From NCBI GenBank assembly GCA_044450965.1, contig JBIOJO010000002.1:21246-85245 (forward strand): a stretch of 64,000 nt of DNA. The letters run 5' to 3'. The notes below the pieces were generated by a model. It had not been told where the DNA came from, ran no database searches, and saw only the letters and a list, made by a program, of their open reading frames with translations. Each line of letters opens with the position of its first letter. Positions within the stretch are counted from its first letter, which is position 1. Source of the stretch: Elusimicrobiota bacterium (lineage in GTDB: Bacteria > Elusimicrobiota > Elusimicrobia > UBA1565 > UBA9628). Both the position numbers and the translations under genes were made by a program. Shown here one piece after another: positions 1 to 64,000 of the stretch.

Positions 1-723
1 GCGGCCAGCGAGGCCAAATCCCGCTTCCTGGCCAACATCTCCCGGGAGTTCGGCAATCCGCTGAACGCGATCATCGGCTTCGGCGAGATCCTCCTGCGCC
101 GCCAGGACGGCGAGCTCAACCCCGAGCAGGACGAGGATCTCCGCGCCATCGTCGACGGCGGCCGGCGTCTGGGGGCCCTGATGGCGGAGCTGATGGAGCT
201 GGCGCGGCTCGAGGCCGGCGCGGTGGAGGTCTCTCTCCAGCCCGTGGCGGGCCGAGAGGTTCTCGAGGATCTGCGGCGGCGATTTGCCGCGGAAGCCGCG
301 AAGAAAGGACTGTCGCTGCGCGTGGAGTTCGGCGAGAGTCAGGCGCAGGTCCAGGCCGATCCGGAGCGCCTGCGCCAAGCGCTCGCCTACATCGTCGCCA
401 ACGCGATCAAGTTCACGCCGCGGGGCGGAGTCGCCTTGGGGATGCAATCGAACGAGGCGGAAGTCGTTTTCAGCGTCCGGGACGAAGGCCCGGGCATTTC
501 GCCGGAGGAAAGGGAGAAGATCTTCGAGCCGTTCTGGCAATCCCGGCGCTTGGAGGGGGTGAAGAAGACGCAAGGGCTCGGGCTGGGGCTGTTCCTGGCC
601 AAGCGGCTGGTGGAGCTGCAGGGAGGAACGCTCGTCGCCGGCAAGGCGGCCGGAATGGGAACGGTTTTTTTCGTGCGCCTGCCGCCGGTGCCCGCCGCGG
701 AGTCCGTGAAGGAGGGACGATGA
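1..723 (+). CDS. Sensor histidine kinase, C-terminal part (HisKA dimerisation region plus HATPase_c). The gene starts upstream of the window. The H-box reads SREFGNPLNAIIG, so Arg sits where the phospho-His is expected.
   Basis: Frame-1 translation from nt 1 gives AASEAKSRFLANISREFGNPLNAIIGFGEILL (HisKA-like), then a G1 box DEGPGISPEE and a G2 box GLGLGLF. It ends 4 bp into the downstream receiver gene. Confidence 0.7.
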   Translation, partial: AASEAKSRFLANISREFGNPLNAIIGFGEILLRRQDGELNPEQDEDLRAIVDGGRRLGALMAELMELARLEAGAVEVSLQPVAGREVLEDLRRRFAAEAAKKGLSLRVEFGESQAQVQADPERLRQALAYIVANAIKFTPRGGVALGMQSNEAEVVFSVRDEGPGISPEEREKIFEPFWQSRRLEGVKKTQGLGLGLFLAKRLVELQGGTLVAGKAAGMGTVFFVRLPPVPAAESVKEGR

Positions 724-1109
724 TCACGCTGCTGGCCGTCGACGACATGCCCGAAAATCTCAGGCTCGTGCGCAAGCTCCTGTCCACGCAGGGCTTCCGC
801 GTGCTCGAGGCGTCGAACGCGGAAGAGGCCCTGGCGATCGCCTCCCAGGCGATGCCGGAGATTCTCCTGGTGGACCTTCGTCTCGGAGCGGGAACGCTGA
901 CCGGCTTCGAGCTGGCGGAGCGCGTCCGGAAGCTGCCCGGAGGCGCCGATGCGGTCATTCTGGCCATCAGCGGCGGCGCCGTGATCGATGACGAAGCCCG
1001 GACCCGGGCGACCGGTTTCGACGGGTTCATTCTCAAGCCCTTCGCGTTCGGCGAGTTCGCCGACCGCCTCAAAGACTCCCTGGCGAAAAAGAAGAAGCCC
1101 CGGCCGTAA
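720..1109 (+). CDS. Single-domain response regulator receiver (CheY-like)
   Basis: MITLLAVDDMPENL...LVDLRL...ILKPF carries the receiver Asp and Lys signatures. ATGA overlap with the upstream kinase. Confidence 0.8.
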   Translation: MITLLAVDDMPENLRLVRKLLSTQGFRVLEASNAEEALAIASQAMPEILLVDLRLGAGTLTGFELAERVRKLPGGADAVILAISGGAVIDDEARTRATGFDGFILKPFAFGEFADRLKDSLAKKKKPRP

Positions 1110-1126
1110 GGAGAGCGGCCTACGAT

Positions 1127-3151
1127 ATGATCAGGTGGTTGCCTGCGGCGTTACTGCTGGCTTGCGGCGCCGCCCTCCTCCGGGGCGACTCCCCTCCGGC
1201 CATGCGGATCGGCGTGCTCAAGTTCGATACGGCCGACGCCGCGGTCAGCGGCGCGGCGGCCGGCGACCTGTTCAGCGCCGCCCTCTACCGGAATTTTCCC
1301 GGGCTCTCCGTGGTCGGGCCGGCTCAGGTGGAAGCCGTGATCTCGAGGGAGCATCTTCCCAGGGGGAACGAAAGGCTGGACCCGGAAGCGGCCGGGGCGC
1401 TGCAAAATGCCCTGGAGGTGGACGCGCTGGCCAGCGGGACCATCATGGCGTTGGAGACGAACGCCGACGGAGGGGGAGGGACGCTGATGATCGGCGCGCG
1501 CCTCATGAAGCTCCCCTCCGGCGAGATTCTCTGGGCGGACACGCGGACGGTCCGCATCGGCGCGCCGTTGCTCAAGAGAATGCTGGGCGCGCCGCGGGAA
1601 TCCGACGCGGTTCTTGCCGGCAAGCTCCTGGAGCTGGGGGTCTTCCAGCTGGTCCAGGATCTCGGCCAGCGCCTTCCCGAGGAGGCTCTCGCTCCCACGG
1701 ATCGCGGCGCCGGAGAACGCTCGGACGAGCGCTGCGCCCCGCCGGCCTTCTATGAAACCCTGGCGCGAGACGCCGACTGGTTTTACGGCGTCGGCAAGGA
1801 CCCGGACACCGACAAGGCGCGCGCGGCGGCCCTGGCCAATCTCGCGCTGCAGGCGACCGGCCGGGCCGACGGCCTGGCGACGGACACCGGCCTGCTCGCG
1901 GGATGGGAGCAGGACGACTTCCGGCGCTGCAAGGGGTTCAGCTACGTCATGGTCCGGATCGGGAAGGCGCGGGTGCGCGAGTTCCTCGCGCGGAACCCAG
2001 GCGCCGGCGCGAATACCGTGCTGCAGGATCTGAAGCGGCGCCTGGACGTCCTCGAGTCCAGCAATAGCCGGATTCTCGACCGTTCGGCGGAAAATCCCCG
2101 GCGGTCTTTGGCTCCCCTGCTCATGAAGGACACCATCGCGAGCGTGAAGGCCTTGATCGGCTCCGGCACCGCGCTGGATCAGGTCGTGCGCGCCAACGTC
2201 GCCAGCACCGAGATGATCTTCTCGGACCTGTTGCGCCCGCAGGCGCGCTGCGGGGGGACGAAGTGCCCGGGAGGGCCGACGCTGGAGCAGGCCGGCTTCA
2301 TCGCCAGGGCGCGCCGCAAGATCGCCGCCGGAACCATCGCCGTGGACGACGTCGTCTCGGTCCACGCCATCTTCGCCCATTATTCGAAGGCCGACGACGA
2401 TCGCGAATTCCTCGAGGCCGTCATTTCCCGGAAGCGCCCCGCGGCGCCATCGTCCGAGGATTACGAACACACCCGCGAACTGGCTTTCCCTTTGGCCTGG
2501 AGCGCGGCCTTGGCCCGCGACGACTGGGCCCGATTCTTCAAGTACTGCACGGATTACCTCCGGATGTTCCCGCAGGGCATCTACGCCGCGGCGGCGGAAA
2601 AAAACAGGGAGAACGCGGCCGATATCCTGATGCTGCGGAACATGGAGATCTCCGCCGCTCCCTCCAAATTAACCGCTGTGGGGAATTGGGTCAACGAATT
2701 CTTCTCGCCGCCCGTCAGCGACTTCCACGCGCGTCAGCAGGAAGAGATCAGCAAGGCCGTGCAGGAGGGCCTGGACTCATTGAGGACGTCGTCCGATCTT
2801 GAGGCGAGCGCACTGGTACCGGACGAGCCTCGGGGGCGTCCCGCCGATTCGGAGCCGATCTCCGCCGGGGAGGATTCCGCCGCGATCGCCAGGGGCCGCG
2901 AGCTTTACCAGCGGGACTGCGTGAGATGTCATGGAATCGAGGGAAAGGGCAGCCCCGCCGTGATCGCGATGTTCCGGCTGTCTCCCGAGGCCATGGATCT
3001 CACGCGCGTCAACCTGGATGCCTATTCTCCCGACGGCCTTTCGATCACGCTCAAAGACGGAAAGAAGGCCATGCCGGAATATAAAAAGGCCCTGAGCCGC
3101 GAGGACGCTCACGCCCTGCTGGAATATCTTCGTCGTCTCCGCGACGAGTAG
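1127..3151 (+). CDS. Exported multidomain protein: N-terminal LpoB/CsgG-like domain and C-terminal mono-haem c-type cytochrome domain
   Basis: Signal-like N-terminus MIRWLPAALLLACGAALL. RIGVLKFDTADAAVSG...LEVDALASGTIM resembles the LpoB/CsgG-like fold. C-terminus has CVRCHG (CxxCH) followed by Met-containing loops. GGAG lies upstream of the ATG. Confidence 0.55.
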   Translation: MIRWLPAALLLACGAALLRGDSPPAMRIGVLKFDTADAAVSGAAAGDLFSAALYRNFPGLSVVGPAQVEAVISREHLPRGNERLDPEAAGALQNALEVDALASGTIMALETNADGGGGTLMIGARLMKLPSGEILWADTRTVRIGAPLLKRMLGAPRESDAVLAGKLLELGVFQLVQDLGQRLPEEALAPTDRGAGERSDERCAPPAFYETLARDADWFYGVGKDPDTDKARAAALANLALQATGRADGLATDTGLLAGWEQDDFRRCKGFSYVMVRIGKARVREFLARNPGAGANTVLQDLKRRLDVLESSNSRILDRSAENPRRSLAPLLMKDTIASVKALIGSGTALDQVVRANVASTEMIFSDLLRPQARCGGTKCPGGPTLEQAGFIARARRKIAAGTIAVDDVVSVHAIFAHYSKADDDREFLEAVISRKRPAAPSSEDYEHTRELAFPLAWSAALARDDWARFFKYCTDYLRMFPQGIYAAAAEKNRENAADILMLRNMEISAAPSKLTAVGNWVNEFFSPPVSDFHARQQEEISKAVQEGLDSLRTSSDLEASALVPDEPRGRPADSEPISAGEDSAAIARGRELYQRDCVRCHGIEGKGSPAVIAMFRLSPEAMDLTRVNLDAYSPDGLSITLKDGKKAMPEYKKALSREDAHALLEYLRRLRDE

Positions 3152-3190
3152 CCGCCGGGCATCCCGGGCGATATTGTCTAGAATAGGCCA

Positions 3191-4579
3191 ATGAGGCTGG
3201 TCCTGGCGGCCGTCGCGGCGCTGTTCTTCATGCGGATGCTGGTCCACGTGGACCCGGACGTGTTCTTCCACCTCAAGGAGGGCGGACGCGTCCTGTCCGA
3301 ACATCGCCTGCCCCTGGTCGAGGAGTACTCATTCACTCGCGCCGGCAAGGCGATGGTCGCGACCGAGTGGCTGTCGGGCGCGGCGTTCGCCGCGGCCTTC
3401 CGTCTTGGAGGCTACCCGGCGGTCGTCGTCCTCAACGTCCTCCTGATCGTCGGCGCCCTGCGGCTGATGACGAAGATCTGGGACGAGGAAGGGCCTCCGG
3501 AGAGCGCGCGGGCGCTGTTGACGGCCCTGGCCGCCTTCGCCTTGCTGAGCTTCGCCCAGGCGAAGGTCCAGAACTTCACGTTTCTATTCTTCGCGCTGTA
3601 TTTATTTTGGGTCCGTCGTTGGGAGAAAGGCGCCCGCTGGGCGCCGTGGGCCATGGCGGGGGGGCTGGCGATCTGGGTGAACCTTCACGGCGGATTCACC
3701 TTGGGGTGGGTTCTTCTCGGGGCCGTGTGCGCCCTCGATTATTGGAAGGAAAAGCGCCCGAGCGCGCTCGCTCCGTGGGCGGCGGGCACTTTCGCGTGCT
3801 TCCTTCATCCGAACGGGGCGATGGCGTTCGTTTATCCTATTTGGTTCGTCTTCGCCGCGCCCGCCGCGCGTTCATTGATCGTCGAGTGGCGACCTCTCGG
3901 CTGGGCTTGGTCGTCGGTGCCGTATTTATTCGTGCTGGCGGCGGCGCTGTACTTCCGGATCGACCGGCTTCGTTCGCGGTTCCCGTGGGCGTTCCTGGGA
4001 TTCGTCTTTCTGGTGATGGGTCTGCGCGCCCGCAAGATGATGCCGTATTTCGCGTTGGTCGAATGCGCGGCGGCGGGGTTGGCTCTGGCGGGGACGAAAT
4101 CGAACGGCTCAAGGAAGAAGTGGATGCTGGCGGGGACCGTTACGGTCTTGGCGGCCATCACGGCGGTGGAACTCTCGGAAGCACGGGGCATGACCGCGTA
4201 CGGACCGATCTCCGATTGGGAAAGGGAATTTCCTCGCGAGGCCGTGCAAAAATATATCGCGCGCGACTCCGGCAAACGGATATTTCATGCCTACGAATGG
4301 GGCGGCTATTTGACGTACAAGCTCCCGCCCGGCGATCGTGTGTTTATCGACGGGCGGTTGGACCCTTATTGGACGCTCTTGACCGACTACGAGATCTTGA
4401 TGCACGCCGCCCCCGGGTGGGAGAAGCTGGCGGCGGATTACGGCATCGAGGCCGCGCTCCTGCCTCCGGCCTCGTCCTTGGCCCGCGCGCTGGACCGCGA
4501 TCCGGGCTGGAAGGCCGTCGGCACCGACGGCCGCGCGGCCCTGTACGAGCGCCGCGGCGTCGGACCCAAGAAGGACTAG
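3191..4579 (+). CDS. Polytopic integral membrane protein, function unknown
   Basis: 462 aa with about 10 hydrophobic helices and coding-like GC3. Motif YEWGGYLTYKLPPGDRVFIDGRLDPYW near the C-terminus. No family assigned by eye. Confidence 0.5.
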   Translation: MRLVLAAVAALFFMRMLVHVDPDVFFHLKEGGRVLSEHRLPLVEEYSFTRAGKAMVATEWLSGAAFAAAFRLGGYPAVVVLNVLLIVGALRLMTKIWDEEGPPESARALLTALAAFALLSFAQAKVQNFTFLFFALYLFWVRRWEKGARWAPWAMAGGLAIWVNLHGGFTLGWVLLGAVCALDYWKEKRPSALAPWAAGTFACFLHPNGAMAFVYPIWFVFAAPAARSLIVEWRPLGWAWSSVPYLFVLAAALYFRIDRLRSRFPWAFLGFVFLVMGLRARKMMPYFALVECAAAGLALAGTKSNGSRKKWMLAGTVTVLAAITAVELSEARGMTAYGPISDWEREFPREAVQKYIARDSGKRIFHAYEWGGYLTYKLPPGDRVFIDGRLDPYWTLLTDYEILMHAAPGWEKLAADYGIEAALLPPASSLARALDRDPGWKAVGTDGRAALYERRGVGPKKD

Positions 4580-4613
4580 GGCCTTTACCGCGGCCTCCCT
4601 GGGACTTCGCGCC

Positions 4614-5642
4614 GTGTCGCGGCGCGTCTTCAGGGACTACAATAGCGCTATGGGGAAAACCTCCGCCGTTCTGACCGCCTGGTTGCTGGCCGGGGCCGTC
4701 GCCGTTTCCGCGCAGATCGCCGCGCCGCGCGCTTCGTTCACGTCGCCCGTCGCGGCTCTTCCGGCCTTCGCCGAGCCGTCGGCCGCCGCGGCCGCCGGCT
4801 TGTCTCCGGCGCCCTTGAGCCCCGCGCTTCTCTCGGCCCCCGCGCTGGCGCCGGCGTTCGCCGCGCCGATGAGCGCCTCGGAGCCGAGGGCCCAGAAGCC
4901 CGAGAAGGCCGCCGCTCCCTCCGAGTTCCCGCGCCTCGTGGCCGATCTGATGAGCAACGACGCGGCTCGATCGAACGTCGCCGTCCAGGAACTGCTCAAG
5001 CTGAAAGAGGCGCATCTCAACGACCATCCCGATTCGGTGAAGACCCGGATCTTGGACCTCAAGCCCATGCAGATCCCGGCCGGGATGTACGAGGTCCAGG
5101 ACAAGGCCAAGAAGCTGCGTGACATGAAGAACAAGGAGTCCGAGGCCTGGCTGAAGGAGAACTCGGTGCCGGTCGTGGAGGACTACAAAGGCCGACAGCG
5201 CCCCGTGGACCACCATCACGAGGCGCGCGCGGCCTGGGAAGCCGACATCGACGACGCCTACACCCACCATTATTTCGACGACGAGATGCACGCGCGGCTC
5301 AAGGCCCTGCCCCGTGAGCAGTTCTACGCCGTGACCCGAGCGATGGGCCTGTTCTACGACCGCGACCAGTTCGGCGCCGGCCCGCATGACCCCAATCACC
5401 TGCCCGAGGACGTGCGCGGCATGGGCGACGATCCGTTCCGCAGCGTGGCCTGGCAGGTCCGCAAGCGCGGCGGCTACGACAAGACGGCCGTCCCGTTCGC
5501 GGAATTCAAATGGGCGCAGTTCTTCCGGGACCGCGTGAAGACCTACCCGACCAAAGCCGACTTCGAGAAAACCGTCGTCGAGGCGATGGCGCTGGTCCAC
5601 GACCCCGGCGCGAGCGATCTGCCCGGCTACAAATCCAAGTAG
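4614..5642 (+). CDS. Exported hypothetical protein with Ala/Pro-rich low-complexity N-region and His-rich segment
   Basis: Signal peptide MGKTSAVLTAWLLAGAVAVSAQ, then an APAL-rich linker, then a conserved-looking C-domain (VDHHHEARAAWEAD...FAEFKWAQFFRD). Confidence 0.45.
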   Translation: MSRRVFRDYNSAMGKTSAVLTAWLLAGAVAVSAQIAAPRASFTSPVAALPAFAEPSAAAAAGLSPAPLSPALLSAPALAPAFAAPMSASEPRAQKPEKAAAPSEFPRLVADLMSNDAARSNVAVQELLKLKEAHLNDHPDSVKTRILDLKPMQIPAGMYEVQDKAKKLRDMKNKESEAWLKENSVPVVEDYKGRQRPVDHHHEARAAWEADIDDAYTHHYFDDEMHARLKALPREQFYAVTRAMGLFYDRDQFGAGPHDPNHLPEDVRGMGDDPFRSVAWQVRKRGGYDKTAVPFAEFKWAQFFRDRVKTYPTKADFEKTVVEAMALVHDPGASDLPGYKSK

Positions 5643-5686
5643 GCCGGACCTCGGCAAGCCGGGCTCCGGTATGCCATAATCGCCGC

Positions 5687-6118
5687 ATGAGCGACGCTTT
5701 CGCGGCCGGATCGAGCGAAGACCCCAAAACCAAGGAAATCCTCATCGTCGACGACGACGAGGCGATGCTGAACCTGCTTCAGATCCTGGTGCGCCGCGAC
5801 GGCTTCCGCACCGACCTGGCCTCCACCGGGGACGACGCGCTGGAGAAGCTCAAGCGCCCGCATTCCGCTTTGATCCTGGACCTGATGCTGCCCGGCGGGA
5901 CCAGCGGCTTCGACGTGCTGGCGCGCCTGAGGACGTTCGAGGGGACGGTCCCTCCCGTCATCGTGGTGACCGCCCACGCGCAGTCCGCGGAAGTCCAGGC
6001 CGTCATGAAGGATCCCAACGTGGTCCTGTTCCTCTCCAAGCCCATCAACCAGGAAAAGCTGCTGGGGGCGCTCCATAAGGTCCTGAAGACCCGCTCGTCG
6101 CGCCCGCCGAAGACGTAG
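5687..6118 (+). CDS. Single-domain response regulator receiver
   Basis: MSDAFAAG...EILIVDDDEAML...ALILDLMLPGGTSG...FLSKPI. The internal ATG at 5687 was preferred over the track start (5510) because the receiver fold begins there. Confidence 0.75.
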   Translation: MSDAFAAGSSEDPKTKEILIVDDDEAMLNLLQILVRRDGFRTDLASTGDDALEKLKRPHSALILDLMLPGGTSGFDVLARLRTFEGTVPPVIVVTAHAQSAEVQAVMKDPNVVLFLSKPINQEKLLGALHKVLKTRSSRPPKT

Positions 6119-6123
6119 CCGCG

Positions 6124-6411
6124 CTACTTCTTCTTGAGCTTGGCTTTCTCGGCGCAGGGATCGCCGGGATAAGACACCAGCAAGGACGGATCGCTGGCCT
6201 TCAGAGGCGTGACCACCCGGCCGTCCTCCATCACCGTTCCGCCCTCAGGAGCCGCGGTCGGCGCGTTCTGCGGCGCGACGGCGATGAGCGGGGGGAGGGC
6301 CTCCACGACCGGCGGACGCGGCGTCGCCAGGCCCTTCGCGACCCAGCCGAACGCGAAGCCCCCCGCGGCGGCCCAGGCGGCGGTCCTCAAGGCGCGGCTG
6401 GCGGCGGTCAC
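6124..6411 (-). CDS. Small exported hypothetical protein (95 aa)
   Basis: Strong G/C third-position bias on the minus strand. Hydrophobic N-terminus AAWAAAGGFAFGWVA. No homolog recognised. Confidence 0.35.
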   Translation of the reverse strand: MTAASRALRTAAWAAAGGFAFGWVAKGLATPRPPVVEALPPLIAVAPQNAPTAAPEGGTVMEDGRVVTPLKASDPSLLVSYPGDPCAEKAKLKKK

Positions 6412-6475
6412 CCCGATAGTATGACCGCGCGGGCGGCCCCCGTCAAGCGCCGGGACGAATTGCTAAAATCCGCGG

Positions 6476-6892
6476 ATGAAGATGATCAAGGAATTCAAGG
6501 AATTCGCGATGAAGGGCAACGTCGTGGACATGGCCGTCGGCGTCGTCATCGGCGGCGCGTTCGGCCGGATCGTGACGTCGTTCCTCAACGACATGATGAT
6601 GCCGCCGCTGGGGATGCTCACCGGGGGCGTGGACTTCACCGACCACCGCCTGACGCTGAAGGCCGCCGAGGCCGGTGGGAAAGCCGTCACGCTCAACTAC
6701 GGGGCCTTCATCACGGCCGTGGTGGACTTCGCCGTCGTCGCCTTCGCGGTGTTCATGCTGGTCAAGGCCATGAACACGCTCAAGCGCGAGCAGCCGGCGG
6801 CGCCCAGCGAGAAGCAGTGCCCCGAGTGCCTGCTGACCATCCCGCTCCGGGCCAAGCGCTGCGGCCACTGCGCGCAGCCCCAGCCCTCCTGA
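6476..6892 (+). CDS. mscL: Large-conductance mechanosensitive channel MscL with C-terminal Cys4 zinc-ribbon extension
   Basis: [46 protein letters not shown] closely matches the MscL N-terminus and TM1. The C-terminus has CPEC-x11-CGHC. Confidence 0.85.
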
Positions 6893-8025
6893 GCTCCGCC
6901 CTCGCGCTCCTCTCTCTGCTGGGGAGCGCGGGCCTTTGGGTGTGCCTGGCGGTCACGCGGCGCCATTTCCGCGGCGCGCCGCCGGAGGCCTGCGCCCGGC
7001 CGATGACCTTGATCAAGCCGATCAAGGGCCGGGACGACGCCATGGAGGACGGCTTCCGCGCCATCGTGGCGGCGGATCCGGGCCGGACGCTGCAGGTGCT
7101 GATCGCGCTGGAGACGGCCGATGATCCGGCCTATCCCGTCGCGCGCGCGTTCGCGGACGCGCACCCGGACCGCGACATCGAGGTGGTGCTGACGGGCCCC
7201 TCCGGCCCGCGCATGGGCAAGATCCACAACATGATCGAGGCCGCGCCCCGCGCGAAGCACCGCGTCATCCTGTTTTCCGACGCCGACGTCCGCATCACGC
7301 CGACCCTCCTGTCCGACACGGCGCGGGCGTTCGACGCGGGCGCCGACGCCGTCTACGCTCTGCCCTACCACGCCTTCGTGTCCGGTCCCGGGGGCTGGCT
7401 GTTCCTGGTCGCGTTCAACCACTCGTTCTGCGTCCCGGTGGCGCTGACCTACCGCTTGGGAAAACTGCGCTCGTTCGCCGGGGCTTGGATGGGCTACACG
7501 AAGGAGGCGCTCGCGGCGATCGGGGGCCTGGAGCGCTTCGAGAACGCCATCGCCGAGGATTTCTCCTTGGGTTTGGCGGCGAGCCGGGCGGGCCTGCGCC
7601 AGGTCCTGCTGCGCGAACCCGTCCTGGTCCGCGAGACGGGGACTTCCGTGAGCGAGGCGTTCACTCACATCTCCAAATGGACCTCGATCATCTTCTGGAG
7701 CTGGCCCGCGCCGGTGATCGCGGCACCGTTCGCGAGTCCATGTTTGTTGGGATATATATCCATTGCGCTCGCCGTGACGCTGGGGCTTCCAGTGAAATTA
7801 TCGTTGTTCGCCGTGTCCGTCGCGGCGCTCTCCCGCATCGCCGTCGGCGTTCTTCAAGACGAGTTCCTCAGCGGCTCCCGCGCCCCATTCTGGAGCTACG
7901 CCTTGCTTCCCATCGCGGACCTGGGGGCGCTGATTTTCCTCCCGCTGGCGCTCCGTCGCACCGTCACCTGGCGGGGAAAAACATACCGGCTGACCTTGGG
8001 CGGGCACGCGGAAGTCGTCGCCTGA
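6826..8025 (+). CDS. Family-2 glycosyltransferase of the ceramide glucosyltransferase-like (GT21/HpnI-like) type. The start codon is uncertain: no in-frame ATG covers the N-terminal TM segment, and the possible GTG at 6826 lies inside mscL.
   Basis: TM anchor [27 protein letters not shown], then [13 protein letters not shown] motif FSDADVRI and [10 protein letters not shown]-terminal [13 protein letters not shown] resembles the WRxGRYRL tail of glucosylceramide synthases. Confidence 0.6.
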
Positions 8026-8054
8026 CCTGTCAATTTGCTAATCTCCTGATCCTC

Positions 8055-8960
8055 ATGGCGCGCACGATCCTCGTCGTTGACGACGACCAGACCTTGGTCG
8101 CTCCGCTGAAGGACGGCCTTGAGTCCGCGGGCTACCGCGTGGCCACGGCGTTCGACGCCGCCCAGGGAATCCTCCAGGCGCACGAGGCGCGCCCGGATCT
8201 GATCATCCTGGATTTCTACATGCCCGGCGGAGACGGCGGCTGGGTCTATGAGCGCCTGCGCGCCGCGCCGGACACTATGGAAATCCCGGTCGTCTTTTCG
8301 ACCGGCCTGACCTTGGAGGAGCTCCGCGAGAAGGTGAAGTCCGGCTCCCGCACGTATTTCCTGAAGAAGCCCGTGGGCTTCAACGGTATTCTCTCGATCG
8401 TGAACCAGGTTCTGGGCGAGGACCGCCGCGCCATCATGGGCGACCCCGAACTGCCGAAAACCACGGGCACCCCGCCGCCGCCCCCGGCTCCGGCGCCCGC
8501 CGCGGCCGCTCCCATCGTCCGGCCGAAGGCGCGGTTCAACGAGTTCGACGTGCGCGTCACCTACGCCGATACCGACAAGCTGGGCATCATCTACTACGCG
8601 AACTACCTGAAGTACTTCGAGCAGGGCCGCACCGAGCTGATGCGCGGCCTGGGCGTGCGCTACCGGGACCTGGAGATCACCCGCAAGCTGTTCCTGCCCG
8701 CCGTGGAGGCGCGCGTGGAGTACAAGGCGCCCAGCCGCTACGACGACCTGCTGACGGTGCGCACCTGGATCGCGGAGATGGGCAAGGCCAGCATCTCATT
8801 CGAGTGCGACGTGGTGGACAAGGACCTGGGCGGCAAGCTCTGCGCCCGTGGATTTTCCCGCCACGCCATCGTCAACGACCTGTGGCGCACCACCCGCATC
8901 CCCGAGGACCTGCGCGCCCTGCTGAGCCCGTACGTGGGCCTAGGACCTTCCGCGAAGTAG
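8055..8960 (+). CDS. Response-regulator receiver domain fused to a YbgC/4HBT-type acyl-CoA thioesterase (hotdog fold)
   Basis: N-terminus MARTILVVDDDQ...LIILDFYMPGGDG...YFLKKP is a receiver. A Pro-rich linker PPPPPAPAPAAAAP follows. FNEFDVRVTYADTDKLGIIYYANYLKYFEQGRTELM aligns with YbgC [31 protein letters not shown], catalytic Asp included. Confidence 0.8.
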   Translation: MARTILVVDDDQTLVAPLKDGLESAGYRVATAFDAAQGILQAHEARPDLIILDFYMPGGDGGWVYERLRAAPDTMEIPVVFSTGLTLEELREKVKSGSRTYFLKKPVGFNGILSIVNQVLGEDRRAIMGDPELPKTTGTPPPPPAPAPAAAAPIVRPKARFNEFDVRVTYADTDKLGIIYYANYLKYFEQGRTELMRGLGVRYRDLEITRKLFLPAVEARVEYKAPSRYDDLLTVRTWIAEMGKASISFECDVVDKDLGGKLCARGFSRHAIVNDLWRTTRIPEDLRALLSPYVGLGPSAK

Positions 8961-8972
8961 GCGCGTCCGGCG

Positions 8973-10406
8973 TTATTCGTTCGGCGGGCCGGAGCCGGTC
9001 ATGGCGTAATAATAATTCGAACGGAAAAAATCGTTCGTCGTCATGACCGCGAAGGGCGTGCCCGCCATCGGTTTCTTCGTGTCCGGATCCACGAAGAAAT
9101 CCACGGTGCCGTGGCCGTTGGAGCCCATGCTGAAGGCGTTGGCGCGGCCCATGAACCTTTCCGGGTGTTCGATCAAGGCCATCATGACGTCGGTCATCGC
9201 GGCCAGGAACGCCGCCTGCTGGTTCTCGTCGTTGGCCAGCCCCACGCCGTACTGGTTCATCCACTGCTGGTTGATGTTCTCGTCCAGCCGCGCCAGCACG
9301 TCGGGAGTCCCGTTGGCCTTCATCAAGACGAGCTGCCCGTTGTTGCCCGGGTCGTAGGTCAGGGAGCCGTCCGTATTGCGCGTGAGCTGCCCCCGCGCCC
9401 AGGGAATCGAGCCGCCGACCGGGATGCTGACGACGGGGTTCGGGCCGAACATGCTCAGATAATCCGCGTACAGCCGCGCGTAGCCGGCGGACACTTTCCC
9501 GAAGACGCCGGGCACTTCGCCGTCGGGCCCGGCCGTGCCGGCCGTCAAGGTCGCGCTTCCGCCGCCCGACGTCGCGCCCGCGGCCTGTCCGGTCGCGGAC
9601 GCCGGCGGGGGTTTGGCGGCGTCGGAGGCGGGAGAAGCGCCGACGGAACCGCCCGAGCCGCCGTAGGCGGCGGCCGTTCCGGAGGCCTGCGATCCGGAGA
9701 TTCTCGCGGCGAGGGCGTCGCTCACGGTCGTGCCGGCCGACTCGCCCGCGGGTCCGGAGCCGTCGGCGGCGACTTCGGGCGGCGCGCCGCCGCCGTCGCG
9801 ATTGCCCGTGTCGGCCTTGGTCCGGTAGCCGCCCGTCTTGCTCGTTCCCGACATCCCGCGCCGGGGCCGGACGCCGAAGGCCAACAGTCCTTGGGATGAC
9901 GATCCCGGCGCGCCCGCGGCGGAGGCCTTCGCCGGCGACGAGCGGCCGGCGGCCGCGCGCGCTCGAGCGGTCCGGGCGGCGCTTGGCGCCACGGAATTGG
10001 GACCTTCACCTTCCAGCTTCGAGGAACGAACGACATCCTCTCTTCGGGCCGCGGCGTCACCCGCGGTCGCGGCCGACGAGGAGCGCGAGGGGAGGATTCC
10101 GGAGATCGGGCGCGTCGCGGCGGACGTCGGCGGGCGCTCATCGGTCTGGATCGTCGGGCGCGGCGAGTCCGCCGGCCGGGATCGAGGCATCGGGGAGAGG
10201 GAGGTCGATGCGGCGGGGGCGGCGTTCGCATGGACGGGAGCGGTTTTGGGATCGAACACCGACGGCGCGGCGCCGCGCTTTGAGCCCCCGTCCCGGATCA
10301 GGAAGCTGTAGCCGAATATGCCGGCGGAGACGAGCACGGCGGCGGCGATGACCGCTTTTTCACGCCGCTTGCCGGTGGCTTCTCGTTCGGCGTTCCAGGG
10401 AGGCAT
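8973..10406 (-). CDS. Membrane-anchored hypothetical protein with a ~300-aa Ala/Gly/Ser/Pro low-complexity region and a conserved C-terminal domain
   Basis: N-terminal TM AVIAAAVLVSAGIFGYSFLI, long low-complexity middle, structured C-terminus (...NQQWMNQYGVGLANDENQQAAF...). GC3 is coding-like on the minus strand. Confidence 0.5.
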   Translation of the reverse strand: MPPWNAEREATGKRREKAVIAAAVLVSAGIFGYSFLIRDGGSKRGAAPSVFDPKTAPVHANAAPAASTSLSPMPRSRPADSPRPTIQTDERPPTSAATRPISGILPSRSSSAATAGDAAARREDVVRSSKLEGEGPNSVAPSAARTARARAAAGRSSPAKASAAGAPGSSSQGLLAFGVRPRRGMSGTSKTGGYRTKADTGNRDGGGAPPEVAADGSGPAGESAGTTVSDALAARISGSQASGTAAAYGGSGGSVGASPASDAAKPPPASATGQAAGATSGGGSATLTAGTAGPDGEVPGVFGKVSAGYARLYADYLSMFGPNPVVSIPVGGSIPWARGQLTRNTDGSLTYDPGNNGQLVLMKANGTPDVLARLDENINQQWMNQYGVGLANDENQQAAFLAAMTDVMMALIEHPERFMGRANAFSMGSNGHGTVDFFVDPDTKKPMAGTPFAVMTTNDFFRSNYYYAMTGSGPPNE

Positions 10407-10468
10407 GGGCTCAGTGTAGCCCCGCCCCTCCGGCTTGTCGAGTTAAAAGATGGCAAGCATCTGACAGG

Positions 10469-11302
10469 CTAGACGGGGACGGCGAGGTAGTACCATTCCT
10501 CGCCGAACTTGGCGTCCGAAAAGGGCATGACGAGGAACGAGTCCTCGGGCGCGGTCAGCCCGGTTCCGTCGGCGCGCCGGGCCAGGAGTTCGCCTTTGCT
10601 CACCGGGTCGAAGTTCGACCAGGCGCGAGCGAAGGAGCCTTCTCTCTCGCGGTAGACCACGCGCGTGAACCGGAGGGTTCGCGGCGGCCGCGCCGGCGAA
10701 GGCGCGTCCGTCAGTCCGAAATGGGCCATGGAACGGACGGCGAACGCCAAGCCTAGCTCCGCGCAGGCGCCGTCGTCGTTCTGCCCCACCTCGACCGTCA
10801 GCGCGAGCTTGCCCAGGGCGTGGGCGCATTCCGTGGTGGTGATGGTCTTGCCGCCCGCGTAAAGCGCCGGCCAGCCCGTCAGAAGGAAGCGCGCGCCCAG
10901 CGATTCGGCCCAGGCCCGCGTCTCCGGCGATTCGTCGTCGAGAAAAACGAAGGGCGGGCTGGGCGCCGGCGTGCCGTGAAGATCGAGCGTCGCGTCGGCC
11001 GCTTCGAGAAGGGGCAGCAATTCATTGGCGAGCGCTTGCTCCCGGGTGGCGGGGGCGGCATGCCGGCGCACGATCCGGTTGAGATTTTCGTCGACGCCGT
11101 GGAGGCCGAGCCTGACCGCCTCGGCATTGACGCGGGGCGCGAGAGTGAGCGTCCCGCGCCGGGGACGCAGGCGCCCCGCCTCGAGTTCGGTCATCAGCTT
11201 CTCGAGCGCGAGAACCCCCGGCTTCTCGTCGCCGTGGACGCCGCCGAGGAGCAGGAGGTGCGGGCCGGGCAGGGACGCTTGATATCGGACGATGTCGATC
11301 AT
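10469..11302 (-). CDS. Succinylglutamate desuccinylase/aspartoacylase (AstE/AspA) family zinc hydrolase
   Basis: LLLLGGVHGDEKPG (His/Glu zinc ligands) and the overall AstE/AspA pattern. Confidence 0.7.
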   Translation of the reverse strand: MIDIVRYQASLPGPHLLLLGGVHGDEKPGVLALEKLMTELEAGRLRPRRGTLTLAPRVNAEAVRLGLHGVDENLNRIVRRHAAPATREQALANELLPLLEAADATLDLHGTPAPSPPFVFLDDESPETRAWAESLGARFLLTGWPALYAGGKTITTTECAHALGKLALTVEVGQNDDGACAELGLAFAVRSMAHFGLTDAPSPARPPRTLRFTRVVYREREGSFARAWSNFDPVSKGELLARRADGTGLTAPEDSFLVMPFSDAKFGEEWYYLAVPV

Positions 11303-11363
11303 GGATTGAAAAAAGAGCGCCGGCGGGTGTTCCCCGCCGGCGCTCTCATCGGCGCGACGCCGT

Positions 11364-12437
<1,074 letters not shown>

Positions 12438-12442
12438 GGTGG

Positions 12443-12480
12443 TGTGTCTCCTTTGATCCGAAATCTTGGCTTAATTATAC
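12443..12480 (-). promoter_or_regulatory. Putative sigma70 -10 box (TATAAT on the minus strand at 12474-12479) plus an SD for the aldolase gene
   Basis: The reverse complement reads ...ttgcgacgagccatttcgTATAATtaagccaagatttcggatcaAAGGAGacacaccATG. The -35 is ambiguous. Confidence 0.3.
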
Positions 12481-12511
12481 GAAATGGCTCGTCGCAACGG
12501 ATTGACCGATA

Positions 12512-13597
12512 TCAGGTGTACGGAACGGCCTCGCACTCGGACGAGTAAGGGGCGGCCAGGCCGCTCTCGCTGGCGTACCACGACCAGGCGACCTTGACCA
12601 GCGCCTTCAGGATGCAGGCGGCGGGAATGGCGAACACCAGGCCCAGGAAGCCGAAGACCTCTCCGCCCAGGACCAGGGCCAGCAGGAACACCATCGGGTG
12701 CAGGTGGACCGAGTGGCGGGCGATGACGGGCTGGAGAAAGGCCTCGTCGGCGACGCGGATGCCGACGAACAGCAGCGCGACCTTCGCCCCGGCCCAGACG
12801 GTGCCGAACTGGTACCAGGCCATGCCGCCGCCCACCAGGATCCCGACGACGGCGCCCATGTACGGCACGAAGGAGCTGACGCCCGACAGCGCGGCGATCG
12901 CGAAGGCGTTGTCCACGCCCATGGCGAGCAGGCCGACGAAAGAGACGATGGTGATGGCCGCGGCGACGATCAGGATGCCGCGCAGGTAGTTGCCCAGCGC
13001 GGTGTCGATTTCGCCCATCAAATGGATGGCCTGCTCCACGTAGCGGCTGGGCGCGGATTGGATCAGGTGATCGAAGCCGTCGGGGCCGTCCAGAAGGAAG
13101 AAGAAGCCGATGAACGGCACCAGCAAGGCGTGCGCCAGGAACGGCAGCAGCCCCAGGATTTCGGTGGGCAGGGCCTGGAGCCGCTCCAGGCCCGTGCCGA
13201 CCACGGAATCCAGCGCGTGCTCGGCGATCTTCGGCGGGAGAGGGAGTTCGCGGGTGAGCTTGACCTGCTGGAGGGCGACCAGCTTCTGGATCTGCTTCGC
13301 GTAGGCCGGGGCGTTGGCGCCCAGGCTTTCCACCTCTTCCACGATGACGGACTTGAGGCCCGCGTAGGTGGCGTAGCCCAGCAGGCCCGCCGCCAGATAG
13401 CCGGCCAGAACCAGGTGGGAGCGGCGCAGGCCCTTCGCCTCGAAGTAGGTGACCAGGGGATTGAGCACGTAGGCGAAGGCCGCGGCCAGGACGAAGGGCG
13501 TCAGGGCCTCGCGCACCAGATAGGCGCCGTACAGGCACGCGCCGGCGACGACGAAGGCGCTCAGCGAGGGAAGGGCGCGGCTCTGTTGCTCAGGCAT
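12512..13597 (-). CDS. AI-2E family transporter (PerM/UPF0118)
   Basis: Eight-TM topology and the typical N-terminus ...FVVAGACLYGAYLVREALTPFVLAAAFAYVLNPLV. Confidence 0.75.
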   Translation of the reverse strand: MPEQQSRALPSLSAFVVAGACLYGAYLVREALTPFVLAAAFAYVLNPLVTYFEAKGLRRSHLVLAGYLAAGLLGYATYAGLKSVIVEEVESLGANAPAYAKQIQKLVALQQVKLTRELPLPPKIAEHALDSVVGTGLERLQALPTEILGLLPFLAHALLVPFIGFFFLLDGPDGFDHLIQSAPSRYVEQAIHLMGEIDTALGNYLRGILIVAAAITIVSFVGLLAMGVDNAFAIAALSGVSSFVPYMGAVVGILVGGGMAWYQFGTVWAGAKVALLFVGIRVADEAFLQPVIARHSVHLHPMVFLLALVLGGEVFGFLGLVFAIPAACILKALVKVAWSWYASESGLAAPYSSECEAVPYT

Positions 13598-14096
13598 TCG
13601 GGGACGCGGCGGCCGGGGCGCCGCTCATCGAGCGGCGCAGGCGCGCCGACAACAGGCGCGCGAGGTGGCCCATGATGCTCACGCCGATGCGCGGGTGGGC
13701 GCTGAGCAGGGAGTCCAGCTTGGTGCGATAAAGCAGGTGCAGGCGCGAGGGCTCGATCGCGGTCGCGGTCGCCGAGCGCGGCAGGGACTCGAGCAGGGCC
13801 ATTTCGCCGAAGAATTCGCCCGGCTCCAGGGTGTAGAGTTTGACGGGCTTTCCGTCCGCGCCGCTGCGGGTCAGCTCGACCTTTCCGGACTCCAGGATGA
13901 AGAGCGCGCGGCCGATGTCGCCCTCCATGAAGACCACCTCGCCCGACCGGTAGGTGCGCGCGTGCAGGGAGTGGACCAGCTCTCCGATTTCGCCGCCCTT
14001 CAGGTCGGCGAACAGCTCCAAGGAATGCAGGAACTGCTTCTTCTTGGAGAACTGCGGGTCGACGAACCAGCGCCGCAGGGCTTTGAAGGGGGCCAT
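13590..14096 (-). CDS. Stand-alone cyclic-nucleotide-binding (cNMP) domain protein
   Basis: MAPFKALRR...FFGEMALLESLPRSATATA is a CAP-like cNMP-binding fold. The internal ATG at 14096 was chosen because the track ORF start (14444) would run across the upstream small gene. 8-bp overlap with the AI-2E gene. Confidence 0.6.
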   Translation of the reverse strand: MAPFKALRRWFVDPQFSKKKQFLHSLELFADLKGGEIGELVHSLHARTYRSGEVVFMEGDIGRALFILESGKVELTRSGADGKPVKLYTLEPGEFFGEMALLESLPRSATATAIEPSRLHLLYRTKLDSLLSAHPRIGVSIMGHLARLLSARLRRSMSGAPAAASPNA

Positions 14097-14101
14097 GCGC
14101 G

Positions 14102-14338
14102 TCAGCTCAGGAATTTGAAGCCGACGGACAGGATGTTCTTCAGCGAGGAGACCCAGCCCTGGCGCATGGACTCGCCGAAGCTCTGCACTTCCTGGTCCAC
14201 GCGGTACGCCGCGACTTCGACGGCGGAGGCGGCGTCGCGGACCTTGATCATCGCGACGGCGAAGACGGCGATCATGACCGCCAATTCGACCACGATCAGG
14301 GCGAGGCAAACGGCGATGAAGGTGTCCATGGAGGCCAT
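14102..14338 (-). CDS. DUF948-like small membrane protein (78 aa)
   Basis: MASMDTFIAVCLALIVVELAVMIAVFAVAMIKVRDAASAVE is an N-terminal TM followed by a helical region. Strong GC3 bias. The stop lies 5 nt before the cNMP gene start. Confidence 0.45.
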   Translation of the reverse strand: MASMDTFIAVCLALIVVELAVMIAVFAVAMIKVRDAASAVEVAAYRVDQEVQSFGESMRQGWVSSLKNILSVGFKFLS

Positions 14339-14364
14339 CGTACCAAAATTGATAAGATGCGCGC

Positions 14365-17112
14365 ATGTCCGAGACGCGTTCCGACTGGTCGGCGACGGTT
14401 CGTCTGCCGAAGACGGATTTCCCTATGAAGGGAGATCTTTCCAAGCGCGAACCGGAATTCCTGAAGGCCTGGGCCGACGCCGGCCTGTACGAGCGCCTCC
14501 AGGAGCGCCAGAAGGGCCGCCCTCCGTTCGTGCTTCACGACGGCCCGCCCTACGCCAACGGCCACATCCACATCGGCCACGCCCTCAACAAGGTTCTCAA
14601 GGACATGACGGTGAAGGCCCGCGCCCTGATGGGCCACGCGACGCCGTACGTGCCCGGCTGGGACTGCCACGGCCTGCCCATCGAGACCGCGCTGCTGAAG
14701 GAAATGAAGATGAGCAAGCGCGGCGTCACCGACATCCCCAAGTTCCGCCGCGACGCCGCCGCCTTCGCCGAACGCTTCATCGTCCTGCAGCGCGAGGAAT
14801 TCCAGCGCCTGGGCGTGTTCGGCGACTGGTCGCATCCCTATAAAACGATGGCCAAGGACTATGAGGCCAGGATCCTGCGCGCCTTCCGCCTGCTGGTCAA
14901 GCACGGCCACGTGTACCGGGGCCTGAAGCCCGTGCAATGGTGCATCACCTGCGAGACGGCGCTGGCCGAGGCCGAGGTCGAGTACAAGGACAAGACGTCT
15001 CCGTCCGTGTACGTCGCCCTGCCGGTGACGGAGGGCGAGCTCAAGGGCGTCGAAATCGTCGTCTGGACGACGACGCCCTGGACCTTGCCCGCCAACCGCG
15101 CGGCCGCGTTCAACCCGCTTCTGGAGTACGCGGAAGTGGAGGCCGACGTCGCCGGACGGCGCCGCCGCCTGATCGTGGCGAAGGCGCGCGTCGAGTCGGT
15201 GGTCAAGGAGACCTCCGCGGAGAACGTCAAAGTCCTGCGCTCGTGGACCGGCGAGAAGATCACCGCGCTGCTGCCGCGCTACGCCCTGCCGTATGAGACC
15301 AAGCCGGGCGAGACCGGCGTCTCCGTGCTGGCCGAATACGTGACGGCCGATGACGGGACGGGCATTGTCCACACCGCGCCTGGACACGGAGAGGATGACT
15401 TCCACACCGGCGTCCGCGAAGGGCTGGAGATCCTCAATCCCGTGGACGCCTCCGGTCGCTACACGGACAAGGCCCCGCGCTGGACCGGCAAGAAGATATT
15501 CGACGAGGGCAATCCCGAGATCGTGGCCGACCTGCGCGAGCGCGGCTGGCTGCTGGCCAAGAAGGACATCACGCATTCGTACCCGCACTGCTGGCGCTGC
15601 AAGAACCCGGTCGTGTTCCGCACCACGGAGCAGTGGTTCCTGAAGCTGTCTGAGGAACTGCGCGGCCGCCTGCTGGCGCAGATCGACGCGACGCAGTGGG
15701 TGCCGGCCGACGGGCGAACGCGCATCGCGTCCATGGTGGGCAACCGGCCGGACTGGTGCCTGTCGCGCCAGCGCGTCTGGGGCACGCCCATCACGGTGCT
15801 GTACGGCGCCAAGTCCGGTACGGCGATCCTGGACGACGCCGTGTTGGAGGCCATCGAGAAGAAGGCCGCGGCCGACGGCTCCGATTTCTGGTTCGAGCGC
15901 TGGGGCGAGATCCTGACCCGGAAGGACTGGCCGTTTCTGCCGGATCATCCCGCGCTGAAGGACGGCTTCCGCCGCGAGTCCGACATTTTGGACGTGTGGC
16001 TGGACTCCGGCGTGTCCTGGCTGTCCGTCCTTGGCGAGGAGGCCGTCGCCGACCTGTACCTGGAGGGCTCCGACCAGCATCGCGGCTGGTTCCAGAGCTC
16101 CTTGGTGATGTCCACGGCCCTGCGCGGAAAAGCGCCTTACAAAGCGGTGCTGACGCACGGCTTCGTGCTGGACGAGAAAGGACGGGCGATGCACAAGTCC
16201 ACCGGCAACGTGGTCGCGCCGCAGGAAGTGATCTCCAAGTGGGGCGCGGACGTGCTGCGCCTCTGGGTCGCGCTGTCGGACTACAACGACGACGTGCGCA
16301 TCTCGGACAAGATCCTGGAAGGCCCGGCGGAGTCGTACCGCCGCGTGCGCAACACCTTGCGCTACATGTTGGGAAACCTAAACGGCTTCGACCCCAAGAA
16401 CGCCGTCCCGTACGAAAAGCTTCCGGAAATGGAACGTTTCTTCCTGCACCGCCTGGCCGCGCTACAAAAGGAAACGTTGGAGGACTACCGCGAGTACCGC
16501 TACCGCGCCGCGGCCCGCCGCCTGGTGGAGTTCTGCGGGACCTTCTATCTGGATGCGACAAAGGATCGCTTGTATACGTTTGCCGCGGACGCCCCTGAGC
16601 GGCTGGCCGTGCAGACCGTGATGGCCGAGGCGTTCCAGCGTCTGTGCGCGTTGCTGTCCCCGATTTTATCGTTCACCTCCGACGAAGCGTGGCGCTTCTG
16701 GTCGTCGCGCCCGTCCGACAGCGTATTCCTGTGGGATTTGCCCGCGTGCGATCCTCGGTGGACCGACGCCGCACTCGCCGCGCGCTGGGAAAAGGCGCTG
16801 GAAGCGCGCGCTGTCGTTCATAAGTCTCTCGAAGAGTCGCGGGCCGCCAAAACGATCGGATCCTCGTTGCAGGCCACTGTCGTGGTCAAAGCTCCCGCCG
16901 AGACGTTGGAGGCCCTCAAGAGAATCGATCTTCCCGAGTTCTTGATTGTCTCTAATGCCACGACCGAGATCAGCGTCACGGGCGAGTTGACTTCGTTCGT
17001 CACCGCCGCTCCGGGTAAGAAATGCCCGCGCTGCTGGCGCTGGCAGGCCGACATCGGCTCGAATCCGACCCAACCGGAGCTATGCGGGCGCTGCGCCCAG
17101 CAGTTGTCGTAG
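14365..17112 (+). CDS. ileS: Isoleucyl-tRNA synthetase (type 1, with C-terminal Zn finger)
   Basis: HIGHALNKVLKD, KMSKS-like KSTGN, CP1 editing domain, C-terminal CPRCWRW...CGRC. Confidence 0.95.
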   Translation: MSETRSDWSATVRLPKTDFPMKGDLSKREPEFLKAWADAGLYERLQERQKGRPPFVLHDGPPYANGHIHIGHALNKVLKDMTVKARALMGHATPYVPGWDCHGLPIETALLKEMKMSKRGVTDIPKFRRDAAAFAERFIVLQREEFQRLGVFGDWSHPYKTMAKDYEARILRAFRLLVKHGHVYRGLKPVQWCITCETALAEAEVEYKDKTSPSVYVALPVTEGELKGVEIVVWTTTPWTLPANRAAAFNPLLEYAEVEADVAGRRRRLIVAKARVESVVKETSAENVKVLRSWTGEKITALLPRYALPYETKPGETGVSVLAEYVTADDGTGIVHTAPGHGEDDFHTGVREGLEILNPVDASGRYTDKAPRWTGKKIFDEGNPEIVADLRERGWLLAKKDITHSYPHCWRCKNPVVFRTTEQWFLKLSEELRGRLLAQIDATQWVPADGRTRIASMVGNRPDWCLSRQRVWGTPITVLYGAKSGTAILDDAVLEAIEKKAAADGSDFWFERWGEILTRKDWPFLPDHPALKDGFRRESDILDVWLDSGVSWLSVLGEEAVADLYLEGSDQHRGWFQSSLVMSTALRGKAPYKAVLTHGFVLDEKGRAMHKSTGNVVAPQEVISKWGADVLRLWVALSDYNDDVRISDKILEGPAESYRRVRNTLRYMLGNLNGFDPKNAVPYEKLPEMERFFLHRLAALQKETLEDYREYRYRAAARRLVEFCGTFYLDATKDRLYTFAADAPERLAVQTVMAEAFQRLCALLSPILSFTSDEAWRFWSSRPSDSVFLWDLPACDPRWTDAALAARWEKALEARAVVHKSLEESRAAKTIGSSLQATVVVKAPAETLEALKRIDLPEFLIVSNATTEISVTGELTSFVTAAPGKKCPRCWRWQADIGSNPTQPELCGRCAQQLS

Positions 17113-17534
17113 CGCTGGTCGCCGCCGATCGCGCGACGAAGCTCTGGGCGATGGGCGACCTGCGCCGCGTCGGCTCCATTCCCGTCTTCCGTTACTTCGA
17201 ACTGGCCTACGTGGAAAACACCGGCGCCGCCTTCGGCCTGGGGCGCGGGGCGAACGGCCTGTTCATCGCGGTGTCGGTCGTCTTGATCGCCGTTCTGGCG
17301 CGGATGCTGCGCCGCTGGCCGAAGGACGACCTGTGGCTTCAGGCGGGGGGAATCCTGGTGCTGTCCGGCGCCTTAGGCAACCTCTACGACCGGCTGGCCT
17401 ATAAATACGTCGTGGACTTCCTCTACATCCACGGCTGGCCCGTGTTCAACGTGGCCGACTCCTGCATCACGGTCGGCGCCTGCCTTCTGGCCTGGGGCCT
17501 GAAGGACGAGAAGCCGGCCGAAGCCGCCCGCTAG
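17082..17534 (+). CDS. lspA: Lipoprotein signal peptidase II
   Basis: MRALRPAVVVALVAADRATKLWA...NTGAAFGLG...FNVADSCITVGA. The start is inside the 3' end of ileS (31-bp overlap), the conserved ileS-lspA arrangement. Confidence 0.85.
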   Translation: MRALRPAVVVALVAADRATKLWAMGDLRRVGSIPVFRYFELAYVENTGAAFGLGRGANGLFIAVSVVLIAVLARMLRRWPKDDLWLQAGGILVLSGALGNLYDRLAYKYVVDFLYIHGWPVFNVADSCITVGACLLAWGLKDEKPAEAAR

Positions 17535-17535
17535 A

Positions 17536-19818
17536 CTAAGCTCCGTCCTTCTTCTTGGGCGTGTTGAGGTACTTGCTCGCCGCGTAGGCCGCGCCGCCGA
17601 TGATGGCCGCGCCGGCCAGCATCACCAGAGGCCCGCCGAAGAAGCTTCCCAGGATCAGGCCGAACATTCCGAAGGCCATGCCGTTGGCGATGTTGCGGTA
17701 CAGGTTCGGGTCGGGTTTCTTGTCGGCGGCGCCGCACTCCTTGTCGGTTCCGGCCGTGGATCCCGGATTCGCGGTGGTCTTTCCGCCGCAGGAGGCCGCG
17801 GGAACGTCGCCGACAACGGCCGGCTTTTTGCCGGAGTCCGGAGGGGGCGTGTCGTCCGGCTGGGCGTTGAGGGAGGCGCACGCCGCCTTGACGGCGGGGT
17901 CGGTGATCGGAGGAAGCGAAGCGGCCGGAGCGTTGGATTTTTTCGCGGCGCTGGGATCGCATTCGGCCGCGACGCGGCTGATGCAATCCTTGTCCTTCGC
18001 GCATGCCAGCACTTTTTGCGCTTTCTCCTCCGGGGCGCAGGCCGCCGTGGCGACCGATGCGCCGCCTCCGTTGATGACCGCGTTCTTATACGGAGCGCAG
18101 ACGTCCTTTTGCTGGGTCGGGGACAAGGTCGTGAAGGTGTCGTTATCCCGGATGGCGAGGATTTTCCGGTATTTTTCGTACACGGCGGCCAGCTTCGCCG
18201 GGTCGCCCTTCGCGTCCGCGACCTCCTTCAGGTAGGCCGTTTTTTCATCGGGAGTCAGCTTCTTGATCTGATCGTCGGTGAGCGGGGCTTTTCCCGTTTC
18301 GGGGGGCGACGTGTCGGTCGGCTTGTCGCCGGGTTTAGCGCCGGGGACGGTGCCGACGTCCGGCGCGCCGGGGACCTTGATGCCCGCGTCGGCCAGCATC
18401 TTCCGGTAGCGCGTGGCGATTTCGTACGCCACCAAATGCTCCGAGGGCCTGCTGGCTTCGCCGTTGACGATCATGATGTGGGCCATCTCGCGCTTGTAGT
18501 CGACCTTCGCGTCGCCCAGCTGGAGCGTCTGGACCTTGGCCTTGGTGATGGCGGCCAGGGCGTCCACTTCCGCCGGGGCCAGCTGGATCTCCGCGCCGGA
18601 GTAATGCTTCACGGCCAGGATGGCCGCGCTGATGGCGACGGGATCCATCTTCTTGCGGGCCTCCTGATATTGGGGAAGCCCTTCGGGACGGAGATTCTTC
18701 TCGACATTGTCGCGCGTCGTCTTGTAGAGCTCGATCCGGGCGGCTTTCGACTCCTTGACCACGACCTTACTTCGCGCGTCGTAGGCGGTGCGCTGGATGG
18801 GAGTGAGCCAGTCCTCCTCGGCGGGGGACAATTTCAGGACCACCTTCGAACGGTCATCGGCGCCGGCGGGACCGGTGCGCGGCTTGGCGCCGCCGACGCG
18901 GCCGGCCAGCATCCCGCGGAACTCCGCCACTTTCTCGACGGCATGGTCGCGGTTCGGCCCGGGCAGCGGGCGCCCGTCGGCTCCGAGCCTGACCGTCGCC
19001 ATCGCGCCCTTGTACTCCTCCAGCGCATTGTCGCGCTGGAGATGGGCGCCGACGCCGGCCCCTTTTTTGATCGCGCCGAGCTTTTTGAGTTCATCGGCGT
19101 CGCGTATGGCGATCAGCGCGTCCAGATACGCGGAAATTTTCTTGGGATCGAGCGGGGCTTTGGCCAGCGCCTCGTACTGCGCCTGGGCGAACGAGGGGAG
19201 ATGCTTGGCGACGGCATGGCGGGTCTGGCTCTCGAGCGTCAGTCGCGCGTCGGCGGAGGGATTCTCGCCGGCGGTCTTGTCGTAGTACGCTAGTTCGGTC
19301 TTCTCGAGCCAATAACGCTCGTCCGCGCCGAGCGCGGCGAAGCGTCCGTCCGCGCTGACGGCCGGCTTCAGTTCCGCGTCGGAGGGCGCGCGAAGGGAGA
19401 CGTCCTTCCCGTTCTTGCCGCGGTTGACCACGAAGGTCGGCGTCATGGTCCCGGGGCCGTAGACGGTCAATTCCGCGATCTTGGGGTCGACGGGCGTGAT
19501 CGCCGCCTTCCCGCTGGAGACGTCGAGCTTCACGCAATAGACGGGAATTTTGGTGTTGTATCCGAAGCGGGTGCCCCAGCTGTGCGACTCGGCGGTGACT
19601 TCGGAGAGCTTGCTGGCGAGAAACCCTCCGGGGCAACCGGCCGCCTGAGCGGCGTCGGCGCCGGACAGCACCTTCCATTCCTGGGGGTTGAAAGGCACGG
19701 TCCCGGCCGCAGGCGCGGGCGAGGACGCGGGACGAGGCGGAACGATCGCGTATGCTCCGTTGGGCAGGAGCAAAGTCGCGGCGAGAATGAGAGAGGGGTG
19801 CCTCATTTTTGGCCTCAC
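17536..19818 (-). CDS. Large exported protein (760 aa) with N-terminal signal peptide and C-terminal Gly-rich TM anchor, function unknown
   Basis: Signal LILAATLLLPNGAYA. C-terminus GMAFGMFGLILGSFFGGPLVMLAGAAIIGGAAYAASKY plus a basic tail. Confidence 0.5.
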   Translation of the reverse strand: MRPKMRHPSLILAATLLLPNGAYAIVPPRPASSPAPAAGTVPFNPQEWKVLSGADAAQAAGCPGGFLASKLSEVTAESHSWGTRFGYNTKIPVYCVKLDVSSGKAAITPVDPKIAELTVYGPGTMTPTFVVNRGKNGKDVSLRAPSDAELKPAVSADGRFAALGADERYWLEKTELAYYDKTAGENPSADARLTLESQTRHAVAKHLPSFAQAQYEALAKAPLDPKKISAYLDALIAIRDADELKKLGAIKKGAGVGAHLQRDNALEEYKGAMATVRLGADGRPLPGPNRDHAVEKVAEFRGMLAGRVGGAKPRTGPAGADDRSKVVLKLSPAEEDWLTPIQRTAYDARSKVVVKESKAARIELYKTTRDNVEKNLRPEGLPQYQEARKKMDPVAISAAILAVKHYSGAEIQLAPAEVDALAAITKAKVQTLQLGDAKVDYKREMAHIMIVNGEASRPSEHLVAYEIATRYRKMLADAGIKVPGAPDVGTVPGAKPGDKPTDTSPPETGKAPLTDDQIKKLTPDEKTAYLKEVADAKGDPAKLAAVYEKYRKILAIRDNDTFTTLSPTQQKDVCAPYKNAVINGGGASVATAACAPEEKAQKVLACAKDKDCISRVAAECDPSAAKKSNAPAASLPPITDPAVKAACASLNAQPDDTPPPDSGKKPAVVGDVPAASCGGKTTANPGSTAGTDKECGAADKKPDPNLYRNIANGMAFGMFGLILGSFFGGPLVMLAGAAIIGGAAYAASKYLNTPKKKDGA

Positions 19819-19900
19819 TTTGGGGTGTCCTTGAACCTATTGAGAATAGCCCCGAGGGCGCTTTCGCGCAAGCCCCTCCGGACCTACCGCGATCTGGGCC

Positions 19901-21289
19901 TTAAGACCTATCCAGCAGAGCGACGAGCTCGACGTGGGACGTTTGCGGGAAAAGGTCGACCGGCTGGACGCGCTTGAGGGAGAAGCCGGAGTGCGCGAGG
20001 AATTGGGCGTCGCGGGCGAAGGTCGCCGGATCGCAGGAGACGTACACGACGCGCCGTATGCGCTTGTCCGTGAGGAATCGGCGCACGGGCTGGGACAGGC
20101 CGATGCGGGGCGGGTCCACCGTGACGGCCACCTCGCTCGTGAGTTCGTTGGCCAGCTTCGGCAGGACGGATTCGGCCCGGCCGGCGCGGAAGCGCGCGTT
20201 CTTGACGCGGTTGCGCTCCGCGTTGCGGTAGGCGTCCTGGACCGCTTCCCGGTTTTCCTCGACCCCGATGATCTTCGGGAAGGTGTCCGCCATCCACAGC
20301 GTGAGCGTGCCGACGCCGCAGTAGAGGTCCAGGCCCATGGGGAACTTGCGGCCGCCCTCGCGCATGGCCAGCTTGGCCTCGTTGTAGAGGATCTCGGCCG
20401 AGGGGGTGTTCACCTGCATGAAGGCTCCGGGGGACATGGAGAAGCGGAACTTGCCCATCGTCTCCTCGATTTCGCGGGCGCCCCACATGCGGCGCCACTG
20501 CTCGCCGATGACCACCGACGTGCGCTCCTGCTGGACGTTGACGTGCAGGCCGATGACCTCGGGGTGCTGGGCGCGGAGCTCGGCGGCGAAGGCCTCGCGA
20601 TCGGAGAACTCGGAGCGCGTGACGACCAGGGCCACGATCGCCTGGTTCTCCACGTTCGTGCGGATGTAGAGATGGCGCAGCCAGCCCTTCCCGGTCTTGC
20701 CGTCGTAAAAGGACCAGCGGCGCGCGATGGCCATCTTCTTGACCGTGTGCGCGATGCGCACGGACAGCTCCGGCTGGATGGGGCACTCGCGCATGTCCAC
20801 GATGGTGCGCGAGCCCGCGGAGTAGAAGCCCATCATGGGGCCGTGCGGGCCGTCGCTGAAGGGAATCTGGACTTTGTTGCGGTAGCCCCACGGCTTGGGC
20901 GCCGCCTTGACCGCGGCGACCAGCTTGTCGGCGTCGGCGAACTTGCCGATGCGCTGGATGCAGTCCACCACGATGGAGCGCTTGTGTTTCAGCTGGGACT
21001 CGTACGCCAGATGCTGCCAGTCGCAGCCGCCGCAGGCCGGACCCGGACGCGAGGGCGCGGAGTGGTGCGGGCAGGGCGGATCGATGCGTTCCGGCCCGGA
21101 GGAGATCACGCGCTTGATGCGCGCGCGCGCGAAGTTCGACTTCTCCTCGAAAATCTCGACTTCCAGCTGGTCGCCGGGAGCCGCGTGGGGGATGAACAGC
21201 ACCCGGGCCGACCCTTCGGCCCGCGCGACGCCGTCGCCTTCCGGCGCCATCGAGTTGACCTTCACCGTCAGGATTTCGCCCACGCTCAT
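19901..21289 (-). CDS. rlmD: 23S rRNA (uracil-5)-methyltransferase RlmD/RumA (TRAM + 4Fe-4S + SAM MTase)
   Basis: [26 protein letters not shown] is a TRAM domain, Cys cluster CPHH...CGGCDWQH, C-terminal MTase motifs. ATG 21289 was chosen over 21340 because the latter would overlap the divergent lipoprotein gene. Confidence 0.85.
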
Positions 21290-21323
21290 GACCCCGATGG
21301 TACCAATTTTATAGAATCGACGC

Positions 21324-22154
21324 ATGAAGACCGGTTTCAAACTGCTGGCGCTGGCGGCCGCCGCCGTCCTGGGGGGCTGTGTCCCTTATCCAGGCGAACT
21401 GCCGGACGACGGCCGCGGGAACTCGAACTACGGCATCATCGAGGGCGCCTACCCGGGCCTGGACGCGGGGTCCTCCGAGCAGCAGGGGCTGCATTTCAAG
21501 GTGAAGGCCTACGGAGCCGAGGTTTCGCAGTCGGTCTCGAACATGTGCGAATCCGCCTACACTCGCGTCATGAACGACACCGGGCTGTATTCCTTCCAGC
21601 CCCGGGGCATGTACTCCATCGTGGTGTACGGCTCCCAGGACGAGTACCGCAAGAAGACCGGCCAGCCGGACTGGTCGGCCGGCGTGACCGTCGGCAACGC
21701 CATCTACACGTTCTATTCGGACCGGCTCAACGGCGTGCTGTCGCACGAGATGACCCACCTGATCTGGTTCGAGTTCATGAACGGGCGCCTCTCCGACCAG
21801 CAGCGCTGGGTCAACGAAGGCCTGGCCGTCTACGAAGAAGCGAAGGCGGGCAACCAAGGCCGCGAGCTGTTCGTCACCTTCCTTCCGACGCTGCGCTCGG
21901 CGCCGCTCCCCATGGACCAGCTTCAGAACCTGGCGCCGAACAACGAGCGGGCCTACGACGCCAGCCTGTGGTACGCGCAGGCCGAGAGCATGATCCGCTA
22001 CATGATCGAGAAGGGCGGACGCATCGGCTTCGGCCAGTTCCTCATCGCGATCCGCGACGGGCAGAATTTCGACGCGGCGGTCTTCGCGGGCTTCCCGGGG
22101 CAGTGGCGCACGCTGGGCGATTTCGAGAACGACTGGAAGCGGAGCCTCCTATGA
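21324..22154 (+). CDS. Lipoprotein with gluzincin-like HExxH...E motif (putative metallopeptidase)
   Basis: Lipobox [16 protein letters not shown]...(19 aa)...[13 protein letters not shown] overlap with copA. Confidence 0.6.
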
Positions 22155-24367
22155 GCCCGCGCGCCGAGGCCCGCCCCTCCCGGCGGATCGTGCTCCCCGT
22201 GCGCGGCATGCACTGCGCGTCCTGCGTGGCGAAGGTCGAGGGCGCGCTGACGTCCCTGCGCGGCGTCGATTCGGTCAGCGTCGATCTCCCGTCGCGGACG
22301 GTCGCGATCTCCTTTACCCCCGCGCCAGGAAAGCTCGAGGTCAAGCATCTGCGGCGCGCCATCGAAAAGGCCGGCTACGACGTGCTGGGCGAAAGCGAAA
22401 GCCGCACCCAGGCCGAGTCCATCAGCCTGCTGTCCCAGCAGGACGAGCAGAGCGCGCTGCTGACGCGCCTGCAGGCGGCCACGATCCTGTCCGTGCCGCT
22501 GATGCTGGCGCATTGGCTGAACCTGTCGGCCTACACGTCCCTGCTGATCGCGATCCCGATCCAGGTTTGGGGAGGCTGGCATTTCCATCAGGGCCTTTCG
22601 CGCGCCCTGCTGCGCCGGCGCGCGGACATGGACGCGCTGGTTTCCGTTTCGACCTGGTCGGCTTTCCTTTACAGCGCCTACGTCGTGCTGTTTCCGGAGA
22701 CCCTGCCGCCGGCGGCGCGGCTGACGCAGTGGGACGCGGTCAGCGGGTTGATCGTCTTCGTGACGCTGGGGCGCTGGCTGGAAGCGAAGACCCGCGGCAA
22801 GACGAACGAGGCGGTCGTCAAGCTGATGCGCATGACGCCCAAGACCGCCCGCGTTTTCCGCGACGGGGAAGAGCGGACCGTGCCGCTGCGCGAGGTCGTC
22901 ATCGGCGACGTCGTCCGCGTGCGTCCCGGGGAGCAGATCGGGACGGACGGCGAGGTCGTGTCCGGCCGCTCGACGGTGGACGAGGCCCTGCTGACGGGAG
23001 AAAGTCTCCCGGTCGAAAAGGCCCCCGGCTCGCGCGTGTGGGGCGGGACGCTGAACAAGAACGGCGCGCTGGAGATCAAGGTCGCGCGGTCCGGCGACGA
23101 ATCCGCCCTGGCGCGCTTGGTCGAGTCCGTGCGCGAGAGCCAGGCCACGAAGCCCAAGATCCAGCGCTACGTGGACAAGATCGCGCGCTGGTTCGTGCCC
23201 GGAGTCATCGGCCTGGCGGTGCTGACGGCGGCGGTGTGGCTGCGCTGGGGGCCGGAGCCGCGCTTCCTGCTGGCGATGACCTGCTTCGTCTCCGTCCTGG
23301 CGTCCGCCTGCCCGTGCGCGCTGGGCCTGGCGACGCCGCTGGCCGTGGTGGCCGGCATGGGGCGCGCGGCCGAGATGGGCGTCTTCATCCGCAACGCCGA
23401 GATCCTGGAGGACGTGGGCAAGCTGGACGTCGTGCTCTTCGATAAGACCGGAACGCTGACGCTGGGGCGCCCGCGGATCGCGGGCGTCGTCGCGGTGACG
23501 GGGACCGAGGACGAGATGCTGGCCTGGGCTCTGGCCTGCGAGGAGCGCTCGGAGCATCCGTTCGCGGCGCCCGTCCTGGCGCTGGCGCGGGAGCGCCGCG
23601 TGAAGGCCCCTCAGGTGGATTCCTTCGAGGCGCTCCCGGGGCGCGGCGTGATCGTCCGTTCCGGCTCGCGGCTGGTGCGCGCCGGCAGCCTGCCCTGGCT
23701 GAAGGAGGAGGGAGTTCTGATCCCGCAGGACGACGCGACGCGCTTCTCCGAGGCGGGCTCCCTGCTGGGCGTGTCCGTGGACGGGATTTTCCTGGGCGCG
23801 TACCGGATGGAGGACACTTTGCGTCCGTCGGCGGCGGCGGCGGTCGCGGCGCTGAAGGCGCGCGGGCTGGAGGTCTGCCTGGTGTCCGGCGACCGAAACG
23901 CCGCGGCCTACCGCGTCGCCGAGCAGGTCGGCATCGGCAAGGTCTTCGCCGAGGTCCGCCCCGACGAGAAAGCGCTGATCGTGCGCCGCTTCCAGGAAGA
24001 AGGCAAGAAGGTGGCCATGGTCGGCGAGGGCTTCAACGACGCGCCGGCGCTGTCCCACGCGGACATCGGCATCGCGCTGGCCAACGGGGCGGACGTGGCC
24101 ATCGAGTCCGCGGATATGACCTTGATGAACCCGGACCTGACCTACCTGTCGAAGGCGATGGAGCTCAGCCAGCGCATCCGCACGGTCATCCGGCAGAACC
24201 TGGCCTGGGCTTTCATCTACAATCTCGCGCTGATCCCCGTCGCCGCCGGCGCGCTGTACCCGAAGTGGGGCATCCTGCTCCGCCCGGAGTACGCCGGCGC
24301 CGCCATGGCGCTCAGCTCCATTTCCGTCGCCTTGAACTCGCTGCGCCTCAGGAGAAAAGATGTCTAA
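22151..24367 (+). CDS. copA: Copper-translocating P1B-type ATPase
   Basis: N-terminal HMA GMHCASC, TM CPC motif [25 protein letters not shown]-like hinge. Confidence 0.9.
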
Positions 24368-24785
24368 GAACAAGAAGGAACCGCTGATCTACGGCTACAA
24401 CCCGGAGCTGTCCCTGTCCGGCGCCGACGCGCCCCTGCCGCCGATCGAGACCTGGCCCAACCAGTACAAGGGCTACGAGATCAAGATCGAGGTGCCCGAG
24501 TTCACGTCGGTGTGTCCCAAGACCAAGCTTCCCGACTTCGGGGCGATCACGGTGCGCTATCTGCCGAACAAGGAGTGCCTGGAGCTGAAGAGCTTCAAGT
24601 ACTACATGCTGGGCTACCGCAACATGGGCATCTTCTACGAGAACGCGGTGAACCGCATCTGCGACGACATCGCCAAGGCGACGAAGCCCGCGTGGCTTGA
24701 GGTCGTGGGCAAGTTCACGCCGCGCGGCGGCATGCAGTCGACGATCACCGCCCGCTGGCCGCGCAAGGCCTTCCCGCCGCGTTGA
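24360..24785 (+). CDS. queF: NADPH-dependent 7-cyano-7-deazaguanine reductase (type I QueF)
   Basis: [15 protein letters not shown] motif. 141 aa. AGGAGA RBS. 8-bp overlap with the copA 3' end. Confidence 0.85.
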
Positions 24786-26500
24786 GGAAATACGTCCCGC
24801 CGGCGCTGATCGCGCTGGGGGCCGTTCTTCTTCTTTTGAACCTGGGCCGTCCCGCGCTTTGGCAGGACGAGGCGGAGACGGCCCTGCGCGCCGAGTCGAT
24901 ACTGGAAACCGGGCTTCCCCGGATGACGCTTCGCGGCGTCGTCGTCACGGCCCAGCCCTCGCTGGTCAAGTCGGAGGGCACCGCCTCCGGGATCTGGACG
25001 TGGAACACGTGGCTGCCGGCGTATTTGGCCGCGGCGTCGTTCGCCGTCCTGGGCCGGACGCCTTTCGCGGCGCGCCTGCCGTTCGCGCTGGCCGGAATCC
25101 TGACCTTGTGGCTGTGGTGGGGACTTTGCGCGGACGGGGAAAATGACGAGTTGGCCGACCGGCGCGCGTGGGCGCCGGAGGCGGCCTTGGCCCTGCTGGC
25201 GCTTTCTCCCGCGTATCTTCTGTTCTGCCGTCAGTCGCGATATTACGCGTTGGTCGCGCTGGGAACGGCGCTGGTCCTCCGGTCGTGGCGCCGGCTCCTG
25301 GAGAAGAAGCCTTGGGGGGCGCTGGCTCTCGCGCTTTCCCTCAACTTCCTCCTTCACGCGTCGTTCGCCTTCTTCGCGGCGGCGGCGCTGGCCCTGGCGC
25401 TCGACGCCGTTCTGCGCCTGGACGAATGCCCGCGCGCGGGCCGCTTCTGGGACGCCGCGCTGATGACGCTCGCCCTCGCCGTTCCCGCGGCGTGGTACTT
25501 CCGGGTCTGGGATCGTCCCGGCAACCATTCCTACGGCTGGGTGGAATCGTTGGAGTTCCTGAAAACGTTCATACTTTGGATCGGAGCCTTCGCCGTCCCG
25601 TCGGCGCTCGTACCCGCCGCTTTCGCGCGGCGCTGGGTTCTTCTCGCCGTCGGGTTCGTCCTGCTTTGCGGCCTCGTCGGCGAAGGACCCTGGTCGTTGA
25701 TCTGCGCCGTTCTGACCTGGCTGGCCGTGCTGGCCGCCGCCGGCGCCGAGCCCGCGCCCTACGGCGTGATGAACTTGCGGCGGATGTGCCTCCTTTTTGT
25801 GGCCGCGACCTTGGGCCTGCTCGCGTTCGGCGCCGCGGAGCCCTACGGACGCTATCTGGCCGGGGTTCTGCCGGCGCTGGCCTACCTGGCCGCGCGTTCG
25901 TTGTCGACGCTGGGCCGCGGCCGGCCGGCCGCGGTCGCGGCGCTGACCGCCCTGGCCGTCTCCAGCAATCTCTTTTTTCTGGCGCCGCTGAAAGCCGCGC
26001 AGGCCTTCGCGGCGCCGGACCAGCCGGCCCTTTCGGTGTCCGGCATGATGCGCGGGCGCCTGCGCGACATTCCCCTGCGCTCGGACCTGGCGCGCTTCGC
26101 GACGGCGTCGTTTTACGGCGGCGAAGGCTACGTCGAGGCCGCCGCCGCCGCCATGCGCGCGGGCGGGGGGCGGTCGTTCTTCTCCGACGCCGACGAACTT
26201 CCGCTCATGTTCGCGACCCCGCTGCGTCCCATGTATCCGGAGGAATTCAAGACCGGCGAGCCGGATTGGATACTGCCGTCGCCCTGGCTGAGCCTGACTC
26301 CGGATTTGGCGGCGCGCGTGCGCGAGCTGGCGGCTTCCGGACGCTACGAGGCGGTGTTGGTCGAGGCTCCGCGGCTGCTGTGGCAGAACAATCCCGATCC
26401 CTTGTTCCGCGACTTTTCCCCGCGGCGCGGCCCGCTGCCGCTGTTCCATCGCCGGTCCACCGGCGGCGGCGGCGGCGCGAGTGGTATCATAAAGCCGTGA
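24782..26500 (+). CDS. Polytopic membrane glycosyltransferase, GT39/GT83 (PMT/ArnT)-like. The TTG start is tentative.
   Basis: N-terminal TM followed by the loop motif LWQDEAETA (DE motif of PMT/ArnT-type GTs). More than 10 TM helices. TTG start overlapping the queF stop. Confidence 0.5.
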   Translation: MRKYVPPALIALGAVLLLLNLGRPALWQDEAETALRAESILETGLPRMTLRGVVVTAQPSLVKSEGTASGIWTWNTWLPAYLAAASFAVLGRTPFAARLPFALAGILTLWLWWGLCADGENDELADRRAWAPEAALALLALSPAYLLFCRQSRYYALVALGTALVLRSWRRLLEKKPWGALALALSLNFLLHASFAFFAAAALALALDAVLRLDECPRAGRFWDAALMTLALAVPAAWYFRVWDRPGNHSYGWVESLEFLKTFILWIGAFAVPSALVPAAFARRWVLLAVGFVLLCGLVGEGPWSLICAVLTWLAVLAAAGAEPAPYGVMNLRRMCLLFVAATLGLLAFGAAEPYGRYLAGVLPALAYLAARSLSTLGRGRPAAVAALTALAVSSNLFFLAPLKAAQAFAAPDQPALSVSGMMRGRLRDIPLRSDLARFATASFYGGEGYVEAAAAAMRAGGGRSFFSDADELPLMFATPLRPMYPEEFKTGEPDWILPSPWLSLTPDLAARVRELAASGRYEAVLVEAPRLLWQNNPDPLFRDFSPRRGPLPLFHRRSTGGGGGASGIIKP

Positions 26501-27129
26501 CCTTTCTACGAGTCTCCGCCGTTCTCCTCGCCGCCGCGGCTTCCGCGCGCGCGTCGGCGCCTCAGGGCGGCGCTTCGGGCTTCGCCGCGGCCAACGGCGC
26601 CGCGGCGTACTCGGTGGTGACCGACGCGGGCGCGACGTCGGGTCGGGTCATCGTTCGCCGTCTGGGATTGGACGGCGGCGTTCTGTGGGAGGACCGTTGG
26701 GGGAGCGGCCGGAACGAATCTCCCGTCGCCGCGGCGGTGACGTCGTACGGCGGCGTCAGCGTCGTCGGCGACGACGACGTCGGCTGCTTCGCCGGCCACT
26801 GGTCAACGCGTTCCAACCGGGTGTGGTCGCAGGAGCTTCAATACGGATCCGAATGCCACGCCCGGACGGTCCTGGTCGACGAGAGCGGGAATTCCTACGT
26901 GCTGGCGACGACGGTCGCCGGGGGGACGTCCGATGCGACTCTCTGGAGGATCGATCGTCGCGGCGAGACGTCCTGGGTGTTCCGCCCCAGCCGCCCCGCC
27001 TCGCGCTACGCGTTCGCGCTGACGCTCTCGGCGTCCGGGGACGTGCTCACCGTGACGACCGCGGCCAGCGGCCCCTCGGGATGGGTGTACGAGAATTTCG
27101 ACGTGGACTCCGCGGGCCGGGCGCGCTGA
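26497..27129 (+). CDS. Exported hypothetical protein (GTG start)
   Basis: Signal VSAVLLAAAASARASA. GTGA overlap with the upstream gene. Coding-like GC3. Confidence 0.4.
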   Translation: MTFLRVSAVLLAAAASARASAPQGGASGFAAANGAAAYSVVTDAGATSGRVIVRRLGLDGGVLWEDRWGSGRNESPVAAAVTSYGGVSVVGDDDVGCFAGHWSTRSNRVWSQELQYGSECHARTVLVDESGNSYVLATTVAGGTSDATLWRIDRRGETSWVFRPSRPASRYAFALTLSASGDVLTVTTAASGPSGWVYENFDVDSAGRAR

Positions 27130-27200
27130 GACCTTTCGCCGCGGATTTGATTCGCCGCCTCAGGACATGATAAGATTACGGCCGTCGCTCTTCCGTACTT

Positions 27201-27275
27201 GCCCAGTTGGCGCAGTGGTAGCGCGTTCCCTTGACATGGGAAAGGTCACAGGTTCAAATCCTGTACTGGGCACCA
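27201..27275 (+). tRNA. tRNA-Val (anticodon GAC), CCA encoded
   Basis: Manual cloverleaf: acceptor GCCCAGT/ACTGGGC, D-arm GCGC-AGTGGTA-GCGC, anticodon stem TTCCC/GGGAA with loop TTGACAT, T-arm ACAGG-TTCAAAT-CCTGT. Confidence 0.85.
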
Positions 27276-27289
27276 TTTTCCTTCCTGAT

Positions 27290-27317
27290 CGGGCGCGCTC
27301 GGCGCGCTCTTTTTTTG
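27290..27317 (+). terminator. Rho-independent terminator after tRNA-Val
   Basis: GC hairpin gggcgcgc-tcg-gcgcgctc followed by TTTTTTT. Confidence 0.55.
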
Positions 27318-27460
27318 CCCGAATTGCCCATCGAATCGCGGCATAATTCCAAAAATGAGCGGCTCCGCGGGCGGCCGCCGCGCGGGGTCCGGAGCGGTGG
27401 GCAGAGGCCCAGGCAATATGTCTATAATATCGCCCCGTTACCATTAAGGAGTTGCTGACC

Positions 27461-29245
27461 ATGGCCGACATCGTTCGTTCCGAAGATCCGAACTCTCCCG
27501 AGGCGCTGGACGCCCTGCGGCATTCCTGCGCGCACGTGATGGCCCAGGCCGTGCAGGAGCTCTTTCCCGGCACGAAGATCACCATCGGGCCCGCCATCGA
27601 GAACGGCTTCTATTACGATTTCGACTCCCCGCACCGCTTCAGCGAGGAGGATTTTCTCCCGATCCAGAAGCGCATGCTCCAGATCGCGGAAGGAAACCTT
27701 CCGTTCGTCGGCAAGGAAGTGACCTACGACGAGTCCAAGGCGTATTGGACCGCTAAGGGGGAGACGTACAAAGTGGAGCTGCTGGAAGGCTTCAAGGACC
27801 AGAAGCTGACCCACTACTCCCACGGGACCTTCACCGACTTGTGCCGCGGAGGCCACACGCCCAGCACCAAGGCCATCCGCCACTTCAAGATCCTGTCCGT
27901 GGCCGGCGCCTACTGGCGCGGCGACGAGAAGCGCCAGATGCTCCAGCGCCTGTACGCGACGGCCTGGCCGACGAAGGACCAGCTCAACGAGCACCTGAAG
28001 CAGCTGGAAGAGGCGAAGAAGCGCGATCACCGCAAGCTGGGTCCGGCTCTGGACCTGTTCAGCATTCAGGACCTGGCGGGCCCCGGCCTGATCTTCTGGC
28101 ATCCGAAGGGCGGCCGCATGCGGATGATCATGGAAGATTGGCTGAAGCAGGAAGCGCTCAAGCGCGGCTACCAGATGGTCTATTCGCCGCACATCGCGAA
28201 CAAGGACCTCTGGAACGTCTCCGGCCACACGGGCTTCTATCGGCAGAACATGTTCGGCGAGATCGAGGTCGAGAAAGCCGAGTACATGCTCAAGCCGATG
28301 AACTGCCCGTGCCACATCCTGATCTACAAGAGCGGCCTGCGCAGCTACAAGCAGCTCCCGATGCGCCTGGCCGAGCTGGGCACCGTCTACCGCTACGAGC
28401 GCTCCGGCGTCCTGCACGGCCTGATGCGCGTGCGCGGCTTCACCCAGGATGACGCGCACATCTTCTGCACGCCGGATCAGATCGAGTCCGAGATCGAGGG
28501 CTGCCTGGACTTCGCGCTCAAGGTCTTCGATGTGTTCGGCTTCACGAAGTACCAGATGGAGGTCTCCACCTGGGACCCCGAGAAGTCCTCCGACTACGTC
28601 GGAGAGGCTTCCGATTGGGAGCGCTCGACCGCCGCGCTGATCTCCGTGCTCGAGCGCCGAGGCACGCCGTACAAGCTGTGCAAGGGCGAGGCCGCGTTCT
28701 ACGGGCCGAAAATCGACGTCAAGCTGATCGACGCCATCGGGCGCCCGTGGCAGCTGTCCACCGTGCAGTTCGACTTCAACCTGCCCAAGCGCTTCGAGAT
28801 GGAGTACGTCGGCCCCGACGGCGCCCGGCACCGGCCGCTGATGGTGCACCGCGCGCTGTACGGGTCCATCGAACGCTTCTTCGGCATTCTCGTCGAACAC
28901 TACGCGGGCAACTTCCCTCTGTGGCTGGCTCCGGTCCAGATCAAGATCCTGACGCTGACCGACGAGCAGAACGCGTCCGCCGAGGAATTGAGGAAGAAGC
29001 TGGACGCCGCGGGATTGCGCGTCGAGGTGGACGCGCGCCCCGAGCGGATCCAGCACAAGATCCGCGAGACGACGCTCGAGAAAGTTCCGTACATGGTCGT
29101 CCTGGGCCCGAAGGACGTGGAGGCCGGCACCTTGGCCGTGCGCCTCCGCGACGGCCGTCAGTTCAACGGGCTGGCCCCCGCCGATTTCATCGCCAAGGTG
29201 ACCGACGAAGCCGCATCGAAAAAGACCGCGCCGTCCTGGGAGTGA
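27461..29245 (+). CDS. thrS: Threonyl-tRNA synthetase lacking the N-terminal TGS domain
   Basis: Starts in the N2/editing domain (HSCAHVMAQA), class II catalytic core, anticodon-binding C-terminus. AAGGAG 9 nt upstream of ATG 27461. Confidence 0.9.
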   Translation: MADIVRSEDPNSPEALDALRHSCAHVMAQAVQELFPGTKITIGPAIENGFYYDFDSPHRFSEEDFLPIQKRMLQIAEGNLPFVGKEVTYDESKAYWTAKGETYKVELLEGFKDQKLTHYSHGTFTDLCRGGHTPSTKAIRHFKILSVAGAYWRGDEKRQMLQRLYATAWPTKDQLNEHLKQLEEAKKRDHRKLGPALDLFSIQDLAGPGLIFWHPKGGRMRMIMEDWLKQEALKRGYQMVYSPHIANKDLWNVSGHTGFYRQNMFGEIEVEKAEYMLKPMNCPCHILIYKSGLRSYKQLPMRLAELGTVYRYERSGVLHGLMRVRGFTQDDAHIFCTPDQIESEIEGCLDFALKVFDVFGFTKYQMEVSTWDPEKSSDYVGEASDWERSTAALISVLERRGTPYKLCKGEAAFYGPKIDVKLIDAIGRPWQLSTVQFDFNLPKRFEMEYVGPDGARHRPLMVHRALYGSIERFFGILVEHYAGNFPLWLAPVQIKILTLTDEQNASAEELRKKLDAAGLRVEVDARPERIQHKIRETTLEKVPYMVVLGPKDVEAGTLAVRLRDGRQFNGLAPADFIAKVTDEAASKKTAPSWE

Positions 29246-29247
29246 GA

Positions 29248-32200
29248 ATGAAGACGACCCTCGCCGTCCCGATCGCGCTGACCCTGGCCCTCGCCCTGCC
29301 CGCCAGGGCGATGTCGTGGGGCGGCTCCTCGAAGCCCGATTTCGACGCCGTGTCCGAGGAGGCCGGGTTCTCTTCCGCGACCCAGCTGTTCCAGGAGACC
29401 GGCCGCGACAAGCTGGCCGTGGTCCAGGCCTTCGAGAATTTCGTCTCGCAGTTCCCGCGCAGCCCGCGGGTCGTCGACGCGCAGTTCCTCATCGGCGAGG
29501 CTTACCTGCAGCACGCGCTGTCCATCTTGAAGTCCGAGGCGACCGCCAAGAAGTCGTCCACCGCCCGCCTGCTCGCGCCGAAGAATCCGGCCGCGGCGAA
29601 GGCCCTGGAGGACGCGCGCAAGGCGTTCGAGGACGTCGTCCGCGACAAGAAATCCGGCCTGGCCGCCTCCGCGCAGTACCGCCTGGGGGAGGTCGCCTAC
29701 AACGACAAGGACTGGGAGAAGGCCGTCGCGGAGTTCCAGAACGTCGACAAGAATTTCCCGAAGTCCTACATCAACCCCGAGGCGCTGATGGGGATCATCT
29801 ACTCGGACCTGGCTTTGGAGCAGTTCTCCCAGGCCGAGGCGAACCTGTTCCTGCTGGGCGAGACCTACCCGACCTTCCTGCGCGAGCCGGCGGTCCTGTA
29901 CGCGCAGGGCATCGTGGCGCTCCACAAGGGCGACTACGCCAACGCCGAGCGTTCGCTGAAGGAAGTGAAGACCGCCGACGCGCAGTACTACCTGGGCAAG
30001 ACCTACCTGCTCAGCAAGCGCGCCTACCTGGCCGCGGCCGCCTTCGAGAACCTGATCCGCGACTACCAGGATTCCGAGCTGAAGGAGGAGGCGCAGTTCT
30101 TCATCGGCGACTCGTTCTTCCTGGCCGAGGACTTCAACGGCGCGATTTCCAAGTACCAGCGCTTCATCCAGCTCTATCCCGAGAGCCCGCTGCGCGTGTC
30201 CGCGCTGTTCCGCATCGGCTCGTCGTACTTCCAGAAGAAGGACTACGTGGAGGCGCGCGCCAACTTCCAGGCCGTCCTGGACCGCTACCCGAAGGACTTC
30301 TTCGCGCCGCTGGCTCAGTTCTTCATCGCCGAGTCCTACCTGATCGCCGGGCAGACGCGCGAGGCCCTGTTCGCCTACACCAAGGTCATCACGCAGTATC
30401 CGGACGCGGTCAAGATCGCGCCGGTCGCCTACTTCAAGCTGGCGTGGTGCCAGAACCAGGTCGGCGACTTCATGCAGGCCATCCAGACCGGCAACAACTT
30501 CGTGGCCCAGTACCCCAACCACGTGCTGGCCAAGAACATCTACGTGATCGTCGGCAACTCGCAGCTGTCGCTGAAGCGCTACGCGGAGGCGACGTCGTCC
30601 TTCCAGCGCATCATCGACCTGGCGCCGTCGTCGGACATCGCCGAGCAGGCGCTGTTCTCGATCCTGAAGAGCCAGTACGACCAGAAGGCCTTCAACTCCA
30701 TCCTGACGTCCTACCAGTTCATCTTCCGCCATCTGCCGCCGTCCAAATCCAAATGGCGCTCGATGAGCTACCTGTACGCCGCCGAGGCCTACCTGCAGCT
30801 GCAGCAGGTCGACGAGGCCAAGGTCATCTACGAGATGATCCTGAAGGTCTATCCGGACGACCCCGCGGCGTTCTACGCCCAGGACGGCCTGGCGTGGTGC
30901 CACTCGTACAAGGGCGAGGACCAGATGGCGCTGGAGGCGCGGCAGAAGCTCAAGGACATGCTCGCCGTGGCCAACTCCTCGTTCAGCTTCTCCGGCCTCA
31001 ACGAGCTGGGCATCGCGGACTCGATGTTCAACCAGAAGAACTACGAGGACTCCTATCAGCTCTACGCGAAGTACGCCGCCGACAATCCCGCGTCCCCCGA
31101 GGCGCCGTCGGCTCTGTACCGCGCGGCGATGAGCTCGTATCACCAGCGCTACTACACGCAGGCCATCGACTTGTGGAAGAAACTGATCGACCAGTACCCG
31201 AACGCGAAGGACTCCGCCCAGGCCCGCGCGCAGATCGCCGACACCTTGTTCCGCGCGCAAAAATACCCCGAGGCGATCGCGGCCTATCGCGGACTTCTGG
31301 ACGCGGACGCGAAGGGGCCCGCCGCGCCGCTGGCGCACCTGCGCATCGCGCAGTCGGCGTTCAACATGAAGGACGACGCGGCGGCGGTCAAGGAGGTCCA
31401 GGATCTGGTCGGGTCTTTCCCGGCGGCGCCGGAGTCCAACGACGGCCTGGATATCCTGGAGGCCGTGTTCGACCGCTCCCGCGGCTACGATTACAAGACC
31501 AGCCTGCGCGCGATCGTGACGTCCCAGCCCGGCACGCCCATCGGCGGGGAGGCTCAGTTCCGCCTGGCCCGCCGCGCCTTCGACGCGAAGGACTACCCGA
31601 CGGCCGCCGTCGAGTTCCAGAAGTTCTCGGTGGACTTCACGAACCACCCCGAGCTTCCGAAGGCGCAGTTCCTATTGGGGGAAAGCTATTTCAACCAGGG
31701 ACGCCATCAGGACTCGATCCCGGCGTACGAGCGCCTGCTCAACAACTTCGACAAGAACGACGACACGCCTCTGGCGGTGTTCCATCTGGCGAGCGCCTAC
31801 TACGCTCTGGAGAAGTACGACGACGCGTCGCGCTTCTACAACCGTCTGATCGAGGAGTATCCCAGCTCCGAATTCGCCGAGCCGGCGCAGTTCAACCTGG
31901 CGCTGGCGTACAAGAAGCTGGGCAAGCTGGACATGGCGCAATACGCCTACCAGAAGTACGTGGCCGCGGCCAAGCCCGGCGACGGGCAGGCGCAGAGCGC
32001 GCTGTGGGAGACGTATCAGATCCAGAAGGACCGCAAGGATTTCGACGGCGCGATCGCCACGCTGGCTCAGATCCGCTCCGTGCCGAAGGCCGACGCGGAC
32101 CTGACGTTCGAGACCTATTACAGGGAGAGCGAGGTCCGTCTGGCCGCCGGCCGGCCCGACGAGGCGCTGGCCGTCTGGGAGAAGATGCGGGCCATGAAGC

Positions 32201-32595
32201 CCGCCGGCTCCCCGTACCGGCTCCAGGCCCTGATCAAGCTGGGCGACGCGTACGAGAAGGCCAACGATCCCGCCTCCGCCGCGGACGTGTACGACGACCT
32301 GGCGAAGTCCGGGCCGAAGGACACGGCGAAGGCCGCGGCCGCGCGCGCGGCCGTGCTGCGCAAGTCCGCGGGCGGGGCGAAGCCGAAGAAGGCGGCGGCC
32401 GCCACGCCGAACGTGGACGAATCCGTTTCGCCCGACAGCGGCGGCACCCAGGTGATGCCGTCCGACGCGGGCGACGATCAGCCGGCGCCGGACGCGGTCC
32501 CGGTCAAGAAAGCGAAAAAGGCGAAGTCCGCCGTGAAGGGCCGACGCGGGGCCGCCGAGCCTTCGATGCCGGGCATGTCCAACCAGACCAACTAA
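29248..32595 (+). CDS. Exported giant tetratricopeptide-repeat protein (1115 aa) with a Lys/Ala-rich C-terminal tail
   Basis: Signal MKTTLAVPIALTLALALPARA. More than 20 TPR-like Y/F/W-x-helix repeats. Tail AKPKKAAAATP...KKAKKAKSAVKGRRG. ATG 3 nt after the thrS stop. Confidence 0.75.
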   Translation: MKTTLAVPIALTLALALPARAMSWGGSSKPDFDAVSEEAGFSSATQLFQETGRDKLAVVQAFENFVSQFPRSPRVVDAQFLIGEAYLQHALSILKSEATAKKSSTARLLAPKNPAAAKALEDARKAFEDVVRDKKSGLAASAQYRLGEVAYNDKDWEKAVAEFQNVDKNFPKSYINPEALMGIIYSDLALEQFSQAEANLFLLGETYPTFLREPAVLYAQGIVALHKGDYANAERSLKEVKTADAQYYLGKTYLLSKRAYLAAAAFENLIRDYQDSELKEEAQFFIGDSFFLAEDFNGAISKYQRFIQLYPESPLRVSALFRIGSSYFQKKDYVEARANFQAVLDRYPKDFFAPLAQFFIAESYLIAGQTREALFAYTKVITQYPDAVKIAPVAYFKLAWCQNQVGDFMQAIQTGNNFVAQYPNHVLAKNIYVIVGNSQLSLKRYAEATSSFQRIIDLAPSSDIAEQALFSILKSQYDQKAFNSILTSYQFIFRHLPPSKSKWRSMSYLYAAEAYLQLQQVDEAKVIYEMILKVYPDDPAAFYAQDGLAWCHSYKGEDQMALEARQKLKDMLAVANSSFSFSGLNELGIADSMFNQKNYEDSYQLYAKYAADNPASPEAPSALYRAAMSSYHQRYYTQAIDLWKKLIDQYPNAKDSAQARAQIADTLFRAQKYPEAIAAYRGLLDADAKGPAAPLAHLRIAQSAFNMKDDAAAVKEVQDLVGSFPAAPESNDGLDILEAVFDRSRGYDYKTSLRAIVTSQPGTPIGGEAQFRLARRAFDAKDYPTAAVEFQKFSVDFTNHPELPKAQFLLGESYFNQGRHQDSIPAYERLLNNFDKNDDTPLAVFHLASAYYALEKYDDASRFYNRLIEEYPSSEFAEPAQFNLALAYKKLGKLDMAQYAYQKYVAAAKPGDGQAQSALWETYQIQKDRKDFDGAIATLAQIRSVPKADADLTFETYYRESEVRLAAGRPDEALAVWEKMRAMKPAGSPYRLQALIKLGDAYEKANDPASAADVYDDLAKSGPKDTAKAAAARAAVLRKSAGGAKPKKAAAATPNVDESVSPDSGGTQVMPSDAGDDQPAPDAVPVKKAKKAKSAVKGRRGAAEPSMPGMSNQTN

Positions 32596-32607
32596 AGAGG
32601 AAACTTC

Positions 32608-33222
32608 ATGGGCGACATCCATATTCTGCAGCTTTTCCAGCAAAGCTTCACCTTGGTCATCATGCTGTTCCTGTCGGTGCTCTCGGTGACTTTCGCGGTG
32701 GAGCGCTGGTGGTACTTCCGCACGGCGGCCGGCAGGGCCGAGGACGTCCTGGGCGGCGTGCGCAAGCAGTTGGAGGGCGGCAAGCCCGAGGCGGCCGCGG
32801 CGGCGTGCCAGAAGAACCCGACGGCGGTGGCGCAGGTCGTCGCCTACGGCCTGATGCACGCGGGCCGCTCGCGCAAGGACCTGGAGGAGCTGATGCTCTC
32901 CAAGCTGAAGGAGGAGCGCCTGAAGCTGGAGCGCTTCCTGCCCATCCTGGGAACCTTGGGCAACATCTCCCCGTTCATCGGCCTGTTCGGCACGGTGGTC
33001 GGCATCATCAAGGCGTTCCGCGATCTGGCGGCCTCCGGCACGGGCGGGCCCTCGGTGGTCGCCGCGGGCATCGCCGAGGCGCTGGTCTCGACGGCGGCCG
33101 GCCTGCTGGTGGCCATTCCGGCCGCGGTCCTGTACAACTATTTCATGGGCCGTCTGAAGAAGACGACCGTCGAGATGGAAGTGGCGAGCGCGCGCCTGAT
33201 CGTGATGCTGGGCGCGAAATAG
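32608..33222 (+). CDS. MotA/TolQ/ExbB-family proton channel
   Basis: 3-TM architecture with FIGLFGTVVGIIKAF and GIAEALVSTAAGLLVAIPA. Confidence 0.85.
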   Translation: MGDIHILQLFQQSFTLVIMLFLSVLSVTFAVERWWYFRTAAGRAEDVLGGVRKQLEGGKPEAAAAACQKNPTAVAQVVAYGLMHAGRSRKDLEELMLSKLKEERLKLERFLPILGTLGNISPFIGLFGTVVGIIKAFRDLAASGTGGPSVVAAGIAEALVSTAAGLLVAIPAAVLYNYFMGRLKKTTVEMEVASARLIVMLGAK

Positions 33223-33238
33223 AAGGACCGGGAGAACC

Positions 33239-33655
33239 ATGGCCGGCGCGTCCCAGAACGACGGCGAACCGATCACCGCGATCAACGTCACCCCGTTGGT
33301 GGACGTGTGCCTGGTGCTGGTCATCATCTTCATGGCCGTCGCGCCCATGGCCGTGACTTTGGGCATCAAGGTTCTCGAATCCCGCCCGTCGAACCAGGAA
33401 GGCAAGGCCTCGGTGGACGAGAACGTCCAGATCAAGATCGCGTTGGACGGCGGCATCACGGTCAACGGGACGAAGACCGACGGGATGACGTTCCGTTCGG
33501 TTCTGGCCGGCGCGTTGACGCGCAGCAAGGACAAGATGGTCATCATCACCGCGGACGCCCGCAACCATGTCGGGCAGGTCGTCGAGGTCCTGGACGCGTC
33601 CAAGCAGGCCGGGGCGCTGAAGCTGGCGATCATGAAGGCGGACGGGGGGAGCTGA
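33239..33655 (+). CDS. ExbD/TolR-family protein (paralog 1)
   Basis: [21 protein letters not shown] is a single TM, followed by a periplasmic domain. Confidence 0.85.
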
Positions 33656-34065
33656 TGGCGGGATCCAGCTACAGCGACGACGCTCCCATCACGGACATCA
33701 ACATCACGCCGCTGGTGGACGTGTGCCTGGTGCTGGTCATCATCTTCATGGTGACCGCGCCGATGATGTCGGATCCGGCCATCAAGGTGGAGCTGCCCAA
33801 GGCCCACACGCAGGAAGGCGAGGAGAAGGACAAGATCACTTTGACGCTGTCGAAGGACGGCGAGTACGCGCTCGACTACGTGAAGTTCACGGACGTCAAG
33901 AAGCTGGAGGAGACGCTCAAGCAGAAGCTGGCGGAGAGCGACTCGAAGCTGATCATCCTGCGCGCCGACAAGGACGCGCTGACCGGCCAGCTGACGGACC
34001 TGATGGCCCGCGCCAAGGACGCCGGCGCGCTGTCCATGACGATCGCGACGGAACAACAGAAATGA
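33655..34065 (+). CDS. ExbD/TolR-family protein (paralog 2)
   Basis: [26 protein letters not shown]-type overlap with paralog 1. Confidence 0.8.
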
Positions 34066-34083
34066 AGACGGGGTCTCTGAGGC

Positions 34084-35154
34084 ATGGCTGAGGCGCGCAT
34101 CCCGACGTCGGTCGTCGTCTCCGTGGGCCTGCACGGCGGGCTGCTGGTGTTTTTCGGCCTGGCCATGCGCGAGGCCCCCAAGCAGGCGGCCAAGGTCGTG
34201 GACGGGGTGGACTTGCTGATCTCCGCGCCAAAGCCGCGCGCGGCGCAGGGCGAAGCGGCTCCCAAGCCGCCGCCGCTGTCCACGTTCGATTTCCTGAAGC
34301 TGGCCTTGCCGACGGTCCCGCATTCGGCCGCCCCGGCGCAGCTGTCGATCAAGATGCCCGAGCACAAGATCGCGCTGGCCGACGCGCCGAAGCTGGAGGA
34401 CGAGGCGAAGAAGGACCGTGGGCCGAAGCTTCAGACGCTGGACCTGAGCGCCCATCCGGTGGACGTGGCCAAGCTGGACGTGAAGATCACCCGCCGCCAG
34501 GCCGCGGCGACCTTGGCCGCGCTGCCGCGCCTGGAGGAAGTCGGCCGCAAGCGGGTGAAGAACCTGCCTCAGGCCCTGGAGCTGGAGGACCGCCGCCGGG
34601 AGGCGGTCGCCGCCTCCGGCCTGCCGGAGATGACGATCAAGACTCCGACGCGGCGCCAGGCTCTGGCCGCGGTCTCCGCGCTGCAGGAAGCCGCGCCCGC
34701 CGAGCGCGCGCCGGAGCGTAAGGGGCTGGGCTCGCTCCTGCCGGAAAGGCCGCTGCTGATGGAGGCTCGCCCTCAGCCGGTCATGGCCGCTAAAATGGAG
34801 AAGGTCTCCGCGATCGCTCCGCGCCTGGAGCGCCGCCAGGCCGAGCAGGCCGGCGCCGCGAAGAAAGGCGTCGAGATCGAGGGGCCGCTGGCCGACCGTA
34901 AGGTCGCGGCCTATTCGGTGCCGTCGTTTCCGGACTGGGCCCGGAACCAGGGAATCCTGGAGGCCGACGTGGCCATCCGGTTCACCGTGGACGAGGACGG
35001 CAACGTGATGCCGGGGATGCGCGTGGAGAACTCCTCGGGCTACGGCCGCCTCGACAAGCTGGCGATGGAATCCTTGAGAAGCTGGCGCTTCGCGACGAAG
35101 CCGGGCGCGGGCGTGCAGTGGGGCGTGATCACCTTCCGGTTTATCTTGGAGTGA
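34084..35154 (+). CDS. TonB/TolA-like energy-transducer (N-terminal TM, long Pro/Ala/Lys linker, C-terminal TonB_C domain)
   Basis: TM VVVSVGLHGGLLVFFGLA. C-terminus ILEADVAIRFTVDEDGNV...GYGRLDKLAMESLRSWRF matches TonB_C. Confidence 0.7.
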   Translation: MAEARIPTSVVVSVGLHGGLLVFFGLAMREAPKQAAKVVDGVDLLISAPKPRAAQGEAAPKPPPLSTFDFLKLALPTVPHSAAPAQLSIKMPEHKIALADAPKLEDEAKKDRGPKLQTLDLSAHPVDVAKLDVKITRRQAAATLAALPRLEEVGRKRVKNLPQALELEDRRREAVAASGLPEMTIKTPTRRQALAAVSALQEAAPAERAPERKGLGSLLPERPLLMEARPQPVMAAKMEKVSAIAPRLERRQAEQAGAAKKGVEIEGPLADRKVAAYSVPSFPDWARNQGILEADVAIRFTVDEDGNVMPGMRVENSSGYGRLDKLAMESLRSWRFATKPGAGVQWGVITFRFILE

Positions 35155-35159
35155 CGACT

Positions 35160-36101
35160 ATGATGATGAACGCGATCGCCGTCCTGCTTCTGTCCGTCCC
35201 GGTCTCGGCCCAAAACGCGCCGGCGTCCACCGGCCCGGCCACGACCGGCGGCATGCCCACCGAGGTCGTCATCAAGGCCGACGGCAACAAGCTCTCCGAC
35301 ACCAAGCCGCCGCTCAAGATCGACGTGGACCCGTTCGAGACCATCCGGCCGGAGCTGAAGCCCGACCAGAACCTTCTGCTGGCCGTGTCGCCCCTGACCG
35401 TGTCGTGGCGGCGCACGCACCCCGAGTTCCTGTTCAACGATCGTGTGATCCAGCCGTGGCGCGGCACGTTCAGCCAGCGTCCGGGCATCGCGTTCAAGAT
35501 CCGCGAGCAGCTGGAGAACCTCCTGGGAGGCGGCAAGGGCGACCCCAAGGAGCTCAAGAAGTGGGGCTGGAGCCTGACCATCGCCGACGAGGAAGGCCGC
35601 GTCTTCCATCACTACGAGGGCTCCGGCGATCCGCCCGAGGAGATCATCTGGAACGGTCAGAACGACCAGAACGAGTGGGTCCGCGCCGGCCGCTCCTACT
35701 CCGCCGTCTACACGTTCACCAGCCCCGACGGCTCGCCGCGCACGCGCGTGGGCAACCCGCTTTTGTTCAAGGGCATCGTCCACCAGGAGGACACCGGCCT
35801 GCACATCAGCATGGACTCCTCGGTGCTGTTCGGCACCAACAAGAACGGCCAGGAGCTCCAGGACGGGCCCGGCAAGGACCTGCTGCGCTCCGCGGCCGAC
35901 CTGGTCAAGCGCCGTTTTCCCGCGATCCCCATCGCGGTGCGCGTCTACTCCAACACCAAGGAGCTGGGCGACGCCCAGGCCGCGGCCGTTCAGCAGTTCC
36001 TGCTCCGCGACCTGATGGTTCCGGCGCGCAACATCTCCACCGACGCCGCGCGCGCCCCGTTCTCCGATCAGCGCGTCGAGGTCGTGCTTCTGAACCGGTG
36101 A
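35160..36101 (+). CDS. Exported protein with a C-terminal OmpA/Pal-like peptidoglycan-binding domain
   Basis: Signal MMMNAIAVLLLSVPVSA. C-terminus SVLFGTNKNGQEL...IPIAVRVYSNT...DAQAAAVQQFLLRDL is a divergent OmpA_C-like domain. Confidence 0.55.
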   Translation: MMMNAIAVLLLSVPVSAQNAPASTGPATTGGMPTEVVIKADGNKLSDTKPPLKIDVDPFETIRPELKPDQNLLLAVSPLTVSWRRTHPEFLFNDRVIQPWRGTFSQRPGIAFKIREQLENLLGGGKGDPKELKKWGWSLTIADEEGRVFHHYEGSGDPPEEIIWNGQNDQNEWVRAGRSYSAVYTFTSPDGSPRTRVGNPLLFKGIVHQEDTGLHISMDSSVLFGTNKNGQELQDGPGKDLLRSAADLVKRRFPAIPIAVRVYSNTKELGDAQAAAVQQFLLRDLMVPARNISTDAARAPFSDQRVEVVLLNR

Positions 36102-36433
36102 CCGTCGGCTCGGGTAACTACAAGCGCATCTACGCCGTCGCGCGGCGGATTCCGCGCGGCCGCGTCGCCACCTACGGTCAGATCGCGGCCTTGGCCGGCC
36201 TCCCGAACCACGCGCGTCAGGTCGGGTACGCGCTCCAGGCGCTGCCCGAGGCCTCGGACGTGCCTTGGCAGCGCGTGGTGAACGCTTCGGGGGGAGTCAG
36301 TCCTCGCCCTCATCCTTATGCGGTCATGATGCAGCGCGCCATGCTGGAGAAGGAAGGCGTCGTCTTCGGCGCGAATGGGAAAATTTCGCTCTCGCGGTAC
36401 GGTTGGCACGCCAAACTCGGTTCCAATCGTTGA
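36098..36433 (+). CDS. Alkyltransferase-like protein (MGMT DNA-binding domain without the catalytic Cys: PWQRVV replaces PCHRV)
   Basis: NYKRIYAVARRIPRGRVATYGQIAALAG...PWQRVVNASG. GTG start overlapping the upstream stop. Confidence 0.65.
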   Translation: MTVGSGNYKRIYAVARRIPRGRVATYGQIAALAGLPNHARQVGYALQALPEASDVPWQRVVNASGGVSPRPHPYAVMMQRAMLEKEGVVFGANGKISLSRYGWHAKLGSNR

Positions 36434-36623
36434 CTGTTGTTAACAACAGTCACGCGATACCTGGCGTTCAGCTGTTGGCGCCAACAGTTGCGGGTTGTGG
36501 AAAACGCGTCAAACCCCTCGCCACCCGGGCGCGGCGCCCCGATCCCTGCCATTTATCAGGTTGTCCCGCGTCAATAAACGCGACCTCCCCGCTGGACCCC
36601 GCGCCCCAAAAATCCTAAGATGA

Positions 36624-37682
<1,059 letters not shown>

Positions 37683-37728
37683 TCCCATCGCCAGCAATTC
37701 GAAGAAGCGACACGCCACCATCATCGGC

Positions 37729-38607
37729 GTGCCCCTGGATTACGGCGCCTCCAAAAGAGGCGCCTCGGGCGGCCCCGCGGCCGTCCGCCGCGCGAACCTG
37801 ATCGAAGGCCTGGAGGCCTTGGATCTGGAGATCGCCGATGCCGGCGACCTGACCGTTCCTAAGATCGCCCCGTCCGCCAAGGGCAAGCTCAAAAACGCCG
37901 CGGCGATCCTCAAGGTGTGCTCGGAGCTGGAGAAGCAGACGTACGAGGCCGTGGCCAACGGTTCGACGCCGATCACCTTGGGCGGCGACCACAGCCTGGC
38001 CGTCGGCTCGGTGTCCGGCGTGTCGCGCGCGTTCCGCGACAAGGGACGCAAGGTCGGGCTGATCTGGGTGGACGCGCACGCGGACATCAACACGCCGGAG
38101 ACGTCCCCGAGCGGGAACGTCCACGGCATGCCGCTGGCGCATCTGCTCGGCATGGGCCACAAGGACTTCGCGCGCCTGGGCGGCTTCGCCCCGAAGATCG
38201 ACCCGCGCAACGTCGTGCTGGTCGGCATCCGCGACGTGGACCGCGCGGAGGCGGTCAACATCCGCAAGTCCGGCATCCGCGTCTTCTCCATGCAGGAGAT
38301 CGACCGCTACGGCATGGGCGTGGTGACCGAGCAGGCCATCGACATGGCCAGCGACGGCACCGCGGGCTTCCACGTCAGCTTCGACATCGACTGCGTGGAC
38401 CCGGGCAACGCGCCCGGCACCGGGACCATCAAGCGCGGCGGCCTGACCTACCGCGAGTCGCACCTTTTCATGGAGCTGGTCGCCGACTCCGAACGCATGC
38501 TGGGCCTGGACCTCGTCGAGGTCAATCCTCTCGAGGACACCCAGAACGCGACCGCCGTGCTCGCCTCCGAGCTGATCTGCTCGGCGATGGGCAAGAACAT
38601 TTACTGA
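37729..38607 (+). CDS. rocF: Arginase (ureohydrolase family, RocF-like). The true N-terminus probably extends upstream to about 37687 with no canonical start codon.
   Basis: GGDHSLAVGSVSGV, DAHADINTPETSPSGNVHGMPLAHLLG and SFDIDCVDP motifs. The in-frame upstream sequence reads KKRHATIIGVPLDYG, the conserved strand beta-1, back to the gap stop. Confidence 0.8.
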   Translation: MPLDYGASKRGASGGPAAVRRANLIEGLEALDLEIADAGDLTVPKIAPSAKGKLKNAAAILKVCSELEKQTYEAVANGSTPITLGGDHSLAVGSVSGVSRAFRDKGRKVGLIWVDAHADINTPETSPSGNVHGMPLAHLLGMGHKDFARLGGFAPKIDPRNVVLVGIRDVDRAEAVNIRKSGIRVFSMQEIDRYGMGVVTEQAIDMASDGTAGFHVSFDIDCVDPGNAPGTGTIKRGGLTYRESHLFMELVADSERMLGLDLVEVNPLEDTQNATAVLASELICSAMGKNIY

Positions 38608-38617
38608 GGTACCTCCG

Positions 38618-39823
38618 ATGACCGAGAAGGCCGCCCTGAAGCTGAAGCGCCTGCAGGATTTGACGTTCAAGGGCAAGCGCGTCCTGGTCCGCGTGGACTA
38701 CAACGTCCCGATGAAAGGGACGAAGATCGAGGACAACTCCCGCATCCGCGAGACGCTGAAGACCCTCGAGGCCTTGATCGCCGGGGGGGCGAAGATCGTC
38801 CTGATCGCCCATTTCGGCCGGCCCAAGGGGAAGGTCGACCCTAAGTACAGCCTCAAGCCGGTCGCCGAGGAATTGGCGCGCCTCCTCAAGAAGCCCGTCG
38901 CGTTCGCGACGGACTGCGTCGGCCCCGTCGCCGAGAAGGCCGTCGCCGCGCTCAAGCCCGGCGACGTGCTCCTGTTGGAGAATCTTCGCTTCCACGCCGA
39001 GGAGGAGGCCAACGATCCGGCGTTCGCCAAGGCTCTCGCCAAGAACGGGGACCTGTTCATCCAGGACGCGTTCGGCGCCCTGCACCGCGCGCACGCCTCC
39101 ACCGCGGGCGTGACGAAATACCTTCCCGGCGCCATCGGCTTCCTGGTCCAGCGCGAGCTGGAGTTCCTTGACCGCGTGATCGGCAATCCGACGCGTCCGT
39201 TCCTGGCCATCATCGGCGGCGCGAAGGTCTCGGACAAGCTGGCGGTCCTGGACAAGCTCTTGGACCGCGTCGACGTCCTCCTGATCGGCGGCGGAATGGC
39301 GTACACCTTCCTGGCCGCCCAGGGCATCAGCATCGGCAAGTCGCTGCTGGAGAAGGACCAGATCGAGGCGGCCAAGGCCATCATCGAGAAGGGCTACAAC
39401 AAGAAGGTCGAGATTCTCCTTCCCGCCGACCACTTGGCCGTGCGCGAGATCAAGGCCGACGCCGCCGTCACCATCACCCAGGCCATGTCCATCCCGCCGG
39501 ACCTCATCGGCGTGGACATCGGCCCGCACACCATCGAGTTCTTCACGGAGCACGTGGCCAAGGCGAAGACCGTCTTCTGGAACGGCCCCATGGGCATCTT
39601 CGAGATGGAGGCGTTCTCCAAGGGCAGCTTCGCCGTCGCCCAGGCCATGGCGGACGCCACGAAGAACGGCGTCACCACCATCGTCGGCGGGGGGGACAGC
39701 CTCTCCGTCGTCGCGAAGGCCAAGCTGGCCGACCAGATGAGCCACTGCTCCACCGGCGGCGGCGCCAGTCTGGAGCTTCTGGAGGGGAAAATCCTTCCGG
39801 GCCTGGCCGCTTTGGCGTCCTAA
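38618..39823 (+). CDS. pgk: Phosphoglycerate kinase
   Basis: 401 aa. N-terminal RVDYNVP and the hinge/ATP motifs are conserved. Confidence 0.95.
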   Translation: MTEKAALKLKRLQDLTFKGKRVLVRVDYNVPMKGTKIEDNSRIRETLKTLEALIAGGAKIVLIAHFGRPKGKVDPKYSLKPVAEELARLLKKPVAFATDCVGPVAEKAVAALKPGDVLLLENLRFHAEEEANDPAFAKALAKNGDLFIQDAFGALHRAHASTAGVTKYLPGAIGFLVQRELEFLDRVIGNPTRPFLAIIGGAKVSDKLAVLDKLLDRVDVLLIGGGMAYTFLAAQGISIGKSLLEKDQIEAAKAIIEKGYNKKVEILLPADHLAVREIKADAAVTITQAMSIPPDLIGVDIGPHTIEFFTEHVAKAKTVFWNGPMGIFEMEAFSKGSFAVAQAMADATKNGVTTIVGGGDSLSVVAKAKLADQMSHCSTGGGASLELLEGKILPGLAALAS

Positions 39824-39852
39824 GACCAGAAAAAAGGTATAATCCAACCCTC

Positions 39853-40212
39853 ATGTACCACTTCCTTCTCGTCGTTCACATCATCGCCTGCCTGGCCATG
39901 GTCCTGGTCGTCCTGCTTCAGACCGGACGCGGCGCGGGCCTTCAAATGTTCGGCGGCGGCGGAGACTCGCTGATCACCACGCCGGGCGGCTCGAGCTTCA
40001 TGAAGAAGTTCACCACCGGCCTGGCCGCGACGTTCGCCTTCACCTCGCTTTTCTTGACGCTTCTTCAGAACCGCACCGGCATGTCGAGCGTGACCTCGAA
40101 GATCGCGGATACTCCCGCGCCCCTCGAAACGCCGGCACCTCAGCCTTCGGCTTCCGCGCCCGTCGCGGCTCCGATCGCCGCTCCGGCCGCGGCTCCGGCG
40201 AAGAAGAAGTAG
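39853..40212 (+). CDS. secG: Preprotein translocase subunit SecG
   Basis: MYHFLLVVHIIACLAMVLVVLLQTGRGAGL...FGGGG, two TM helices, Ala/Pro C-tail. Confidence 0.8.
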   Translation: MYHFLLVVHIIACLAMVLVVLLQTGRGAGLQMFGGGGDSLITTPGGSSFMKKFTTGLAATFAFTSLFLTLLQNRTGMSSVTSKIADTPAPLETPAPQPSASAPVAAPIAAPAAAPAKKK

Positions 40213-40222
40213 CCGCACCGAC

Positions 40223-40306
40223 GCGCGGGTGGTGGAACTGGCAGACACGTACGCTTGAGGTGCGTATGCCCGAAAGGGTTTGGGGGTTCAAGTCCCCCCT
40301 CGCGCA
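40223..40306 (+). tRNA. tRNA-Leu (anticodon GAG), long variable arm, no encoded CCA
   Basis: Acceptor GCGCGGG/CTCGCGC (G6-U67 wobble), anticodon stem TACGC/GCGTA with loop TTGAGGT, variable arm TGCCCGAAAGGGTTT, T-arm GGGGG-TTCAAGT-CCCCC. Confidence 0.85.
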
Positions 40307-40326
40307 AAATTATTCCTCATCGAAGA

Positions 40327-40363
40327 AAGCCCCGGACCGAGACGATCGGCCCGGGGCTTTTTT
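40327..40363 (+). terminator. Rho-independent terminator after tRNA-Leu
   Basis: Stem about 11 bp (gccccgg.accga / tcggcccggggc) followed by TTTTTT. Confidence 0.6.
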
Positions 40364-40389
40364 CTTCTCCTTCGGCGACGGAACCTTCC

Positions 40390-40424
40390 TTGACGACGGG
40401 CTCCTCCGGGTCTATACTCCGAAG
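40390..40424 (+). promoter_or_regulatory. Canonical sigma70-type promoter TTGACG-17-TATACT, with the ATG about 7 nt downstream (leaderless or near-leaderless transcript)
   Basis: ttgacg(40390-40395), 17-nt spacer, tatact(40413-40418), ATG at 40425. Confidence 0.5.
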
Positions 40425-41168
40425 ATGAGCCTACTGCCCGCCCTCCTGCTCGCGCTGGCCGCCGCTCCGGTTTTCGCCGCGCCGGCCCCGCCCGCCCCGT
40501 CCGATCCGCCCTTGGTGGCGGCGGTCAAAGGCGGGGATCTGACCGGTTTGAAGGCGGCGCTCGCCGGGGGCGCCGCGGTCGGCGACAAGGACCGGTACGG
40601 GTGGACGGCCGTGATGTGGTCCATCGGTCACGGCGAAGCCGCGATGACGAAGGCCCTTCTCGACGCGGGCGCCGATCCGGCGCCGAAGGACGCGCCGAAC
40701 TACAACGCGATGATCGAGGCCGCCAAGGGCGGGCGCTTCGACGTCGTGCCCCTTCTGGCCGCGAAAGGCTTCTCCTGCGCGGCGAAGGACGAGCTCGGCA
40801 TTCCGGCTCTGTCCTACGCGGTCTCGCAGGTTTCGACGGGGACGGCCCTGGCTCTTCTCGCCTGCAAGGCGGACATCGACGCCAAGGACGCGAACGGGTT
40901 CACGCCGCTGATCCGCGCGGTCCAGGCCGGACAGGCGGCGGAAGTGAATCTTCTGATCGCGAAGGGCGCGGCGCTGAACGCGCGCGACGCGCAGGGCTAC
41001 ACCGCGCTGATGTGGGCCGCGCACAACGCCTTCGTCGACGCGGCGCGGGCGCTGCTGGCGGCGAAGGCCGATCCCCGGATCAAGGGAAAGAACGGCCAAT
41101 CCGCGCGCGACATATCCCAGAAGCGCGGCAGCGCCGGAGTCTCGGCGCTCCTGCCCGCGACGCCTTAA
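40425..41168 (+). CDS. Exported ankyrin-repeat protein (about 5 ANK repeats)
   Basis: Signal MSLLPALLLALAAAPVFAAPAP. Repeats such as GWTAVMWSIGHGEAAMTKALLDAGADP and NGFTPLIRAVQAGQAAEVNLLIAKGAALNARDAQGYTALMWAA. Confidence 0.75.
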   Translation: MSLLPALLLALAAAPVFAAPAPPAPSDPPLVAAVKGGDLTGLKAALAGGAAVGDKDRYGWTAVMWSIGHGEAAMTKALLDAGADPAPKDAPNYNAMIEAAKGGRFDVVPLLAAKGFSCAAKDELGIPALSYAVSQVSTGTALALLACKADIDAKDANGFTPLIRAVQAGQAAEVNLLIAKGAALNARDAQGYTALMWAAHNAFVDAARALLAAKADPRIKGKNGQSARDISQKRGSAGVSALLPATP

Positions 41169-42352
41169 GGTTTGCCGGGCTTGGGCGGCGTCACGCCGTA
41201 GAGACCGAGGCGTCGAGCGTGCTCGTAGGCCGCGAACGGCATCAAGGTGTGCTGGCCGCCGCGCACTTGGGTGGACGACGCGTCGAATCCGACGTGGTCC
41301 AGGAAGCGGACCTCCAGCGTCGTGGGGACCTCCGACTCGGGGTGCTCGCGCTTGATGAAGGCGACCTTCAGCGCGTGCAAGGTCGGGCTGTGGCCCATCT
41401 CGGATTCGAAATGGCGCTCGAGCTTGGGCAAGGTGTCGGGGTTGCCCTTCTTGTCCACCAGGCGGTAATGGTCGTCCCCGACCATGTACCAGGCGTCCAC
41501 GCGGCGCTCCTGATTGAGCGCGAGGATGCGGAAGATGTTCGTCTCGCCGTCCAAGGTGGTGCCGACCGCGATGGGCGAGTACTGGAAGAACGGCGCGAAG
41601 ACGTCCAGGACTTCGCGGCCCATCGGATGGCGGGTCGCGACCGGGGTCATCGTCGGCTTGCGCGGGTCGTCTCCGGCCAGAACGAAGACGATCTTGTCCA
41701 CGCCCAGTTCTCCGACGGCGCGCAGCGCGATCAGGAGATGGCCCCACTGGAACGGGTCCGCGGCGACGGGGTAGACGCCGACGCGCGCGTGGGTTTCCTC
41801 GGGGTTGGCGGGATCCGATTCGGAGAGGCGGATGGAGCGGGTCGGGTCGATCTCCTTGGCGTCGAGACGCTCCTGGATGCGCGCCAGGGCGCGGTCGGAC
41901 TCGACCGCCACGGTCTCCAGCAAGGACGCTTCGGGCTCCGTGTACTCGCGCGCGGCGGAGAGGAGCTGGACGCGGACGCGCGCGCGGACCTGGGCGGTCG
42001 GCGAGGAGGCGGGCAGCGGGAAGCGGACGTCCAGCTGGTTGAAGAGGAAGTAAAGGCGCTCGGCCGGAGGAAGTTCCTCGTTCGCGGCCGGGGCGAACGG
42101 AACGATCTCGACGGCGCGGGACGCGGAGGCGGGCTTCGGCGCGGGCGAGGGGGCGGAGGCCGCCGCGTGCGCGGAGAGCGACGGCGCGGACAAAACGGGG
42201 GAGGTCAGCGAAGGCGCCAGCGACGGGGAGGCGGTGAAGGCCGCGGGGACGCCGACGGCCGCCGGGACGGGGGAAACCTCGACGCGGCCCAGGACGGCGG
42301 CGCGGACCGGCAGCGCCAGGAGCACGGTCAGAAGCAGGTTCAATCTCTTCAT
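41165..42352 (-). CDS. NadD-like nucleotidyltransferase domain (C-terminal ~205 aa) preceded by a signal peptide and a ~170-aa Ala/Pro/Ser-rich region
   Basis: C-domain YPVAADPFQWGHL ((H/T)xGH motif), AGDDPRKP, RHPMGREVL, DASSTQVRGG (ISST-like), ...RRLGLYG, aligning along E. coli NadD. N-terminus MKRLNLLLTVLLALPVRAAV. There is no in-frame start near the domain boundary. Confidence 0.6.
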   Translation of the reverse strand: MKRLNLLLTVLLALPVRAAVLGRVEVSPVPAAVGVPAAFTASPSLAPSLTSPVLSAPSLSAHAAASAPSPAPKPASASRAVEIVPFAPAANEELPPAERLYFLFNQLDVRFPLPASSPTAQVRARVRVQLLSAAREYTEPEASLLETVAVESDRALARIQERLDAKEIDPTRSIRLSESDPANPEETHARVGVYPVAADPFQWGHLLIALRAVGELGVDKIVFVLAGDDPRKPTMTPVATRHPMGREVLDVFAPFFQYSPIAVGTTLDGETNIFRILALNQERRVDAWYMVGDDHYRLVDKKGNPDTLPKLERHFESEMGHSPTLHALKVAFIKREHPESEVPTTLEVRFLDHVGFDASSTQVRGGQHTLMPFAAYEHARRLGLYGVTPPKPGKP

Positions 42353-42458
42353 GCCTTGATTAAACCACGGGAGGCGCGCCGCACCAAGGGTCCGACGGCC
42401 CCGCGGGGCCCGGAGCGGAGGGCCTACTGTCCTGGATCAACCGCGGGCCTGACTTTAG

Positions 42459-43586
42459 TCAGTAGGCCAGTTCGAAGCGGCGGCGCTTGCCGTCCGCCTT
42501 CATCATCGTGATCAGGCTTTTCAGGCTGTCGCCCTTGGCGTCGAAGATGAAGGTCCCCATCATGGCTTTGTGCGGCTGAGCGCGGATCTCCTGGATGGCG
42601 GCCTTCCGATCGCCGTGCGTCTTGCGCAGGGCCCACAGGGCGATGCGGGCCGCCTCGTAGGCGTAGTGGTCGAAGGTGCGCGGGGAAGCGTCCGGATAGC
42701 GCTTGTGATACCTGGCCAGGAAGTCCTCCGCGGACGGCAGCGCCTCCAACGGAACGCCGCTGACCGACAGGTACGCCCCGTCGGCCGCGTCGCCGGCGTA
42801 GCGGAAAAAATCGTCGCTCTTCGCGCCGTCGCCGGAGAAGAACGCGCCGGCGAAGCCCGCCGCGCGCGCCTGCTTGAGCAGGAGCCCCGCTTCCACGTAC
42901 ACGCCGCCGAAAAAGACCCCGTCGGGCTTCATGTCCGCGATCTGGCGGACCGTGGCGGAGAAATCCGCGCCGCCGCGGGGAATCGAGGTGAAGAAGGAGA
43001 CCTCCCCGCCGCGGGCTTCGAAGCCCCGCCGGAACGCCTCCGTCAAGCCGACGCCGTAGGGGGTTCCATCGTGGATCACGGCCAGCCTCTTGAGCCCGAG
43101 GCGCCGGCGGGCGTACTCGGCGTCCGAATCCCCCTGCAGGGCGTCGGAAGGAGGCAGGCGGAAAACGACGCGGGCTCCGCCCCAGTCGTCGCGCTCCTGC
43201 TGGAGGGTCAGCTCCGGGGCCGTCGCCGAGGGCGTGATCATGGGCATCGGATCGAGAGAGAGGACTCGGGCCGCCTCGATGGCGCAGCCCGACGTCAAAG
43301 GTCCGATCACGGCGAAGACCCGGGGATCGGCGGCCGCGCGGCGCGCGGCGTCGGCGGCGGCCGCGGGGACGGCGCGGTCGTCGAACGGGACCACTTCGAC
43401 CGAGACGGCGGACGCGCCGGACGCGGCGTCGTCCGCGACGGCCAGGCTCACGGCCCGCTCCATGCCCTGCCCGTCCGCGGCCAGCTCCCCGCTCATCGGA
43501 GCGATCACGGCCAGCTTGACGGGCGCCGGGGGCTTTGCGCACGCCGTCAGCGCCGCCAGGACGGACGCGAGGAGCATTCGCCGCAT
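42459..43586 (-). CDS. Periplasmic substrate-binding lipoprotein, branched-chain amino-acid (LivK/PBP type-1) family, orphan
   Basis: Lipobox LTAC. Type-1 PBP fold pattern (AVIGPLTSG..., GVFFGG...). No adjacent permease or ATPase genes. Confidence 0.7.
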   Translation of the reverse strand: MRRMLLASVLAALTACAKPPAPVKLAVIAPMSGELAADGQGMERAVSLAVADDAASGASAVSVEVVPFDDRAVPAAAADAARRAAADPRVFAVIGPLTSGCAIEAARVLSLDPMPMITPSATAPELTLQQERDDWGGARVVFRLPPSDALQGDSDAEYARRRLGLKRLAVIHDGTPYGVGLTEAFRRGFEARGGEVSFFTSIPRGGADFSATVRQIADMKPDGVFFGGVYVEAGLLLKQARAAGFAGAFFSGDGAKSDDFFRYAGDAADGAYLSVSGVPLEALPSAEDFLARYHKRYPDASPRTFDHYAYEAARIALWALRKTHGDRKAAIQEIRAQPHKAMMGTFIFDAKGDSLKSLITMMKADGKRRRFELAY

Positions 43587-43713
43587 GCGCCAGTGTAGCC
43601 GCGCCCCGTCGCTCCGTCAAGCGCGAAGATGAGTCCAAGGTTTTCTCCCGGCGTATTCATGGCTCCGGCCCCGATCCCTGGTGAAGGCGGGATAGGACGG
43701 TTATAATGGCCCC

Positions 43714-45159
43714 GTGCCCGCTCCCGCGCTCGTCTGGTTCCGCCTGGATCTGCGTCTCGAGGACCAGCCCGCTTTGGCCGAGGCCGCGGCGCGCGGCGGG
43801 CCCGTGATCCCGGTCTTCGTCTGGTCGCCGGAGGAGGAGGGCGCGGCGGCGCCCGGTGCCGCCTCGCGCTGGTGGCTGCACCGTTCCTTGGCGGCGCTGG
43901 AGGCAAGCCTGCGCGCGCGCGGCTCCCGTCTGACCATCCGCCGCGGGCCGGCGGCGGCGGCCTTGGTCAAGCTGACGCGGGAAACGGGGGCCGGCGCGGC
44001 GTTCTGGAACCGGCGCTGCGAACCCAGCCTTGTCGAGCGCGACGCGGCGGTCGAACGGGCCTTGCGATCGGAGGGTTTCGAGACCAAGACCTTCAACTCG
44101 TCGCTGCTGTTCGAGCCGGACGAGGTTCGAACCTTGACCGGCAATCCCTACCAGGTGTTCACGCCTTTCTGGCGGGCATGCCTGGATCGTCCCGAACCGG
44201 CGGCGCCCGGGCCGTCTCCGAAGACGCTCGCGGCGCCGGGCCGCTGGCCGGACGGGGAAGCCCTCGACGCGCTGAAGCTGGCGCCGAAAGCCGAGCGGAC
44301 CGCCGGCTTCCATTCGGCCTGGACCCCCGGCGAGACGGGCGCGCGCGAGCGCCTGGACGCGTTCGTCGAGCACGCCGCCGGCGGCTACCACGAGTCGCGC
44401 GACCGGATGGCGCGGGACGGGGTGTCGCGGCTGTCGCCGCATCTGCACTTCGGGGAGATCTCCCCGCGCGCGGTCTGGGCCGCCGTCAGCCGCCGCGCCG
44501 CGGGCGACCCGGGGCGCGGCCCGGAGACCTATCTTAAGGAACTGGGCTGGCGTGAGTTCGCCCACCACCTGTTGACGCGCTTTCCGCGGACGGTCGACCG
44601 GCCGCTGAGGCCGGAATTCGAAAGCTTCCCGTGGCGGAGCGACGTGAGAGCGTTCGAATCATGGACGAAGGGGCGGACGGGCTACCCGGTGGTGGACGCG
44701 GGGATGCGGGAGCTGGGGCGCACGGGCTGGATGCACAACCGGGCGCGGATGATCGCGGCCTCGTTCCTGGTCAAGGATCTGCTGATCGACTGGCGCCAGG
44801 GCGCGGCGTGGTTCTGGGATACCTTGGTGGACGCGGATCTGGCGAACAACACCTTGGGTTGGCAATGGGTCTCGGGCTGCGGCGCCGACGCCGCGCCTTT
44901 CTTTCGCATTTTCAATCCCGTGCTGCAGGGAAAGAAATTCGATCCGGAAGGGGAATACGTGAAGCGCTGGGTTCCGGAGTTGACCGAGCTTCCCCCGAAG
45001 CTGATCCACGAGCCCTGGAACGCCGACGCGCGTCATCTGGGGGCGGCGAGGAACTATCCCCTGCCCATCGTGGATCACGGCCGGGCGCGCGTGCGCGCTT
45101 TGGCGGCGCTGTCCGTCGCGTCCAAGCACCGGATCTCGGCGGCGGTGGACCGGACATGA
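43714..45159 (+). CDS. phrB: Deoxyribodipyrimidine photolyase (CPD photolyase, class I)
   Basis: LVWFRLDLRLEDQPAL, and the FAD-binding TGYPVVDAGMRELGRTGWMHNRARMIAASFLVKDLLIDWRQGAAWFWDTLVDADLANNTLGWQW. Confidence 0.9.
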   Translation: MPAPALVWFRLDLRLEDQPALAEAAARGGPVIPVFVWSPEEEGAAAPGAASRWWLHRSLAALEASLRARGSRLTIRRGPAAAALVKLTRETGAGAAFWNRRCEPSLVERDAAVERALRSEGFETKTFNSSLLFEPDEVRTLTGNPYQVFTPFWRACLDRPEPAAPGPSPKTLAAPGRWPDGEALDALKLAPKAERTAGFHSAWTPGETGARERLDAFVEHAAGGYHESRDRMARDGVSRLSPHLHFGEISPRAVWAAVSRRAAGDPGRGPETYLKELGWREFAHHLLTRFPRTVDRPLRPEFESFPWRSDVRAFESWTKGRTGYPVVDAGMRELGRTGWMHNRARMIAASFLVKDLLIDWRQGAAWFWDTLVDADLANNTLGWQWVSGCGADAAPFFRIFNPVLQGKKFDPEGEYVKRWVPELTELPPKLIHEPWNADARHLGAARNYPLPIVDHGRARVRALAALSVASKHRISAAVDRT

Positions 45160-45575
45160 GCGAACGCGTCTTCTCCTGCCGCATTTATGGGGTGCTGCGC
45201 GAGGGCGGCAAGGTCCTACTGACGCGCTCGGTGTTCCGGGGCTCGCCGTTCGTGAACTTTCCCGGCGGGGGAATCGAGATCGGCGAGGCGCCGATGGACG
45301 CCCTGCGCCGCGAGTTCGCGGAGGAGACGGGGCTGACCGTTCGCCCGGTGCGCGTCCTCCATTCCAGCGAGGGCGCGCATCTGTCCACTCAAGCGCCCAT
45401 TCAGATCGTGGCGTCGTACTGGCTGGTCGAGAAGACGGGAGGGGACCTGCGCTTGGGTGGCAACGGCGACGACGTCCTGGAGCTGTTCTGGGCGGATCCC
45501 GCGCGCCTGCCGCTGGACCAGATGTTCCCGTCCGACCTGGAGTTCTCCTCGCGCCTGCCGGGTCTTCTCCTTTAA
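45156..45575 (+). CDS. NUDIX hydrolase
   Basis: Nudix box GGGIEIGEAPMDALRREFAEETGL. ATGA overlap with phrB. Confidence 0.75.
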   Translation: MSERVFSCRIYGVLREGGKVLLTRSVFRGSPFVNFPGGGIEIGEAPMDALRREFAEETGLTVRPVRVLHSSEGAHLSTQAPIQIVASYWLVEKTGGDLRLGGNGDDVLELFWADPARLPLDQMFPSDLEFSSRLPGLLL

Positions 45576-45617
45576 ATCGCCCTTGAAATCGCCGGGCGGC
45601 GGGGCTATCCTGACGGC

Positions 45618-46289
45618 GTGAAGCTGTTCCTTTCCTTCGCCGTCCTGTTCTGCGCGACGCGCGGGGTCGCCGGCCCCATCGGGGCCGTGGACGCGCACGC
45701 GGTCTCCGCCACGGGTTTTCCCGGCGCGTACTTGGAGAGCATCTCCTTGGCGGCCGCGTCCGATCCGTTCTACGGCTCCCGCTTCCTGGACGGGCTCCAG
45801 GTCCATCTGCAGGCGGTGAGCGGCATGACCGCCCAGCCCGCGATCGCCAGCTACCTGGAACAGGCGGCCACCGCCGGTCAGGGCCTGGGCCAATTGAAGG
45901 AGTCCTTGGGCGCGGTGCCCCTTGATCCGCCGAAGGCGGCCGCGCTGCTGATCGCCAACGCGCTGGCGCGTCCCCGGCAGTTCCGCGAAGTGATCGACAA
46001 CCTGGAGACGTTCAAGCCGGGCCTGGGCCGCCACGCGGCCGCCATCCTGCGCGAAACCAAGGGCGAGGGCGACAAGCGCGTCATCGCGGCGCTGCGCGCC
46101 GCGGGGGAAAACAAGCCGCAGGGGAAGATGCTGACCTACGGCCCCGACGGGCGGCTGGACATGCTGTTCGACGGCATCGAGGGCGTCCGCGCCGGCGCCG
46201 CCGAGTCCTCCGTCGTGACCGCCCCGGCGAGCGTGTATGGGCCCGACGGCCGTCCGCGTCCTTCCGGGCTTCTTCCCGCCAAGCCGTAA
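45618..46289 (+). CDS. Exported hypothetical protein (GTG start)
   Basis: Signal MKLFLSFAVLFCATRGVAGP. Coding-like GC3. No homolog recognised. Confidence 0.45.
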   Translation: MKLFLSFAVLFCATRGVAGPIGAVDAHAVSATGFPGAYLESISLAAASDPFYGSRFLDGLQVHLQAVSGMTAQPAIASYLEQAATAGQGLGQLKESLGAVPLDPPKAAALLIANALARPRQFREVIDNLETFKPGLGRHAAAILRETKGEGDKRVIAALRAAGENKPQGKMLTYGPDGRLDMLFDGIEGVRAGAAESSVVTAPASVYGPDGRPRPSGLLPAKP

Positions 46290-46338
46290 GTCCCGGACGG
46301 TTGAGGTCCGCGGGCATATCTGGTATCATGTCCGTCAC

Positions 46339-46413
46339 GGGCCTGTAGCTCAGCTGGGAGAGCGCCTGCATGGCATGCAGGAGGTCAGCGGTTCGATCCC
46401 GCTCAGGTCCACC
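46339..46413 (+). tRNA. tRNA-Ala (anticodon GGC), G3:U70 identity pair, CCA encoded
   Basis: GGGCCTGTAGCTCAGCTGGGAGAGC..., anticodon loop ATGGCAT, T-arm AGCGG-TTCGATC-CCGCT, acceptor 3' CAGGTCC-A-CCA. Confidence 0.85.
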
Positions 46414-46419
46414 AGATTT

Positions 46420-46441
46420 AAAACCCCCGCGAGGGGGTTTT
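46420..46441 (+). terminator. Rho-independent terminator after tRNA-Ala
   Basis: aaaaCCCCCgcgaGGGGGttttt. Confidence 0.6.
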
Positions 46442-46514
46442 TAATTTCAGGGGATCGAACCGCTGAACGACTTTAAAGGCGGTCCGGCCGCGCGTCGTGC
46501 CGCGCGGCCGGGCC

Positions 46515-46541
46515 GCGGTTCGATCCCGCTCAGGTCCACCA
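46515..46541 (+). repeat. 27-nt direct duplicate of the tRNA-Ala 3' end (gcggttcgatcccgctcaggtccacca), 128 bp downstream of the original copy. Att-site-like.
   Basis: Exact match to 46387-46413. Preceded by a perfect 11-bp GC hairpin (ccggccgcgcg-tcgtgc-cgcgcggccgg). An inverted partial T-arm fragment lies at 46448-46466 (ggggatcgaaccgctgaac). Confidence 0.6.
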
Positions 46542-46676
46542 CTTTCGACGCGTTTCTCGACGAGAACCCGGTTCGAGCCTTTCGTTTGGCTTTGACCGGG
46601 TTCTCTGCTTTTGGAGGGGCTATGGTCACAAATTGGTCACAAGCCTTTTTGGCCGGCGCCACAACGAACACAGGCC

Positions 46677-46710
46677 TTGACGCGAGCTGCTACGGGGCTA
46701 CACTCAGGCG
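46677..46710 (+). promoter_or_regulatory. Sigma70-type promoter TTGACG-16-TACACT, then GGAG and ATG 46722
   Basis: ttgacg(46677-46682), tacact(46699-46704), GGAG 46713-46716. Confidence 0.45.
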
Positions 46711-46721
46711 ATGGAGCGGCG

Positions 46722-47942
46722 ATGATGGGGGGCGACACGAAACTTGGCAGGCGGTTGTTCAATTGTCTGCTGGCGATTGCCGGTGTCAGTTTGTCGTCGC
46801 GGGCCGACGCTGCGGCGGCCTCGCCGCTCTTGGTCGACGAGGCCTGCTTTGCGGTCGCTGAGAGCACTCAAGACTGGCTTCCTAGAGAAGGTGGAAAGGG
46901 ATGTAAGACCTCTCCTCACGGGACAGAGCCCGACGACATTTTTTCATTCGAAGAAGGAGCCAACCTCGAGCGGGGCCAAACGTTCTCAAACTTTGGTTCG
47001 ACACTGGCAGTTGTCGAGGTCGCCGACGATATCCTGGTTCTTGTCGATGGAAAAAAAGTTGCCGAGTTCACGGATCCGCACGGCGTAAGGGAGCCGATTC
47101 AGGCCGCGTTTTTCCATGATCGAAGCTGGGTACTTGAGCACGACGGCACCGTTGTGGTCGACGGCCATGACATCGCCAAAGAAAATGGATATCAAGCGGT
47201 CTTCTTCTATCGGTTTCTCGGCGATCGTCCCTTTTTCCTGTTCGTGGATGCCGCCGGAAAATTTGGGATGTCTTTCGATGGCAAGGTTCTCCCATTCCAT
47301 TACGACGCAATACCTTATGGGCTTTGTTGCAGCAATGGCGTATTCAATCCTCGGCGCAGTCCCAGCGCCGCGGTCTTCTTCGGCCTCAGAGGAAAGACAT
47401 GGTATAGCGTGACGGCACGCGCTCGTCTTCCGACACCTGAAGAAACAACGCAAAAGGTTGAGGGGATCGTCAGTTCCCTCGAGTCCGCGCGGAACTGGTT
47501 TACAGTCGAGGTCAACGGCGAGGGTTGGGCGACCACTCTTAGTAGCCACACGATGATGATGCGTTCAGGCCAGAAACCTATCCCAGCCCGCTTCGACTTG
47601 CTTCATCTTGGGCAAAGGGTCAGTACGATCCGGGCGTCGAACGGCGAATTACTGTGTGTCATTTTTCTTGATCCGGTCGCCGATGGAACAGAGAAGGCCA
47701 TGACTTCTGTACTCGCGGAAGTCGTCTCATACTCAGGCTCAAGCGCGGAATTGACCGTACTCACTTGGGGCTCTGTCCGTCAGAGCTACAGCTTCATCAT
47801 CACTCCCGATACCAAGATTTGGCGCTATAAGGGTTTGCCGATAAAGGTTCCGGTCGAGACGCTCGTCCCGGGTGCGCCTGTGACCGTTGAATATGAAGTT
47901 GAAGGATCCAGCCTCGTGGCACGAACAATCGGCGGGAGGTAG
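46722..47942 (+). CDS. Exported hypothetical protein (406 aa) in a lower-GC segment
   Basis: Signal MMGGDTKLGRRLFNCLLAIAGVSLSSRADA. GC is about 55%, against about 68% in the flanks. Runs of A/T are common here and rare elsewhere in the window. Confidence 0.55.
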   Translation: MMGGDTKLGRRLFNCLLAIAGVSLSSRADAAAASPLLVDEACFAVAESTQDWLPREGGKGCKTSPHGTEPDDIFSFEEGANLERGQTFSNFGSTLAVVEVADDILVLVDGKKVAEFTDPHGVREPIQAAFFHDRSWVLEHDGTVVVDGHDIAKENGYQAVFFYRFLGDRPFFLFVDAAGKFGMSFDGKVLPFHYDAIPYGLCCSNGVFNPRRSPSAAVFFGLRGKTWYSVTARARLPTPEETTQKVEGIVSSLESARNWFTVEVNGEGWATTLSSHTMMMRSGQKPIPARFDLLHLGQRVSTIRASNGELLCVIFLDPVADGTEKAMTSVLAEVVSYSGSSAELTVLTWGSVRQSYSFIITPDTKIWRYKGLPIKVPVETLVPGAPVTVEYEVEGSSLVARTIGGR

Positions 47943-48043
47943 CTCCACTGTCCGAACTCGGCTTCGCTGGTGATTCCCATTGGCCACTATCCGCTAATAG
48001 CAGCTGACGCTACTAGCGATGGTAAAGAACCGTTTCACCGGCC

Positions 48044-49276
48044 CTACAAGCCGGCGAGCATCGTCCACGGAAGAGCGACGATCTTCGTGCCCATCCGAGC
48101 CACCTTTCGGCCGGTATGGACGAGAACGCCCGCGCTCGCCTCGGGGTGGTCCTTGAGGAACGCCTCGAGGCCTCCGCAGTCGGCGTAGCTGGGGGAGTCG
48201 GTCAGCTTGACCTCGACGGCGATGATCTTGCGGCCCCACTCCAACACCAGGTCGACTTCGCTGCCTTTCATGGTGCGCCAATAGTAGAGGCGGAGTTTCG
48301 GCGTGAAGGTCCCGGCGAGAGCCTTCAAGTGATGGAAGATCAGGTTCTCGAAGAGCGGGCCCGTTTCCCGTGAGGCTTTGATCGAAGCCTCGTCGTGCAA
48401 GCCGCCGAGATAGGCTGCCAGAGCCGGATCGATCCAATGAAGCTTGGGAGCCTTGATCAATCGCGTGGTCCGGTTGCGAGCGAACGCGGGGAGTCGGTCG
48501 ATGAGACAGGTCGTCTCAAGGAGGTTCAGGTATCGGTGCACCGTCGCCTGGGAAACGTGGGAGTCGCGGGCGACATTGGTCTGATTGACCACCTGCCCGC
48601 AGCGAAGGGCCAGCACTTCCTTGACCGTGCGGAAGTCGGACAAGGATTCGACCTGCGAGAGTTGCCTGAGGTCGCGTTCAAGATACGTCGCCGAGTAGCC
48701 TTCCCACCAGCGCGTCCGGCTCTCCGCCGTGGGCAAGGAGAGCAGGCCGGGCATGAAGCCCCGCGCGATCGCGGAAATGGGGTCCTGTGCATGCGCCGCG
48801 AGCGTCTCGTCGCGGGGGAACTCCCCTTCGAAGATCGCCTGGACGACAGACGGAGCATTCTTGCGCTGAACCTCGCCGGCCGTCATGGGAAGGAGCGTCA
48901 AGTAGACGGCGCGTCCCGCCAGGCTTTCGGAGACATGCTTCATCAAAAGGAGATTCGCGGAGCCCGACAGGACGAAGTGCATCTTACGCGGATGCTCGTC
49001 CACGGCCTGCTTGACCGCGGAAAGAATGGCGGGAAGGCGCTGGACCTCATCCAGAATCACGTGATCCGCGCCCGCCCAAAGGCCGGCGGGGTCGCGCTCG
49101 CCCTGCCGCAATGCATCCAGGTTGTCGAGGGTGACGTACTTCCAGCGCTTGGTCGGCTCTTCATGCCGGAGGAGGGTGCTCTTGCCCACCTGGCGCGCTC
49201 CGGTGAGGACCACGACCGGGTGTTCGGCGACGGCTCGCGCGAACTGAGGGGCTAGCCAACGGGGGAGAAAATTCAA
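48044..49276 (-). CDS. AAA-family ATPase with a C-terminal DUF4143 domain (ATPase family common in mobile/accessory regions). TTG start proposed.
   Basis: Walker A VVVLTGARQVGKSTLL, Walker B HVILDEVQ. The C-terminal region is typical of the AAA_14 + DUF4143 architecture. The track ORF extends a further 59 codons into an AT-rich promoter region, so the start was trimmed to TTG 49276. Confidence 0.7.
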   Translation of the reverse strand: MNFLPRWLAPQFARAVAEHPVVVLTGARQVGKSTLLRHEEPTKRWKYVTLDNLDALRQGERDPAGLWAGADHVILDEVQRLPAILSAVKQAVDEHPRKMHFVLSGSANLLLMKHVSESLAGRAVYLTLLPMTAGEVQRKNAPSVVQAIFEGEFPRDETLAAHAQDPISAIARGFMPGLLSLPTAESRTRWWEGYSATYLERDLRQLSQVESLSDFRTVKEVLALRCGQVVNQTNVARDSHVSQATVHRYLNLLETTCLIDRLPAFARNRTTRLIKAPKLHWIDPALAAYLGGLHDEASIKASRETGPLFENLIFHHLKALAGTFTPKLRLYYWRTMKGSEVDLVLEWGRKIIAVEVKLTDSPSYADCGGLEAFLKDHPEASAGVLVHTGRKVARMGTKIVALPWTMLAGL

Positions 49277-49440
49277 TTCTTTGTCTGAATCGTTATTATT
49301 CACTATCTGAATTATAAGTCGCAACTGTCCAATTTGCAAGACCTCTGAGGAAACGTCGGGCGGGGTTGGTGACGAAGGCGGTTGAAAGCCCCCGCTGGAG
49401 GAAATCCGACACTTCCGGCGGCTTCCATCGTCTAACGGGC

Positions 49441-49959
49441 ATGAAATCCGCATTGCTCTCCGTCGCCTTGACCGCCGCGCTCTCCGCCTCCGCGGCCGCG
49501 GGCTCCATCCCGAAGTCGAACGTGACGGAGACGCTGGCGTACGCCAGCGCCGAGCAGGCCGCGGTGGAGGCGTTGAAGATCGCGATGCCGCTGAGCGGCA
49601 GCTATGAGAACGGCGGCTTCATCGCCGAACGGGACGGGGAGTATTTCTACTCCGATCCCGTCTCCGCCCACGAAGAGGGACATATCTCCTTCGCCGCCGT
49701 GATACCGGCGGGGGCCCGGCTGGCGGCCATTTATCACACCCATCCCGGCGCTTCCTCCGAATATCTTCTTTTCTCGTCCGACGACGTGAAGGAAGCCCGG
49801 GCCCTGGGCGTGGACTCCTATATCGGGGTGCTGGACGACCATACGGTCCGTCGCTTCGAGCCGGGCCGGACGCCCACGCGGCCGTTCGCGGCGCCGGCGG
49901 AAATGCTTTCCGGCATGGTTTCCGACGGCGTGATCGTCGCGACAGTCGTCAATTTCTAA
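49441..49959 (+). CDS. Exported hypothetical protein (172 aa)
   Basis: Signal MKSALLSVALTAALSASAAAGS. Contains a His-rich YHTHPG segment. Divergent from the ATPase gene across an AT-rich region. Confidence 0.5.
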   Translation: MKSALLSVALTAALSASAAAGSIPKSNVTETLAYASAEQAAVEALKIAMPLSGSYENGGFIAERDGEYFYSDPVSAHEEGHISFAAVIPAGARLAAIYHTHPGASSEYLLFSSDDVKEARALGVDSYIGVLDDHTVRRFEPGRTPTRPFAAPAEMLSGMVSDGVIVATVVNF

Positions 49960-50063
49960 AATCCGGCCGCCTGATTCCGCTGACAATCGCGAGATTGTCC
50001 CCTGCGCGGGCGCGGTTACACTTAATAGCAGGCCCTCTCTCCCTGCCCCGCGCGGAGGCGCTT

Positions 50064-50477
50064 ATGTCCGAACAGGAGACGAAGCCGGTGATTCTGATGG
50101 TCGACGATGAGGCGGAATTCATCGACATCGTGAGGCGCTGGGCGGAGGCGGACTACCAGTTCGTCGGATTGACGGACGGCGGCGAGCTCGAGGAAGAGAT
50201 CGACGGGCTGGAGCCGAGCCTGATCGTCCTGGACGTGAACATGCCCGGCATCGGGGGCTTCGAGCTCTGCCGTGAAATCCGCGCGCAAAGGCGCTACGAC
50301 GACATCCCCGTGCTCTTTCTCACGGGGAGCCGGGAGGACGAGGATTTCCTGAAGAACCTGGAGGCGGGCGGCACCGCCTACCTATCGAAGCCCGTCGGGC
50401 GCAAGCAGCTGCTGGGGATGTTCCGCGAACTGATCGGCGGGGAGGTCCAGACGGCCGACACCGGCGGCGCGGATTGA
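50064..50477 (+). CDS. Single-domain response regulator receiver
   Basis: VILMVDDEAEF...LIVLDVNMPGIGG...YLSKPV. GGAGG RBS. Confidence 0.75.
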   Translation: MSEQETKPVILMVDDEAEFIDIVRRWAEADYQFVGLTDGGELEEEIDGLEPSLIVLDVNMPGIGGFELCREIRAQRRYDDIPVLFLTGSREDEDFLKNLEAGGTAYLSKPVGRKQLLGMFRELIGGEVQTADTGGAD

Positions 50478-50480
50478 GGG

Positions 50481-50903
50481 CTAGCCGCTCGCGCGGCGAG
50501 GCGCGCGGGCGGCGCACTCGGCGACTTTCGCGCGCAGCGTCTGCGGCAGGACCGGCTTGCTCATGAACTCCAGGCCCTCGGCGCCGTAGCCAGGCAGTCC
50601 GCGCATCCCGTCCATGTCGAAGCCCGTCAGGATGAGGATGGGGAGATCCCGGGACCGTTCGCGCCGGCGGATCAGGGCGGCGGCCTCGAAGCCGTTCAGG
50701 CGCGGCATCATCAGGTCCATGACGATCACCGCGAAGTCCCTTTCCAGGAGCCGCCTCAGGGCCTCCTCGCCGTCCGACGCCTGCACGATGTCCAGTTCGA
50801 GAGACTCCAACGTCGCCCTCAGCGCGAACAGGTCGTCGGGGTCGTCGTCCACGATGAGGACGGCGGCCCGGGCCTTCGTCTGCGGCGACGGCGTGGAGCC
50901 CAT
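50481..50903 (-). CDS. Single-domain response regulator receiver
   Basis: VLIVDDDPDDL...VIVMDLMMPRLNG...FMSKPV. Confidence 0.75.
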   Translation of the reverse strand: MGSTPSPQTKARAAVLIVDDDPDDLFALRATLESLELDIVQASDGEEALRRLLERDFAVIVMDLMMPRLNGFEAAALIRRRERSRDLPILILTGFDMDGMRGLPGYGAEGLEFMSKPVLPQTLRAKVAECAARAPRRASG

Positions 50904-50914
50904 GGTTCATCCCC

Positions 50915-56362
<5,448 letters not shown>

Positions 56363-56430
56363 CGCGATACTATGCGCGCCACGGCGGAAATTATCAACGC
56401 CGCGGCTGTCAGGACTGTCAGCGGACGGCG

Positions 56431-57102
56431 TCAGACGATCAGCTGGTAGCCGGCTCTCGTCGTCGAGACGCGGTAGCCTTCGTCGCCCAAGTCCTGGCGA
56501 AGGCGCTGGACCGTCTTCTCGAGGTCGTTCTTCGTGCCTTCGCGGCCCCAGATGTTCTCGACGAGCTCCGGCCACGGCACCTCGGCTTCCCTCTGGATGA
56601 GGTGGAACAGGACTTCGAAGCGCTTCGGCGCCAGGTTGGCGATCATCTTTCCGCCGACCCAGACCGACTTCGATTCCGGCAAAATCCGGAAAACGCCGCG
56701 TGACCACACCGCGAAAGGCGGCTTCGTGCTCCGGCTGGCGAGCAGGCGCTTGATGCGCGGGACCAGCTCCGACGTCTGGATCGGCTTGCGGAGATATTCG
56801 ACCGCTCCGAGGGCCTTGATCTCGCTCTCGAAGAAGTTCGCATCGGCGGGGTAGGCGGTCAAGACGATGATGGGGATGTCGCGCGTGGCCTTGTGCTTCT
56901 TGAGGAGCCTGACGACTTCGACTCCGTTGAGCCCCGGGAGCATCATGTCCAGCAGGATTAGGTCGGGGTTGAGGGAGAGGGCCTTCTCGTGGCCCTCGGG
57001 GCCGGTGAAGGCGTAATGAACCTCGAAGCCCTGATTTCGCAGGACGTGCGAGATCAGATGCTGGAAATCTGGATCGTCTTCGACGCTGAGTATTCTGTGC
57101 AT
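56431..57102 (-). CDS. OmpR-family response regulator (REC + winged-helix DNA-binding domain)
   Basis: [13 protein letters not shown]...[13 protein letters not shown]...LRKPI, then a winged-helix C-terminus ...[25 protein letters not shown]... Confidence 0.8.
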
Positions 57103-57154
57103 CAGCGGGAGGGTCGAGGGTCTTCGTTCATATTAGCAGTTCCCGTTTGAAAAT

Positions 57155-57520
57155 CTAGAGCGCGGCCATGAAATCCTCGTCCTCGAACGGTTTAAGCAGG
57201 ATTTTCGCCACGCCCTCGCGCAGCGCCCGCTTCTCCAGGTCCTTGGAGACCCAGGCCGTCATGATGACGAGCCGCGTCCTCCGCGTGAGCGGGTCCTCGC
57301 GCAGCCGCCGGCACAGCTCCCAGCCGTCGATCTCCGGCATGGACAGATCGATGATCGCCAGGTCCGGCTGCATCAGACGGGCCTTGCGCAGGCCCTCGCT
57401 TCCATCGTAGGCGGTGCTCACCTCATGCCCTCCCGCCGTCAGGCGCAGGGCGAGCGGTTCGACGAGGTCGCGCTCGTCGTCCACGATGAGAATTTTCCTA
57501 GTCGGCGCCGGCCCTGGCAT
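57155..57520 (-). CDS. Single-domain response regulator receiver
   Basis: KILIVDDERDL...LAIIDLSMPEIDGW...LLKPF. Start trimmed to ATG 57520. Overlaps the upstream kinase by 23 bp. Confidence 0.7.
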   Translation of the reverse strand: MPGPAPTRKILIVDDERDLVEPLALRLTAGGHEVSTAYDGSEGLRKARLMQPDLAIIDLSMPEIDGWELCRRLREDPLTRRTRLVIMTAWVSKDLEKRALREGVAKILLKPFEDEDFMAAL

Positions 57521-58961
57521 GGGGCACCTCCCCGGCGGCGTCGCCCGGCGTCGCGATCGGAAGCGTGAAGCGGAAGCAGGCCCCGCGTCCGGAGGCGTTC
57601 TCGGCCGTGATCTTCCCTCCGTTGAGCGCCATGATCTCCCGGGAGATGGCCAGTCCCAGCCCGGTCCCCTTGTAGCCCGAGCCGCCTTTCGGGCGATCAA
57701 GCTGGACGAATTTGTTGAAAAGATCGGCGATCTTCTCCGGCGGAATGCCCGGGCCGTCGTCCACGACGCTGACCTCCAGCGCGTCTTCCTGGAGCGCGGC
57801 GCGGACGAGGACGCGCGCCCGGGCGTAGCGCAGCGCGTTGTCGAGAAGGTTCCCGAGGACCTGCGCGATCATGTCCGCGTCGACGTGCACGTCCGGCGAA
57901 TTCTCGGGGAGGTCGTACAGAAAGACGACGGGACGCGCGCGGTTCGCCATCCGCACGCCTTCCGCGACCTCCCGGATCAGGCCGATCGGCTCCACCGCCT
58001 TGCGGCTCACGCGCGCGCGCCGCGATTCCAGGCGGGAGAGGTCGAGGAAGTTGTTCAGCAGGCGGGTCAGGCGGTTGATGTTTCGATCCGCGGACGCGAT
58101 CAGGCCCTCCTGATCCGCGTTCATCGGACCCGCCAAATGGTCGCGCATCGTGCCGACCACGGCCTTGATCACGCTGAGGGGCGTGCGCAGCTCGTGGGCG
58201 ACCGTGCTCAGAAGCTGGTCCTTCATCTGATCCGCGCGCATCCGATCGCGGACCTCGGCCCGAACCTCCTCCAATTTCTTGAGCTCGGTGACGTCGCGCA
58301 GGGTCGCCAGCCAGGCGGGGCACCCCCGCCACTCGATCTCCGCCGTCCGCATCTCGACCAACGCGTCGGGGCCCGGCTCCTTGCGAATATTGAGTTCGAT
58401 CGAGCGTCCGGAGGCGAGCTCGTATTCGAACAGGCGACCGATCAGCTGCTCTTTCTTCTTGCCGAAGAGAGCCGCCGCGGCGGGATTGGCGTAGCGGACC
58501 AGCCGGTCGCGATCGACGATGACCGTTCCGTCCGGGGAACCGTCGACGAGGGCTTCCATCTGACGGAACAGGCGGTTGCGCTCCAGGGCGAAGGCGATCG
58601 CGTGGCGCAGGCGCGTCGCGTCGACCTTGCTCTTGCTGAGGAAGTCTTGGGCGCCGTGCGCGATGGCCTCCAAGCCGACGTCCTCCTGGTCGTTGTTGGT
58701 CAGCACGACGGCGGGCAACCCCGGCGCTTTGGCTCGTACTTTGAGCAGCGTTTCCAGGCCCCGGCTGTCGGGAAGCATCAGGTCGGTCAGCACGATGTCG
58801 TACTCATGGCGCGCGAGCAAGTCCAGGCCGGACTGAAGGCTGTCGGCGCTTTCGAGGACGTACCTCAGCGTGTCGCCGCAGGCCTCGTTGACGTACATGT
58901 TCATCAGCATCGTGTAGTCGGGATCGTCCTCGATCAAGAGCACCCTTACTCGTTGTTCCAC
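57498..58961 (-). CDS. Hybrid REC-PAS-HisKA-HATPase_c sensor kinase (receiver at the N-terminus)
   Basis: VRVLLIEDDPDYTML...IVLTDLMLPDSRG. PAS-like middle. H-box LLSTVAHELRTPLSVI. G-boxes DDGPGIP and GTGLGLAISREI. Confidence 0.8.
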   Translation of the reverse strand: MEQRVRVLLIEDDPDYTMLMNMYVNEACGDTLRYVLESADSLQSGLDLLARHEYDIVLTDLMLPDSRGLETLLKVRAKAPGLPAVVLTNNDQEDVGLEAIAHGAQDFLSKSKVDATRLRHAIAFALERNRLFRQMEALVDGSPDGTVIVDRDRLVRYANPAAAALFGKKKEQLIGRLFEYELASGRSIELNIRKEPGPDALVEMRTAEIEWRGCPAWLATLRDVTELKKLEEVRAEVRDRMRADQMKDQLLSTVAHELRTPLSVIKAVVGTMRDHLAGPMNADQEGLIASADRNINRLTRLLNNFLDLSRLESRRARVSRKAVEPIGLIREVAEGVRMANRARPVVFLYDLPENSPDVHVDADMIAQVLGNLLDNALRYARARVLVRAALQEDALEVSVVDDGPGIPPEKIADLFNKFVQLDRPKGGSGYKGTGLGLAISREIMALNGGKITAENASGRGACFRFTLPIATPGDAAGEVPHARAGAD

Positions 58962-61084
58962 GATGCACCTCCCACGGCGGCGGCGTCTGGGCTCGCGCTC
59001 GGATTCCCGGACGGAAGGACGACGGTGAAGCGCGTGCCTCGGTCCGGCGCGCTGTCAACGGAGATGGTCCCGCCGTGCCGGGCGACGATCCTTTGGCAGA
59101 TGGCCAGCCCCATTCCGCTTCCCGGAAAATCCTTGCGGCTGTGCAGGCGCTGAAAGGGCTGGAACAAGCGCTCGGCGAACTTCATGTCAAATCCGACGCC
59201 GTCGTCCGCGACGACGAGCTCGCAACGCCCGTCGTCCCGCGTCCTCCCCAGGACCTGCACGTTCGGCGAGCGGTCCGCACGCCGGAATTTGATCGCGTTC
59301 CCGATGAGATTGTGGAGGAGTTGGCGCATCTGCTGAGGATCCGCCATGACCGTCGGCAGCTTCCCGAGGTCGATGGTTCCGCCCGATTCGGCGAGCGCCA
59401 CGTCCAGACCGTCGACCACATCCGCGGCGAGCGCGGAAAGGTCGACCGAACGGGCCGGCGCCTCGCTCGCGCTGACTCGCGCCAGCGTCAGCAGGCCGTC
59501 GATGAGCTTTTGCATGCCGTCGAGCGCTCGGCGGAGCCGAGCGAAGAAGTCGCGGTCGGTCTCGTCGAGGCGCCCGGCCATATGGAGCGCGATCTGCTCC
59601 GCGAAGGCCGACGCCTTTCTCAGCGGTTCTTGAAGGTCATGCGAGGCCACGTACGCGAATTGCGTGAGGTCCGCGTTCGAGCGCGACAGGGCGTCCTGCG
59701 CGGCCTTCTGCGCCGTGATGTTCTCCACGACGAGTCCGACCAGCGGGCCGCCGAGGGGGAAGATCTTGATAGAGAAGTGCGCCCCCGGTACGCGCTCACG
59801 GCTGACGAAATCCGGGAGAAGGCTGGCCGCTCCGGATCTGATCGATTCCGCGCACAGCCGCGGCAGATCGGTGGTGAAGACCTCGGGCGCGAACGCGAGG
59901 AGGCTCTGTCCCTCCGCCGGATCGGAGGCTTCAGCCAATTTGAGGCCGGCGGGATTCATCTCCACGATGCGCAGGGAGCGCACGTCGGCGGGGTCGTCGA
60001 GCCGGAGGACGACGATGCCCACGGGCAGCTCGTCGACAAGGTGCTTGTAGAGCCGGATTCGCTGGCCATCCTGCTGCCGTCCCAACGCCGCGACGCGCAG
60101 AGTCGCGTTCGCGGTCCAGAGGTCGCCGTCCTTTTCCGTCACGCGCCGTTCGAGCGCGGCTCGCGCCCGCCCCAGGTCCGACATCAACGCGCGGATAAGA
60201 TAGGAGGTCAGCGCCGCGGCGGCGATGTAGACCGAACTAAATGCCAATGATTCGACGCGAGTCGAGTTCGCGACGAACGGTCCCGCCCCGCGCAGGGCGC
60301 ACCAATGGACCATGGCCGCGAGCAGCGCGGCGGCGGCGGTGACGCCGCGCGGGCCGCGACGCAGGCTGGTCCAGACCAGTATCGGGAACGGAAGGAAGCT
60401 GAGAGGATACTGCGCTTCCCGGCGGAAGGCGCCGAATCCGATCCAGACGGAGAGAGCGACGAGCGCCATCGCCGCGGCGGTCCGCGCCGCGTCCGCGGAG
60501 GAGGGGGCGTCCTCCTCTTCGTCAGGCGCGCGCGGATACCATGCGAGCGCGAGCGGCGAAACGATGAGCACGCCGACGACGTCCCCGATCCACCATGTGA
60601 GCCAGGATTGGCCGAACAGTTCCGGGTTCGTGATTCCGAGAGCGACGAGCGCCGCCGTTCCGACGCTGGCGCCGATAAGGCAGATCACCGGCGTCAGCGC
60701 GGCGAAGAAGAGAACGTCCCGGCTGCTCTCGAGAGGACGGCGCTCGGCCAGGAAGCGACGGAGCAGCCGGGCGCCCGCGAGAGCCTGGGCCGCGCTACCC
60801 ACGGCGATTACGGCCGCGGCGACGGAGGCGACCGCGCCCGGGCGATCGGCGGCGAGCGCCAGAAAATTGCTCAGCCACGCCCCCAGAAGGACGCCCGCCC
60901 CCGCTTCCGGCCCGAATAGAATCACGGCAGCCAGGGCGAATCCGGACGCCGGCCAGATCGGGGAGGCCGCCGTTCCCCTCAGGGCGACCGCAAGGCCCGC
61001 GCGCGCCAGGACGTAATACACCGCCGCGACCAGCACGACGGCGGAGCCCTTGCCTCCGATGCTCTTGGACAGCGTTTTCTGCAT
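58946..61084 (-). CDS. Membrane sensor histidine kinase with MASE1-PAS-HisKA-HATPase_c architecture
   Basis: MASE1 signature ASPIWPASGFALAAVILFG with about 8 TM helices. H-box FAYVASHDLQEPLRKA. HATPase NLIGNAIKF...GSGMGLAICQRIV. Start trimmed to ATG 61084. Confidence 0.75.
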   Translation of the reverse strand: MQKTLSKSIGGKGSAVVLVAAVYYVLARAGLAVALRGTAASPIWPASGFALAAVILFGPEAGAGVLLGAWLSNFLALAADRPGAVASVAAAVIAVGSAAQALAGARLLRRFLAERRPLESSRDVLFFAALTPVICLIGASVGTAALVALGITNPELFGQSWLTWWIGDVVGVLIVSPLALAWYPRAPDEEEDAPSSADAARTAAAMALVALSVWIGFGAFRREAQYPLSFLPFPILVWTSLRRGPRGVTAAAALLAAMVHWCALRGAGPFVANSTRVESLAFSSVYIAAAALTSYLIRALMSDLGRARAALERRVTEKDGDLWTANATLRVAALGRQQDGQRIRLYKHLVDELPVGIVVLRLDDPADVRSLRIVEMNPAGLKLAEASDPAEGQSLLAFAPEVFTTDLPRLCAESIRSGAASLLPDFVSRERVPGAHFSIKIFPLGGPLVGLVVENITAQKAAQDALSRSNADLTQFAYVASHDLQEPLRKASAFAEQIALHMAGRLDETDRDFFARLRRALDGMQKLIDGLLTLARVSASEAPARSVDLSALAADVVDGLDVALAESGGTIDLGKLPTVMADPQQMRQLLHNLIGNAIKFRRADRSPNVQVLGRTRDDGRCELVVADDGVGFDMKFAERLFQPFQRLHSRKDFPGSGMGLAICQRIVARHGGTISVDSAPDRGTRFTVVLPSGNPSASPDAAAVGGASWNNE

Positions 61085-61244
61085 CCGCCCTCCCGATGGC
61101 GACGATTCCAGTTTGCCGCCCGCGGGGCCCGGCTTCAATGACGGGAAAGTCAGCGAGGTCAGGCTTCGCCGGATGTTTACCTCTTGTTTCGTCGCGCGCC
61201 GCGGGTTCCGGGGGTATATTCTCCGTGACGGGAGGAGTGAGATC

Positions 61245-61697
61245 ATGGACGAACTACGGATGCACCAGCTGACGAAGGAGATGGTCGCCGAGGAGCTGCG
61301 GCTCATGGGGGATCCGTGCAAGACGGCGGCCGAAGTGGTCCGCCGCACCCTGACGGCGGCCCTGCAAAGCCCTCCCGACGGCACCGCTCCGGAGCGCATC
61401 ATCGAGGACTCGGTCAAGGGCGCGATGACGGCGGTGCTGCTCGCGGATCAGAACCTGACTCGCGCCGCCATGCTGGTGCTTGCCGCGGTAATGGACGCCT
61501 CCAACGCGACGGTGGAGCCGAGCGCCGCGATGGGCGCGGCGCTCAAGGGCGTGGCCGATCTGCGCCGCTTCACCGACCCTCAGCGCCTGGAGGAGATCCG
61601 CTTGGAGATCGCCGCGCAGTACATGGGAGCGGGCGAGGTGTTCGTTGAATACCTGCGCGCGCCGATCCCCGGAGACCAGACTCCCGCGCCCCGTTGA
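61245..61697 (+). CDS. Hypothetical cytoplasmic protein (150 aa)
   Basis: GGAGG RBS 6 nt upstream of ATG 61245. Helical, Ala-rich. No homolog recognised. Confidence 0.45.
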   Translation: MDELRMHQLTKEMVAEELRLMGDPCKTAAEVVRRTLTAALQSPPDGTAPERIIEDSVKGAMTAVLLADQNLTRAAMLVLAAVMDASNATVEPSAAMGAALKGVADLRRFTDPQRLEEIRLEIAAQYMGAGEVFVEYLRAPIPGDQTPAPR

Positions 61698-61720
61698 CGA
61701 GATTTTGATAGTATGGGCGC

Positions 61721-62314
61721 GTGCTGGCCGTCATCGTCGCGCTGACCGCTCCCGCGCTCGCCGCCGATCCGCTCGTCAACGTGAGGACGGCCGTTCCCGG
61801 CGTCGTGCTGGACCTGCATTACGCCACCGCCCGGAACTTCACGGGACGGGCGCTCTATTCCGTGCCCGCCGCTTTTCTGCGCCGCTCCACCGCGGCTAAA
61901 TTGGCGAAGGCCGCCGAAGCCCTGCGCGCGCGCGGCCGCCGGCTGGTGATCTACGACGCGTACCGGCCGCTGTCGGTCCAGAAGCTGATGTGGGCGGCCA
62001 AGCCCGACCGGCGCTTCGTCGCCGACCCGGCGCGCGGCTCGGCGCATAATCGCGGCGGCGCGGTCGACGTCGGTCTGGCGGACGCCGACGGCGCGCCCGT
62101 CGCGATGCCCAGCGGGTTCGACGAGTTCGGACCGCGCGCCGCCCACGGCGCGCCGGATATTCCGCCCGCCGCCCGGGCCGAGGCGGAAAGCCTGAAGGCG
62201 GCCATGGAAGGGGCGGGATTCAAATCCCTGGCCGAGGAATGGTGGCATTACCAGGATCCCGCGGCGAAGGACTGGCCGCTTCTGGACGTTCCCTTGGAGG
62301 AGCTCTCCCCATGA
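61721..62314 (+). CDS. D-alanyl-D-alanine dipeptidase-like peptidase M15 (VanX/DdpX family) with signal peptide
   Basis: SAHNRGGAVDV and EWWHYQD zinc-ligand motifs. Signal MLAVIVALTAPALAADP (GTG start). Confidence 0.75.
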   Translation: MLAVIVALTAPALAADPLVNVRTAVPGVVLDLHYATARNFTGRALYSVPAAFLRRSTAAKLAKAAEALRARGRRLVIYDAYRPLSVQKLMWAAKPDRRFVADPARGSAHNRGGAVDVGLADADGAPVAMPSGFDEFGPRAAHGAPDIPPAARAEAESLKAAMEGAGFKSLAEEWWHYQDPAAKDWPLLDVPLEELSP

Positions 62315-63051
62315 AAAAAGCGTTCCGCGCGGCGTTCACCGCCGCCCTCGTCCTGGCCGTGATCGGCATCGGCGTCGTCTCCCTGACGCTGGGGAATATC
62401 GTGAAGACCGCGGTCGAGACGGCCGGCCCGCGCCTGCTCGGCGCGCCGGTCACGCTGGAATTCGCCGCGCTGTCGCCTTTTTCCGGACGCGGGACCCTGC
62501 GCGGGCTGGTGATCGGCAATCCGGCGGGATTCAAAGGTCCCCACGCGGTGCGCGTCGGCTCCGTGGAGATCGCCTTGAAGGTCTCGTCCTTGCTGACGGA
62601 CACGATCGTCGTGGAGAGCGTCGTCGTGAGCCGGCCGGAGATCGTCTGGGAGCTGGGACCCGGCGGCGTTTCCAACCTGACCCGCCTGCAGAAGAACGCC
62701 GAGACGTCGGCCGCCACCCTGGGCGGCGGCAAGCCGACTCCCGCGCCCGTGCCCGCGGCCAAGCCGGGCAAGGCGCTGCTGATCGCGGACCTCCGGGTCA
62801 CCGGCGGTTCCGTGGGTCTGTCGGCCACCGCGTTCGGCGGCGGCGCCCTGAACGCGCCGCTTCCCGACGTCCATCTGAAGAATCTGGGCGGCAAGGGGAA
62901 GTCCCCGGCGGCCGTGGCCGCCGAGGCGCTGAGCGCGGTGACGTCCTCGGCCCAGCGCGGCGTGTCGAATATCGGCTCCAAGACCATCGACGCCGCGGCG
63001 TCCGCCGCGCGCTCCGCGCTCGACTCCCTGTTCCGCAAGGCGGGCAAGTGA
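62311..63051 (+). CDS. Membrane-anchored protein with an AsmA-like N-terminal region
   Basis: MKKAFRAAFTAALVLAVIGIGVVSLTLGNIVKTAVETAGPRLLGAPVTLE is characteristic of the AsmA-family N-terminus. ATGA overlap with the peptidase gene. Confidence 0.5.
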   Translation: MKKAFRAAFTAALVLAVIGIGVVSLTLGNIVKTAVETAGPRLLGAPVTLEFAALSPFSGRGTLRGLVIGNPAGFKGPHAVRVGSVEIALKVSSLLTDTIVVESVVVSRPEIVWELGPGGVSNLTRLQKNAETSAATLGGGKPTPAPVPAAKPGKALLIADLRVTGGSVGLSATAFGGGALNAPLPDVHLKNLGGKGKSPAAVAAEALSAVTSSAQRGVSNIGSKTIDAAASAARSALDSLFRKAGK

Positions 63052-63539
63052 GCGCCCCGGATTATCTTCCGCTGACCCCGGGCCTGCGCCTGGAGTACGC
63101 GGTGAACCGTTTCCAGCGCGAGCGCGCGCTCGTGGTCGAGCACCTCCCGTCCGCCGCGGGCGTGACCGTGCGCCGCACGTGGACGGCGCCGGACGGATCC
63201 AGCGAATCGGAGACCAGCCGCGCCGAACGCCGCGGAGACGGGATCTACGTGGACGGGGCCCTGATCCTGCCCCTGCCGGCGGTTCCGGGCGCGCGTTGGT
63301 CCGCGCCGCCCCGCGAATACCGCGTGGAAACCCTCGACGCCGCCGCGAGCACCCCGGCCGGCCGGTTCAACGGGTGCCTGCGCGTCGGCTACCTGATCGC
63401 CGGGGGGGACGGCGGCTCCGGGGAGCGCCTGTACGCGCCCGGCGTGGGCCTGGTCCGCGAGACCTGCCACGACGAGGCCGATCCGTTCGAGGTGGCGCTG
63501 ACCGCGTCCTTCCCGGCCGCTTCCGCGGGGGCCGCGTGA
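63048..63539 (+). CDS. Hypothetical protein (GTG start)
   Basis: GTGA overlap with the upstream gene. Coding-like GC3. No homolog recognised. Confidence 0.4.
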   Translation: MSAPDYLPLTPGLRLEYAVNRFQRERALVVEHLPSAAGVTVRRTWTAPDGSSESETSRAERRGDGIYVDGALILPLPAVPGARWSAPPREYRVETLDAAASTPAGRFNGCLRVGYLIAGGDGGSGERLYAPGVGLVRETCHDEADPFEVALTASFPAASAGAA

Positions 63540-64000
63540 CCGAGCTTTCTCCCGAGGAGCACTCCGCCAAGATCGCCGCCGCGCGCCGCGCGGCGCAGGT
63601 CTGGGGCCGCGCGAGCGTCGCCCAGCGCGTGGAAGCCCTGACCGGCGTCTGGGAGCATCTGTCCGCGCGCCGCTCCGAGGCGCTGGCCGTCATCCACGAG
63701 GAGACCGGCAAGCCGCGTTTGGAGGCGGAGCTGGTCGAGTTCGGCGCGGCGGGACTGCTCGTGAGTTATTTCGCGGCGAACGCGGAGCGGATCCTGGGCG
63801 AGCGCCCGGCGTGGACGCCGTGGTTCTTCCTGAACAAGCGCGCCGCGGTGCGGCGCCTTCCTCGCGGCGTGGTCGGCCTGATCGCGCCCTGGAACATGCC
63901 GTTTCTCATTCCGTTCGGCGACGCGTTCTGCGCCATGCTGGCCGGCAACGCGGTCCTGCTGAAGCCCTCGGAATGGACGACGCGCACCGCGCTGTGGCTG
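63536..64000 (+). CDS. Aldehyde dehydrogenase family protein, N-terminal fragment. Continues past the window end.
   Basis: ALDH-like N-terminus (VWGRASVAQRVEAL...GKPRLEAE...LIAPWNMPF). GTGA overlap with the upstream gene. Confidence 0.7.
   Translation, partial: MTELSPEEHSAKIAAARRAAQVWGRASVAQRVEALTGVWEHLSARRSEALAVIHEETGKPRLEAELVEFGAAGLLVSYFAANAERILGERPAWTPWFFLNKRAAVRRLPRGVVGLIAPWNMPFLIPFGDAFCAMLAGNAVLLKPSEWTTRTALWL

Follow-up and report, generated by a model that had tools for sequence, protein, structure and literature searches.

A putative arginine-type pseudo-histidine kinase coupled to a stand-alone receiver in Elusimicrobiota

The window, as we call the whole stretch of 64,000 nt that was analyzed (66.8% G+C), opens inside a gene for a histidine-kinase-like protein in which the phospho-acceptor His of the H-box is replaced by Arg. 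As judged from the sequences, this protein would represent a newly recognized, natural and fixed Arg-type pseudo-histidine kinase, His-less HisKA domains as such being an already recognized minority. The replacement is common to a whole family of proteins, which have kept the complete nucleotide-binding site and are encoded together with an intact receiver. We favor, at roughly even confidence, a role of the protein as a signal-gated phosphatase of that receiver.

The H-box carries arginine in place of histidine

The 3′ part of the gene occupies nt 1–723 of the forward strand, where frame 1 encodes 240 aa without interruption until the TGA stop codon at nt 721–723. Pfam analysis identified a HisKA domain at residues 5–73 (PF00512, E = 4.5e-16) and a HATPase_c domain at residues 120–229 (PF02518, E = 1.9e-23). 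The alignment with HisKA HMMs, which had been proposed in an earlier sequence-only reading of the window, covers positions 1–66 of the 66 profile positions, and the profile that defines the DHp domain is found in the fragment as well as in the full-length orthologs. The H-box (KSRFLANISREFGNPLN, nt 16–66, forward strand) is the most conserved stretch across the family and reads FLANISREFGNPLN in the window (longer excerpt KSRFLANISREFGNPLNAIIGFG). Arg15 is placed at the phospho-acceptor position by all alignments. Its codon is CGG, as the sequence-only reading had stated, and lies at nt 43–45 rather than at the nt ~45–47 given there; it is two substitutions away from CAC or CAT.

The fragment was aligned by MAFFT with its 120 best database homologs. 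In the H-box column, 118 sequences have His, two have Arg (P0001 and the window) and one has a gap. Columns F9, S14, E16, P20, L21, N22, and G26 around Arg15 are conserved, and no gap is found nearby. The one-residue gap at the His column belongs to P0060, an unrelated match, and might be a sequencing error there. Using phmmer, R15 was aligned without gaps opposite the phospho-acceptor His of the solved kinases GacS (7z8n), ShkA (6qrj), and SrrB (6paj), pairing 'anisrefgnpln' with 'ANMSHEIRTPLN'-type H-boxes. The alignment to homologs, the alignments to PDB sequences and the family described below all bear out the earlier claim that Arg stands in place of the H-box His.

A composition count showed that His is absent from the entire 240-aa fragment (DHp-CA), so a shift of the alignment register, which the sequence-only reading had considered, is unable to supply one. 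The same grounds, together with the gap-free alignments to the Pfam profile, the 120 homologs and the PDB sequences, rule out that the H-box was misaligned and that the true His lies at another place. Across the family members, no conserved His was found in the cytoplasmic part. The His of a juxtamembrane SVHLS motif was considered as an alternative and rejected, as the position is occupied by Tyr in P0286 and by Arg in L081 and P0203. The phospho-acceptor His of a functional HisKA kinase is thus replaced by Arg in the window and in 14 of 14 family members. HisKA domains without the His have a background frequency of 0.9% (722 of 76,471; PMC12632262), against which the Arg-type family stands out with the His missing in every member.

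Homologs form a family with an invariant arginine

The upstream part of the gene, whose recovery had been suggested in the sequence-only reading, was obtained in P0286, a protein of 613 aa. This protein ends in 240 residues that match the window fragment exactly, and residue n of the fragment is accordingly residue n+373 of P0286 (Arg15 = R388). The record is labeled 'sensor histidine kinase [Elusimicrobiota bacterium]' and belongs to the same 132,135-bp NCBI contig as MFI5344924.1, the product of the third gene of the module described below.

The family was recovered first by synteny with the downstream lipoprotein gene and then by a search using a full-length member. When the 240-aa fragment was used, a word-indexed protein search gave one true relative only (P0001), and a scan of genome contigs gave generic kinases only, with at most 42% identity. 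A scan of metagenome contigs, which used two-sequence alignment and the unspecific peptides IFEPFWQ and KSRFLANI, likewise gave only generic kinases among the matches listed. The family comprises 14 distinct sequences with 42–76% identity. These are P0286, P0131 (L162), P0285, P0287, P0288 (L168), P0289 (L169), P0290, P0291 (L173), P0292, L170, L172, and P0001 (L081), together with the deeper-branch members P0293 (54% identity to P0286) and P0203 (42% full-length identity to P0131). All named members come from Elusimicrobiota MAGs. The next matches outside the family are generic kinases that align over the C-terminal 37–40% only and carry SHELRTPLN.

All 14 members, and hence all orthologs for which the sequence-only reading had raised the question of a missing His, carry Arg in place of the His and have Asn as their +4 residue. 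Variants of the H-box are confined to three members: P0292 (Ser to Ala at −1), P0293 and P0203. The motif is SREFGNPLN in the core clade, SREPRNPLN in P0293 and SRELRNPLN in P0203. The replacements of His by Arg and of Thr by Asn thus mark the family as a whole, and those of Arg by Gly at +3 and of Leu by Phe at +2 are later changes. P0178 likewise shows Arg at the His position in its second kinase module (MSREVRTPL), where it has arisen independently, and P0163 has Gln at this position.

Eight loci were read at the DNA level. The Arg codon among them is CGG, CGC, or CGA, and the 17-codon H-box shows no amino-acid change, with synonymous differences at 16 of the 17 codons. Pairwise dN/dS values over DHp-CA range from 0.18 to 0.55 (Nei-Gojobori). 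Taken together, the sequences indicate a substitution that is fixed and under selection, neither an error nor a sign of decay. A sequencing error, which had been named as a possible refutation, and likewise an assembly error at this codon can be excluded because Arg is common to 14 sequences from independent metagenomes and MAGs, which come from separate JGI, ENA, Logan, and NCBI records and use three synonymous codons in the eight loci read as DNA. A decaying pseudogene is ruled out by uninterrupted reading frames and by dN/dS values below 1. Following Collins and Childers (cited in PMC12632262), a pseudo-histidine kinase is a histidine-kinase homolog lacking at least one kinase function. The family has the features that assign a protein to this class, namely the class I fold, the missing phosphorylation site (Arg in 14 of 14) and selection.

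The nucleotide pocket is intact and the sensor domain is specific to the family

The G1 and G2 boxes, which had been described as intact, are present in the window and invariant in the family. This extends to all N, G1, F, and G2 residues when the nine full-length members (54–75% identity) are compared. The N-box ANAIKFT (nt 397–417, forward strand) contains the Mg-ATP binding Asn134 and Lys137, with N507, A508, K510, F511, and T512 of P0286 invariant. The G1 box DEGPGI (DxGxG, nt 481–498, forward strand) has D534, G536, and G538 invariant. The F-box FEPFWQS, the ATP-lid, and the G2 box GLGLGL follow at nt 523–591 of the forward strand, with F548–S554 and G565–L570 invariant. The CA domain is thus complete in its ANAIKFT, DxGxG, FEPF, and GLGLGL motifs, and the FEPFWQS lid motif, which has a two-residue insertion, is specific to the family.

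The residues that follow Arg15, E16-F17-G18-N19 (nt 46–57, forward strand), retain the acidic residue at +1 and the Asn at +4, and the basic residue at +3 is replaced by Gly, the residue roles being taken from mutagenesis of CrdS (PMC3510030). Both the +1 Glu (E389) and the +4 Asn (N392) are invariant in the family. The Thr or Asn at +4 that marks a HisKA phosphatase is thereby present, as Asn here versus Thr in the nearest canonical relatives.

Hydropathy and an AlphaFold2 monomer model suggest an N-terminal region of about six transmembrane helices, a long helix and a small α/β domain (~268–336). They are followed by the last transmembrane helix running into DHp helix 1 (340–388), by DHp helix 2 (414–444) and by the CA domain (453–600). 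The α/β domain, between membrane regions, would be extracytoplasmic. The model is of moderate confidence (mean pLDDT 72, pTM 0.49), and pLDDT falls below 50 at residues 379–391, including the H-box; conclusions on side chains were therefore withheld. No Pfam family matched the N-terminal 370 residues, and Foldseek against the PDB matched the DHp-CA core only (GacS, RetS, HK853, ShkA, DivL), leaving the N-terminal sensor unmatched. The N-terminal membrane domain was seen solely in the Arg-type family. A search for a His-containing protein that shares it found none, matches of the P0309 type covering DHp-CA only.

The gene is coupled to an intact receiver and a lipoprotein gene

A GGAGGG ribosome-binding site (nt 711–716) and an ATGA stop/start overlap (nt 720–723) couple the kinase-like gene to the gene for a stand-alone receiver of 129 aa (nt 720–1109, forward strand; MFI5344923.1; Pfam Response_reg, E = 1.3e-16). 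The receiver has D8, D9, D52 (GAC, nt 873–875), S84, and K106 intact, and the coupled CheY-like receiver of the sequence-only reading is therefore confirmed with a complete set of catalytic residues. In an alignment with CheY, equivalents of D12, D13, D57, T87 (Ser or Thr), and K109 are kept in 8 of 8 complete receivers (the window and seven orthologs). These conserved residues are those of a phosphorylatable cognate receiver, and they mark the partners as genuine receivers and not pseudo-receivers. According to the called gene coordinates, the 4-nt overlap of the kinase-like and receiver genes is also found in L081, L162, L168, L169, L170, L172, L173, and L174. The coupled receivers measure 124–136 aa across the family.

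The third gene of the module (nt 1127–3151, forward strand) encodes a protein of 674 aa that is identical to MFI5344924.1, labeled 'c-type cytochrome [Elusimicrobiota bacterium]'. It has a signal peptide with a LLAC lipobox and, according to Pfam, a CsgG/LpoB-like N-terminal domain. The C-terminal c-type cytochrome fusion (aa 585–671) is found only in the genome of the window. The lipoprotein orthologs P0122–P0128 are each encoded directly downstream of an Arg-kinase and receiver pair. The order Arg-kinase, receiver, CsgG-like gene is seen in eight related loci, being complete in L162, L168–L170, and L172–L174 and followed up to the receiver start in L081. It holds in the deepest branch (L174), and the gene junctions of the module overlap or nearly abut. 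Further downstream in the window are genes for a membrane protein of 462 aa, a secreted ParB-like nuclease, another receiver, a glycosyltransferase, and a receiver-thioesterase.

As the window begins inside the kinase-like gene, the upstream context was taken from L162, L168, L169, and L174. L162 has genes for a CHASE3 chemoreceptor, a CheA-like kinase, CheB, a hybrid kinase, a receiver-cyclase, a double receiver and a single receiver. In L169 these are a CHASE3-PAS kinase with a canonical SHDLRAPL H-box, a receiver, a hybrid kinase, a receiver-cyclase, and a receiver. A receiver-cyclase is found upstream in L174, and only a double receiver in L168, with no kinase immediately upstream. In L162 and L169, the two longer loci with enough upstream DNA, the gene of the Arg-protein comes last among the kinase-like genes of a multi-receiver cluster, which includes genuine phosphodonors.

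Possible function of the Arg-type protein

The function that we prefer, and hold to be about evenly balanced between right and wrong, is that of a conserved kinase-dead HisKA pseudo-histidine kinase that serves a branched phosphorelay as its dedicated phosphatase or phosphate drain, gated by a signal. With His permanently changed to Arg, the protein has no His to autophosphorylate and no His-derived phosphate for the receiver; as its sequence shows, canonical autophosphorylation and His-to-Asp phosphotransfer are impossible. The receiver would be phosphorylated by another donor, either a hybrid or CheA-like kinase such as those encoded upstream in L162 and L169, or acetyl phosphate. The phosphorylated receiver would then be bound by the Arg-protein and dephosphorylated, under the control of the membrane sensor and possibly of the co-encoded lipoprotein too. 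Nucleotide would act here as a cofactor or as a switch of conformation, and not as a source of phosphate. Nucleotide binding is a known cofactor for the phosphatase activity of transmitters from the literature on EnvZ, and such a role could account for the conserved ATP pocket.

A phosphatase appears to be the most likely reading of what has been kept and what has been lost, that is, the DHp surface, the +4 Asn and the complete nucleotide pocket on one side, and the His and, in the core clade, the basic +3 residue on the other. The closest experimental parallel is CrdS, whose native H-box HEIKNP also has Asn at +4 (PMC3510030). Its H371A variant has lost kinase activity and retains most of the phosphatase activity, CrdA~P having a half-life of 2.6 min with H371A, 0.7 min with the wild type and 53.5 min for CrdA~P alone (PMC3510030). 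In the same protein the +1 Glu is needed exclusively for kinase activity and the basic +3 residue is required for full kinase activity, and the need for Thr or Asn at +4 in the phosphatase reaction has been demonstrated in CrdS, HK853, HK1190, and HK4262 (PMC3510030). Some findings call for caution. What the His contributes to dephosphorylation by HisKA proteins varies from one protein to another: phosphatase activity is diminished in HK853 H260A (PMC5727384), and PleC H610A is cited in PMC3510030 as having lost both activities. DivL, another analog that may counsel restraint, has an ELRTPL motif and yet no phosphatase activity (PMC4211667). The invariant +1 Glu and ATP site, finally, are not obviously needed by a pure phosphatase.

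As its main rival we consider a sensor or scaffold of the phosphorylated receiver that has no catalytic role, a possible but rather unlikely reading. The Arg guanidinium would dock on the phospho-aspartate, as part of a reverse signaling like that of DivL. Binding would shift the conformation and be read out through the membrane domain or a partner kinase, with no dephosphorylation taking place. The precedent is the His-less DHp-CA of DivL, which binds a phosphorylated single-domain receiver specifically and has neither kinase nor phosphatase activity (PMC4211667). The strictly conserved pairing with a single-domain receiver fits such a role, as does the invariant positive charge of the residue facing the receiver Asp. 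However, the nucleotide-binding motifs are all invariant in the Arg-type family, as opposed to the weak ATP binding of DivL, and the +4 residue changed from Thr to a subsequently invariant Asn, which is phosphatase-competent. The family also lacks PAS output domains, and no partner kinase was identified.

Retained kinase activity with a non-canonical acceptor seems very unlikely. The phosphate would be carried by Arg388 as phosphoarginine, by another residue, or by a His in trans, and would reach the coupled receiver. For Arg388 as the true acceptor, which we would rate as slightly more improbable still, the CA domain and E389 would catalyze N-phosphorylation and phosphoarginine would donate to Asp52 of the receiver; if true, a histidine-kinase fold would be running an Arg-to-Asp phosphorelay. 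We know of no HisKA protein that phosphorylates Arg. The guanidinium group is a poor nucleophile, and McsB, the known bacterial protein arginine kinase, has a different fold. An active kinase would agree with the invariant N, G1, F, and G2 motifs, with the 17-residue H-box as the best-conserved stretch of the protein and with the invariant +1 Glu, which in CrdS is needed for kinase chemistry only (PMC3510030). Nucleotide binding is, however, also explained by its role as phosphatase cofactor, and in the core clade Gly has taken the place of the basic +3 residue on which full kinase activity depends.

An artifact, a decaying gene, or a misaligned H-box would be conceivable had only a single sequence with one deviant codon been known, and the gap of P0060 at the His column could be an error of such kind, but we give this reading practically no weight in view of a codon two substitutions from His, Arg in every member, dN/dS values below 1 and gap-free alignments.

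Significance of the Arg-type family

Few His-less HisKA proteins have been studied (DivL, PsmA), and these differ from each other. The Arg-type family provides a clean natural case, which is distinguished by the invariant Arg, the invariant ExxN, the conserved ATP pocket, the membrane sensor and an obligatory link with both an intact receiver and a lipoprotein. It provides a natural test for two points under debate, namely the need for the His in dephosphorylation by HisKA proteins and the role of nucleotide binding in a transmitter unable to autophosphorylate. Public databases label the Arg-type proteins as ordinary sensor histidine kinases, and pathway reconstructions for Elusimicrobiota would consequently miswire the pair as a classical two-component system. 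We found no paper describing the Arg-type family and nothing specific in the literature on a natural or engineered His-to-Arg change in the H-box.

Comparison with known systems

The Arg-protein has the DHp and CA fold and the domain order of canonical class I HisKA kinases, such as GacS of P. aeruginosa (7z8n), ShkA of C. crescentus (6qrj), HK853 of T. maritima (3dge) and CrdS of M. xanthus. Shared features are the full HisKA and HATPase_c profiles, the N, G1, F, and G2 boxes, the acidic +1 residue, the Asn or Thr at +4 and an operon with a receiver. The Arg-type family differs in having Arg for their His and, in the core clade, Gly for their basic +3 residue, as well as in its FEPFWQS lid insertion and its own N-terminal membrane domain.

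DivL of Caulobacter crescentus (4q20) is the paradigm of a repurposed transmitter and likewise combines a class I core without the His with a single-domain receiver (DivK) as functional partner. DivL carries Tyr where the His would be, along with multiple PAS domains; it binds ATP weakly and shows neither kinase nor phosphatase activity (PMC4211667). Unlike DivL, the Arg-protein has Arg rather than Tyr, no PAS match and an N-terminal multi-pass membrane domain. The DivL gene is not known to be coupled to its receiver gene. With phmmer, DivL scores E = 1.5e-23, versus 5.4e-34 for GacS, and ranks sixth by sequence among the solved structures. A DivL homolog was therefore rejected, the similarity being no higher than to ordinary kinases. 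The sequence-only reading had proposed a pseudo-kinase, a scaffold or a phosphatase-only partner of the DivL type, which was the right class of explanation; the resemblance to DivL holds as an analogy and does not amount to closeness at the level of homology.

PsmA of Streptomyces is a conserved natural HisKA-type hybrid pseudokinase without the H-box His and without autokinase activity (PMC12963549). Its residue at the His position varies (E, D, Q, V, or Y), its D/ExxT/N motif is lost, and as a hybrid protein of the cytoplasm it binds DivIVA (PMC12963549). The Arg-type family, in contrast, has an invariant Arg, keeps ExxN, lacks a fused receiver domain and combines a membrane sensor with a separate receiver.

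Engineered kinase-negative and phosphatase-positive mutants (CrdS H371A and substitutions of EnvZ H243 and NtrB H139) have lost the His and kept Asn or Thr at +4, as is the case here. For EnvZ, the His is cited in PMC3510030 as dispensable for phosphatase activity, which it nevertheless enhances. These mutants were made in the laboratory, whereas the Arg-type family is natural and evolutionarily fixed, has Arg specifically, and has a phosphatase activity that is predicted from its sequence.

Annotation and Retrieval of the Arg-Type Family

Two members of the Arg-type family, P0131 (HXS99238.1, the Arg-kinase of the related locus L162) and P0290, are named "HAMP domain-containing sensor histidine kinase" by NCBI. 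This name is misleading. Despite it, the His is absent from both proteins, and no HAMP domain was matched by Pfam in the 619-aa L162 copy, which shares a 90% cluster with P0131, or in either of two further family members. When the 240-aa DHp-CA fragment encoded in the window served as query, a word-indexed protein search retrieved only one of the now-known family members, because the candidate list was full of generic kinases. The remaining members were retrieved with a full-length member as query.

Replacement of the phospho-acceptor His was also seen in two unrelated dual-kinase proteins outside the family, in each case in one of two HisKA modules. P0178 has Arg at the His position (MSREVRTPL, module at residues ∼595–829), while P0163 has Gln (ITQEIRTPL, residues ∼175–400). 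Arg at this position in the unrelated P0178 means that the His-to-Arg change has more than one origin.

Neighbours of the Arg-Kinase Gene

Close to the Arg-kinase gene, on its upstream side, L162 (6578–7321) and L168 (6402–7145), a second related locus, encode a 247-aa double-receiver protein. In the first of its receiver-like halves, the acidic pair is missing (VVHPDG...) and Asn occupies the phospho-Asp position (IVIVNHVLPS), so that a pseudo-receiver seems to be joined to a real receiver in this protein.

The CsgG-like lipoprotein gene of the module (window 1127–3151) encodes a C-terminal c-type cytochrome domain (aa 585–671) that is found in this genome only; the orthologs are 463–568 aa long and do not have it. 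Its presence points to a redox input for the module in this lineage.

Other Genes in the Window

A 342-aa protein with a ParB-like nuclease domain (window 4614–5642; ParBc_2, E 6.8e-37) has a signal-like, Ala/Pro-rich N-terminus, and its gene adjoins signalling genes. The 1477-aa ORF at 19934–24367 ends in a heavy-metal P-type ATPase of ∼720 aa (HMA, E1-E2_ATPase, Hydrolase). Its N-terminal ∼750 aa gave no match in the Pfam search and may represent over-extension of the ORF in high-GC DNA.

Among the other signalling genes, the ORF at 7485–8960 carries a receiver (aa 195–306) and a 4HBT thioesterase domain (aa 358–478), both in its C-terminal part, and its real start probably lies well inside the ORF as listed. 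The minus-strand gene at 50915–56707 encodes a 1930-aa hybrid kinase with 8–9 tandem HAMP/HAMP_2 domains, GAF, HisKA, HATPase_c and three receiver domains. A 4HBT thioesterase domain is an uncommon receiver output, and the poly-HAMP array of the hybrid kinase is of unusual length.

Follow-up and report, generated by a model that had tools for sequence, protein, structure and literature searches.

A predicted lipid glycosyltransferase of Elusimicrobiota may start at a conserved CTG codon that overlaps the mscL stop in some genomes

Within a 64,000-nt stretch of a contig from an uncultured Elusimicrobiota bacterium (hereafter the window), mscL is followed by a glycosyltransferase gene (GT) and by a gene that fuses a receiver domain to a thioesterase (REC-thioesterase), and the middle gene raises a simple question: where does its translation begin? 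The original prediction held that GT has no canonical start codon ahead of its N-terminal membrane anchor, and this is borne out, since no ATG, GTG or TTG lies between the mscL stop codon and the anchor. The hydrophobic anchor begins at 6889, with a CTG that overlaps the mscL stop. The in-frame candidates named in that prediction, GTG 6826 inside mscL and ATG 7003 after the anchor, are both present, but GTG 6940, inside the anchor, had gone unmentioned. We rejected GTG 6940 as a start because of this location and because GCC takes its place in most relatives.

The three genes are confirmed as real and adjacent (Table 1). MscL matches its profiles at full length and above cutoff (Pfam MscL, E=4e-43; NCBIfam equivalog NF001843, 169.8 against a cutoff of 142). 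GT, in a different frame from mscL, matches Pfam Glyco_transf_21 (E=3e-22, 79.2 bits against a gathering score of 21.7), and its AlphaFold model is confident (pLDDT 94.5, pTM 0.91), with the anchor helix, residues 2–26, at pLDDT 97–98. Searching the PDB with this model by Foldseek returned generic membrane GT2 folds only, from a library older than the ceramide glucosyltransferase entries. For the REC-thioesterase we corrected the start to ATG 8055 instead of 8046. Its 4HBT part falls in the YbgC/FadM subfamily (TIGR00051, 82.9 against a cutoff of 68.7), and its receiver domain (PF00072, E=8e-18) has, as read from the sequence, D9–D11, the phospho-acceptor D53 (LIILD), an FST motif and KKP, so that the acidic pocket, the Thr/Ser and the Lys are all present.

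Table 1. Coordinates of genes, promoter elements and candidate GT start codons in the window.
Feature	Position (nt)	Strand	Description
Divergent 95-aa gene	6124-6411	-	putatively leaderless, GTG 6411
Sigma-70-type promoter TTGACG-17-CATACT	6418-6446	-	promoter of the divergent gene; from promoter scan
Extended -10 TGcTAAAAT	6461-6469	+	6 nt 5' of mscL ATG
mscL	6476-6892	+	138 aa; predicted leaderless; identified by Pfam and NCBIfam
MscL C-terminal tail, CPEC...CGHC	6812-6871		zinc-ribbon-like
GTG 6817 and GTG 6826	6817-6828	+	inside mscL; sole canonical in-frame candidates 5' of the anchor
CTGA junction	6889-6892	+	CTG 6889-6891, candidate GT start; TGA 6890-6892, mscL stop; 4-nt overlap (cCTGAgc)
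GT (predicted GT21-family lipid glycosyltransferase)	6889-8025	+	378 aa counted from CTG; stop codon 8023-8025 included
GT signal-anchor helix	6892-6966		aa 2-26, N-terminal; other parts of GT are a GT-A domain and a C-terminal TM bundle
ATG 7003	7003-7005	+	internal Met of the conserved PMTLIKP motif
Extended -10 TGcTAATCT	8036-8044	+	10 nt 5' of REC-thioesterase ATG; its own promoter, conserved in relatives
REC-thioesterase	8055-8960	+	301 aa; fusion of REC with a YbgC/FadM-type acyl-CoA thioesterase

Profile and structural comparisons predict that GT is a lipid glycosyltransferase. Its best bacterial family match is HpnI, the bacteriohopanetetrol glucosamine glycosyltransferase (TIGR03472), over its full length (residues 3–372 of 378, E=1e-44). 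We rejected assignment to the HpnI equivalog, for which the score of 152.5 bits compares with a cutoff of 310, and there are no hopanoid genes near GT. A distant match links it to ceramide glucosyltransferase 26qf (human GCS, UGCG/CAZy GT21; E=6e-21, alignment spanning residues 32–377), with which it shares an N-terminal anchor and a C-terminal TM bundle. The human-GCS-like C-terminus noted in the original prediction is real: it aligns with WRTGRYRLRCGGTAEEI of 26qf, and both proteins carry the motif WRxxxYRLxxGG. DDPA, SDAD and AED of GT also align with human GCS, and D79, D131, D133 and D224 are invariant. The (Q/R)xxRW motif of GT21 reads HISKW in GT, where K replaces R and RW becomes KW. 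We saw no sphingolipid genes nearby, and the genes around GT gave no clue to the acceptor lipid. The REC-thioesterase resembles YbgC/FadM thioesterases in its hotdog fold (matches to 1z54, 5v10 and 1s5u) and in the catalytic Asp of its YADTDKLGIIYY motif, read from the sequence as DTDKLGIIYY. Unlike them, it is fused at its N-terminus to a receiver domain whose phospho-acceptor site is intact, and it is not the tol-pal-associated YbgC (TIGR02799, 89.1 bits against an equivalog cutoff of 141.35).

To locate the GT start we compared about 40 related Elusimicrobiota loci, 10 of them from a metagenome scan and most of the additional ones from exact-protein look-ups. The anchor is conserved among them and under purifying selection. 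Across 12 loci, the 37 codons from the CTG position to the internal ATG contain neither indels nor stops, and this segment has a dN/dS of 0.38–0.45 in the GT frame against 1.4–1.7 in shifted frames. Judged by this pattern of substitution, the anchor is translated. The orthologs keep their anchor, contrary to the pattern that the original prediction had named as its refutation, an anchorless start at the position of ATG 7003.

At the alignment column of window codon 6889, outgroups have ATG or GTG, and all loci of the window's clade have CTG or TTG. CTG is found in nine loci (the window, L001, L021, L022/23, L024, L035, L036, L037 and L038) and TTG in two (L020 and L025); GTG occurs in L002, L040 and L041, and ATG in L039, L003, L018 and most distant orthologs. 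Four proteins, P0009, P0010, P0014 and P0020, probably add to the CTG group. The column never departs from NTG, whereas other conserved Leu columns include CTC and CTT. With NTG accounting for 64% of Leu codons, 11 of 11 would have a probability of about 0.007 for independent loci, although the loci are phylogenetically related and the counts overstate independence. Because Leu, Val and Met can replace one another as hydrophobic residues, a change at this column does not by itself prove a start codon. Upstream of the column, eight of the nine distinct CTG/TTG loci without mscL have no in-frame ATG, GTG or TTG, and in-frame stops lie 3–10 codons upstream of the CTG in L021, L022, L024 and L036. 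The comparison indicates that GT starts at a conserved CTG whose position would be ancestral. Initiation there would give (f)Met-SSALALLSLLGSAGLWVCLAVTR (SSALALL...), compared with MPADHPAPG... from GTG 6826 and MTLIKPIK... from ATG 7003. None of the candidate starts is preceded by a real or conserved Shine-Dalgarno sequence (SD).

The region upstream suggests how a start of this kind could be read. The promoter scan that gave the sigma-70-type element of the divergent gene found 3 sites where 0.3 were expected, and this element marks a shared, conserved intergenic control region that is collinear with relatives by alignment. The extended -10 element ahead of mscL is orthologous to an element that lies 6–8 nt 5' of the GT CTG/TTG in relatives without mscL. 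TGnTAnnnT stands at this distance in all nine distinct loci of that kind, and the same geometry precedes the GTG or ATG of GT in L040, L041 and L039. Such placement is common in the genome: of 65 long ORFs, 8 carry TAnnnT at offset -12 relative to their start, for an expectation of 0.09, and 365 kb of pooled sequence shows a peak at a 6-nt spacer (25 cases for ATG, 8 for GTG). We infer that the genome is rich in leaderless genes, and the GT mRNA of relatives without mscL looks like a leaderless one that would begin with CUG or UUG. ATG genes show a sharp spacer of 6 nt, but at CTG/TTG it ranges over 6–8 nt, which implies a leader of 0–2 nt; short leaders, too, lower leaderless translation. It also speaks against a leaderless CTG start that the 365 kb scan yielded no further convincing leaderless CTG genes, and we rejected general CTG-start use in these genomes; a CTG candidate at 49971 of the window proved to be an SD-led ATG gene starting at 50064. 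A tRNA scan found nothing unusual.

Known leaderless systems speak against such a start codon: in every test so far, CUG has proved a very poor start on leaderless mRNAs. In Deinococcus, Mycobacterium and Caulobacter, leaderless mRNAs start essentially with AUG or GUG, and CUG or UUG is nearly inactive or absent (PMC4007540, PMC8459731). None of 916 leaderless genes of D. deserti starts with CTG (PMC4007540), and CUG on a leaderless mRNA gives no expression in E. coli and a drastic drop in Caulobacter (PMC8459731). The GT loci share the placement of the -10 element and the lack of an SD with these systems but not the 5'-terminal AUG or GUG, having kept CTG or TTG across the window's clade for this one gene.

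In the window a further gene intervenes. Among about 30 loci with sufficient upstream sequence, mscL directly precedes GT in the window and in L001 only; in the closest relatives, L035, L020 and L036, GT stands directly behind the same promoter and mscL is absent. The window's intergenic region is collinear with those of L036, L020, L025 and L021, and its mscL ATG aligns with their GT CTG/TTG. By this alignment, mscL in the window and L001 would occupy the ancestral +1 of GT, exactly between promoter and CTG. The junction TCCTGAGC is conserved between the two loci despite 33% divergence of the MscL proteins (67% identity), and in L002, where the gene upstream is not mscL, that gene also terminates at this TGA and so forms GTGA. 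Elsewhere in the window, three other ORF pairs have 4-nt overlaps by their ORF coordinates (at 720, 24782 and 63048).

The junction has the form of the ATGA/GTGA coupled pairs described earlier (Huber et al. 2019, PMC6728339; PMC10666635; review PMC12548453), in which the start codon overlaps UGA by the same 4 nt and no SD is needed. Termination-reinitiation requires overlaps or very short distances (PMC6728339, PMC10666635), and the NTGA overlap is present in the window and conserved in L001. Unlike those pairs, the mscL–GT junction has CTG in place of a canonical start codon, which no annotation pipeline accepts and which is not described for coupled pairs in PMC6728339, PMC10666635 or PMC12548453, and the coupling is read from sequence.

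Our preferred reading, which we hold to be somewhat better than an even bet, is that the segment comprises two transcription units and that GT is made by termination-reinitiation at the CUG overlapping the mscL stop. Transcription from the extended -10 element at 6461–6469 would yield an mRNA that starts at or beside the mscL ATG at 6476 and is leaderless. Ribosomes would translate mscL first, terminate at UGA 6890–6892 and re-initiate at CUG 6889–6891 with initiator tRNA, giving a GT21-type glycosyltransferase whose first 26 residues form a membrane signal-anchor. In relatives, GT would be the first gene of a leaderless transcript. With mscL exactly between the promoter +1 and the CUG, the leaderless CUG start would have become a coupled CUGA start. 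Being weak, the codon probably limits how much GT is made and, in the window, keeps the amount in proportion to mscL translation. The second unit would be the REC-thioesterase, transcribed from its own extended -10 promoter with a leader of 1–3 nt. For the window, the best explanation is the one already put forward in the original prediction, coupled translation or re-initiation, here placed where mscL stops. We also considered a promoter inside mscL that would produce a leaderless GT transcript, and rejected it, since inspection of the last 230 nt of mscL found no TAnnnT.

The main rival, which we regard as rather unlikely, is independent internal initiation within mscL at GTG 6826 (or 6817), giving a protein of 399 aa with a Pro/Arg-rich extension of 21 residues before the anchor. 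A canonical GTG is thus available in the window, which speaks against a CTG start, and it is NCBI's own choice: the PGAP annotation (P0001) runs from GTG 6826 for 399 aa and overlaps mscL by 67 nt. The L001 ortholog (P0040), however, is called from the internal ATG, so the NCBI pipeline is inconsistent. Both GTGs are kept in L001, at 5878 and 5887, yet both are forced by the Cys codons of the mscL CPEC motif (caG TGc, gaG TGc), and their conservation is consequently uninformative about GT. The extension is absent from every ortholog without mscL, several of which carry in-frame stops there. The purine-rich GAGAAG found 12 nt upstream is weak and does not amount to a true SD. At 63 nt from the stop, moreover, the GTG is beyond the distance at which re-initiation works efficiently (PMC10666635). 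The overlap evolves like the rest of mscL, with per-codon-position differences of 0.25/0.21/0.29 against 0.29/0.19/0.30, a test for a second constraint that compares the window with L001 alone over 6817–6888 and has too low a power to be informative.

Initiation at ATG 7003 would produce an anchorless protein and make the anchor an untranslated relic in this clade, which we consider highly unlikely. It is the first ATG, it is kept in nearly all loci, and Prodigal-type callers pick it in at least 12 relatives (calls of 339–342 aa). The Met is equally conserved, however, in orthologs with clear upstream ATG starts, and so behaves as an internal residue. The window does have a GGAGG upstream, but at a distance of 15 nt, and of 17 loci 2 carry an SD-like match and the other 15 lack one, so we rejected an SD-led start at this ATG. 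The anchor also evolves as in-frame coding sequence under purifying selection, with no indels, its helix is modelled with high confidence, and the match to human GCS begins after that enzyme's own N-terminal segment. We find it barely credible that the lack of a start is artefactual or comes from recoding, be it through a fault of assembly, an indel error, pseudogene decay or a programmed -1 frameshift producing an MscL–GT fusion. The data come from metagenome-assembled genomes, and the GT frame is open across all of mscL, as is common in DNA of 70% GC. The same CTG and frame, however, recur in 10 distinct assemblies from different projects; the recurrence in nine assemblies besides the window (L023 repeats L022) argues against an assembly artefact. 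The GT core has a dN/dS of 0.19–0.29. A frameshift fusion was rejected, as inspection of the mscL 3' end found no slippery heptamer and relatives encode GT with no mscL at all.

The original prediction had further read mscL, GT and the REC-thioesterase as a compact envelope-lipid module linking membrane tension to glycolipid synthesis, with the thioesterase hydrolysing acyl-thioesters; we weighed it as a co-regulated unit. The genes are indeed co-oriented and tightly packed, and in the window and in L001 the overlapping mscL and GT probably share one transcript; the L001 contig ends inside GT, ahead of any downstream gene. But about 28 of 30 informative loci, the closest relatives included, have no mscL at the site, and the three-gene unit does not stand. 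The pairing of GT with the REC-thioesterase fares better: most of the close relatives have it, as do several distant ones. The two genes adjoin in L002, L004/29, L006, L018, L020, L022, L024, L025, L035, L037 and L038, are one gene apart in L021, and in L041 separate 4HBT and REC genes lie beside GT. Even so, the thioesterase has its own conserved promoter, is much more conserved than GT (TE domain 93–97%), is far more widespread (344 homologs) and occurs without GT in L042, while GT occurs without it in L005, L007, L009–L013, L015 and L016. ParB-like, DeoC, AI-2E transporter and IleRS genes form a conserved backbone at these loci, to which part of the adjacency is due. Overall, we judge the module improbable, and in genome scans mscL–GT adjacency is not to be taken as a functional lipid module.

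The three proteins themselves are ordinary and already annotated; what matters here is where GT begins. Its annotation is inconsistent, with an NCBI start inside mscL, and in at least 12 relatives the protein is cut by 38 residues and loses its membrane anchor because no pipeline allows CTG. A conserved non-canonical start codon used for control is known from infC, which starts with AUU. As there, a weak start codon would have been retained by selection in one specific gene, but the AUU start of infC is SD-led, whereas GT would start on a leaderless mRNA or by re-initiation, with no feedback logic known for it. As a broader claim, we think it about equally likely to be right or wrong that this Elusimicrobiota clade stably translates GT from the 5'-terminal CUG or UUG of a leaderless mRNA, a pairing that is all but unusable in model bacteria, and that the same codon serves as a CUGA re-initiation site behind mscL or an FGE-like gene. 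If so, either start-codon discrimination in 70S/leaderless initiation would be relaxed in these bacteria, or the weak codon would be a selected throttle or switch for a lipid enzyme. Initiation at CUG or UUG on leaderless mRNA would then be natural and evolutionarily stable, and the loci would form a natural experiment in which the same codon also works in a 4-nt stop/start overlap, bearing on start-codon selection by 70S/leaderless and re-initiating ribosomes beyond model organisms.

The three-gene segment of mscL, a GT21-type glycosyltransferase gene (GT) and a REC-thioesterase gene lies in an Elusimicrobiota MAG (proteins P0001 and P0081 each match an NCBI MAG protein at 100%), and its gene content is ordinary and was annotated before. 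HpnI is the best bacterial family for the GT, yet the match reaches only 152 bits where the cutoff is 310. GT residues 32–377 align (E=6e-21) to the human ceramide glucosyltransferase 26qf, including a C-terminal WRxxxYRLxxGG motif, bearing out the likeness proposed in the original prediction. An AlphaFold model of the GT (45 homologs in the input alignment; pLDDT 94.5, pTM 0.91) predicts an N-terminal helix at residues 2–26 (pLDDT 97–98), a GT-A domain and a C-terminal helical bundle, with membrane GT2 enzymes as the closest solved folds. MscL ends in a zinc-ribbon-like CPEC-x11-CGHC tail (weak Pfam UPF0547 match, E=0.002), which is kept in the MscL ortholog of the related locus L001, and the Cys codons of this tail give rise to GTG 6817 and GTG 6826, which are in frame with the GT.

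The missing canonical start ahead of the GT's hydrophobic N-terminal anchor, noted in that prediction, is real: the anchor begins at CTG 6889, overlapping the mscL stop (cCTGAgc). Gene callers diverge, with NCBI's GTG 6826 giving a 399 aa protein and a 67-nt overlap with mscL in the window, unlike its internal ATG for the L001 ortholog (P0040). The JGI, ENA and Logan callers use the internal ATG in at least 12 relatives, giving 339–342 aa proteins beginning MTLIKP.

Coordinates of genes, start codons and promoter-linked sites (window positions unless a related locus record, L, is named)
Feature	Position	Strand	Description
mscL	6476–6892	+	Pfam MscL E=4e-43; NCBIfam equivalog NF001843, 169.8 vs cutoff 142; TGcTAAAAT + 6 nt + ATG, fits leaderless pattern
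MscL tail	6812–6871		aa 113–132
L001 mscL	L001 5522–5956		
GT	stop 8023–8025		Frame other than mscL's; GT21-type membrane glycosyltransferase; Pfam Glyco_transf_21 E=3e-22
GTG candidate	6817	+	Canonical, in frame, inside mscL
GTG candidate	6826	+	Canonical, in frame, inside mscL; NCBI's choice
GTG candidate	6940	+	Canonical, in frame, within anchor
ATG candidate	7003	+	Canonical, in frame, past anchor
6889-homologous codon, CTG	window, L001, L021, L022/23, L024, L035, L036, L037, L038		
6889-homologous codon, TTG	L020, L025		
6889-homologous codon, GTG	L002, L040, L041		
ATG start at or near that position	L039, L003, L018		
REC-thioesterase	start ATG 8055, not 8046		Receiver domain fused to YbgC/FadM thioesterase
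REC-thioesterase promoter region	8036–8054		
95–97 aa divergent gene	6124–6411; L020 4647–4934; L035 827–1114; L036 399–692	− (window)	TTGACG-17-CATACT + 6 nt + GTG 6411, fits leaderless pattern
REC gene	5687		Fits leaderless pattern
477-aa gene	10406	−	Fits leaderless pattern
IleRS	14365		Fits leaderless pattern
Window-wide TAnnnT + 6 nt sites	3191, 4650, 5687, 6411(−), 6476, 10406(−), 14365, 21289(−)/21324, 40425, 43586(−)/43714, 45618, 61721		

We compared 42 locus records (19 GTDB genomes, 10 metagenomes and 13 exact-protein look-ups), 41 of which carry the GT, a few duplicates among them; L042 holds the thioesterase only. The anchor is found in essentially all GT orthologs, the distant ones starting at an ATG a few codons ahead of it. 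In the 12 close loci compared, the stretch of 37 codons from the 6889-homologous codon to the internal Met contains neither indels nor stops, and its dN/dS is 0.38–0.45 in the GT frame vs 1.4–1.7 in the two shifted frames (0.19–0.29 for the next 38 GT codons), which argues that the anchor is translated. The internal Met (ATG 7003) is equally conserved in loci with an obvious upstream ATG start, and no conserved SD precedes it across the loci compared. No in-frame ATG, GTG or TTG lies upstream in 8 of the 9 distinct mscL-less CTG/TTG loci, and in-frame stops occur 3–10 codons before the CTG in L021, L022, L024 and L036. The start column reads NTG in 11/11 loci, while other conserved Leu columns include CTC and CTT; given an NTG share of 64% among Leu codons, this has P ~0.007 if loci are independent, which they are not fully. 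We consider it very probable that the GT protein begins at 6889 or right beside it, anchor included, and likely that CUG is the initiating codon in this clade.

In mscL-less relatives, this start sits in a promoter geometry typical of leaderless genes. An extended −10 element (TGcTAAAAT, TGgTAAGAT or TGgTAGACT) lies 6–8 nt upstream of the CTG/TTG in every mscL-less CTG/TTG locus, and the same geometry occurs with GTG in L040 and L041 and with ATG in L039. Among 65 long, high-GC3 window ORFs, 8 have a TAnnnT that begins precisely 12 nt ahead of their first start codon (0.09 expected), and pooling 365 kb gives a sharp peak at a spacer of 6 (25 for ATG, 8 for GTG), so that TAnnnT + 6 nt appears to be the normal mode of operon starts in this genome; SD-led starts (GGAGG) are present too, chiefly at internal genes. 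The literature searched did not describe leaderless genes for Elusimicrobiota. The unusual part of the GT's predicted leaderless start is its codon: among the 916 leaderless genes of D. deserti, not one begins with CTG (PMC4007540), neither CUG nor UUG gives expression from leaderless mRNAs in E. coli, and changing AUG to CUG on a leaderless Caulobacter mRNA drastically lowers expression (both PMC8459731). No second convincing leaderless CTG gene was found in the 365 kb scanned, making the feature specific to the GT gene. Several of the window-wide sites are back-to-back divergent pairs. The ParB-like gene probably starts at ATG 4650, not at the longest-ORF GTG 4614. The tRNA-Leu(GAG) gene (40223–40306) extends into the 5′ part of a long ORF (40260–41168, longest-ORF start GTG 40260), for which ATG 40425, with TAnnnT + 6 nt, is the likelier real start.

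All 14 GT starts examined (window 6889–6892; L001, L002, L020–L025, L035–L038, L040, L041) read NTGA: CTGA in nine, TTGA in two and GTGA in three. The embedded TGA is the stop of mscL in the window and L001 and of an FGE-sulfatase-like gene (5213–6004, GTGA) in L002, and it is kept even where no gene ends upstream. The mscL start likewise reads ATGA. In our alignment (A3), the window intergenic region 6412–6475 is collinear with the GT-upstream region of L036, L020, L025 and L021, all sharing the start of the divergent gene, both of its promoter boxes (−10 and −35) and an extended −10 on the plus strand. The mscL ATG occupies the exact column of the GT's CTG/TTG, so that mscL lies directly between the predicted +1 of the promoter and the first codon of the GT; at its other end, mscL stops on the TGA contained within the first four GT bases. 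In L001 the layout is the same, with an identical TCCTGAGC junction (67% identity to the window for MscL, 66% for the GT). In the GT tree, the window groups with mscL-less L035, L020 and L025, and L001 is basal; mscL was either ancestral and precisely lost several times, or is an allele moved by homologous recombination. The conserved 95–97 aa gene, divergently transcribed from the 64–66 nt control region that it shares with the GT or mscL, matches no Pfam or NCBIfam family; a PMT_2-like glycosyltransferase takes its place in L001 and L021.

We propose that mscL would be translated from a leaderless mRNA and that the ribosome, terminating at UGA 6890–6892, would re-initiate on the overlapping CUG 6889 to make the GT; according to published work, re-initiation needs genes that overlap or lie very close together (PMC6728339, PMC10666635, PMC12548453). 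Three further window ORF pairs abut by 4 nt (ORF coordinates 720, 24782 and 63048, with predicted starts). The main rival, a weak one, places the GT start at GTG 6826 inside mscL. This codon is conserved in L001, but MscL's Cys codons account for that; no real SD accompanies it, its distance from the mscL stop is 63 nt, none of the mscL-less orthologs has anything matching the extension that it would add, and the mscL/GT overlap evolves like the remaining mscL, in a test of low power. For the window GT we lean slightly towards re-initiation at the CUG rather than initiation at GTG 6826.

The proposal that the three genes form one envelope-lipid module holds in part: the GT/REC-thioesterase adjacency is conserved (most close relatives and three more distant lineages), but mscL is linked in only 2 of ~30 informative loci. 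In L041 (1519–2359), 4HBT and REC are separate adjacent genes flanking the GT. The REC-thioesterase has its own conserved extended −10 (TGcTAATCT; window, L020, L022, L024, L025, L035, L037, L002, L021) 8–10 nt before its ATG, implying a 1–3 nt leader, a spacing unlike the sharp 6 nt of the other leaderless genes. Compared with the GT, the REC-thioesterase is better conserved (TE domain 93–97%) and far more widespread (344 homologs); in L042 (3134–4788), from a more distant genome, it lies beside FabA-like and ApeP-like dehydratase genes without any GT21, which hints that the fusion may act in fatty-acyl metabolism. Many GT loci lack the REC-thioesterase, and the linkage is due in part to a conserved backbone of ParB-like, DeoC, AI-2E transporter and IleRS genes. 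Together with the rarity of mscL, these observations argue against a single three-gene unit. In L038 (contig_235918_np1212, 3001–4964), both genes are fragmented (a 292-aa GT, a thioesterase without REC), probably through frameshift errors of nanopore assembly rather than biology. A common lipid function of GT and thioesterase is possible but unproven, and a role of mscL in it is not supported.

What is of interest here is the predicted leaderless gene's conserved non-canonical CTG/TTG start, apparently reused as a CTGA re-initiation site, which would be a variation on known initiation modes; the comparative evidence for it is consistent.

Follow-up and report, generated by a model that had tools for sequence, protein, structure and literature searches.

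The gene at positions 8055–8960 on the plus strand of the window, the 64,000-nucleotide stretch of Elusimicrobiota DNA analyzed here, encodes a protein in which an N-terminal receiver (REC) domain is joined by a Pro/Ala-rich linker to a C-terminal hotdog thioesterase domain. The fusion of receiver and thioesterase is real. We propose, with a probability of roughly 0.6, that the protein is an orphan response regulator with a phosphorylation-controlled thioesterase output, likely serving envelope or lipid homeostasis. A preliminary description of the same DNA had already proposed a complete receiver, a Pro/Ala linker and a 4HBT hotdog domain of the YbgC type in this order, and Pfam, NCBIfam, AlphaFold2 and Foldseek all bear out this architecture, with the hotdog domain of the YbgC/FadM type.

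The complete open reading frame runs from an ATG at 8055 to a stop codon at 8958–8960 and encodes 301 amino acids, exactly the limits assigned to the gene earlier. The stop-to-stop frame around it runs back to 7485. Since the open reading frame of the upstream glycosyltransferase gene terminates at 8025, and since the homologues begin at the same residues with a shared N-terminus M-(A/S)-R-T-I-L-V-V-D-D-D, the real start is 8055. The protein is small and soluble, without transmembrane segments. An Elusimicrobiota metagenome-assembled genome at NCBI has an annotated protein, P0001, that is 100% identical to it. That the junction is an assembly or frameshift artefact joining two separate genes, a concern raised when the gene was first described, has practically no chance of being correct. 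The same continuous open reading frame is found in 149 non-redundant full-length homologues from many independent assemblies, two chromosome-scale contigs included, and the linker changes in length among the homologues while the frame is kept. No point in support of an artefact was found, and we consider it refuted.

The receiver occupies residues 1–120 (8055–8414, plus strand). Pfam Response_reg (PF00072) scores 65.2 bits (cutoff 30.2) over residues 5–116, and the match spans profile positions 1–110 of 111. All of the residues named in the preliminary description are in place, that is the acidic pocket D9-D10-D11, the phospho-acceptor D53 within LIILDF (codon 8211–8213), T83 and K105-P106, and the switch aromatic F102 can be added to them. 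In the alignment of the 149 non-redundant full-length homologues, on which our conservation values are based, each residue of the acidic pocket and K105 are found in every sequence, and D53, T83 and F102 are each present in 148 of the 149, with Ser as the one replacement of T83. Helix α1 is more conserved in this alignment than α2, α4 and α5. In known kinase–regulator complexes α1 is the usual kinase-docking helix, and its high conservation fits a shared, conserved phosphodonor. A PDB sequence search returned many receivers, and Foldseek retrieved RpaA and other receivers. The AlphaFold2 model of this part has the expected (βα)5 topology, with five strands and five helices alternating and block pLDDT values of 78–96.

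The hotdog domain spans residues 161–295 (8535–8939, plus strand) and carries the motif D172-T-D174 (codons 8568–8576). The assignment of the C-terminal half to the 4HBT/YbgC group is confirmed by three profiles that all score above their cutoffs: Pfam 4HBT_2 (PF13279; residues 168–288, 54.7 bits, cutoff 25.5), Pfam 4HBT (PF03061; residues 177–257, 51.4 bits, cutoff 20.6) and NCBIfam TIGR00051 for the YbgC/FadM subfamily (82.9 bits, cutoff 68.7). The PDB sequence search gave the thioesterases 1z54 (E = 4e-18), 5v10 (E = 4e-17) and 3hm0, as well as E. coli YbgC (E about 1e-12). Structurally, Foldseek comparison of the hotdog domain with 5v10, 1z54, 1s5u and 5kl9 resulted in target TM-scores of 0.81–0.88 and rmsd values of about 2.4–2.5 Å. 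The PROSITE pattern PS01328 is [QR]-[IV]-x(4)-[TC]-D-x(2)-G-[IV]-V-x-[HF]-x(2)-[FY] (PMC516016). The corresponding region of the fusion reads R167-V-T-Y-A-D172-T-D174-K-L-G-I-I-Y-Y-A-N-Y184; it deviates from the strict pattern only at I179, where V is expected, and Y181, where H or F is expected, and fits over residues 167–184 when both conservative changes are allowed. D174 aligns with the catalytic Asp position of the pattern. D172 is present in all 149 homologues and D174 in 147, the remaining two having Glu. The catalytic and phospho-acceptor residues reported earlier are thus both present and conserved across the family, and on the evidence of the sequences both halves look functional, each apparently keeping all residues needed for its chemistry.

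How closely the hotdog domain resembles E. coli YbgC had been overstated. The preliminary description spoke of an almost residue-for-residue alignment, but identity to E. coli YbgC (1s5u, 5kl9) is 27–29%, the sequence alignment ends at residue 255, and both equivalog models for the tol-pal YbgC fail, TIGR02799 with 89.2 bits against 141.35 and NF008065 with 64.3 bits against 185. The domain is 35% identical to the P. aeruginosa tol-pal YbgC PA0968 (5v10) and 32% identical to T. thermophilus TT1821 (1z54). With these YbgC/FadM hotdogs it shares the fold, the D-x-D motif and membership of the TIGR00051 subfamily; unlike them, at 27–35% identity, the fusion adds an N-terminal receiver and a linker, scores below the equivalog cutoffs and is not part of a tol-pal operon. 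The domain is YbgC/FadM at the subfamily level only; what it has in common with E. coli YbgC is the motif region and the fold. Thioesterases for short- or long-chain acyl-CoA, for DHNA-CoA and for 4-hydroxybenzoyl-CoA all belong to this subfamily, as does FadM.

Given the scores below the equivalog cutoffs, the 27–29% identity to E. coli YbgC and a location outside any tol operon, the fusion protein is not a tol-pal YbgC orthologue. The gene does not head a tolQRA-tolB-pal operon but follows mscL and a glycosyltransferase gene. The window does contain TolQ/ExbB-like, TolR/ExbD-like and TonB_C genes at 32,608–35,154, with its only TolQ/TolR-like pair at 32.6–33.7 kb, about 24 kb from the fusion gene. 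The best match of the TolQ/ExbB-like protein is TolQ, with 119 bits against a cutoff of 221, and the TolR/ExbD-like protein scores 68 against 127, and all three proteins of the group fall below the equivalog cutoffs; neither TolB nor Pal was detected in the 32.6–35.2 kb cluster. With sub-cutoff scores and no TolB or Pal, its identification as a definite Tol-Pal system is unproven, and it may or may not be Tol. A recent survey reports that finding ybgC ahead of tol-pal is the prevalent, though not a universal, arrangement, its examples being the gamma-, beta- and alpha-proteobacteria and the Acidithiobacillia, and it describes non-proteobacterial TolA proteins, those of Elusimicrobia included, as proline-rich and TonB-like (PMC12204202). 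The earlier argument that the Tol cluster lacks a ybgC therefore carries little weight: the reported linkage is mainly proteobacterial, so the absence is expected and uninformative, and the cluster is not surely Tol.

Between the two domains lies a Pro/Ala-rich flexible linker of about residues 121–160 (8415–8534, plus strand). Across the 149 homologues it varies in length from 12 to 259 amino acids and consists to 49% of Pro and Ala. Mean pairwise identity in the same set reaches 69% in the receiver and 72% in the thioesterase, compared to 37% in the linker, and judged by these values the receiver and the thioesterase are under equal purifying selection, with the linker free to vary in length. 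We ran AlphaFold2 on the monomer with a 69-sequence alignment, and the resulting model has a mean pLDDT of 81.8 and a pTM of 0.47. The receiver (1–120) and the hotdog domain (about 160–295) are both confidently predicted, residues 124–141 fall below a pLDDT of 50, and there is no confident interface between receiver and hotdog domain in this monomer model. The full-length prediction thus agrees with the proposed order of a (βα)5 receiver, a disordered linker and a hotdog domain, and it suggests a protein made up of two domains on a flexible tether without a fixed mutual orientation.

The same architecture recurs in a large family of close homologues. The best 120 of 840 homologues are all REC plus 4HBT proteins of 284–318 amino acids with 65–91% identity, not counting the 100% self-match. 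A search through all of 1.84 billion cluster representatives (50% identity) yielded about eight clusters with the fusion, of 271–401 amino acids; apart from two stand-alone thioesterases, everything ranked below them was a multi-receiver protein. Independent REC-4HBT fusions were looked for within the 150 best-ranking representatives, a range below which weaker ones would fall because they would rank after the multi-receiver proteins, and there only members of the fusion family have a thioesterase domain. The closest stand-alone thioesterases are P0137 and P0225. When P0128, at 42% identity the most divergent member, served as the seed, the search once more gave REC plus 4HBT proteins, up to 529 amino acids long, and all of the named ones come from Elusimicrobiota; no REC-4HBT protein from outside this phylum was found in that search. 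When one genome per GTDB species was scanned, the fusion was found in 54 loci, and about 49 species genomes had a full-length copy. Nearly all of these carriers, the complete chromosome CP096137.1 among them, bear the label Elusimicrobia or Elusimicrobiota, a few are entered just as "bacterium", and none is assigned to another phylum; other phyla gave single-domain matches only. As far as the searches reach, the fusion appears to be confined to one uncultured high-GC clade of Elusimicrobiota.

The fusion gene is preceded on the same strand by two genes whose proximity had been pointed out in the preliminary description, and both do lie immediately upstream. The gene for the large-conductance mechanosensitive channel, mscL (6476–6892, plus strand; Pfam MscL, 147 bits), abuts the gene for a GT21-family, HpnI-like glycosyltransferase (plus strand, ending at 8025 and starting between about 6889 and 6942; Pfam Glyco_transf_21, 78.5 bits). 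The best NCBIfam match of the glycosyltransferase is HpnI, with 152 bits, below the cutoff of 310. Because mscL and the GT21 gene abut, the gap from the end of the GT21 gene to the fusion gene is only 29 nucleotides, and no terminator-like site was found between the three genes, they probably form a single transcription unit, of which mscL would be the first gene. On the minus strand, the AI-2E-family transporter and cNMP-binding protein genes (12512–14099) are convergent with this unit; the cNMP_binding match was obtained in the window itself, and the AI-2E_transport label rests on a precomputed Pfam match of the homologous gene in related loci.

We compared these neighbors over 53 related locus records, 50 of which had both domains mapped. 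Downstream of the fusion gene, the AI-2E transporter gene is present in 48 and the cNMP-binding gene in 47 of the 53 records, followed by ileS and lspA. Since these genes are convergent with the fusion gene, the arrangement represents conserved synteny and not co-transcription. The same-strand upstream gene, on the other hand, varies among the related loci. GT21 immediately precedes the fusion gene in about 10 of the 50 loci and is not a constant neighbor in the fusion family; mscL is upstream in seven, directly in two or three of them and otherwise within 650 nucleotides. In five related loci the gene directly upstream encodes an OmpA-family lipoprotein, beside which no tolQRA or tolB was seen. 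The neighbors that hint at an envelope role are thus variable, and the only strongly conserved ones are convergent.

No conserved histidine kinase gene stands next to the fusion gene across the related loci. Some relatives have a signaling context: in five loci, mostly of long-linker members, a stand-alone receiver of 126–131 amino acids is encoded directly upstream, and in locus L035 only, a cytoplasmic REC-HisKA-HATPase kinase gene lies nine nucleotides upstream. No orthologue of the L035 kinase was found beside the fusion gene elsewhere in the related loci. Upstream kinases in two further loci, L018 and L049, were considered as cognate partners and rejected, as their open reading frame sizes and N-terminal sequences make them look like classical kinase–regulator pairs with a partner of their own. 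The window also contains a large signaling cluster at 50–61 kb, 42 kb from the fusion gene; in related loci, the fusion gene is not accompanied by orthologues of the kinases of this cluster. An Rfam scan near the gene gave no riboswitch or other RNA element.

We picture the protein as a cytoplasmic orphan response regulator whose N-terminal receiver would accept a phosphoryl group at D53 from a histidine kinase or a phosphorelay. The Pro/Ala tether would connect it to a YbgC/FadM-type acyl-CoA, or acyl-ACP, thioesterase that uses D174, and phosphorylation of D53 would change the activity of this enzyme. Two routes can be envisaged. The phosphorylated receiver may stop masking the catalytic domain, in the manner of CheB, or receiver dimerization through the α4-β5-α5 face may assemble or stabilize a hotdog dimer or tetramer, in the manner of PleD and WspR. 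The active sites of hotdog thioesterases form at subunit interfaces, which makes the dimerization route plausible. The long and variable tether favors masking or oligomerization over rigid allostery, as tight intramolecular coupling is hard to picture when the linker can exceed 250 amino acids. The thioesterase might then trim an acyl-thioester pool that feeds membrane or envelope lipid synthesis.

An envelope or lipid role of the enzyme can be inferred only weakly, from the recurring same-strand MscL, GT21 and OmpA-family neighbors and from published links of YbgC to ACP, PlsB and Pss: YbgC binds ACP, its complex in turn interacts with PlsB and Pss, and outer-membrane phospholipids build up in ybgC mutants (PMC6013679). 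We suggest more tentatively that the protein could be the founding member of an Elusimicrobiota-restricted class of response regulators with an acyl-thioester hydrolase output. In such a class a two-component phosphorylation signal would reach the acyl-CoA or acyl-ACP pool directly and thereby influence membrane or envelope lipid synthesis, possibly in coordination with the MscL channel and the lipid glycosyltransferase encoded in the same unit.

Other divisions of labor between the two domains have to be weighed against a phosphorylation-controlled enzyme. The thioesterase might be constitutive, with the receiver recruiting it in a phosphorylation-dependent manner to a membrane complex, a kinase or another partner, or acting as a phosphate sink or phosphorelay intermediate; the enzyme would then be positioned or tethered, not switched. 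A long, disordered linker that ranges from 12 to 259 residues suits tethering better than allostery, the stand-alone receivers directly upstream in five loci hint at a multi-receiver relay, and E. coli YbgC works in a network with ACP, PlsB and Pss (PMC6013679). However, the strict conservation of the T83/F102 switch pair implies that a conformational switch matters. In the characterized REC-enzymes CheB, PleD and RpfG, moreover, phosphorylation alters activity, and we consider a constitutive enzyme unlikely. The reverse arrangement, in which the hotdog domain is the input, sensing acyl-CoA or acyl-ACP and modulating phosphotransfer or partner binding of the receiver so as to report lipid-precursor status to a phosphorelay, seems improbable. 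It would account for a protein with no output besides the hotdog and no adjacent conserved kinase, and hotdogs do bind acyl-CoA tightly, as in the E. coli YbgC structures with CoA and acyl-CoA (5kl9, 5t06, 5t07), but the near-invariant D172-x-D174 argues for retained hydrolysis over mere binding, and receivers usually sit upstream of effector domains.

There is very little chance that the receiver is a phosphorylation-independent pseudo-receiver that serves in dimerization or stability only. Such a role would go together with an orphan gene without a linked kinase. Pseudo-receivers typically lose some of the canonical phospho-chemistry residues, whereas here all five canonical positions and the switch aromatic are kept in 148–149 of the 149 homologues.

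Response regulators with enzymatic output offer several points of comparison for the proposed phosphorylation-controlled thioesterase. CheB, the classic case of a receiver that masks a hydrolase until it is phosphorylated, resembles the fusion in that a flexible linker connects its N-terminal receiver to an ester hydrolase at the C-terminus. It differs in the CheB_methylest fold and in its substrate, a protein glutamyl methyl ester, compared to a hotdog and an acyl thioester in the fusion; in addition, the genes for CheB and CheA lie together in che operons, while the fusion gene has no linked kinase, and the linker of the fusion is much longer and more variable. PleD and WspR (REC-GGDEF) and RpfG (REC-HD-GYP) are likewise response regulators with an enzyme output, but theirs is second-messenger metabolism, in contrast to the predicted thioester hydrolysis of the fusion. 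In PleD and WspR, phosphorylation-driven oligomerization brings the catalytic domains together, which by analogy could equally apply to an active site at a dimer interface as expected for the fusion. Most enzymatic outputs of response regulators act on signaling molecules, as in CheB, GGDEF, EAL, HD-GYP and PP2C, and to our knowledge thioesterase is not a listed output class. A response regulator is also genetically linked to a hotdog protein in the B. subtilis comA operon, where ComA is co-transcribed with the hotdog protein ComA2 (YuxO) (PMC516016), but there the genes are separate, ComA2 is a 4HBT class II protein and the output of ComA is DNA binding.

The claim that the architecture is unusual holds, as our full-text literature searches found no paper on a receiver–thioesterase or receiver–hotdog fusion or on a regulator of this kind. 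A 2004 survey of the hotdog superfamily lists no domain fusion partner for the YbgC-like subfamily and mentions just the ComA/ComA2 operon, in which the two are not fused (PMC516016), and receivers attached to metabolic enzymes are a recognized class (PMC5847659). The thioesterase would thus be a new output domain within the known enzymatic response regulators, and the principle of fusing a receiver to a metabolic enzyme had already been noted. Even for E. coli and Salmonella, the function that YbgC-type thioesterases have in the cell is still to be clarified (PMC6013679, PMC12204202). If our reading is correct, the fusion would provide a direct post-translational, non-transcriptional link from two-component signaling to acyl-thioester and lipid metabolism, and it would open the role of the YbgC type to experiment; a version with a switch of its own could reveal when the activity is needed by the cell. 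The host lineage is uncultured, and as the protein is small and soluble the gating hypothesis would be cheap to test in vitro. Both halves of the architecture are already reflected in the database labels of family members, which read "YbgC/FadM family acyl-CoA thioesterase", "response regulator" or "CheY-like chemotaxis protein/acyl-CoA thioester hydrolase".

Genes lying beside the fusion in related genomes hint at a phosphorelay. At one related locus, a cytoplasmic REC-HisKA-HATPase kinase of 376 aa (L035:6862-7992) ends 9 nt ahead of the REC-4HBT gene, and at five others (L032, L047, L049, L050 and L057, mostly encoding long-linker members of the family) the gene directly upstream encodes a stand-alone receiver. 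These five receivers are 126-131 aa long and share 54-84% identity with one another. In the window, a stand-alone receiver gene precedes mscL by 0.4 kb on the + strand, with its receiver domain at about 5738-6073 and its stop codon at 6118. It is not orthologous to the fusion-adjacent stand-alone receivers of other loci. This gene follows one for a ParBc_2 protein (4614-5642, + strand; a putative ParB-like nuclease by profile match), the N-terminus of which looks by eye like a signal peptide.

The orphan REC-4HBT protein could receive its phosphoryl groups from the proteins of a dense signalling gene cluster at 49995-61417, for the most part on the - strand. The cluster encodes kinases of MASE1-HisKA-HATPase (58946-61417) and REC-PAS-HisKA-HATPase (57498-58961) architecture, an OmpR-type regulator (56431-57102) and a 1,930-aa protein (50915-56707) with eight to nine tandem HAMP domains, a GAF domain, a HisKA-HATPase module and three receivers. 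Two stand-alone receivers, at 50481-50903 on the - strand and at 49995-50477 on the + strand, complete the set. A search for orthologues of the kinases beside the fusion in related loci found no orthology-based link between this cluster and REC-4HBT.

Five related genomes (loci L013, L016, L018, L020 and L024) carry a gene for an OmpA-family (Pal/YiaD-like) lipoprotein of 107-202 aa directly upstream of REC-4HBT, for example at L018:7388-7996, and in four of the five, L016, L018 and L024 among them, mscL lies just ahead of the lipoprotein gene. This pairing of the REC-4HBT thioesterase with a peptidoglycan-binding lipoprotein gene loosely recalls ybgC and pal. In the window, a gene cluster that may be of Tol or of Ton type occupies 29316-36101 on the + strand. 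It opens with a 1,092-aa ORF without a Pfam or NCBIfam match (29316-32592), continues with TolQ/ExbB-like (32608-33222), TolR/ExbD-like (33239-33655) and TonB_C-containing (34084-35154) genes, all three with family matches below the equivalog cutoff, and closes with a 327-aa ORF assigned to no family (35118-36101). Neither TolB nor Pal was detected in this cluster by Pfam or NCBIfam profile matches.

Convergent with the fusion gene is a 477-aa ORF on the - strand (8973-10406) with coding-like GC3. Its N-terminal two-thirds are of low complexity and rich in Ala, Ser, Gly and Pro, and its C-terminal third is of ordinary composition. It has no Pfam or NCBIfam match, and no counterpart was found beside the fusion in any of the related loci compared.

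The most divergent members of the family, P0126 and P0128, retain canonical receiver residues. Their 4HBT scores are weaker and their thioesterase motifs altered (PADAEVSG and AADCDPSG versus YADTDKLG in the window protein), which may reflect a shift of substrate or mechanism in deep branches.

The GC content falls to 0.594 at 46001-48000, compared to about 0.65-0.72 elsewhere, directly after a tRNA gene (46339-46411). A small insertion of foreign DNA could account for this low-GC stretch. Another tRNA gene (27201-27272) lies just ahead of thrS.

Follow-up and report, generated by a model that had tools for sequence, protein, structure and literature searches.

What does a TolQ/ExbB-like protein drive when it is encoded together with two different TolR/ExbD-like proteins, a transducer carrying a TonB_C domain and a giant exported TPR protein? 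Such a cluster, with all genes on the plus strand, is located in a 64-kb stretch of DNA (hereafter the window) from a high-GC Elusimicrobiota genome. The initial annotation described it as a Tol/Ton-like cluster that may power something other than the classical Tol-Pal constriction and that recalls the Agl-Glt machinery.

Organization and conservation of the gene cluster

The gene order proposed initially (thrS, TPR gene, TolQ/ExbB, two ExbD/TolR genes, TonB_C gene, a gene for an exported protein, here called ORF6, and an alkyltransferase-like (ATL) gene) was recovered in full, at the same positions and on the plus strand (Table 1). The gaps between the cluster genes do not exceed 18 nt. The hairpin following the upstream tRNA gene (positions 27291-27309; 8-bp stem with 7 GC pairs, then TTTTTTT; terminator scan) is likely the upstream limit of the transcription unit. 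The TGA of thrS ends 2 nt before the start of the TPR gene, and the cluster and thrS are apparently transcribed together, a housekeeping context. While this adjacency is kept in three related loci (L001, L085 and L086), it is absent in L094, and thrS itself is genomic context outside the machine proper. The ATL gene, initially counted among the cluster genes, is not found at the equivalent position in any of the four related loci that were examined and is therefore a variable neighbour outside the conserved unit. Neither TolB, Pal, a TonB-dependent receptor nor a second motor was found within the 64-kb window, which for TolB agrees with the initial annotation.

Table 1. Features of the cluster and its surroundings (positions refer to the window)
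Feature	Position	Strand	Length	Basis or remark
tRNA-Val(GAC), strong hairpin and T-run after it	27201..27319	+		ARAGORN; terminator scan
thrS, threonyl-tRNA synthetase	27452-29245	+		first gene of apparent operon
Exported TPR protein	29248-32595	+	1115 aa	signal peptide; TIGR02795
TolQ/ExbB-like	32608-33222	+	204 aa	PF01618, 113 bits
TolR/ExbD-like 1	33239-33655	+	138 aa	PF02472; transmembrane Asp in TPLVDVCL
TolR/ExbD-like 2	33655-34065	+	136 aa	PF02472, 102 bits; transmembrane Asp
TonB/TolA-class force transducer	34084-35154	+	356 aa	PF03544, 38 bits; TIGR01352, 42.5 bits
Exported ORF6	35160-36101	+	313 aa	signal peptide; true ATG at 35160
TonB-box-like/TolB-box-like motif TEVVIKA	35259..35279	+		about 17 residues past predicted ORF6 signal-peptide cleavage site
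ATL gene	36098-36433	+		PF01035; GTGA overlap with ORF6

The six-gene unit (TPR, TolQ-like, two TolR-like, TonB_C and ORF6) is found in five independent contigs, namely the window, L001, L085, L086/87 and L094, of which four are high-GC and one (L094) belongs to a metagenome-assembled genome with 33% GC. Since the unit recurs there although protein identities between loci fall to 23-58%, it is not a chance juxtaposition. Between the window and L094, one-to-one orthology was observed for TolR1 (51%), TolR2 (58%) and TolQ (46%), while the TPR protein (29% over 886 aa), the transducer (25%) and ORF6 (23%) are more divergent. The distal half (ExbD-ExbD-TonB_C-ORF6-like) is linked in one further lineage.

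Motor proteins

The TolQ/ExbB-like protein is presumed to form a pentameric proton channel. Its residues Thr129, Glu157, Thr162 and Pro171 align with T145, E173, T178 and P187 of E. coli TolQ. Among the curated models, those for TolQ and TolR match the motor proteins better than those for ExbB and ExbD, although all matches are below cut-off: the TolQ-like protein scores 119 bits with the tolQ model (TIGR02796, cut-off 221) and 88 bits with exbB. Its matches in the PDB are nearly equal (TolQ, 2e-19; ExbB, 2e-17). Outside the phylum, the nearest relatives of this TolQ precede TonB_C genes and are located beside TonB-dependent receptors; the window protein reached 175 bits against an HMM of this receptor-linked group and 146 bits against that of the Tol-Pal-linked group. 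In the TolQ tree, it is placed with weak support outside the clade of TolB/Pal-linked TolQs, the deep nodes of both the TolQ and the TolR tree being unsupported.

The start codon of the second TolR/ExbD-like gene overlaps the stop codon of the first by 1 nt, and the two proteins are 38% identical. The proton-relay aspartate, for which a check had been suggested, is present in the transmembrane segment of both (PLVDVCL). Each paralog forms its own ortholog clade (100% bootstrap), while the duplication groups, with weak support, within the cluster's own clade. Because both proteins retain the aspartate and have long been maintained as separate orthologs, a TolR1-TolR2 heterodimer is plausible.

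TPR protein and transducer

The TPR protein is all-helical and consists of about 12 TPR modules of the CpoB/YbgF type (residues 39-1033), followed by a disordered Lys/Ala/Pro-rich tail of approximately 75 aa. It matches the YbgF/CpoB model TIGR02795 in 11 stretches with 318 bits (cut-off 90), and 13 phmmer domains match the TPR domain of E. coli CpoB; BamD/YfiO models match as well. A single-sequence AF2 model shows helices over residues 37-1041 (pLDDT 52.6, good for secondary structure only). Although a signal peptide is present, the protein has neither a lipobox nor the N-terminal coiled coil of CpoB. Orthologs of 1028-1106 aa are encoded in L001, L085, L086 and L094, and the initial estimate of 4-5 times the size of CpoB/YbgF was correct. 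A role as periplasmic scaffold is proposed.

The transducer comprises an N-terminal transmembrane helix with an SxxxH motif (S13, H17), a linker of about 245 aa and the C-terminal TonB_C domain (residues 280-354). Two motifs behind the helix, VDxVDLL and P..DFLK.A, may constitute a motor box. In five orthologs, with identities as low as 28%, S13, H17, D69-F70-L71-K72 and an EGPL..RKV segment do not vary. The linker, initially described as Pro/Lys-rich, turned out to be a mixture of Ala, Leu, Pro, Lys, Arg and Glu, in which Ala (19%) exceeds Pro (11%) and Lys (9%). In length it is nearer to TolA than to E. coli TonB.

ORF6, a putative client of the transducer

ORF6 is always encoded directly downstream of the transducer gene. 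Its signal peptide is followed by some 90 conserved residues predicted to be disordered, an FlgD-Ig-like beta-sandwich (approx. 137-220) and a divergent OmpA-like domain (approx. 221-314). The low AF2 confidence of the N-terminal region fits disorder without proving it. No OmpA match was obtained in Pfam or NCBIfam; the likeness to OmpA comes solely from the predicted fold and from remote homologs, and the domain does not contain the canonical TD(x)7NxxLSxxRA peptidoglycan-binding motif. Of the earlier assignment as OmpA/Pal-like, the OmpA-like fold can thus be retained as a prediction, while ORF6 is not Pal, since it has no lipobox.

Near the mature N-terminus of ORF6 a short motif with the consensus (D/E)VVIK(G/A) is located. 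Among 66 representatives, one per 50%-identity cluster, the position counts are G-x-L-x-[D/E] (56/66)-V (43)-[V/T/I]-[I/V] (65/66)-K (44)-[G/A] (49). The motif resembles DTITVTA of FhuA, DTLVVTA of BtuB and the mature N-terminus of TolB (EVRIVIDSG); presumably it falls outside the strict PROSITE TonB-box pattern. It might serve as a TonB-box-like docking strand, and the gene position together with this short motif suggests a contact between transducer and ORF6. In one natural protein (P0366), a YbgF-like TPR region is fused to an ORF6-like module. This fusion, encoded beside a WD40 gene on a single metagenomic contig (L092), would argue for a coupling of TPR protein and ORF6, with this one contig as the only case.

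Coexistence with Tol-Pal components

A second TolQ, which the initial annotation had suggested looking for in the rest of the genome, was found in relatives. Besides an ortholog of the window TolQ (P0042), the genome of Elusimicrobia bacterium RIFOXYD12_FULL_66_9 encodes another TolQ (P0242), the type of which is located in TolQ-TolR-TolA/TonB_2-like clusters in Elusimicrobiota. This second set resembles TolQRA, because its transducer matches TonB_2 and, weakly, tolA_full. In L094, a lipoprotein Pal of the canonical type, which shares 45% identity with the E. coli protein and has an intact peptidoglycan-binding motif, and a lipoprotein CpoB-like gene product are encoded about 2 kb upstream of the cluster on the opposite strand. 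In line with the initial annotation, the presence of the second TolQ set or of Pal and CpoB in these relatives indicates that the cluster probably powers something different from, or additional to, Tol-Pal.

Proposed function and alternatives

With about even confidence, we regard the cluster as an accessory Tol/Ton-class module for force transduction in the envelope, which runs on the proton-motive force, forms one conserved Elusimicrobiota unit and has a transducer that pulls on ORF6. It acts beside canonical Tol-Pal parts and not in their place, at least in the relatives that could be checked. The target is likely the periplasmic OmpA-like ORF6 with its TonB-box-like tag rather than an outer-membrane transporter, and tethering or remodelling of the envelope would be the cellular function. 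In the proposed mechanism, a TolQ/ExbB-type pentamer would house the TolR1-TolR2 pair, and proton flow would power the TonB-class transducer, anchored by its SxxxH helix and spanning the periplasm with its linker of about 245 residues. The TonB_C domain would grip the (D/E)VVIK(G/A) strand by beta-strand augmentation. Pulling on the soluble ORF6 might then free or move it relative to a partner (cell wall, outer membrane or TPR protein), analogous to TolA drawing TolB off Pal, with the CpoB-like protein of about 1100 residues as periplasmic scaffold.

A tentative alternative is a general Ton system, in which ExbB, ExbD1, ExbD2 and TonB energise TonB-dependent transporters encoded elsewhere (e.g. 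BtuB), the TPR protein being an accessory like TtpD2 of Vibrio and ORF6 a minor or additional partner. The C-terminal domain of the transducer matches TonB_C and tonB_Cterm while the second set looks like TolQRA, and the receptor-linked neighbourhood of the nearest TolQ relatives outside the phylum (175 versus 146 bits) points in the same direction. The arrangement Q-R-R plus TonB and TPR is the standard Ton layout in Acidobacteriota loci; tandem exbD1-exbD2 genes are known from Xanthomonas and Flavobacterium psychrophilum (PMC3551730), and the TonB2 system of Vibrio requires TtpD2 (PMC6957404). Furthermore, Endomicrobiaceae encode BtuB (PMC11257099), so that the phylum must have a TonB system of some kind, for which this cluster is a candidate. 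However, neither the window nor the examined flanks of related loci contain a TonB-dependent receptor, and the invariant partners, an OmpA-like protein and a CpoB-like TPR protein of 1100 aa, are foreign to general Ton systems. The curated models favour TolQ/TolR over ExbB/ExbD, albeit below cut-off, and the apparent co-transcription with thrS is a housekeeping setting, in which nothing nearby hinted at control by iron or nutrients. Both explanations overlap, since one motor could serve both kinds of client.

It is improbable that the cluster is this lineage's equivalent of Tol-Pal in outer-membrane tethering and division constriction, with ORF6 in place of Pal and TolB and the TPR protein in place of CpoB. 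The top HMM matches to TolQ and TolR, the YbgF score of the TPR protein (318 versus 90 bits), the position of an OmpA-like protein after the transducer, matching that of Pal behind TolA and TolB, the likeness of the ORF6 N-terminus to the TolA-binding N-terminus of TolB and the TolA-like linker length would fit. Against this, lipoprotein Pal and CpoB share L094 with the cluster, a more TolQRA-like second set is present in a related genome, curated tol-pal loci with TolB and Pal are reported for Elusimicrobia (PMC12204202), and TolB is reported for Endomicrobiaceae (PMC11257099). In addition, ORF6 is devoid of a lipid anchor and of the peptidoglycan-binding motif, the TolB beta-propeller is absent, and TolQ falls, weakly supported, outside the TolB/Pal-linked clade.

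An Agl-Glt-type core complex, i.e. a motor for surface motility or cargo trafficking related to Myxococcus AglRQS with GltD and GltG, is very improbable: one TolQ-like and two TolR-like proteins would pair with AglR, AglQ and AglS, the exported TPR protein with GltD (1191 aa) and the transmembrane TonB_C protein with GltG, and non-gliding bacteria also have the core complex, encoded in one operon of unknown function (PMC3169522), but the Glt models match at only 16-19 bits over the generic TonB_C region (GltG, 16 versus a cut-off of 650; AgmX/PglI tail, 18.6 versus 40), the transducer does not have the cytoplasmic FHA domain of GltG, counterparts of GltE, GltC and GltF are not present, the TPR protein is built from CpoB-type repeats, the TolR duplication falls, with weak support, inside the cluster's own clade, and the core complex is, according to Luciano et al., confined to Delta-, Gamma- and Betaproteobacteria and Fibrobacteres (PMC3169522). 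The kinship suggested initially is thus reduced to a parallel in architecture. Moreover, one TolQ and two TolRs with a TPR protein are not specific for Agl, the layout also being found in Acidobacteriota Ton clusters; tandem exbD genes occur in Xanthomonas and Flavobacterium (PMC3551730), and PVC bacteria encode TPR-tolQ-tolR-tolR-vWA clusters (PMC12204202).

Comparison with known systems

Like Tol-Pal, the cluster has a TolQ/TolR motor of the 5:2 type in which the essential Thr, Glu and Asp residues are the same, and its transducer is likewise SxxxH-anchored and ends in a domain of the TonB/TolA type. A TPR protein with CpoB/YbgF repeats and an OmpA-fold protein encoded downstream are further common features, and the proposed capture of an N-terminal strand would correspond to that of TolB by TolA. 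The cluster differs by the absence of the TolB propeller, by an OmpA-like protein without lipid anchor and peptidoglycan-binding motif and by two TolR paralogs. Its TPR gene stands at the front, and the encoded protein, 4-5 times larger than that of Tol-Pal, is devoid of the coiled coil. Ton systems with two ExbDs and a TPR protein (Acidobacteriota; Xanthomonas and Flavobacterium exbD1-exbD2; Vibrio TonB2 with TtpD2) similarly have, within a single operon, an ExbB/TolQ-like protein, tandem ExbD/TolR, a TPR protein and a transducer with TonB_C, and the proposed client would likewise carry a TonB-box-like motif. In contrast to these, the TPR protein of the cluster is of the CpoB type and about 1100 aa long instead of roughly 280-425 aa, no TonB-dependent receptor is linked, and the linked client is a soluble OmpA-like protein and not a beta-barrel. 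Compared to Acidobacteriota, the TolR duplication is independent according to the TolR tree, the deep nodes of which are unsupported.

In the Myxococcus Agl-Glt core (AglRQS, GltD, GltE, GltG, GltC; PMC3169522), two TolR-like proteins likewise accompany a single TolQ-like one, the TPR protein exceeds 1000 aa, and a TonB_C-like domain belongs to a transmembrane protein, the presumed coupler to the motor. A specific relationship at the sequence level was not detected, and ORF6 has no equivalent there. By their description, the PVC clusters (Williams-Jones et al. 2025, PMC12204202) encode in the same order a TPR protein, a TolQ-like protein, two different TolR-like proteins and an SHLS/His-anchored transducer. 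The C-terminal domain of the latter is vWA instead of TonB_C, and the Elusimicrobiota cluster, from another phylum, adds the conserved downstream OmpA-like gene. Fold searches with ORF6 match divergent OmpA-like proteins of the type of Treponema pallidum Tp0624 (PMC5104382), which like ORF6 has extra N-terminal domains and a C-terminal OmpA-like domain with altered peptidoglycan-binding residues. The domain set of Porphyromonas PorE (TPR, propeller, OmpA) recalls the TPR::ORF6-like fusion with its WD40 neighbour in L092; PorE is a lipoprotein, whereas ORF6 has no lipid anchor. From both proteins, ORF6 is distinguished by its FlgD-Ig domain, its TonB-box-like N-terminus and its genetic tie to a motor and a transducer.

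Gene organization of the cluster

The gene order and the tight or overlapping spacing described in the initial annotation were confirmed by ORF listing, Pfam and NCBIfam domain matches and direct reading of the junctions, on which the gene calls are based (see table). From thrS to the alkyltransferase-like gene (ATL), neighboring genes are separated by at most 18 nt or overlap, and no convincing terminator was seen inside the cluster. A tRNA-Val gene and a strong terminator-like hairpin are located upstream of thrS. The GC content of the window is about 66%, and TolQ homologs with 80–93% identity carry the source names Elusimicrobia or Elusimicrobiota bacterium, which places the organism in this phylum. 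TolB, Pal, a TonB-dependent receptor or a second motor were not found within the 64-kb window.

Features of the cluster in the window and of the Pal and CpoB-like genes of the related locus L094 (positions in L094 refer to that contig)
Feature	Position	Strand	Remarks
thrS	27452-29245	+	597 aa; genomic context
TPR protein	29248-32595	+	1115 aa; TIGR02795 (YbgF/CpoB) 318 bits, 11 stretches
TolQ/ExbB-like	32608-33222	+	204 aa; PF01618
TolR/ExbD-like 1 (TolR1)	33239-33655	+	138 aa; PF02472
TolR/ExbD-like 2 (TolR2)	33655-34065	+	136 aa; PF02472
TonB_C protein (transducer)	34084-35154	+	356 aa; PF03544
ORF6, exported	35160-36101	+	313 aa; no Pfam match
TEVVIKA (ORF6 motif)	35259-35279		
ATL	36098-36433	+	111 aa; PF01035, PWQRV replacing PCHRV
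L094, lipoprotein CpoB-like	1-591	-	coiled coil and TPR_6
L094, canonical lipoprotein Pal	595-1143	-	45% identical to E. coli Pal; GHCDERG...LSLGQKRA intact

In bacteria, thrS is usually followed by infC-rpmI-rplT. The junction of thrS with the TPR gene reads TGA, GA, ATG with GGGAG upstream, and both genes appear to be translationally coupled. A TGS domain was not found in the thrS products of the relatives. At the other end of the cluster, the GTG start of ATL overlaps the stop codon of ORF6. ATL reads VPWQRVV at the site of the PCHRV motif of methyltransferases, with Trp in place of the catalytic Cys, and the gene is missing at this position in all related loci. ATL was rejected as a component of the system and is regarded as a neighbor, since its position is not conserved and the downstream genes vary among the related contigs.

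Conservation of the gene unit in relatives

The order thrS, TPR protein (approximately 1100 aa), TolQ, two TolR, TonB_C protein (approximately 355 aa) and ORF6 (approximately 312 aa) is found on four other contigs, L001 (3.1 Mb, from GCA_965283875.1), L085 and L086/L087, among which the genes beyond ORF6 differ. With a profile of the ORF6 family, a further locus (L094) was found in the 33%-GC MAG GCA_018000795.1, showing the same six-gene architecture and one-to-one orthology. Sequence identity between the window and L094 is highest for the motor subunits (51% for TolR1, 58% for TolR2 and 46% for TolQ) and lower for the TPR protein (29% over 886 residues), the transducer (25%) and ORF6 (23%). 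On another metagenomic contig, ExbD, ExbD, TonB_C and an ORF6-like protein are encoded after a gene whose product has 1463 aa or more, and a locus of FCPU426 (L027) harbors a CpoB-type TPR protein of 1020 aa and an unknown gene, followed by TolQ, TolR and TonB_C. A description of this cluster was not found in the searchable literature.

Motor subunits and transducer

TolQ matches PF01618 with 113 bits, and its residues T129, E157, T162 and P171 align with T145, E173, T178 and P187 of E. coli TolQ. Both TolR paralogs match PF02472 (73 and 102 bits), and the proton-relay Asp is kept in the transmembrane helix of each of them, bearing out the initial annotation on this point. With these two domains, by which 5:2 proton-driven motors of the MotA/TolQ/ExbB-TolR/ExbD type are recognized, the cluster is predicted to encode such a motor. 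In the TolR tree, each paralog falls into a clade of its own with 100% bootstrap, and neither clade is related to the Acidobacteriota ExbD1/ExbD2 pairs. From this we conclude that the duplication is ancient, has been retained and is particular to this system. The retention of two ancient paralogs suggests that TolR1 and TolR2 may form a heterodimer.

The putative transducer exceeds the cut-offs of PF03544 and TIGR01352. Its SxxxH anchor (S13 and H17) is invariant across five orthologs, in which the motifs VDxVDLL and P..DFLK.A following the helix and the TonB_C domain are conserved as well. The linker comprises 245 residues of mixed Ala, Leu, Pro, Lys, Arg and Glu. Judged from its sequence, the protein fits the TonB/TolA class, for which an N-terminal SxxxH helix, an extended linker and a C-terminal TonB_C/TolA-III fold are characteristic.

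The giant TPR protein

The TPR protein carries a signal peptide without lipobox, about 12 CpoB-type TPR modules tiling residues 39-1033 and a disordered, basic tail. Canonical CpoB/YbgF is a protein of approximately 260 aa with an N-terminal coiled coil and one C-terminal TPR domain, whereas the CpoB coiled coil found no counterpart in the 1115-aa protein, which exceeds the TIGR02795 cut-off because the scores of its repeats sum up. An AF2 single-sequence model was too poor for the overall shape. In locus L092, an ORF6-like module and a YbgF-like TPR region are joined in one natural fusion protein (P0366), which hints at a cooperation of the TPR protein and ORF6. The fusion protein has 872 aa, and its ORF6-like part is FlgD-Ig/OmpA-like. 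Its neighbors on either side in the region L092 2774-9613 are a WD40 propeller protein of 841 aa and a further TPR protein, a domain set that recalls PorE.

ORF6 fold and TonB-box-like motif

No Pfam or NCBIfam domain was found in ORF6, and its close homologs are all annotated as hypothetical and all belong to Elusimicrobiota. In the AF2 model, residues 110-314 are predicted with confidence and form a beta-sandwich and an alpha/beta domain, the latter with the alpha/beta OmpA_C fold. An exhaustive profile search yielded 630 representatives, whose remote members are [FlgD_ig]n-OmpA(PF00691) proteins. Neither ORF6 nor its L094 ortholog has TD(x)7NxxLSxxRA, the canonical motif for peptidoglycan binding (PMC5104382). 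In the corresponding segment (YSNTKELGDAQAAAV in ORF6 and TSSDDLSQDDIDNIK in L094), which is of reduced length, the Asp/Arg pair is absent. An hhalign comparison of the ORF6 family with E. coli Pal was not significant (13 columns aligned). ORF6 was rejected as Pal, as it has no lipobox, no PF00691 match and no peptidoglycan-binding motif. The family was likewise not considered to consist of lipoproteins, a loose lipobox pattern being present in only about 6 of 65 representatives.

The N-terminal part of ORF6 (approximately 90 residues) is predicted to be disordered and is strongly conserved. Soon after the signal peptide, the motif G-x-L-x-[D/E]-V-[V/T/I]-[I/V]-K-[G/A] is found; among 66 representatives, each taken from a different 50%-identity cluster, the acidic residue is present in 56, I/V in 65 and Lys in 44. 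The TonB boxes of FhuA (DTITVTA) and BtuB (DTLVVTA) and the N-terminus of TolB (EVRIVIDSG), which binds TolA, are likewise short strands of acidic, then beta-branched residues near the mature N-terminus. Since ORF6 is always encoded directly 3' of the TonB_C gene and carries this TonB-box-like motif, we infer that it is the dedicated client of the transducer.

Relationship to Ton, Tol-Pal and Agl-Glt systems

The best curated matches of the motor subunits are TolQ and TolR, ahead of ExbB and ExbD, all of them far below the cut-offs: TolQ reached 119 bits with TIGR02796 (cut-off 221) and 88 bits with the exbB model (206), and the TolR paralogs 68 and 93 bits with TIGR02801 (127) and 56–60 bits with the ExbD models (153 and 216). 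Among the PDB matches of TolQ, TolQ and ExbB are about equal. The distant loci among the matches listed (80 loci from other phyla with 32–47% identity, a set without close Elusimicrobiota relatives) fall into three classes, namely canonical TolQRA-TolB-Pal-CpoB loci, Acidobacteriota TonB-ExbB-ExbD-ExbD-TPR loci and a loose class of mostly Myxococcota TolQ-TolR-TonB_C sets with genes for TonB-dependent receptors or OmpA proteins behind them. In two of the Myxococcota loci (L002 12267-16025 and L045 11953-14550), the receptor directly follows the TolQ-TolR-TonB set and has an N-terminal TonB_C domain in front of CarboxypepD_reg and Plug; the L002 receptor also has a barrel domain. In the TolQ tree, the clade of the window (100% support) is placed within the third class, albeit without support, and in neither of the other two; the TolQ and TolR trees are neighbor-joining trees that resolve local clades and have deep-node bootstrap values below 30. 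The TolQ of the window scored 175 bits with the receptor-linked HMM compared to 146 and 151 bits with the other two context HMMs, which discriminate weakly, as even E. coli ExbB scores best with the Tol-Pal-linked one. Given this position in the tree and the HMM scores, the sequence evidence leans weakly towards Ton-like relatives.

The main rival explanation is that the cluster represents the general Ton system of the lineage with unusual accessories. We consider it somewhat unlikely; it is compatible with an accessory module. BtuB has been reported for Endomicrobiaceae, together with TolB and OmpA, in a phylum described as devoid of flagella (PMC11257099). Neither the window nor the flanking regions of the relatives contained a TonB-dependent receptor.

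A role as Tol-Pal equivalent is improbable, because Pal, CpoB and a second motor set coexist with the cluster in relatives. In L094, the canonical Pal and the CpoB-like lipoprotein are encoded on the strand opposite to the cluster, some 2 kb upstream of it. The lipoprotein nature of the latter agrees with the published claim that ancestral CpoB was lipidated (PMC12204202), and the curated Elusimicrobia tol-pal loci of Williams-Jones et al. 2025 comprise motor, transducer, TolB, Pal and lipoprotein CpoB (PMC12204202). The second set consists of TolQ (207 aa), TolR (139 aa), a TonB_2/TolA-like protein (approximately 240 aa) and a 127-aa ORF, and was seen in four loci (L012, L047, L088 and L091). 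The locus from Elusimicrobiaceae contains a motor of this second type only. Both TolQ types are encoded in RIFOXYD12_FULL_66_9 (P0042, A2506_05095, and P0242, A2506_08920). In high-GC Elusimicrobiota (L088 3214-12182, also L090), the second set is divergent from a MoxR-DUF58-BatA/VWA operon and is followed by the conserved 127-aa ORF, which has no known domain. A 439-aa gene product encoded after the second set in L091 was considered as TolB and rejected, as it is a TMEM260-like glycosyltransferase. The absence of TolB put forward in the initial annotation was upheld: an E. coli TolB query gave no match in the window, L001, L085 and L086, and detected TolB in the 11 canonical loci of other phyla. 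With Pal and CpoB beside the cluster in L094 and the second set in a relative, the suggestion made there is probably correct that the cluster powers something other than the classical Tol-Pal function, or something in addition to it.

A kinship to Agl-Glt, with which the cluster was compared there, is unsupported and most improbable. The GltG model NF033760 scored 16 bits (cut-off 650) with the C-terminal 64 residues of the transducer only. GltG has a cytoplasmic FHA domain, a transmembrane helix and a TonB_C-like domain, whereas the transmembrane helix of the transducer begins at about residue 8, so that there is no FHA domain. A second or third TPR gene is not co-encoded with the motor in the cluster of the window, and the one giant TPR gene matches only CpoB, BamD and other TPR models in a library that may lack models for GltD, GltE and GltC. 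Myxococcota loci among the matches listed have a single TolR, in the order Q-R(-TonB) and not Q-R-R. The analogy mirrors a list of parts that is shared by several systems, namely Agl-Glt itself (PMC3169522), the TPR-tolQ-tolR-tolR-vWA clusters of PVC bacteria (PMC12204202), exbD1-exbD2 of Xanthomonas and Flavobacterium (PMC3551730) and Vibrio TtpD2 (PMC6957404).

Other features of the window

A hybrid histidine kinase of 1930 aa (50915-56707, minus strand) contains eight to nine tandem HAMP domains, GAF, HisKA/HATPase and three receiver stretches. Right after tRNA-Ala (46339-46414), the GC content falls to 0.59-0.63 (46000-49500); this segment encodes an AAA_14/DUF4143 ATPase (48044-49453, minus strand) and may be an integrated element. 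A response-regulator receiver domain is fused with a 4HBT thioesterase domain in the product of 7485-8960 (plus strand), which has a weak match to E. coli YbgC. The product of 17536-19818 (minus strand, 760 aa) begins with a signal-peptide-like sequence and has no Pfam match.

Discussion

In diderms, inner-membrane energy reaches the outer envelope by two textbook routes, Tol and Ton. PMC12204202 has asked anew how many other clients are served by motors of this type, and the cluster is a cleanly delimited, deeply conserved candidate for an additional client type. The best-supported reading, to which we would give about an even chance, is that of an accessory force-transduction module of the Tol/Ton class with ORF6 as its dedicated client and the giant TPR protein as scaffold. 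The proposed contact would be formed between the TonB_C domain and the (D/E)VVIK stretch of an OmpA-like protein that has lost the usual peptidoglycan-binding residues, and CpoB-type TPR modules are expanded here to a giant putative scaffold. Should the cluster be a general Ton system instead, an unusual accessory pair would be documented in an early-branching and little-studied phylum.

Starting from the accessory module, a more far-reaching proposal can be made tentatively, namely that the cluster represents a third functional class of TonB/TolA machines. If this holds true, a new proton-driven envelope-remodelling system would exist alongside canonical Tol-Pal components, conserved in lineages within and near Elusimicrobiota that have diverged deeply. 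In such a machine, the TolQ-TolR1/TolR2 motor and the TonB-class transducer would act neither on a barrel, as in Ton, nor on TolB-Pal, as in Tol, but on the soluble FlgD-Ig/OmpA-like ORF6, caught via its own TonB-box-like N-terminus and organized by a CpoB-like TPR scaffold of approximately 1100 residues.

Follow-up and report, generated by a model that had tools for sequence, protein, structure and literature searches.

A Sec-signal-bearing, NadD-related protein in Elusimicrobiota belongs to an uncharacterised family that may act outside the cytoplasm

The window, by which we mean the whole 64-kb stretch of Elusimicrobiota DNA analysed here, carries on its minus strand an ORF at 41165..42352 that starts at an ATG and encodes 395 aa plus a stop, a member of an uncharacterised NadD-related family. 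The gene follows one for a periplasmic solute-binding lipoprotein, and the stretch separating the two shows neither a promoter-like nor a terminator-like site. GC3 is ~0.9 over the entire ORF, the indels relative to the closest relative (L003) are all multiples of three, and in the same comparison third-position differences within the module described below are 0.34 versus 0.09 and 0.08 for the other two. Judged from these codon patterns, the module is under purifying selection and the ORF is real.

The protein is built of five parts, all given here on the minus strand. It opens with a predicted Sec-type signal peptide at 42299..42352 (aa 1-18, MKRLNLLLTVLLALPVRA), for which a heuristic analysis of n-, h- and c-regions predicts a signal peptidase I site between V-R-A and A. 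A disordered Ala/Pro/Ser-rich linker follows at 42071..42298 (aa 19-94, 59% A+P+S, pLDDT 46-67), whose length and sequence differ among orthologues and which is fast-evolving yet stays in frame. Next comes a conserved three-helix subdomain at 41858..42070 (aa 95-165, helices at 96-110, 118-136 and 142-164, pLDDT >90), which is kept in every architecture of the family. An extended connector at 41792..41857 (aa 166-187), with a near-invariant EIDP motif at aa 167-170, leads into strand beta-1 of a NadD/NMNAT-fold nucleotidyltransferase-like domain at 41183..41791 (aa 188-390). In the AF2 model pLDDT is >90 across aa 90-390, and the three-helix subdomain is predicted to pack onto the NadD-fold domain as a single module of ~300 aa.

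An earlier note made from the sequence had described ~170 aa of low-complexity, Ala/Pro/Ser-rich extension. This description fits the ~76 aa of the linker (19-94); the rest, aa 95-187, is the subdomain and connector with pLDDT >90, such that half of the extension is modelled as a conserved folded subdomain. The note also asked whether orthologues keep the extension. We found that the architecture of signal peptide, linker, helices and domain is retained by >100 orthologues (about 140 homologues of 380-440 aa, nearly all from Elusimicrobiota) and, because they keep all of it, the extension is not an over-called part of a nadD ORF. As the note had remarked, start codons are absent near the domain boundary: codons 149-217 contain no in-frame ATG, GTG or TTG, and the nearest are a TTG at 144 and a GTG at 148, which fall inside a conserved helix.

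The motifs quoted in the note were all located, DPFQWGHL at aa 199-206, RHPMGRE at 241-247, DASSTQVR at 357-364 and RLGLYG at 381-386. QWGH (41738..41749, aa 202-205) is a variant of the nucleotide-binding (H/T)xGH motif; its W203 and H205 do not vary in the family. Active NMNATs and PPATs naturally carry either H or T at the first position of HxGH; here 86 of the 108 members with a signal have Q (80%), and 74 of the 80 without one have H (92%). ASSTQVR (41261..41281, aa 358-364) corresponds to the ISSTxxR motif of NadD and PPAT, with S359, S360 and R364 invariant, and GLYG (41195..41206, aa 383-386) is the C-terminal GLY signature common to NadD. VGDDHY (41465..41482, aa 291-296) aligns to the NadD GxD motif and includes the invariant, family-specific H295 and Y296. 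GDDPRKP (41654..41674, aa 227-233) aligns to the PPH(K/R) loop of NadD, and R231 stands where NadD has a ring-stacking His (E. coli H45; residue role from PMC8035330). Altogether W203, H205, S359, S360, R364 and ~25 further positions are invariant in 105 sequences with identity down to 42%, a pattern that suggests an active site. On these alignments (Q/H)W(G/A)H and SSTxVR, the motifs that bind the nucleotide phosphate, appear to be retained in the module.

The likeness of the C-terminal part to NaMN adenylyltransferase, which the note had read as an alignment along the enzyme, is above chance by HMM, hhalign and Foldseek; it is a remote likeness only. Against B. subtilis NadD, hhalign gives a probability of 94.8% (E 5e-8) over 176 columns from beta-1 through the C-terminal GLY, and the top 50 Foldseek matches are all NadD with target TM-scores of 0.61-0.78. 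The nearest fold is NadD/NMNAT and not that of the TagD/CCT cytidylyltransferases. In the HMM scoring called for in the note, the protein reaches 28.4 bits (E 1e-6) with the NCBIfam NadD model NF000840, whose cut-off is 150, and 16.9 bits with TIGR00482 (NadD), whose cut-off is 112.45; the best NadD-model score among six other family members is 54.8 bits. Pfam PF01467 (CTP_transf_like) scores 16.6 bits, under its gathering score of 21. Since only a few relatives pass that threshold (P0219 with 28.8 bits, and P0061, P0075 and P0119 as precomputed matches) and the window protein lies below it, superfamily membership rests on the fold and not on the PF01467 score. In the pyridine pocket of E. coli NadD, H45 and W117 stack on the ring and Y118 hydrogen-bonds the carboxylate or amide (PMC8035330). 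By the B. subtilis NadD hhalign, on which the correspondence depends, H45, W117, Y118 and Y84 (E. coli numbering) align to R231, L311, E312 and N272. Scores fall far under every NadD model and the pocket residues are replaced, and therefore the protein is almost certainly not the NadD that serves NAD synthesis; in this the note's reading is supported. With the NadD proteins of E. coli and B. subtilis as tblastn queries, no canonical nadD turned up in the 64-kb window or in the 57 loci searched.

Evidence for export comes from the N-terminus and from amino acid usage. Where the note had seen a hydrophobic signal-like segment, MKRLNLLLTVLLALPVRA, followed by AV, has the three regions of a signal peptide: by our own heuristic these are an n-region M-K-R, an h-region LNLLLTVLLAL and then P-V-R-A before the next A. 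This agrees with what is expected of a Sec signal with a signal peptidase I site: a positive n-region, 7-15 hydrophobic residues in the h-region, and small residues at both -3 and -1. Signals across the family were called by a simple heuristic rule rather than by SignalP. Under this rule a signal-like N-terminus is present in 104 of 118 extended members versus 4 of 124 short ones. Of the 109 modules that carry a signal, 108 contain no Cys, and Cys stands at 1.06 per 100 aa in the signal-less relatives, with 0.71% Cys in the coding background of the window; common ancestry within one clade could account for part of this absence. Tat export was considered and set aside, given the short, Leu-rich h-regions and an unconserved twin-arginine motif. 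A lipoprotein was likewise set aside, the window protein having no Cys at all and so no lipobox. The conserved signal peptides and strict Cys avoidance support the export half of the note's exported or membrane-tethered enzyme, and the geometry of the PssA fusions described below points to the cytoplasmic face, at least in that clade.

The same module is found in several other settings. It occurs as ~315-aa signal-less proteins within phoBR-pst loci: three such homologues lie in phoBR-pstSCAB-phoU loci with metallophosphoesterases adjoining (L047, L050 and L054), and L055 holds another in a locus of this kind. The link to Pho loci is confined to the signal-less clade and is not seen in Elusimicrobiota. 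An Elusimicrobiota member with a signal has a PhoE-type histidine phosphatase as its fusion partner, and another member has an alkaline-phosphatase-superfamily domain. Five species encode the module in one protein with a complete PssA-type CDP-alcohol phosphatidyltransferase; helix geometry places the module on the PssA active-site side, which the positive-inside rule assigns to the cytoplasm, and the same signal peptide is kept in these fusions. In an MFS-like fusion, a K/R cluster stands between the last transmembrane helix and the module, which looks cytoplasmic. Giant Omnitrophota proteins (>3,000-7,000 aa) contain 1-7 copies each, of which one also looks cytoplasmic; these modules are Cys-poor, with none in 8 of 13. 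Mainly in the giants, the module is joined to cofactor-dependent domains such as a methyltransferase, a UDPGP domain and a GNAT-like stretch read from the sequence, and NCBI names some module-bearing proteins radical SAM and glycogen/starch synthase. The PssA and MFS-like fusions, the one giant-protein copy and the cofactor-dependent partners all speak against export. Pfam searches on 16 multidomain members left the flanking regions mostly without a known domain, and an ADP-ribosyltransferase in the 170-aa C-terminal extension of P0034 was unsupported by Pfam and PDB.

Neighbouring genes give few clues to function. When every ORF lying up to 7 kb from the gene was clustered across 53 loci, no conserved neighbourhood emerged for the Elusimicrobiota genes. 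Operon partners were rejected as a functional clue, as we observed only subclade synteny (SBP, ankyrin, secG and pgk in six close relatives) and generic OmpR-type regulators; adjacency to the solute-binding gene is restricted to close relatives. An SLT lytic transglycosylase gene is a neighbour in two loci only, L001 and L004. One homologue (L006) lies within a fatty-acid/lipid gene cluster, adjoining an acyltransferase-ACPS gene, and another (L005) has a PF01066 gene 2.7 kb away. PADLOC returned no hits, and a part in anti-phage defence was dropped.

We favour, with moderate confidence, the reading that the window protein is a Sec-exported member of an uncharacterised family descended from NadD/NMNAT-type nucleotidyltransferases. 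Signal peptidase I would cleave at about A18/A19, leaving the mature protein in the periplasm. Because we know of no NTP donor available there, the module would most likely bind a pre-formed nucleoside-diphosphate-linked compound or a dinucleotide, and NadD-type chemistry might run towards breakdown or exchange. Neither hydrolysis nor phosphorolysis is, to our knowledge, established for the superfamily outside pyrophosphorolysis. One possibility is that the protein cleaves or exchanges the pyrophosphate bond of NDP-linked compounds outside the cytoplasm for phosphate or nucleotide scavenging. The homologues in Pho loci and the fusions to a histidine phosphatase and an alkaline-phosphatase-superfamily domain are leads in this direction, and a role in scavenging or phosphate economy rather than biosynthesis is itself a lead and not a result. 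Nothing was found that points to the AMPylation or surface-polymer modification suggested in the note. More tentatively, and with a likelihood we would put on the low side, a NadD-fold family may have moved outside the cytoplasm in Elusimicrobiota to perform nucleotide or dinucleotide chemistry without cytoplasmic NTP, the same module having been recruited into PssA fusions and Omnitrophota giants.

The other readings differ mainly in where the module sits and whether it is an enzyme. The hydrophobic segment and linker could be only a tether for an enzyme on the cytoplasmic face, where NTP would activate a phospho-alcohol or lipid head-group precursor that a CDP-alcohol phosphatidyltransferase then consumes, a Kennedy-like two-step. 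The PssA fusions, with the module on the DxxDGxxAR active-site side and positively charged cytoplasmic loops, speak for this arrangement, as do the K/R cluster of the MFS-like fusion, the lipid-cluster setting of L006, the PF01066 gene near L005 and the strict conservation of the NTP-binding motifs. However, the h-region has only 11-14 residues, with K/R to its N-side and an AxA site, as in a cleaved Sec signal and not an N-out anchor, and the PssA fusions themselves retain that signal peptide. The Cys missing from signal-bearing modules is common in signal-less ones, and the nearest fold is not that of the phospho-alcohol cytidylyltransferases TagD and CCT. We therefore judge this tethered arrangement unlikely.

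An exported protein that binds nucleotides or dinucleotides without catalysis, as a pseudoenzyme or as a binding or sensing component, would account for the Gln that replaces the first His of HxGH in most signal-bearing members, for the apparent want of a periplasmic NTP donor and for the position of the window gene directly after a solute-binding lipoprotein gene. That first position varies in active enzymes too, however, the solute-binding adjacency does not extend past close relatives, and the set of invariant residues resembles an active site, which leaves loss of catalysis with a small share of the probability. Export could also serve a secreted effector that acts in another cell where ATP exists, like the enzyme modules of giant Omnitrophota proteins proposed for predation. 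The module does recur, Cys-poor, in those giants, most of whose domains are placed outside the cell (10.1101/2023.11.21.568195). Yet no conserved secretion-system, immunity or toxin-delivery genes lie beside the Elusimicrobiota genes, PADLOC is silent, the gene is present in a single copy per genome under ordinary purifying selection, and the neighbouring domains in the giants are metabolic, cofactor-dependent enzymes; we consider an effector very improbable. Least credible of all, and already contradicted, is an ordinary cytoplasmic NadD with its N-terminal 186 aa over-called. Several members are labelled 'nicotinic acid mononucleotide adenylyltransferase' in automatic JGI annotation and the window has no other nadD, but codons 149-217 offer no start, >100 orthologues keep the extension with its confidently folded subdomain, the score of 28 bits falls far short of the 150 required, and other residues occupy the pyridine pocket (PMC8035330).

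The JGI naming may wrongly credit NadD in metabolic reconstructions of Elusimicrobiota, Omnitrophota and Syntrophorhabdales. An export signal on an NTP-dependent fold is odd, as ATP is not known to be supplied outside the cytoplasm, and it raises the question of substrate and nucleotide source. If true, extracytoplasmic use would be new biochemistry for a very well-studied fold, and we know of no earlier member of the HxGH nucleotidyltransferase superfamily outside the cytoplasm; a literature search returned nothing on exported NadD-like proteins or on the module in giant proteins. The module is one of few recurring, confidently foldable units in the largely unannotated Omnitrophota giants, so that an activity solved in the small 395-aa protein would help to annotate them, and the rules of membrane-protein topology find a natural test in the PssA fusions.

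Among known systems the closest are the bacterial NadDs (TIGR00482, PRK00071; PDB 1kam, 1k4k and 8aih), which share the motif order xDPxxxGH, P-x-(H/R)-K loop, GxD, SSTxxR and C-terminal GLY. The window protein is 12-21% identical to the solved NadD structures and differs from them in having QWGH for HxGH, R, L and E in place of the ring-stacking H45 and W117 and the hydrogen-bonding Y118, a 9-residue insertion after GDDHY, and an added N-terminal three-helix subdomain, signal peptide and linker. Eukaryotic and archaeal NMNATs (PDB 5z9r, 9iw1 and 1f9a) showed no significant sequence similarity to it, lack the invariant residues of its family and differ in localisation and domain architecture. 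CoaD/PPAT is clearly further off than NadD, being ~160 aa long without the C-terminal subdomain and GLY motif. Enzymes of the IPCT-DIPPS type have a GlmU-like IPCT domain and no signal peptide, and the window protein itself is unfused; like the PssA-fusion clade, they combine a nucleotidyltransferase and a CDP-alcohol phosphotransferase in one polypeptide.

The minus-strand ORF spanning 41165-42352 opens with ATG, encodes 395 aa, and is a conserved protein-coding gene. All of the nucleotidyltransferase motifs listed in an earlier note were found: DPFQWGHL (aa 199-206), RHPMGRE (241-247), DASSTQVR (357-364) and RLGLYG (381-386). The note's lack of a start codon at the domain boundary also holds, with no in-frame ATG, GTG or TTG from codon 149 to codon 217; the closest alternative starts, a TTG at codon 144 and a GTG at codon 148, both fall within a conserved helix. 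GC3 is 0.90-0.93 in each segment of the ORF, the N-terminus included. Compared with the closest relative, at locus L003 (76% identity), 4 of 4 indels are multiples of three, and differences in the module, the ~300 aa shared by all architectures of the family, are 0.34 at the third codon position vs 0.09 at the first and 0.08 at the second; the linker diverges fast at all three positions while keeping the reading frame. The GC3, the in-frame indels and the codon-position differences show that the ORF is coding over its full length.

An AlphaFold2 model (mean pLDDT 87; >90 over aa 90-390) and 105 aligned homologues divide the protein into five parts. A predicted signal peptide (aa 1-18; MKR-LNLLLTVLLAL-PVRA|A) is followed by a disordered linker (aa 19-94), variable in length and sequence among homologues, a three-helix subdomain (aa 95-165), an extended connector (aa 166-187) with a near-invariant EIDP motif (aa 167-170) at its start, and a Rossmann-like nucleotidyltransferase domain (aa 188-390). 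The earlier note's ~170 aa of low complexity shrinks to the linker: only aa 19-94 are Ala/Pro/Ser-rich (76 aa, 59% A+P+S), and residues 95-187 are not of low complexity. Such Ala/Pro-rich linkers seem common in this high-GC genome, since the SecG gene of the window (39853-40212, plus strand) also encodes a C-terminal tail, about 45 aa long and rich in Ala and Pro, ending APAPLETPAPQPSASAPVAAPIAAPAAAPAKKK. Across the 105 sequences, down to 42% identity, 29 positions are invariant, including D199, P200, W203, H205, K232, R241, H242, G269, E270, G292, H295, Y296, D306, T307, S359, S360, R364 and Y385.

Standard models score the protein poorly: Pfam CTP_transf_like gives 16.6 bits (gathering score 21), TIGR00482 gives 16.9 bits (cut-off 112), and the best NCBIfam model of NadD, the NaMN adenylyltransferase of NAD synthesis, gives 28.4 bits (E 1e-6; cut-off 150). 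No tested family member reached a NadD cut-off, the top score being 54.8 bits. As a single sequence the target matched PDB entries only at E above 0.1; the family profile reached NadD structures at E about 1e-4. With hhalign, B. subtilis NadD aligned over 176 columns (probability 94.8%, E 5e-8), from beta-1 through the C-terminal GLY motif common to both, and bacterial NadD made up 50 of the 50 top Foldseek matches (target TM-scores 0.61-0.78). These profile and structure comparisons settle that the target is remote kin of NadD; it follows that its domain has a diverged fold of the NadD type and not that of a TagD/CCT-type cytidylyltransferase.

A word-indexed search returned 140 homologues, nearly all of them 380-440 aa long and from Elusimicrobiota MAGs, and a scan of species-representative genomes gave 47 loci, the majority in Elusimicrobiota and a few in Omnitrophota, Syntrophorhabdales, Thermodesulfobacteriota and 'delta proteobacterium' MAGs. 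When 1.84 billion cluster representatives were searched exhaustively with a profile, 154 clusters matched at E <= 1e-30 and 327 at E <= 1e-10. Nearly all of the 140 homologues are called 'hypothetical' or carry JGI's label 'nicotinic acid mononucleotide adenylyltransferase' (database entries P0022, P0023, P0069, P0078, P0119, P0137, P0261 and others), and the JGI label is likely to give rise to false NadD calls when the metabolism of these phyla is reconstructed.

Four architectures were observed: (a) in Elusimicrobiota, a protein of about 400 aa made up of signal peptide, linker and module; (b) the signal-less module only (about 315 aa); (c) one to seven module copies inside giant proteins (3,000 to over 7,600 aa) from Omnitrophota; and (d) fusions. 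Fusion partners include a complete PssA-type CDP-alcohol phosphatidyltransferase, a PhoE-type histidine phosphatase (signal-bearing P0123, L058:8001-10178, Elusimicrobiota), an arylsulfatase/alkaline-phosphatase-superfamily 'sulfatase' domain, a PIG-L deacetylase, a methyltransferase and an MFS-like 12-TM membrane domain. Members fused to domains other than PssA include P0123, P0219, P0171, P0125 and P0034; in P0034 (L001:7211-8905) the module is joined to a 170-aa C-terminal domain without an assignable family. Giant ORFs with the module (L043:2-20828, L053:2-21761, L046:2611-14279, L051:1-9557; also P0121, P0130 and P0133), mostly from Omnitrophota, extend beyond the locus ends (more than 3,000-7,600 aa). 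Two giant module proteins are called 'radical SAM protein' and 'glycogen/starch synthase' by NCBI, and the two module copies of L053 are near-identical tandem repeats.

A simple heuristic for signal peptides, which asks for a small-x-small site as well as a hydrophobic 10-mer close to the N-terminus, was satisfied by 104 of 118 extended members (complete, under 600 aa, motif 150 aa or more from the N-terminus) vs 4 of 124 short members. The h-region of the target spans 11 residues, like most N-termini listed, with K/R before it and an AxA-type site after it; h-regions in the family reach about 18 residues (13-18 in the PssA fusions). This predicted N-terminus fits a cleaved Sec signal and not a membrane anchor. 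Of 109 signal-bearing modules, 108 lack cysteine altogether; in modules without a signal the mean is 1.06 Cys per 100 aa and only 11 of 69 are Cys-free, and the background in confident coding regions of the window is 0.71%. Judged from sequence, the Sec-type signal of the target is conserved and cysteine is avoided, and we infer that the protein is located in the periplasm. The main alternative, in which the module works at the cytoplasmic face of the inner membrane, is based on the PssA fusions of five Elusimicrobiota species (L025:9443-11635, L026:9392-11635, L027:5810-8206, L032:1284-3485, L002:1705-3465). Their PssA part is complete, has 8 TM helices and is joined in frame, with about 35 residues between the module and the N-terminal end of TM1. 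The hairpin made by TM1 and TM2 carries the DxxDGxxAR motif at the end of TM2, and the module therefore shares a side with the PssA active site. Loop K/R counts are +3, +4, +6, +4 and +2 on the module side and 0, +1, 0 and 0 on the opposite side, so that by helix geometry and the positive-inside rule the module side should be the cytoplasm. However, the same proteins retain a textbook signal peptide and their modules are Cys-free, and the predicted cytoplasmic placement contradicts that signal.

In the window, the gene directly upstream of the target encodes a solute-binding lipoprotein (Peripla_BP_6; 42459-43586, minus strand; begins with MRRMLLASVLAALTAC) and lies without adjoining ABC permease genes. 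The target follows it by 106 bp, and no terminator-like site was found between the two. They may be co-transcribed, because the sole sigma-70-like promoter site of the region (43620-43592) precedes the Peripla_BP_6 gene. A convergent ankyrin-repeat gene (40260-41168, plus strand), whose product has its own predicted signal peptide, shares overlapping stop codons with the target at 41165-41168, so that a terminator would not fit between the genes; L003 shows the same overlap. This arrangement of the target and its two neighbours is kept in six close relatives only, and no conserved partner gene was found across 53 loci. Signal-less ~315-aa homologues in Syntrophorhabdales-like MAGs lie in Pho clusters (L047:5226-14219, L050:2773-13398, L054:1-9580, L055:2023-8070). 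At the first three loci the homologue adjoins a phoBR-pstSCAB-phoU cluster, lying divergent from its pstS or phoB, and a metallophosphoesterase gene is in the vicinity; at L055 it is on the same strand, flanked by two pstS paralogues and downstream of phoB-phoR. PhoBR-like genes lie about 3-4 kb from the homologue at a further locus, L056. This placement suggests that the signal-less homologues in Pho clusters are members of the Pho regulon.

Fusions to phosphatases, together with the position of signal-less relatives inside Pho loci, give a speculative hint that the protein takes part in phosphate or nucleotide economy. Because the periplasm is not known to offer an NTP donor, we speculate that the substrates of the enzyme might be pre-formed NDP-linked compounds or dinucleotides, with the reaction running towards breakdown or exchange. 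AMPylation and surface-polymer modification, both raised in the earlier note, gained no specific support in our analysis. The fold is a well-known one. What appear undescribed are the distinct status of the family, the three-helix addition, the export signal and the use of the repeated module in giant proteins; literature searches on these subjects returned nothing.

In E. coli NadD, H45 and W117 stack on the pyridine ring, Y118 hydrogen bonds to the carboxylate or amide, and a Y84V/Y118D double mutant moves preference away from NaMN (PMC8035330). Mapped via the B. subtilis alignment, H45, W117, Y118 and Y84 correspond to R231, L311, E312 and N272 in the target. These four residues are invariant or nearly so in a 25-sequence alignment (A1), as are L311, E312 and N272, but not R231, in a 13-sequence trimmed alignment (A3). 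By these alignments the NadD substrate pocket is not retained, the predicted pyridine pocket being altered, and the putative NTP-phosphate motifs are intact. The target further differs from NadD in having Gln at position 1 of the HxGH motif and in carrying a 9-residue insertion after a family-specific GDDHY motif.
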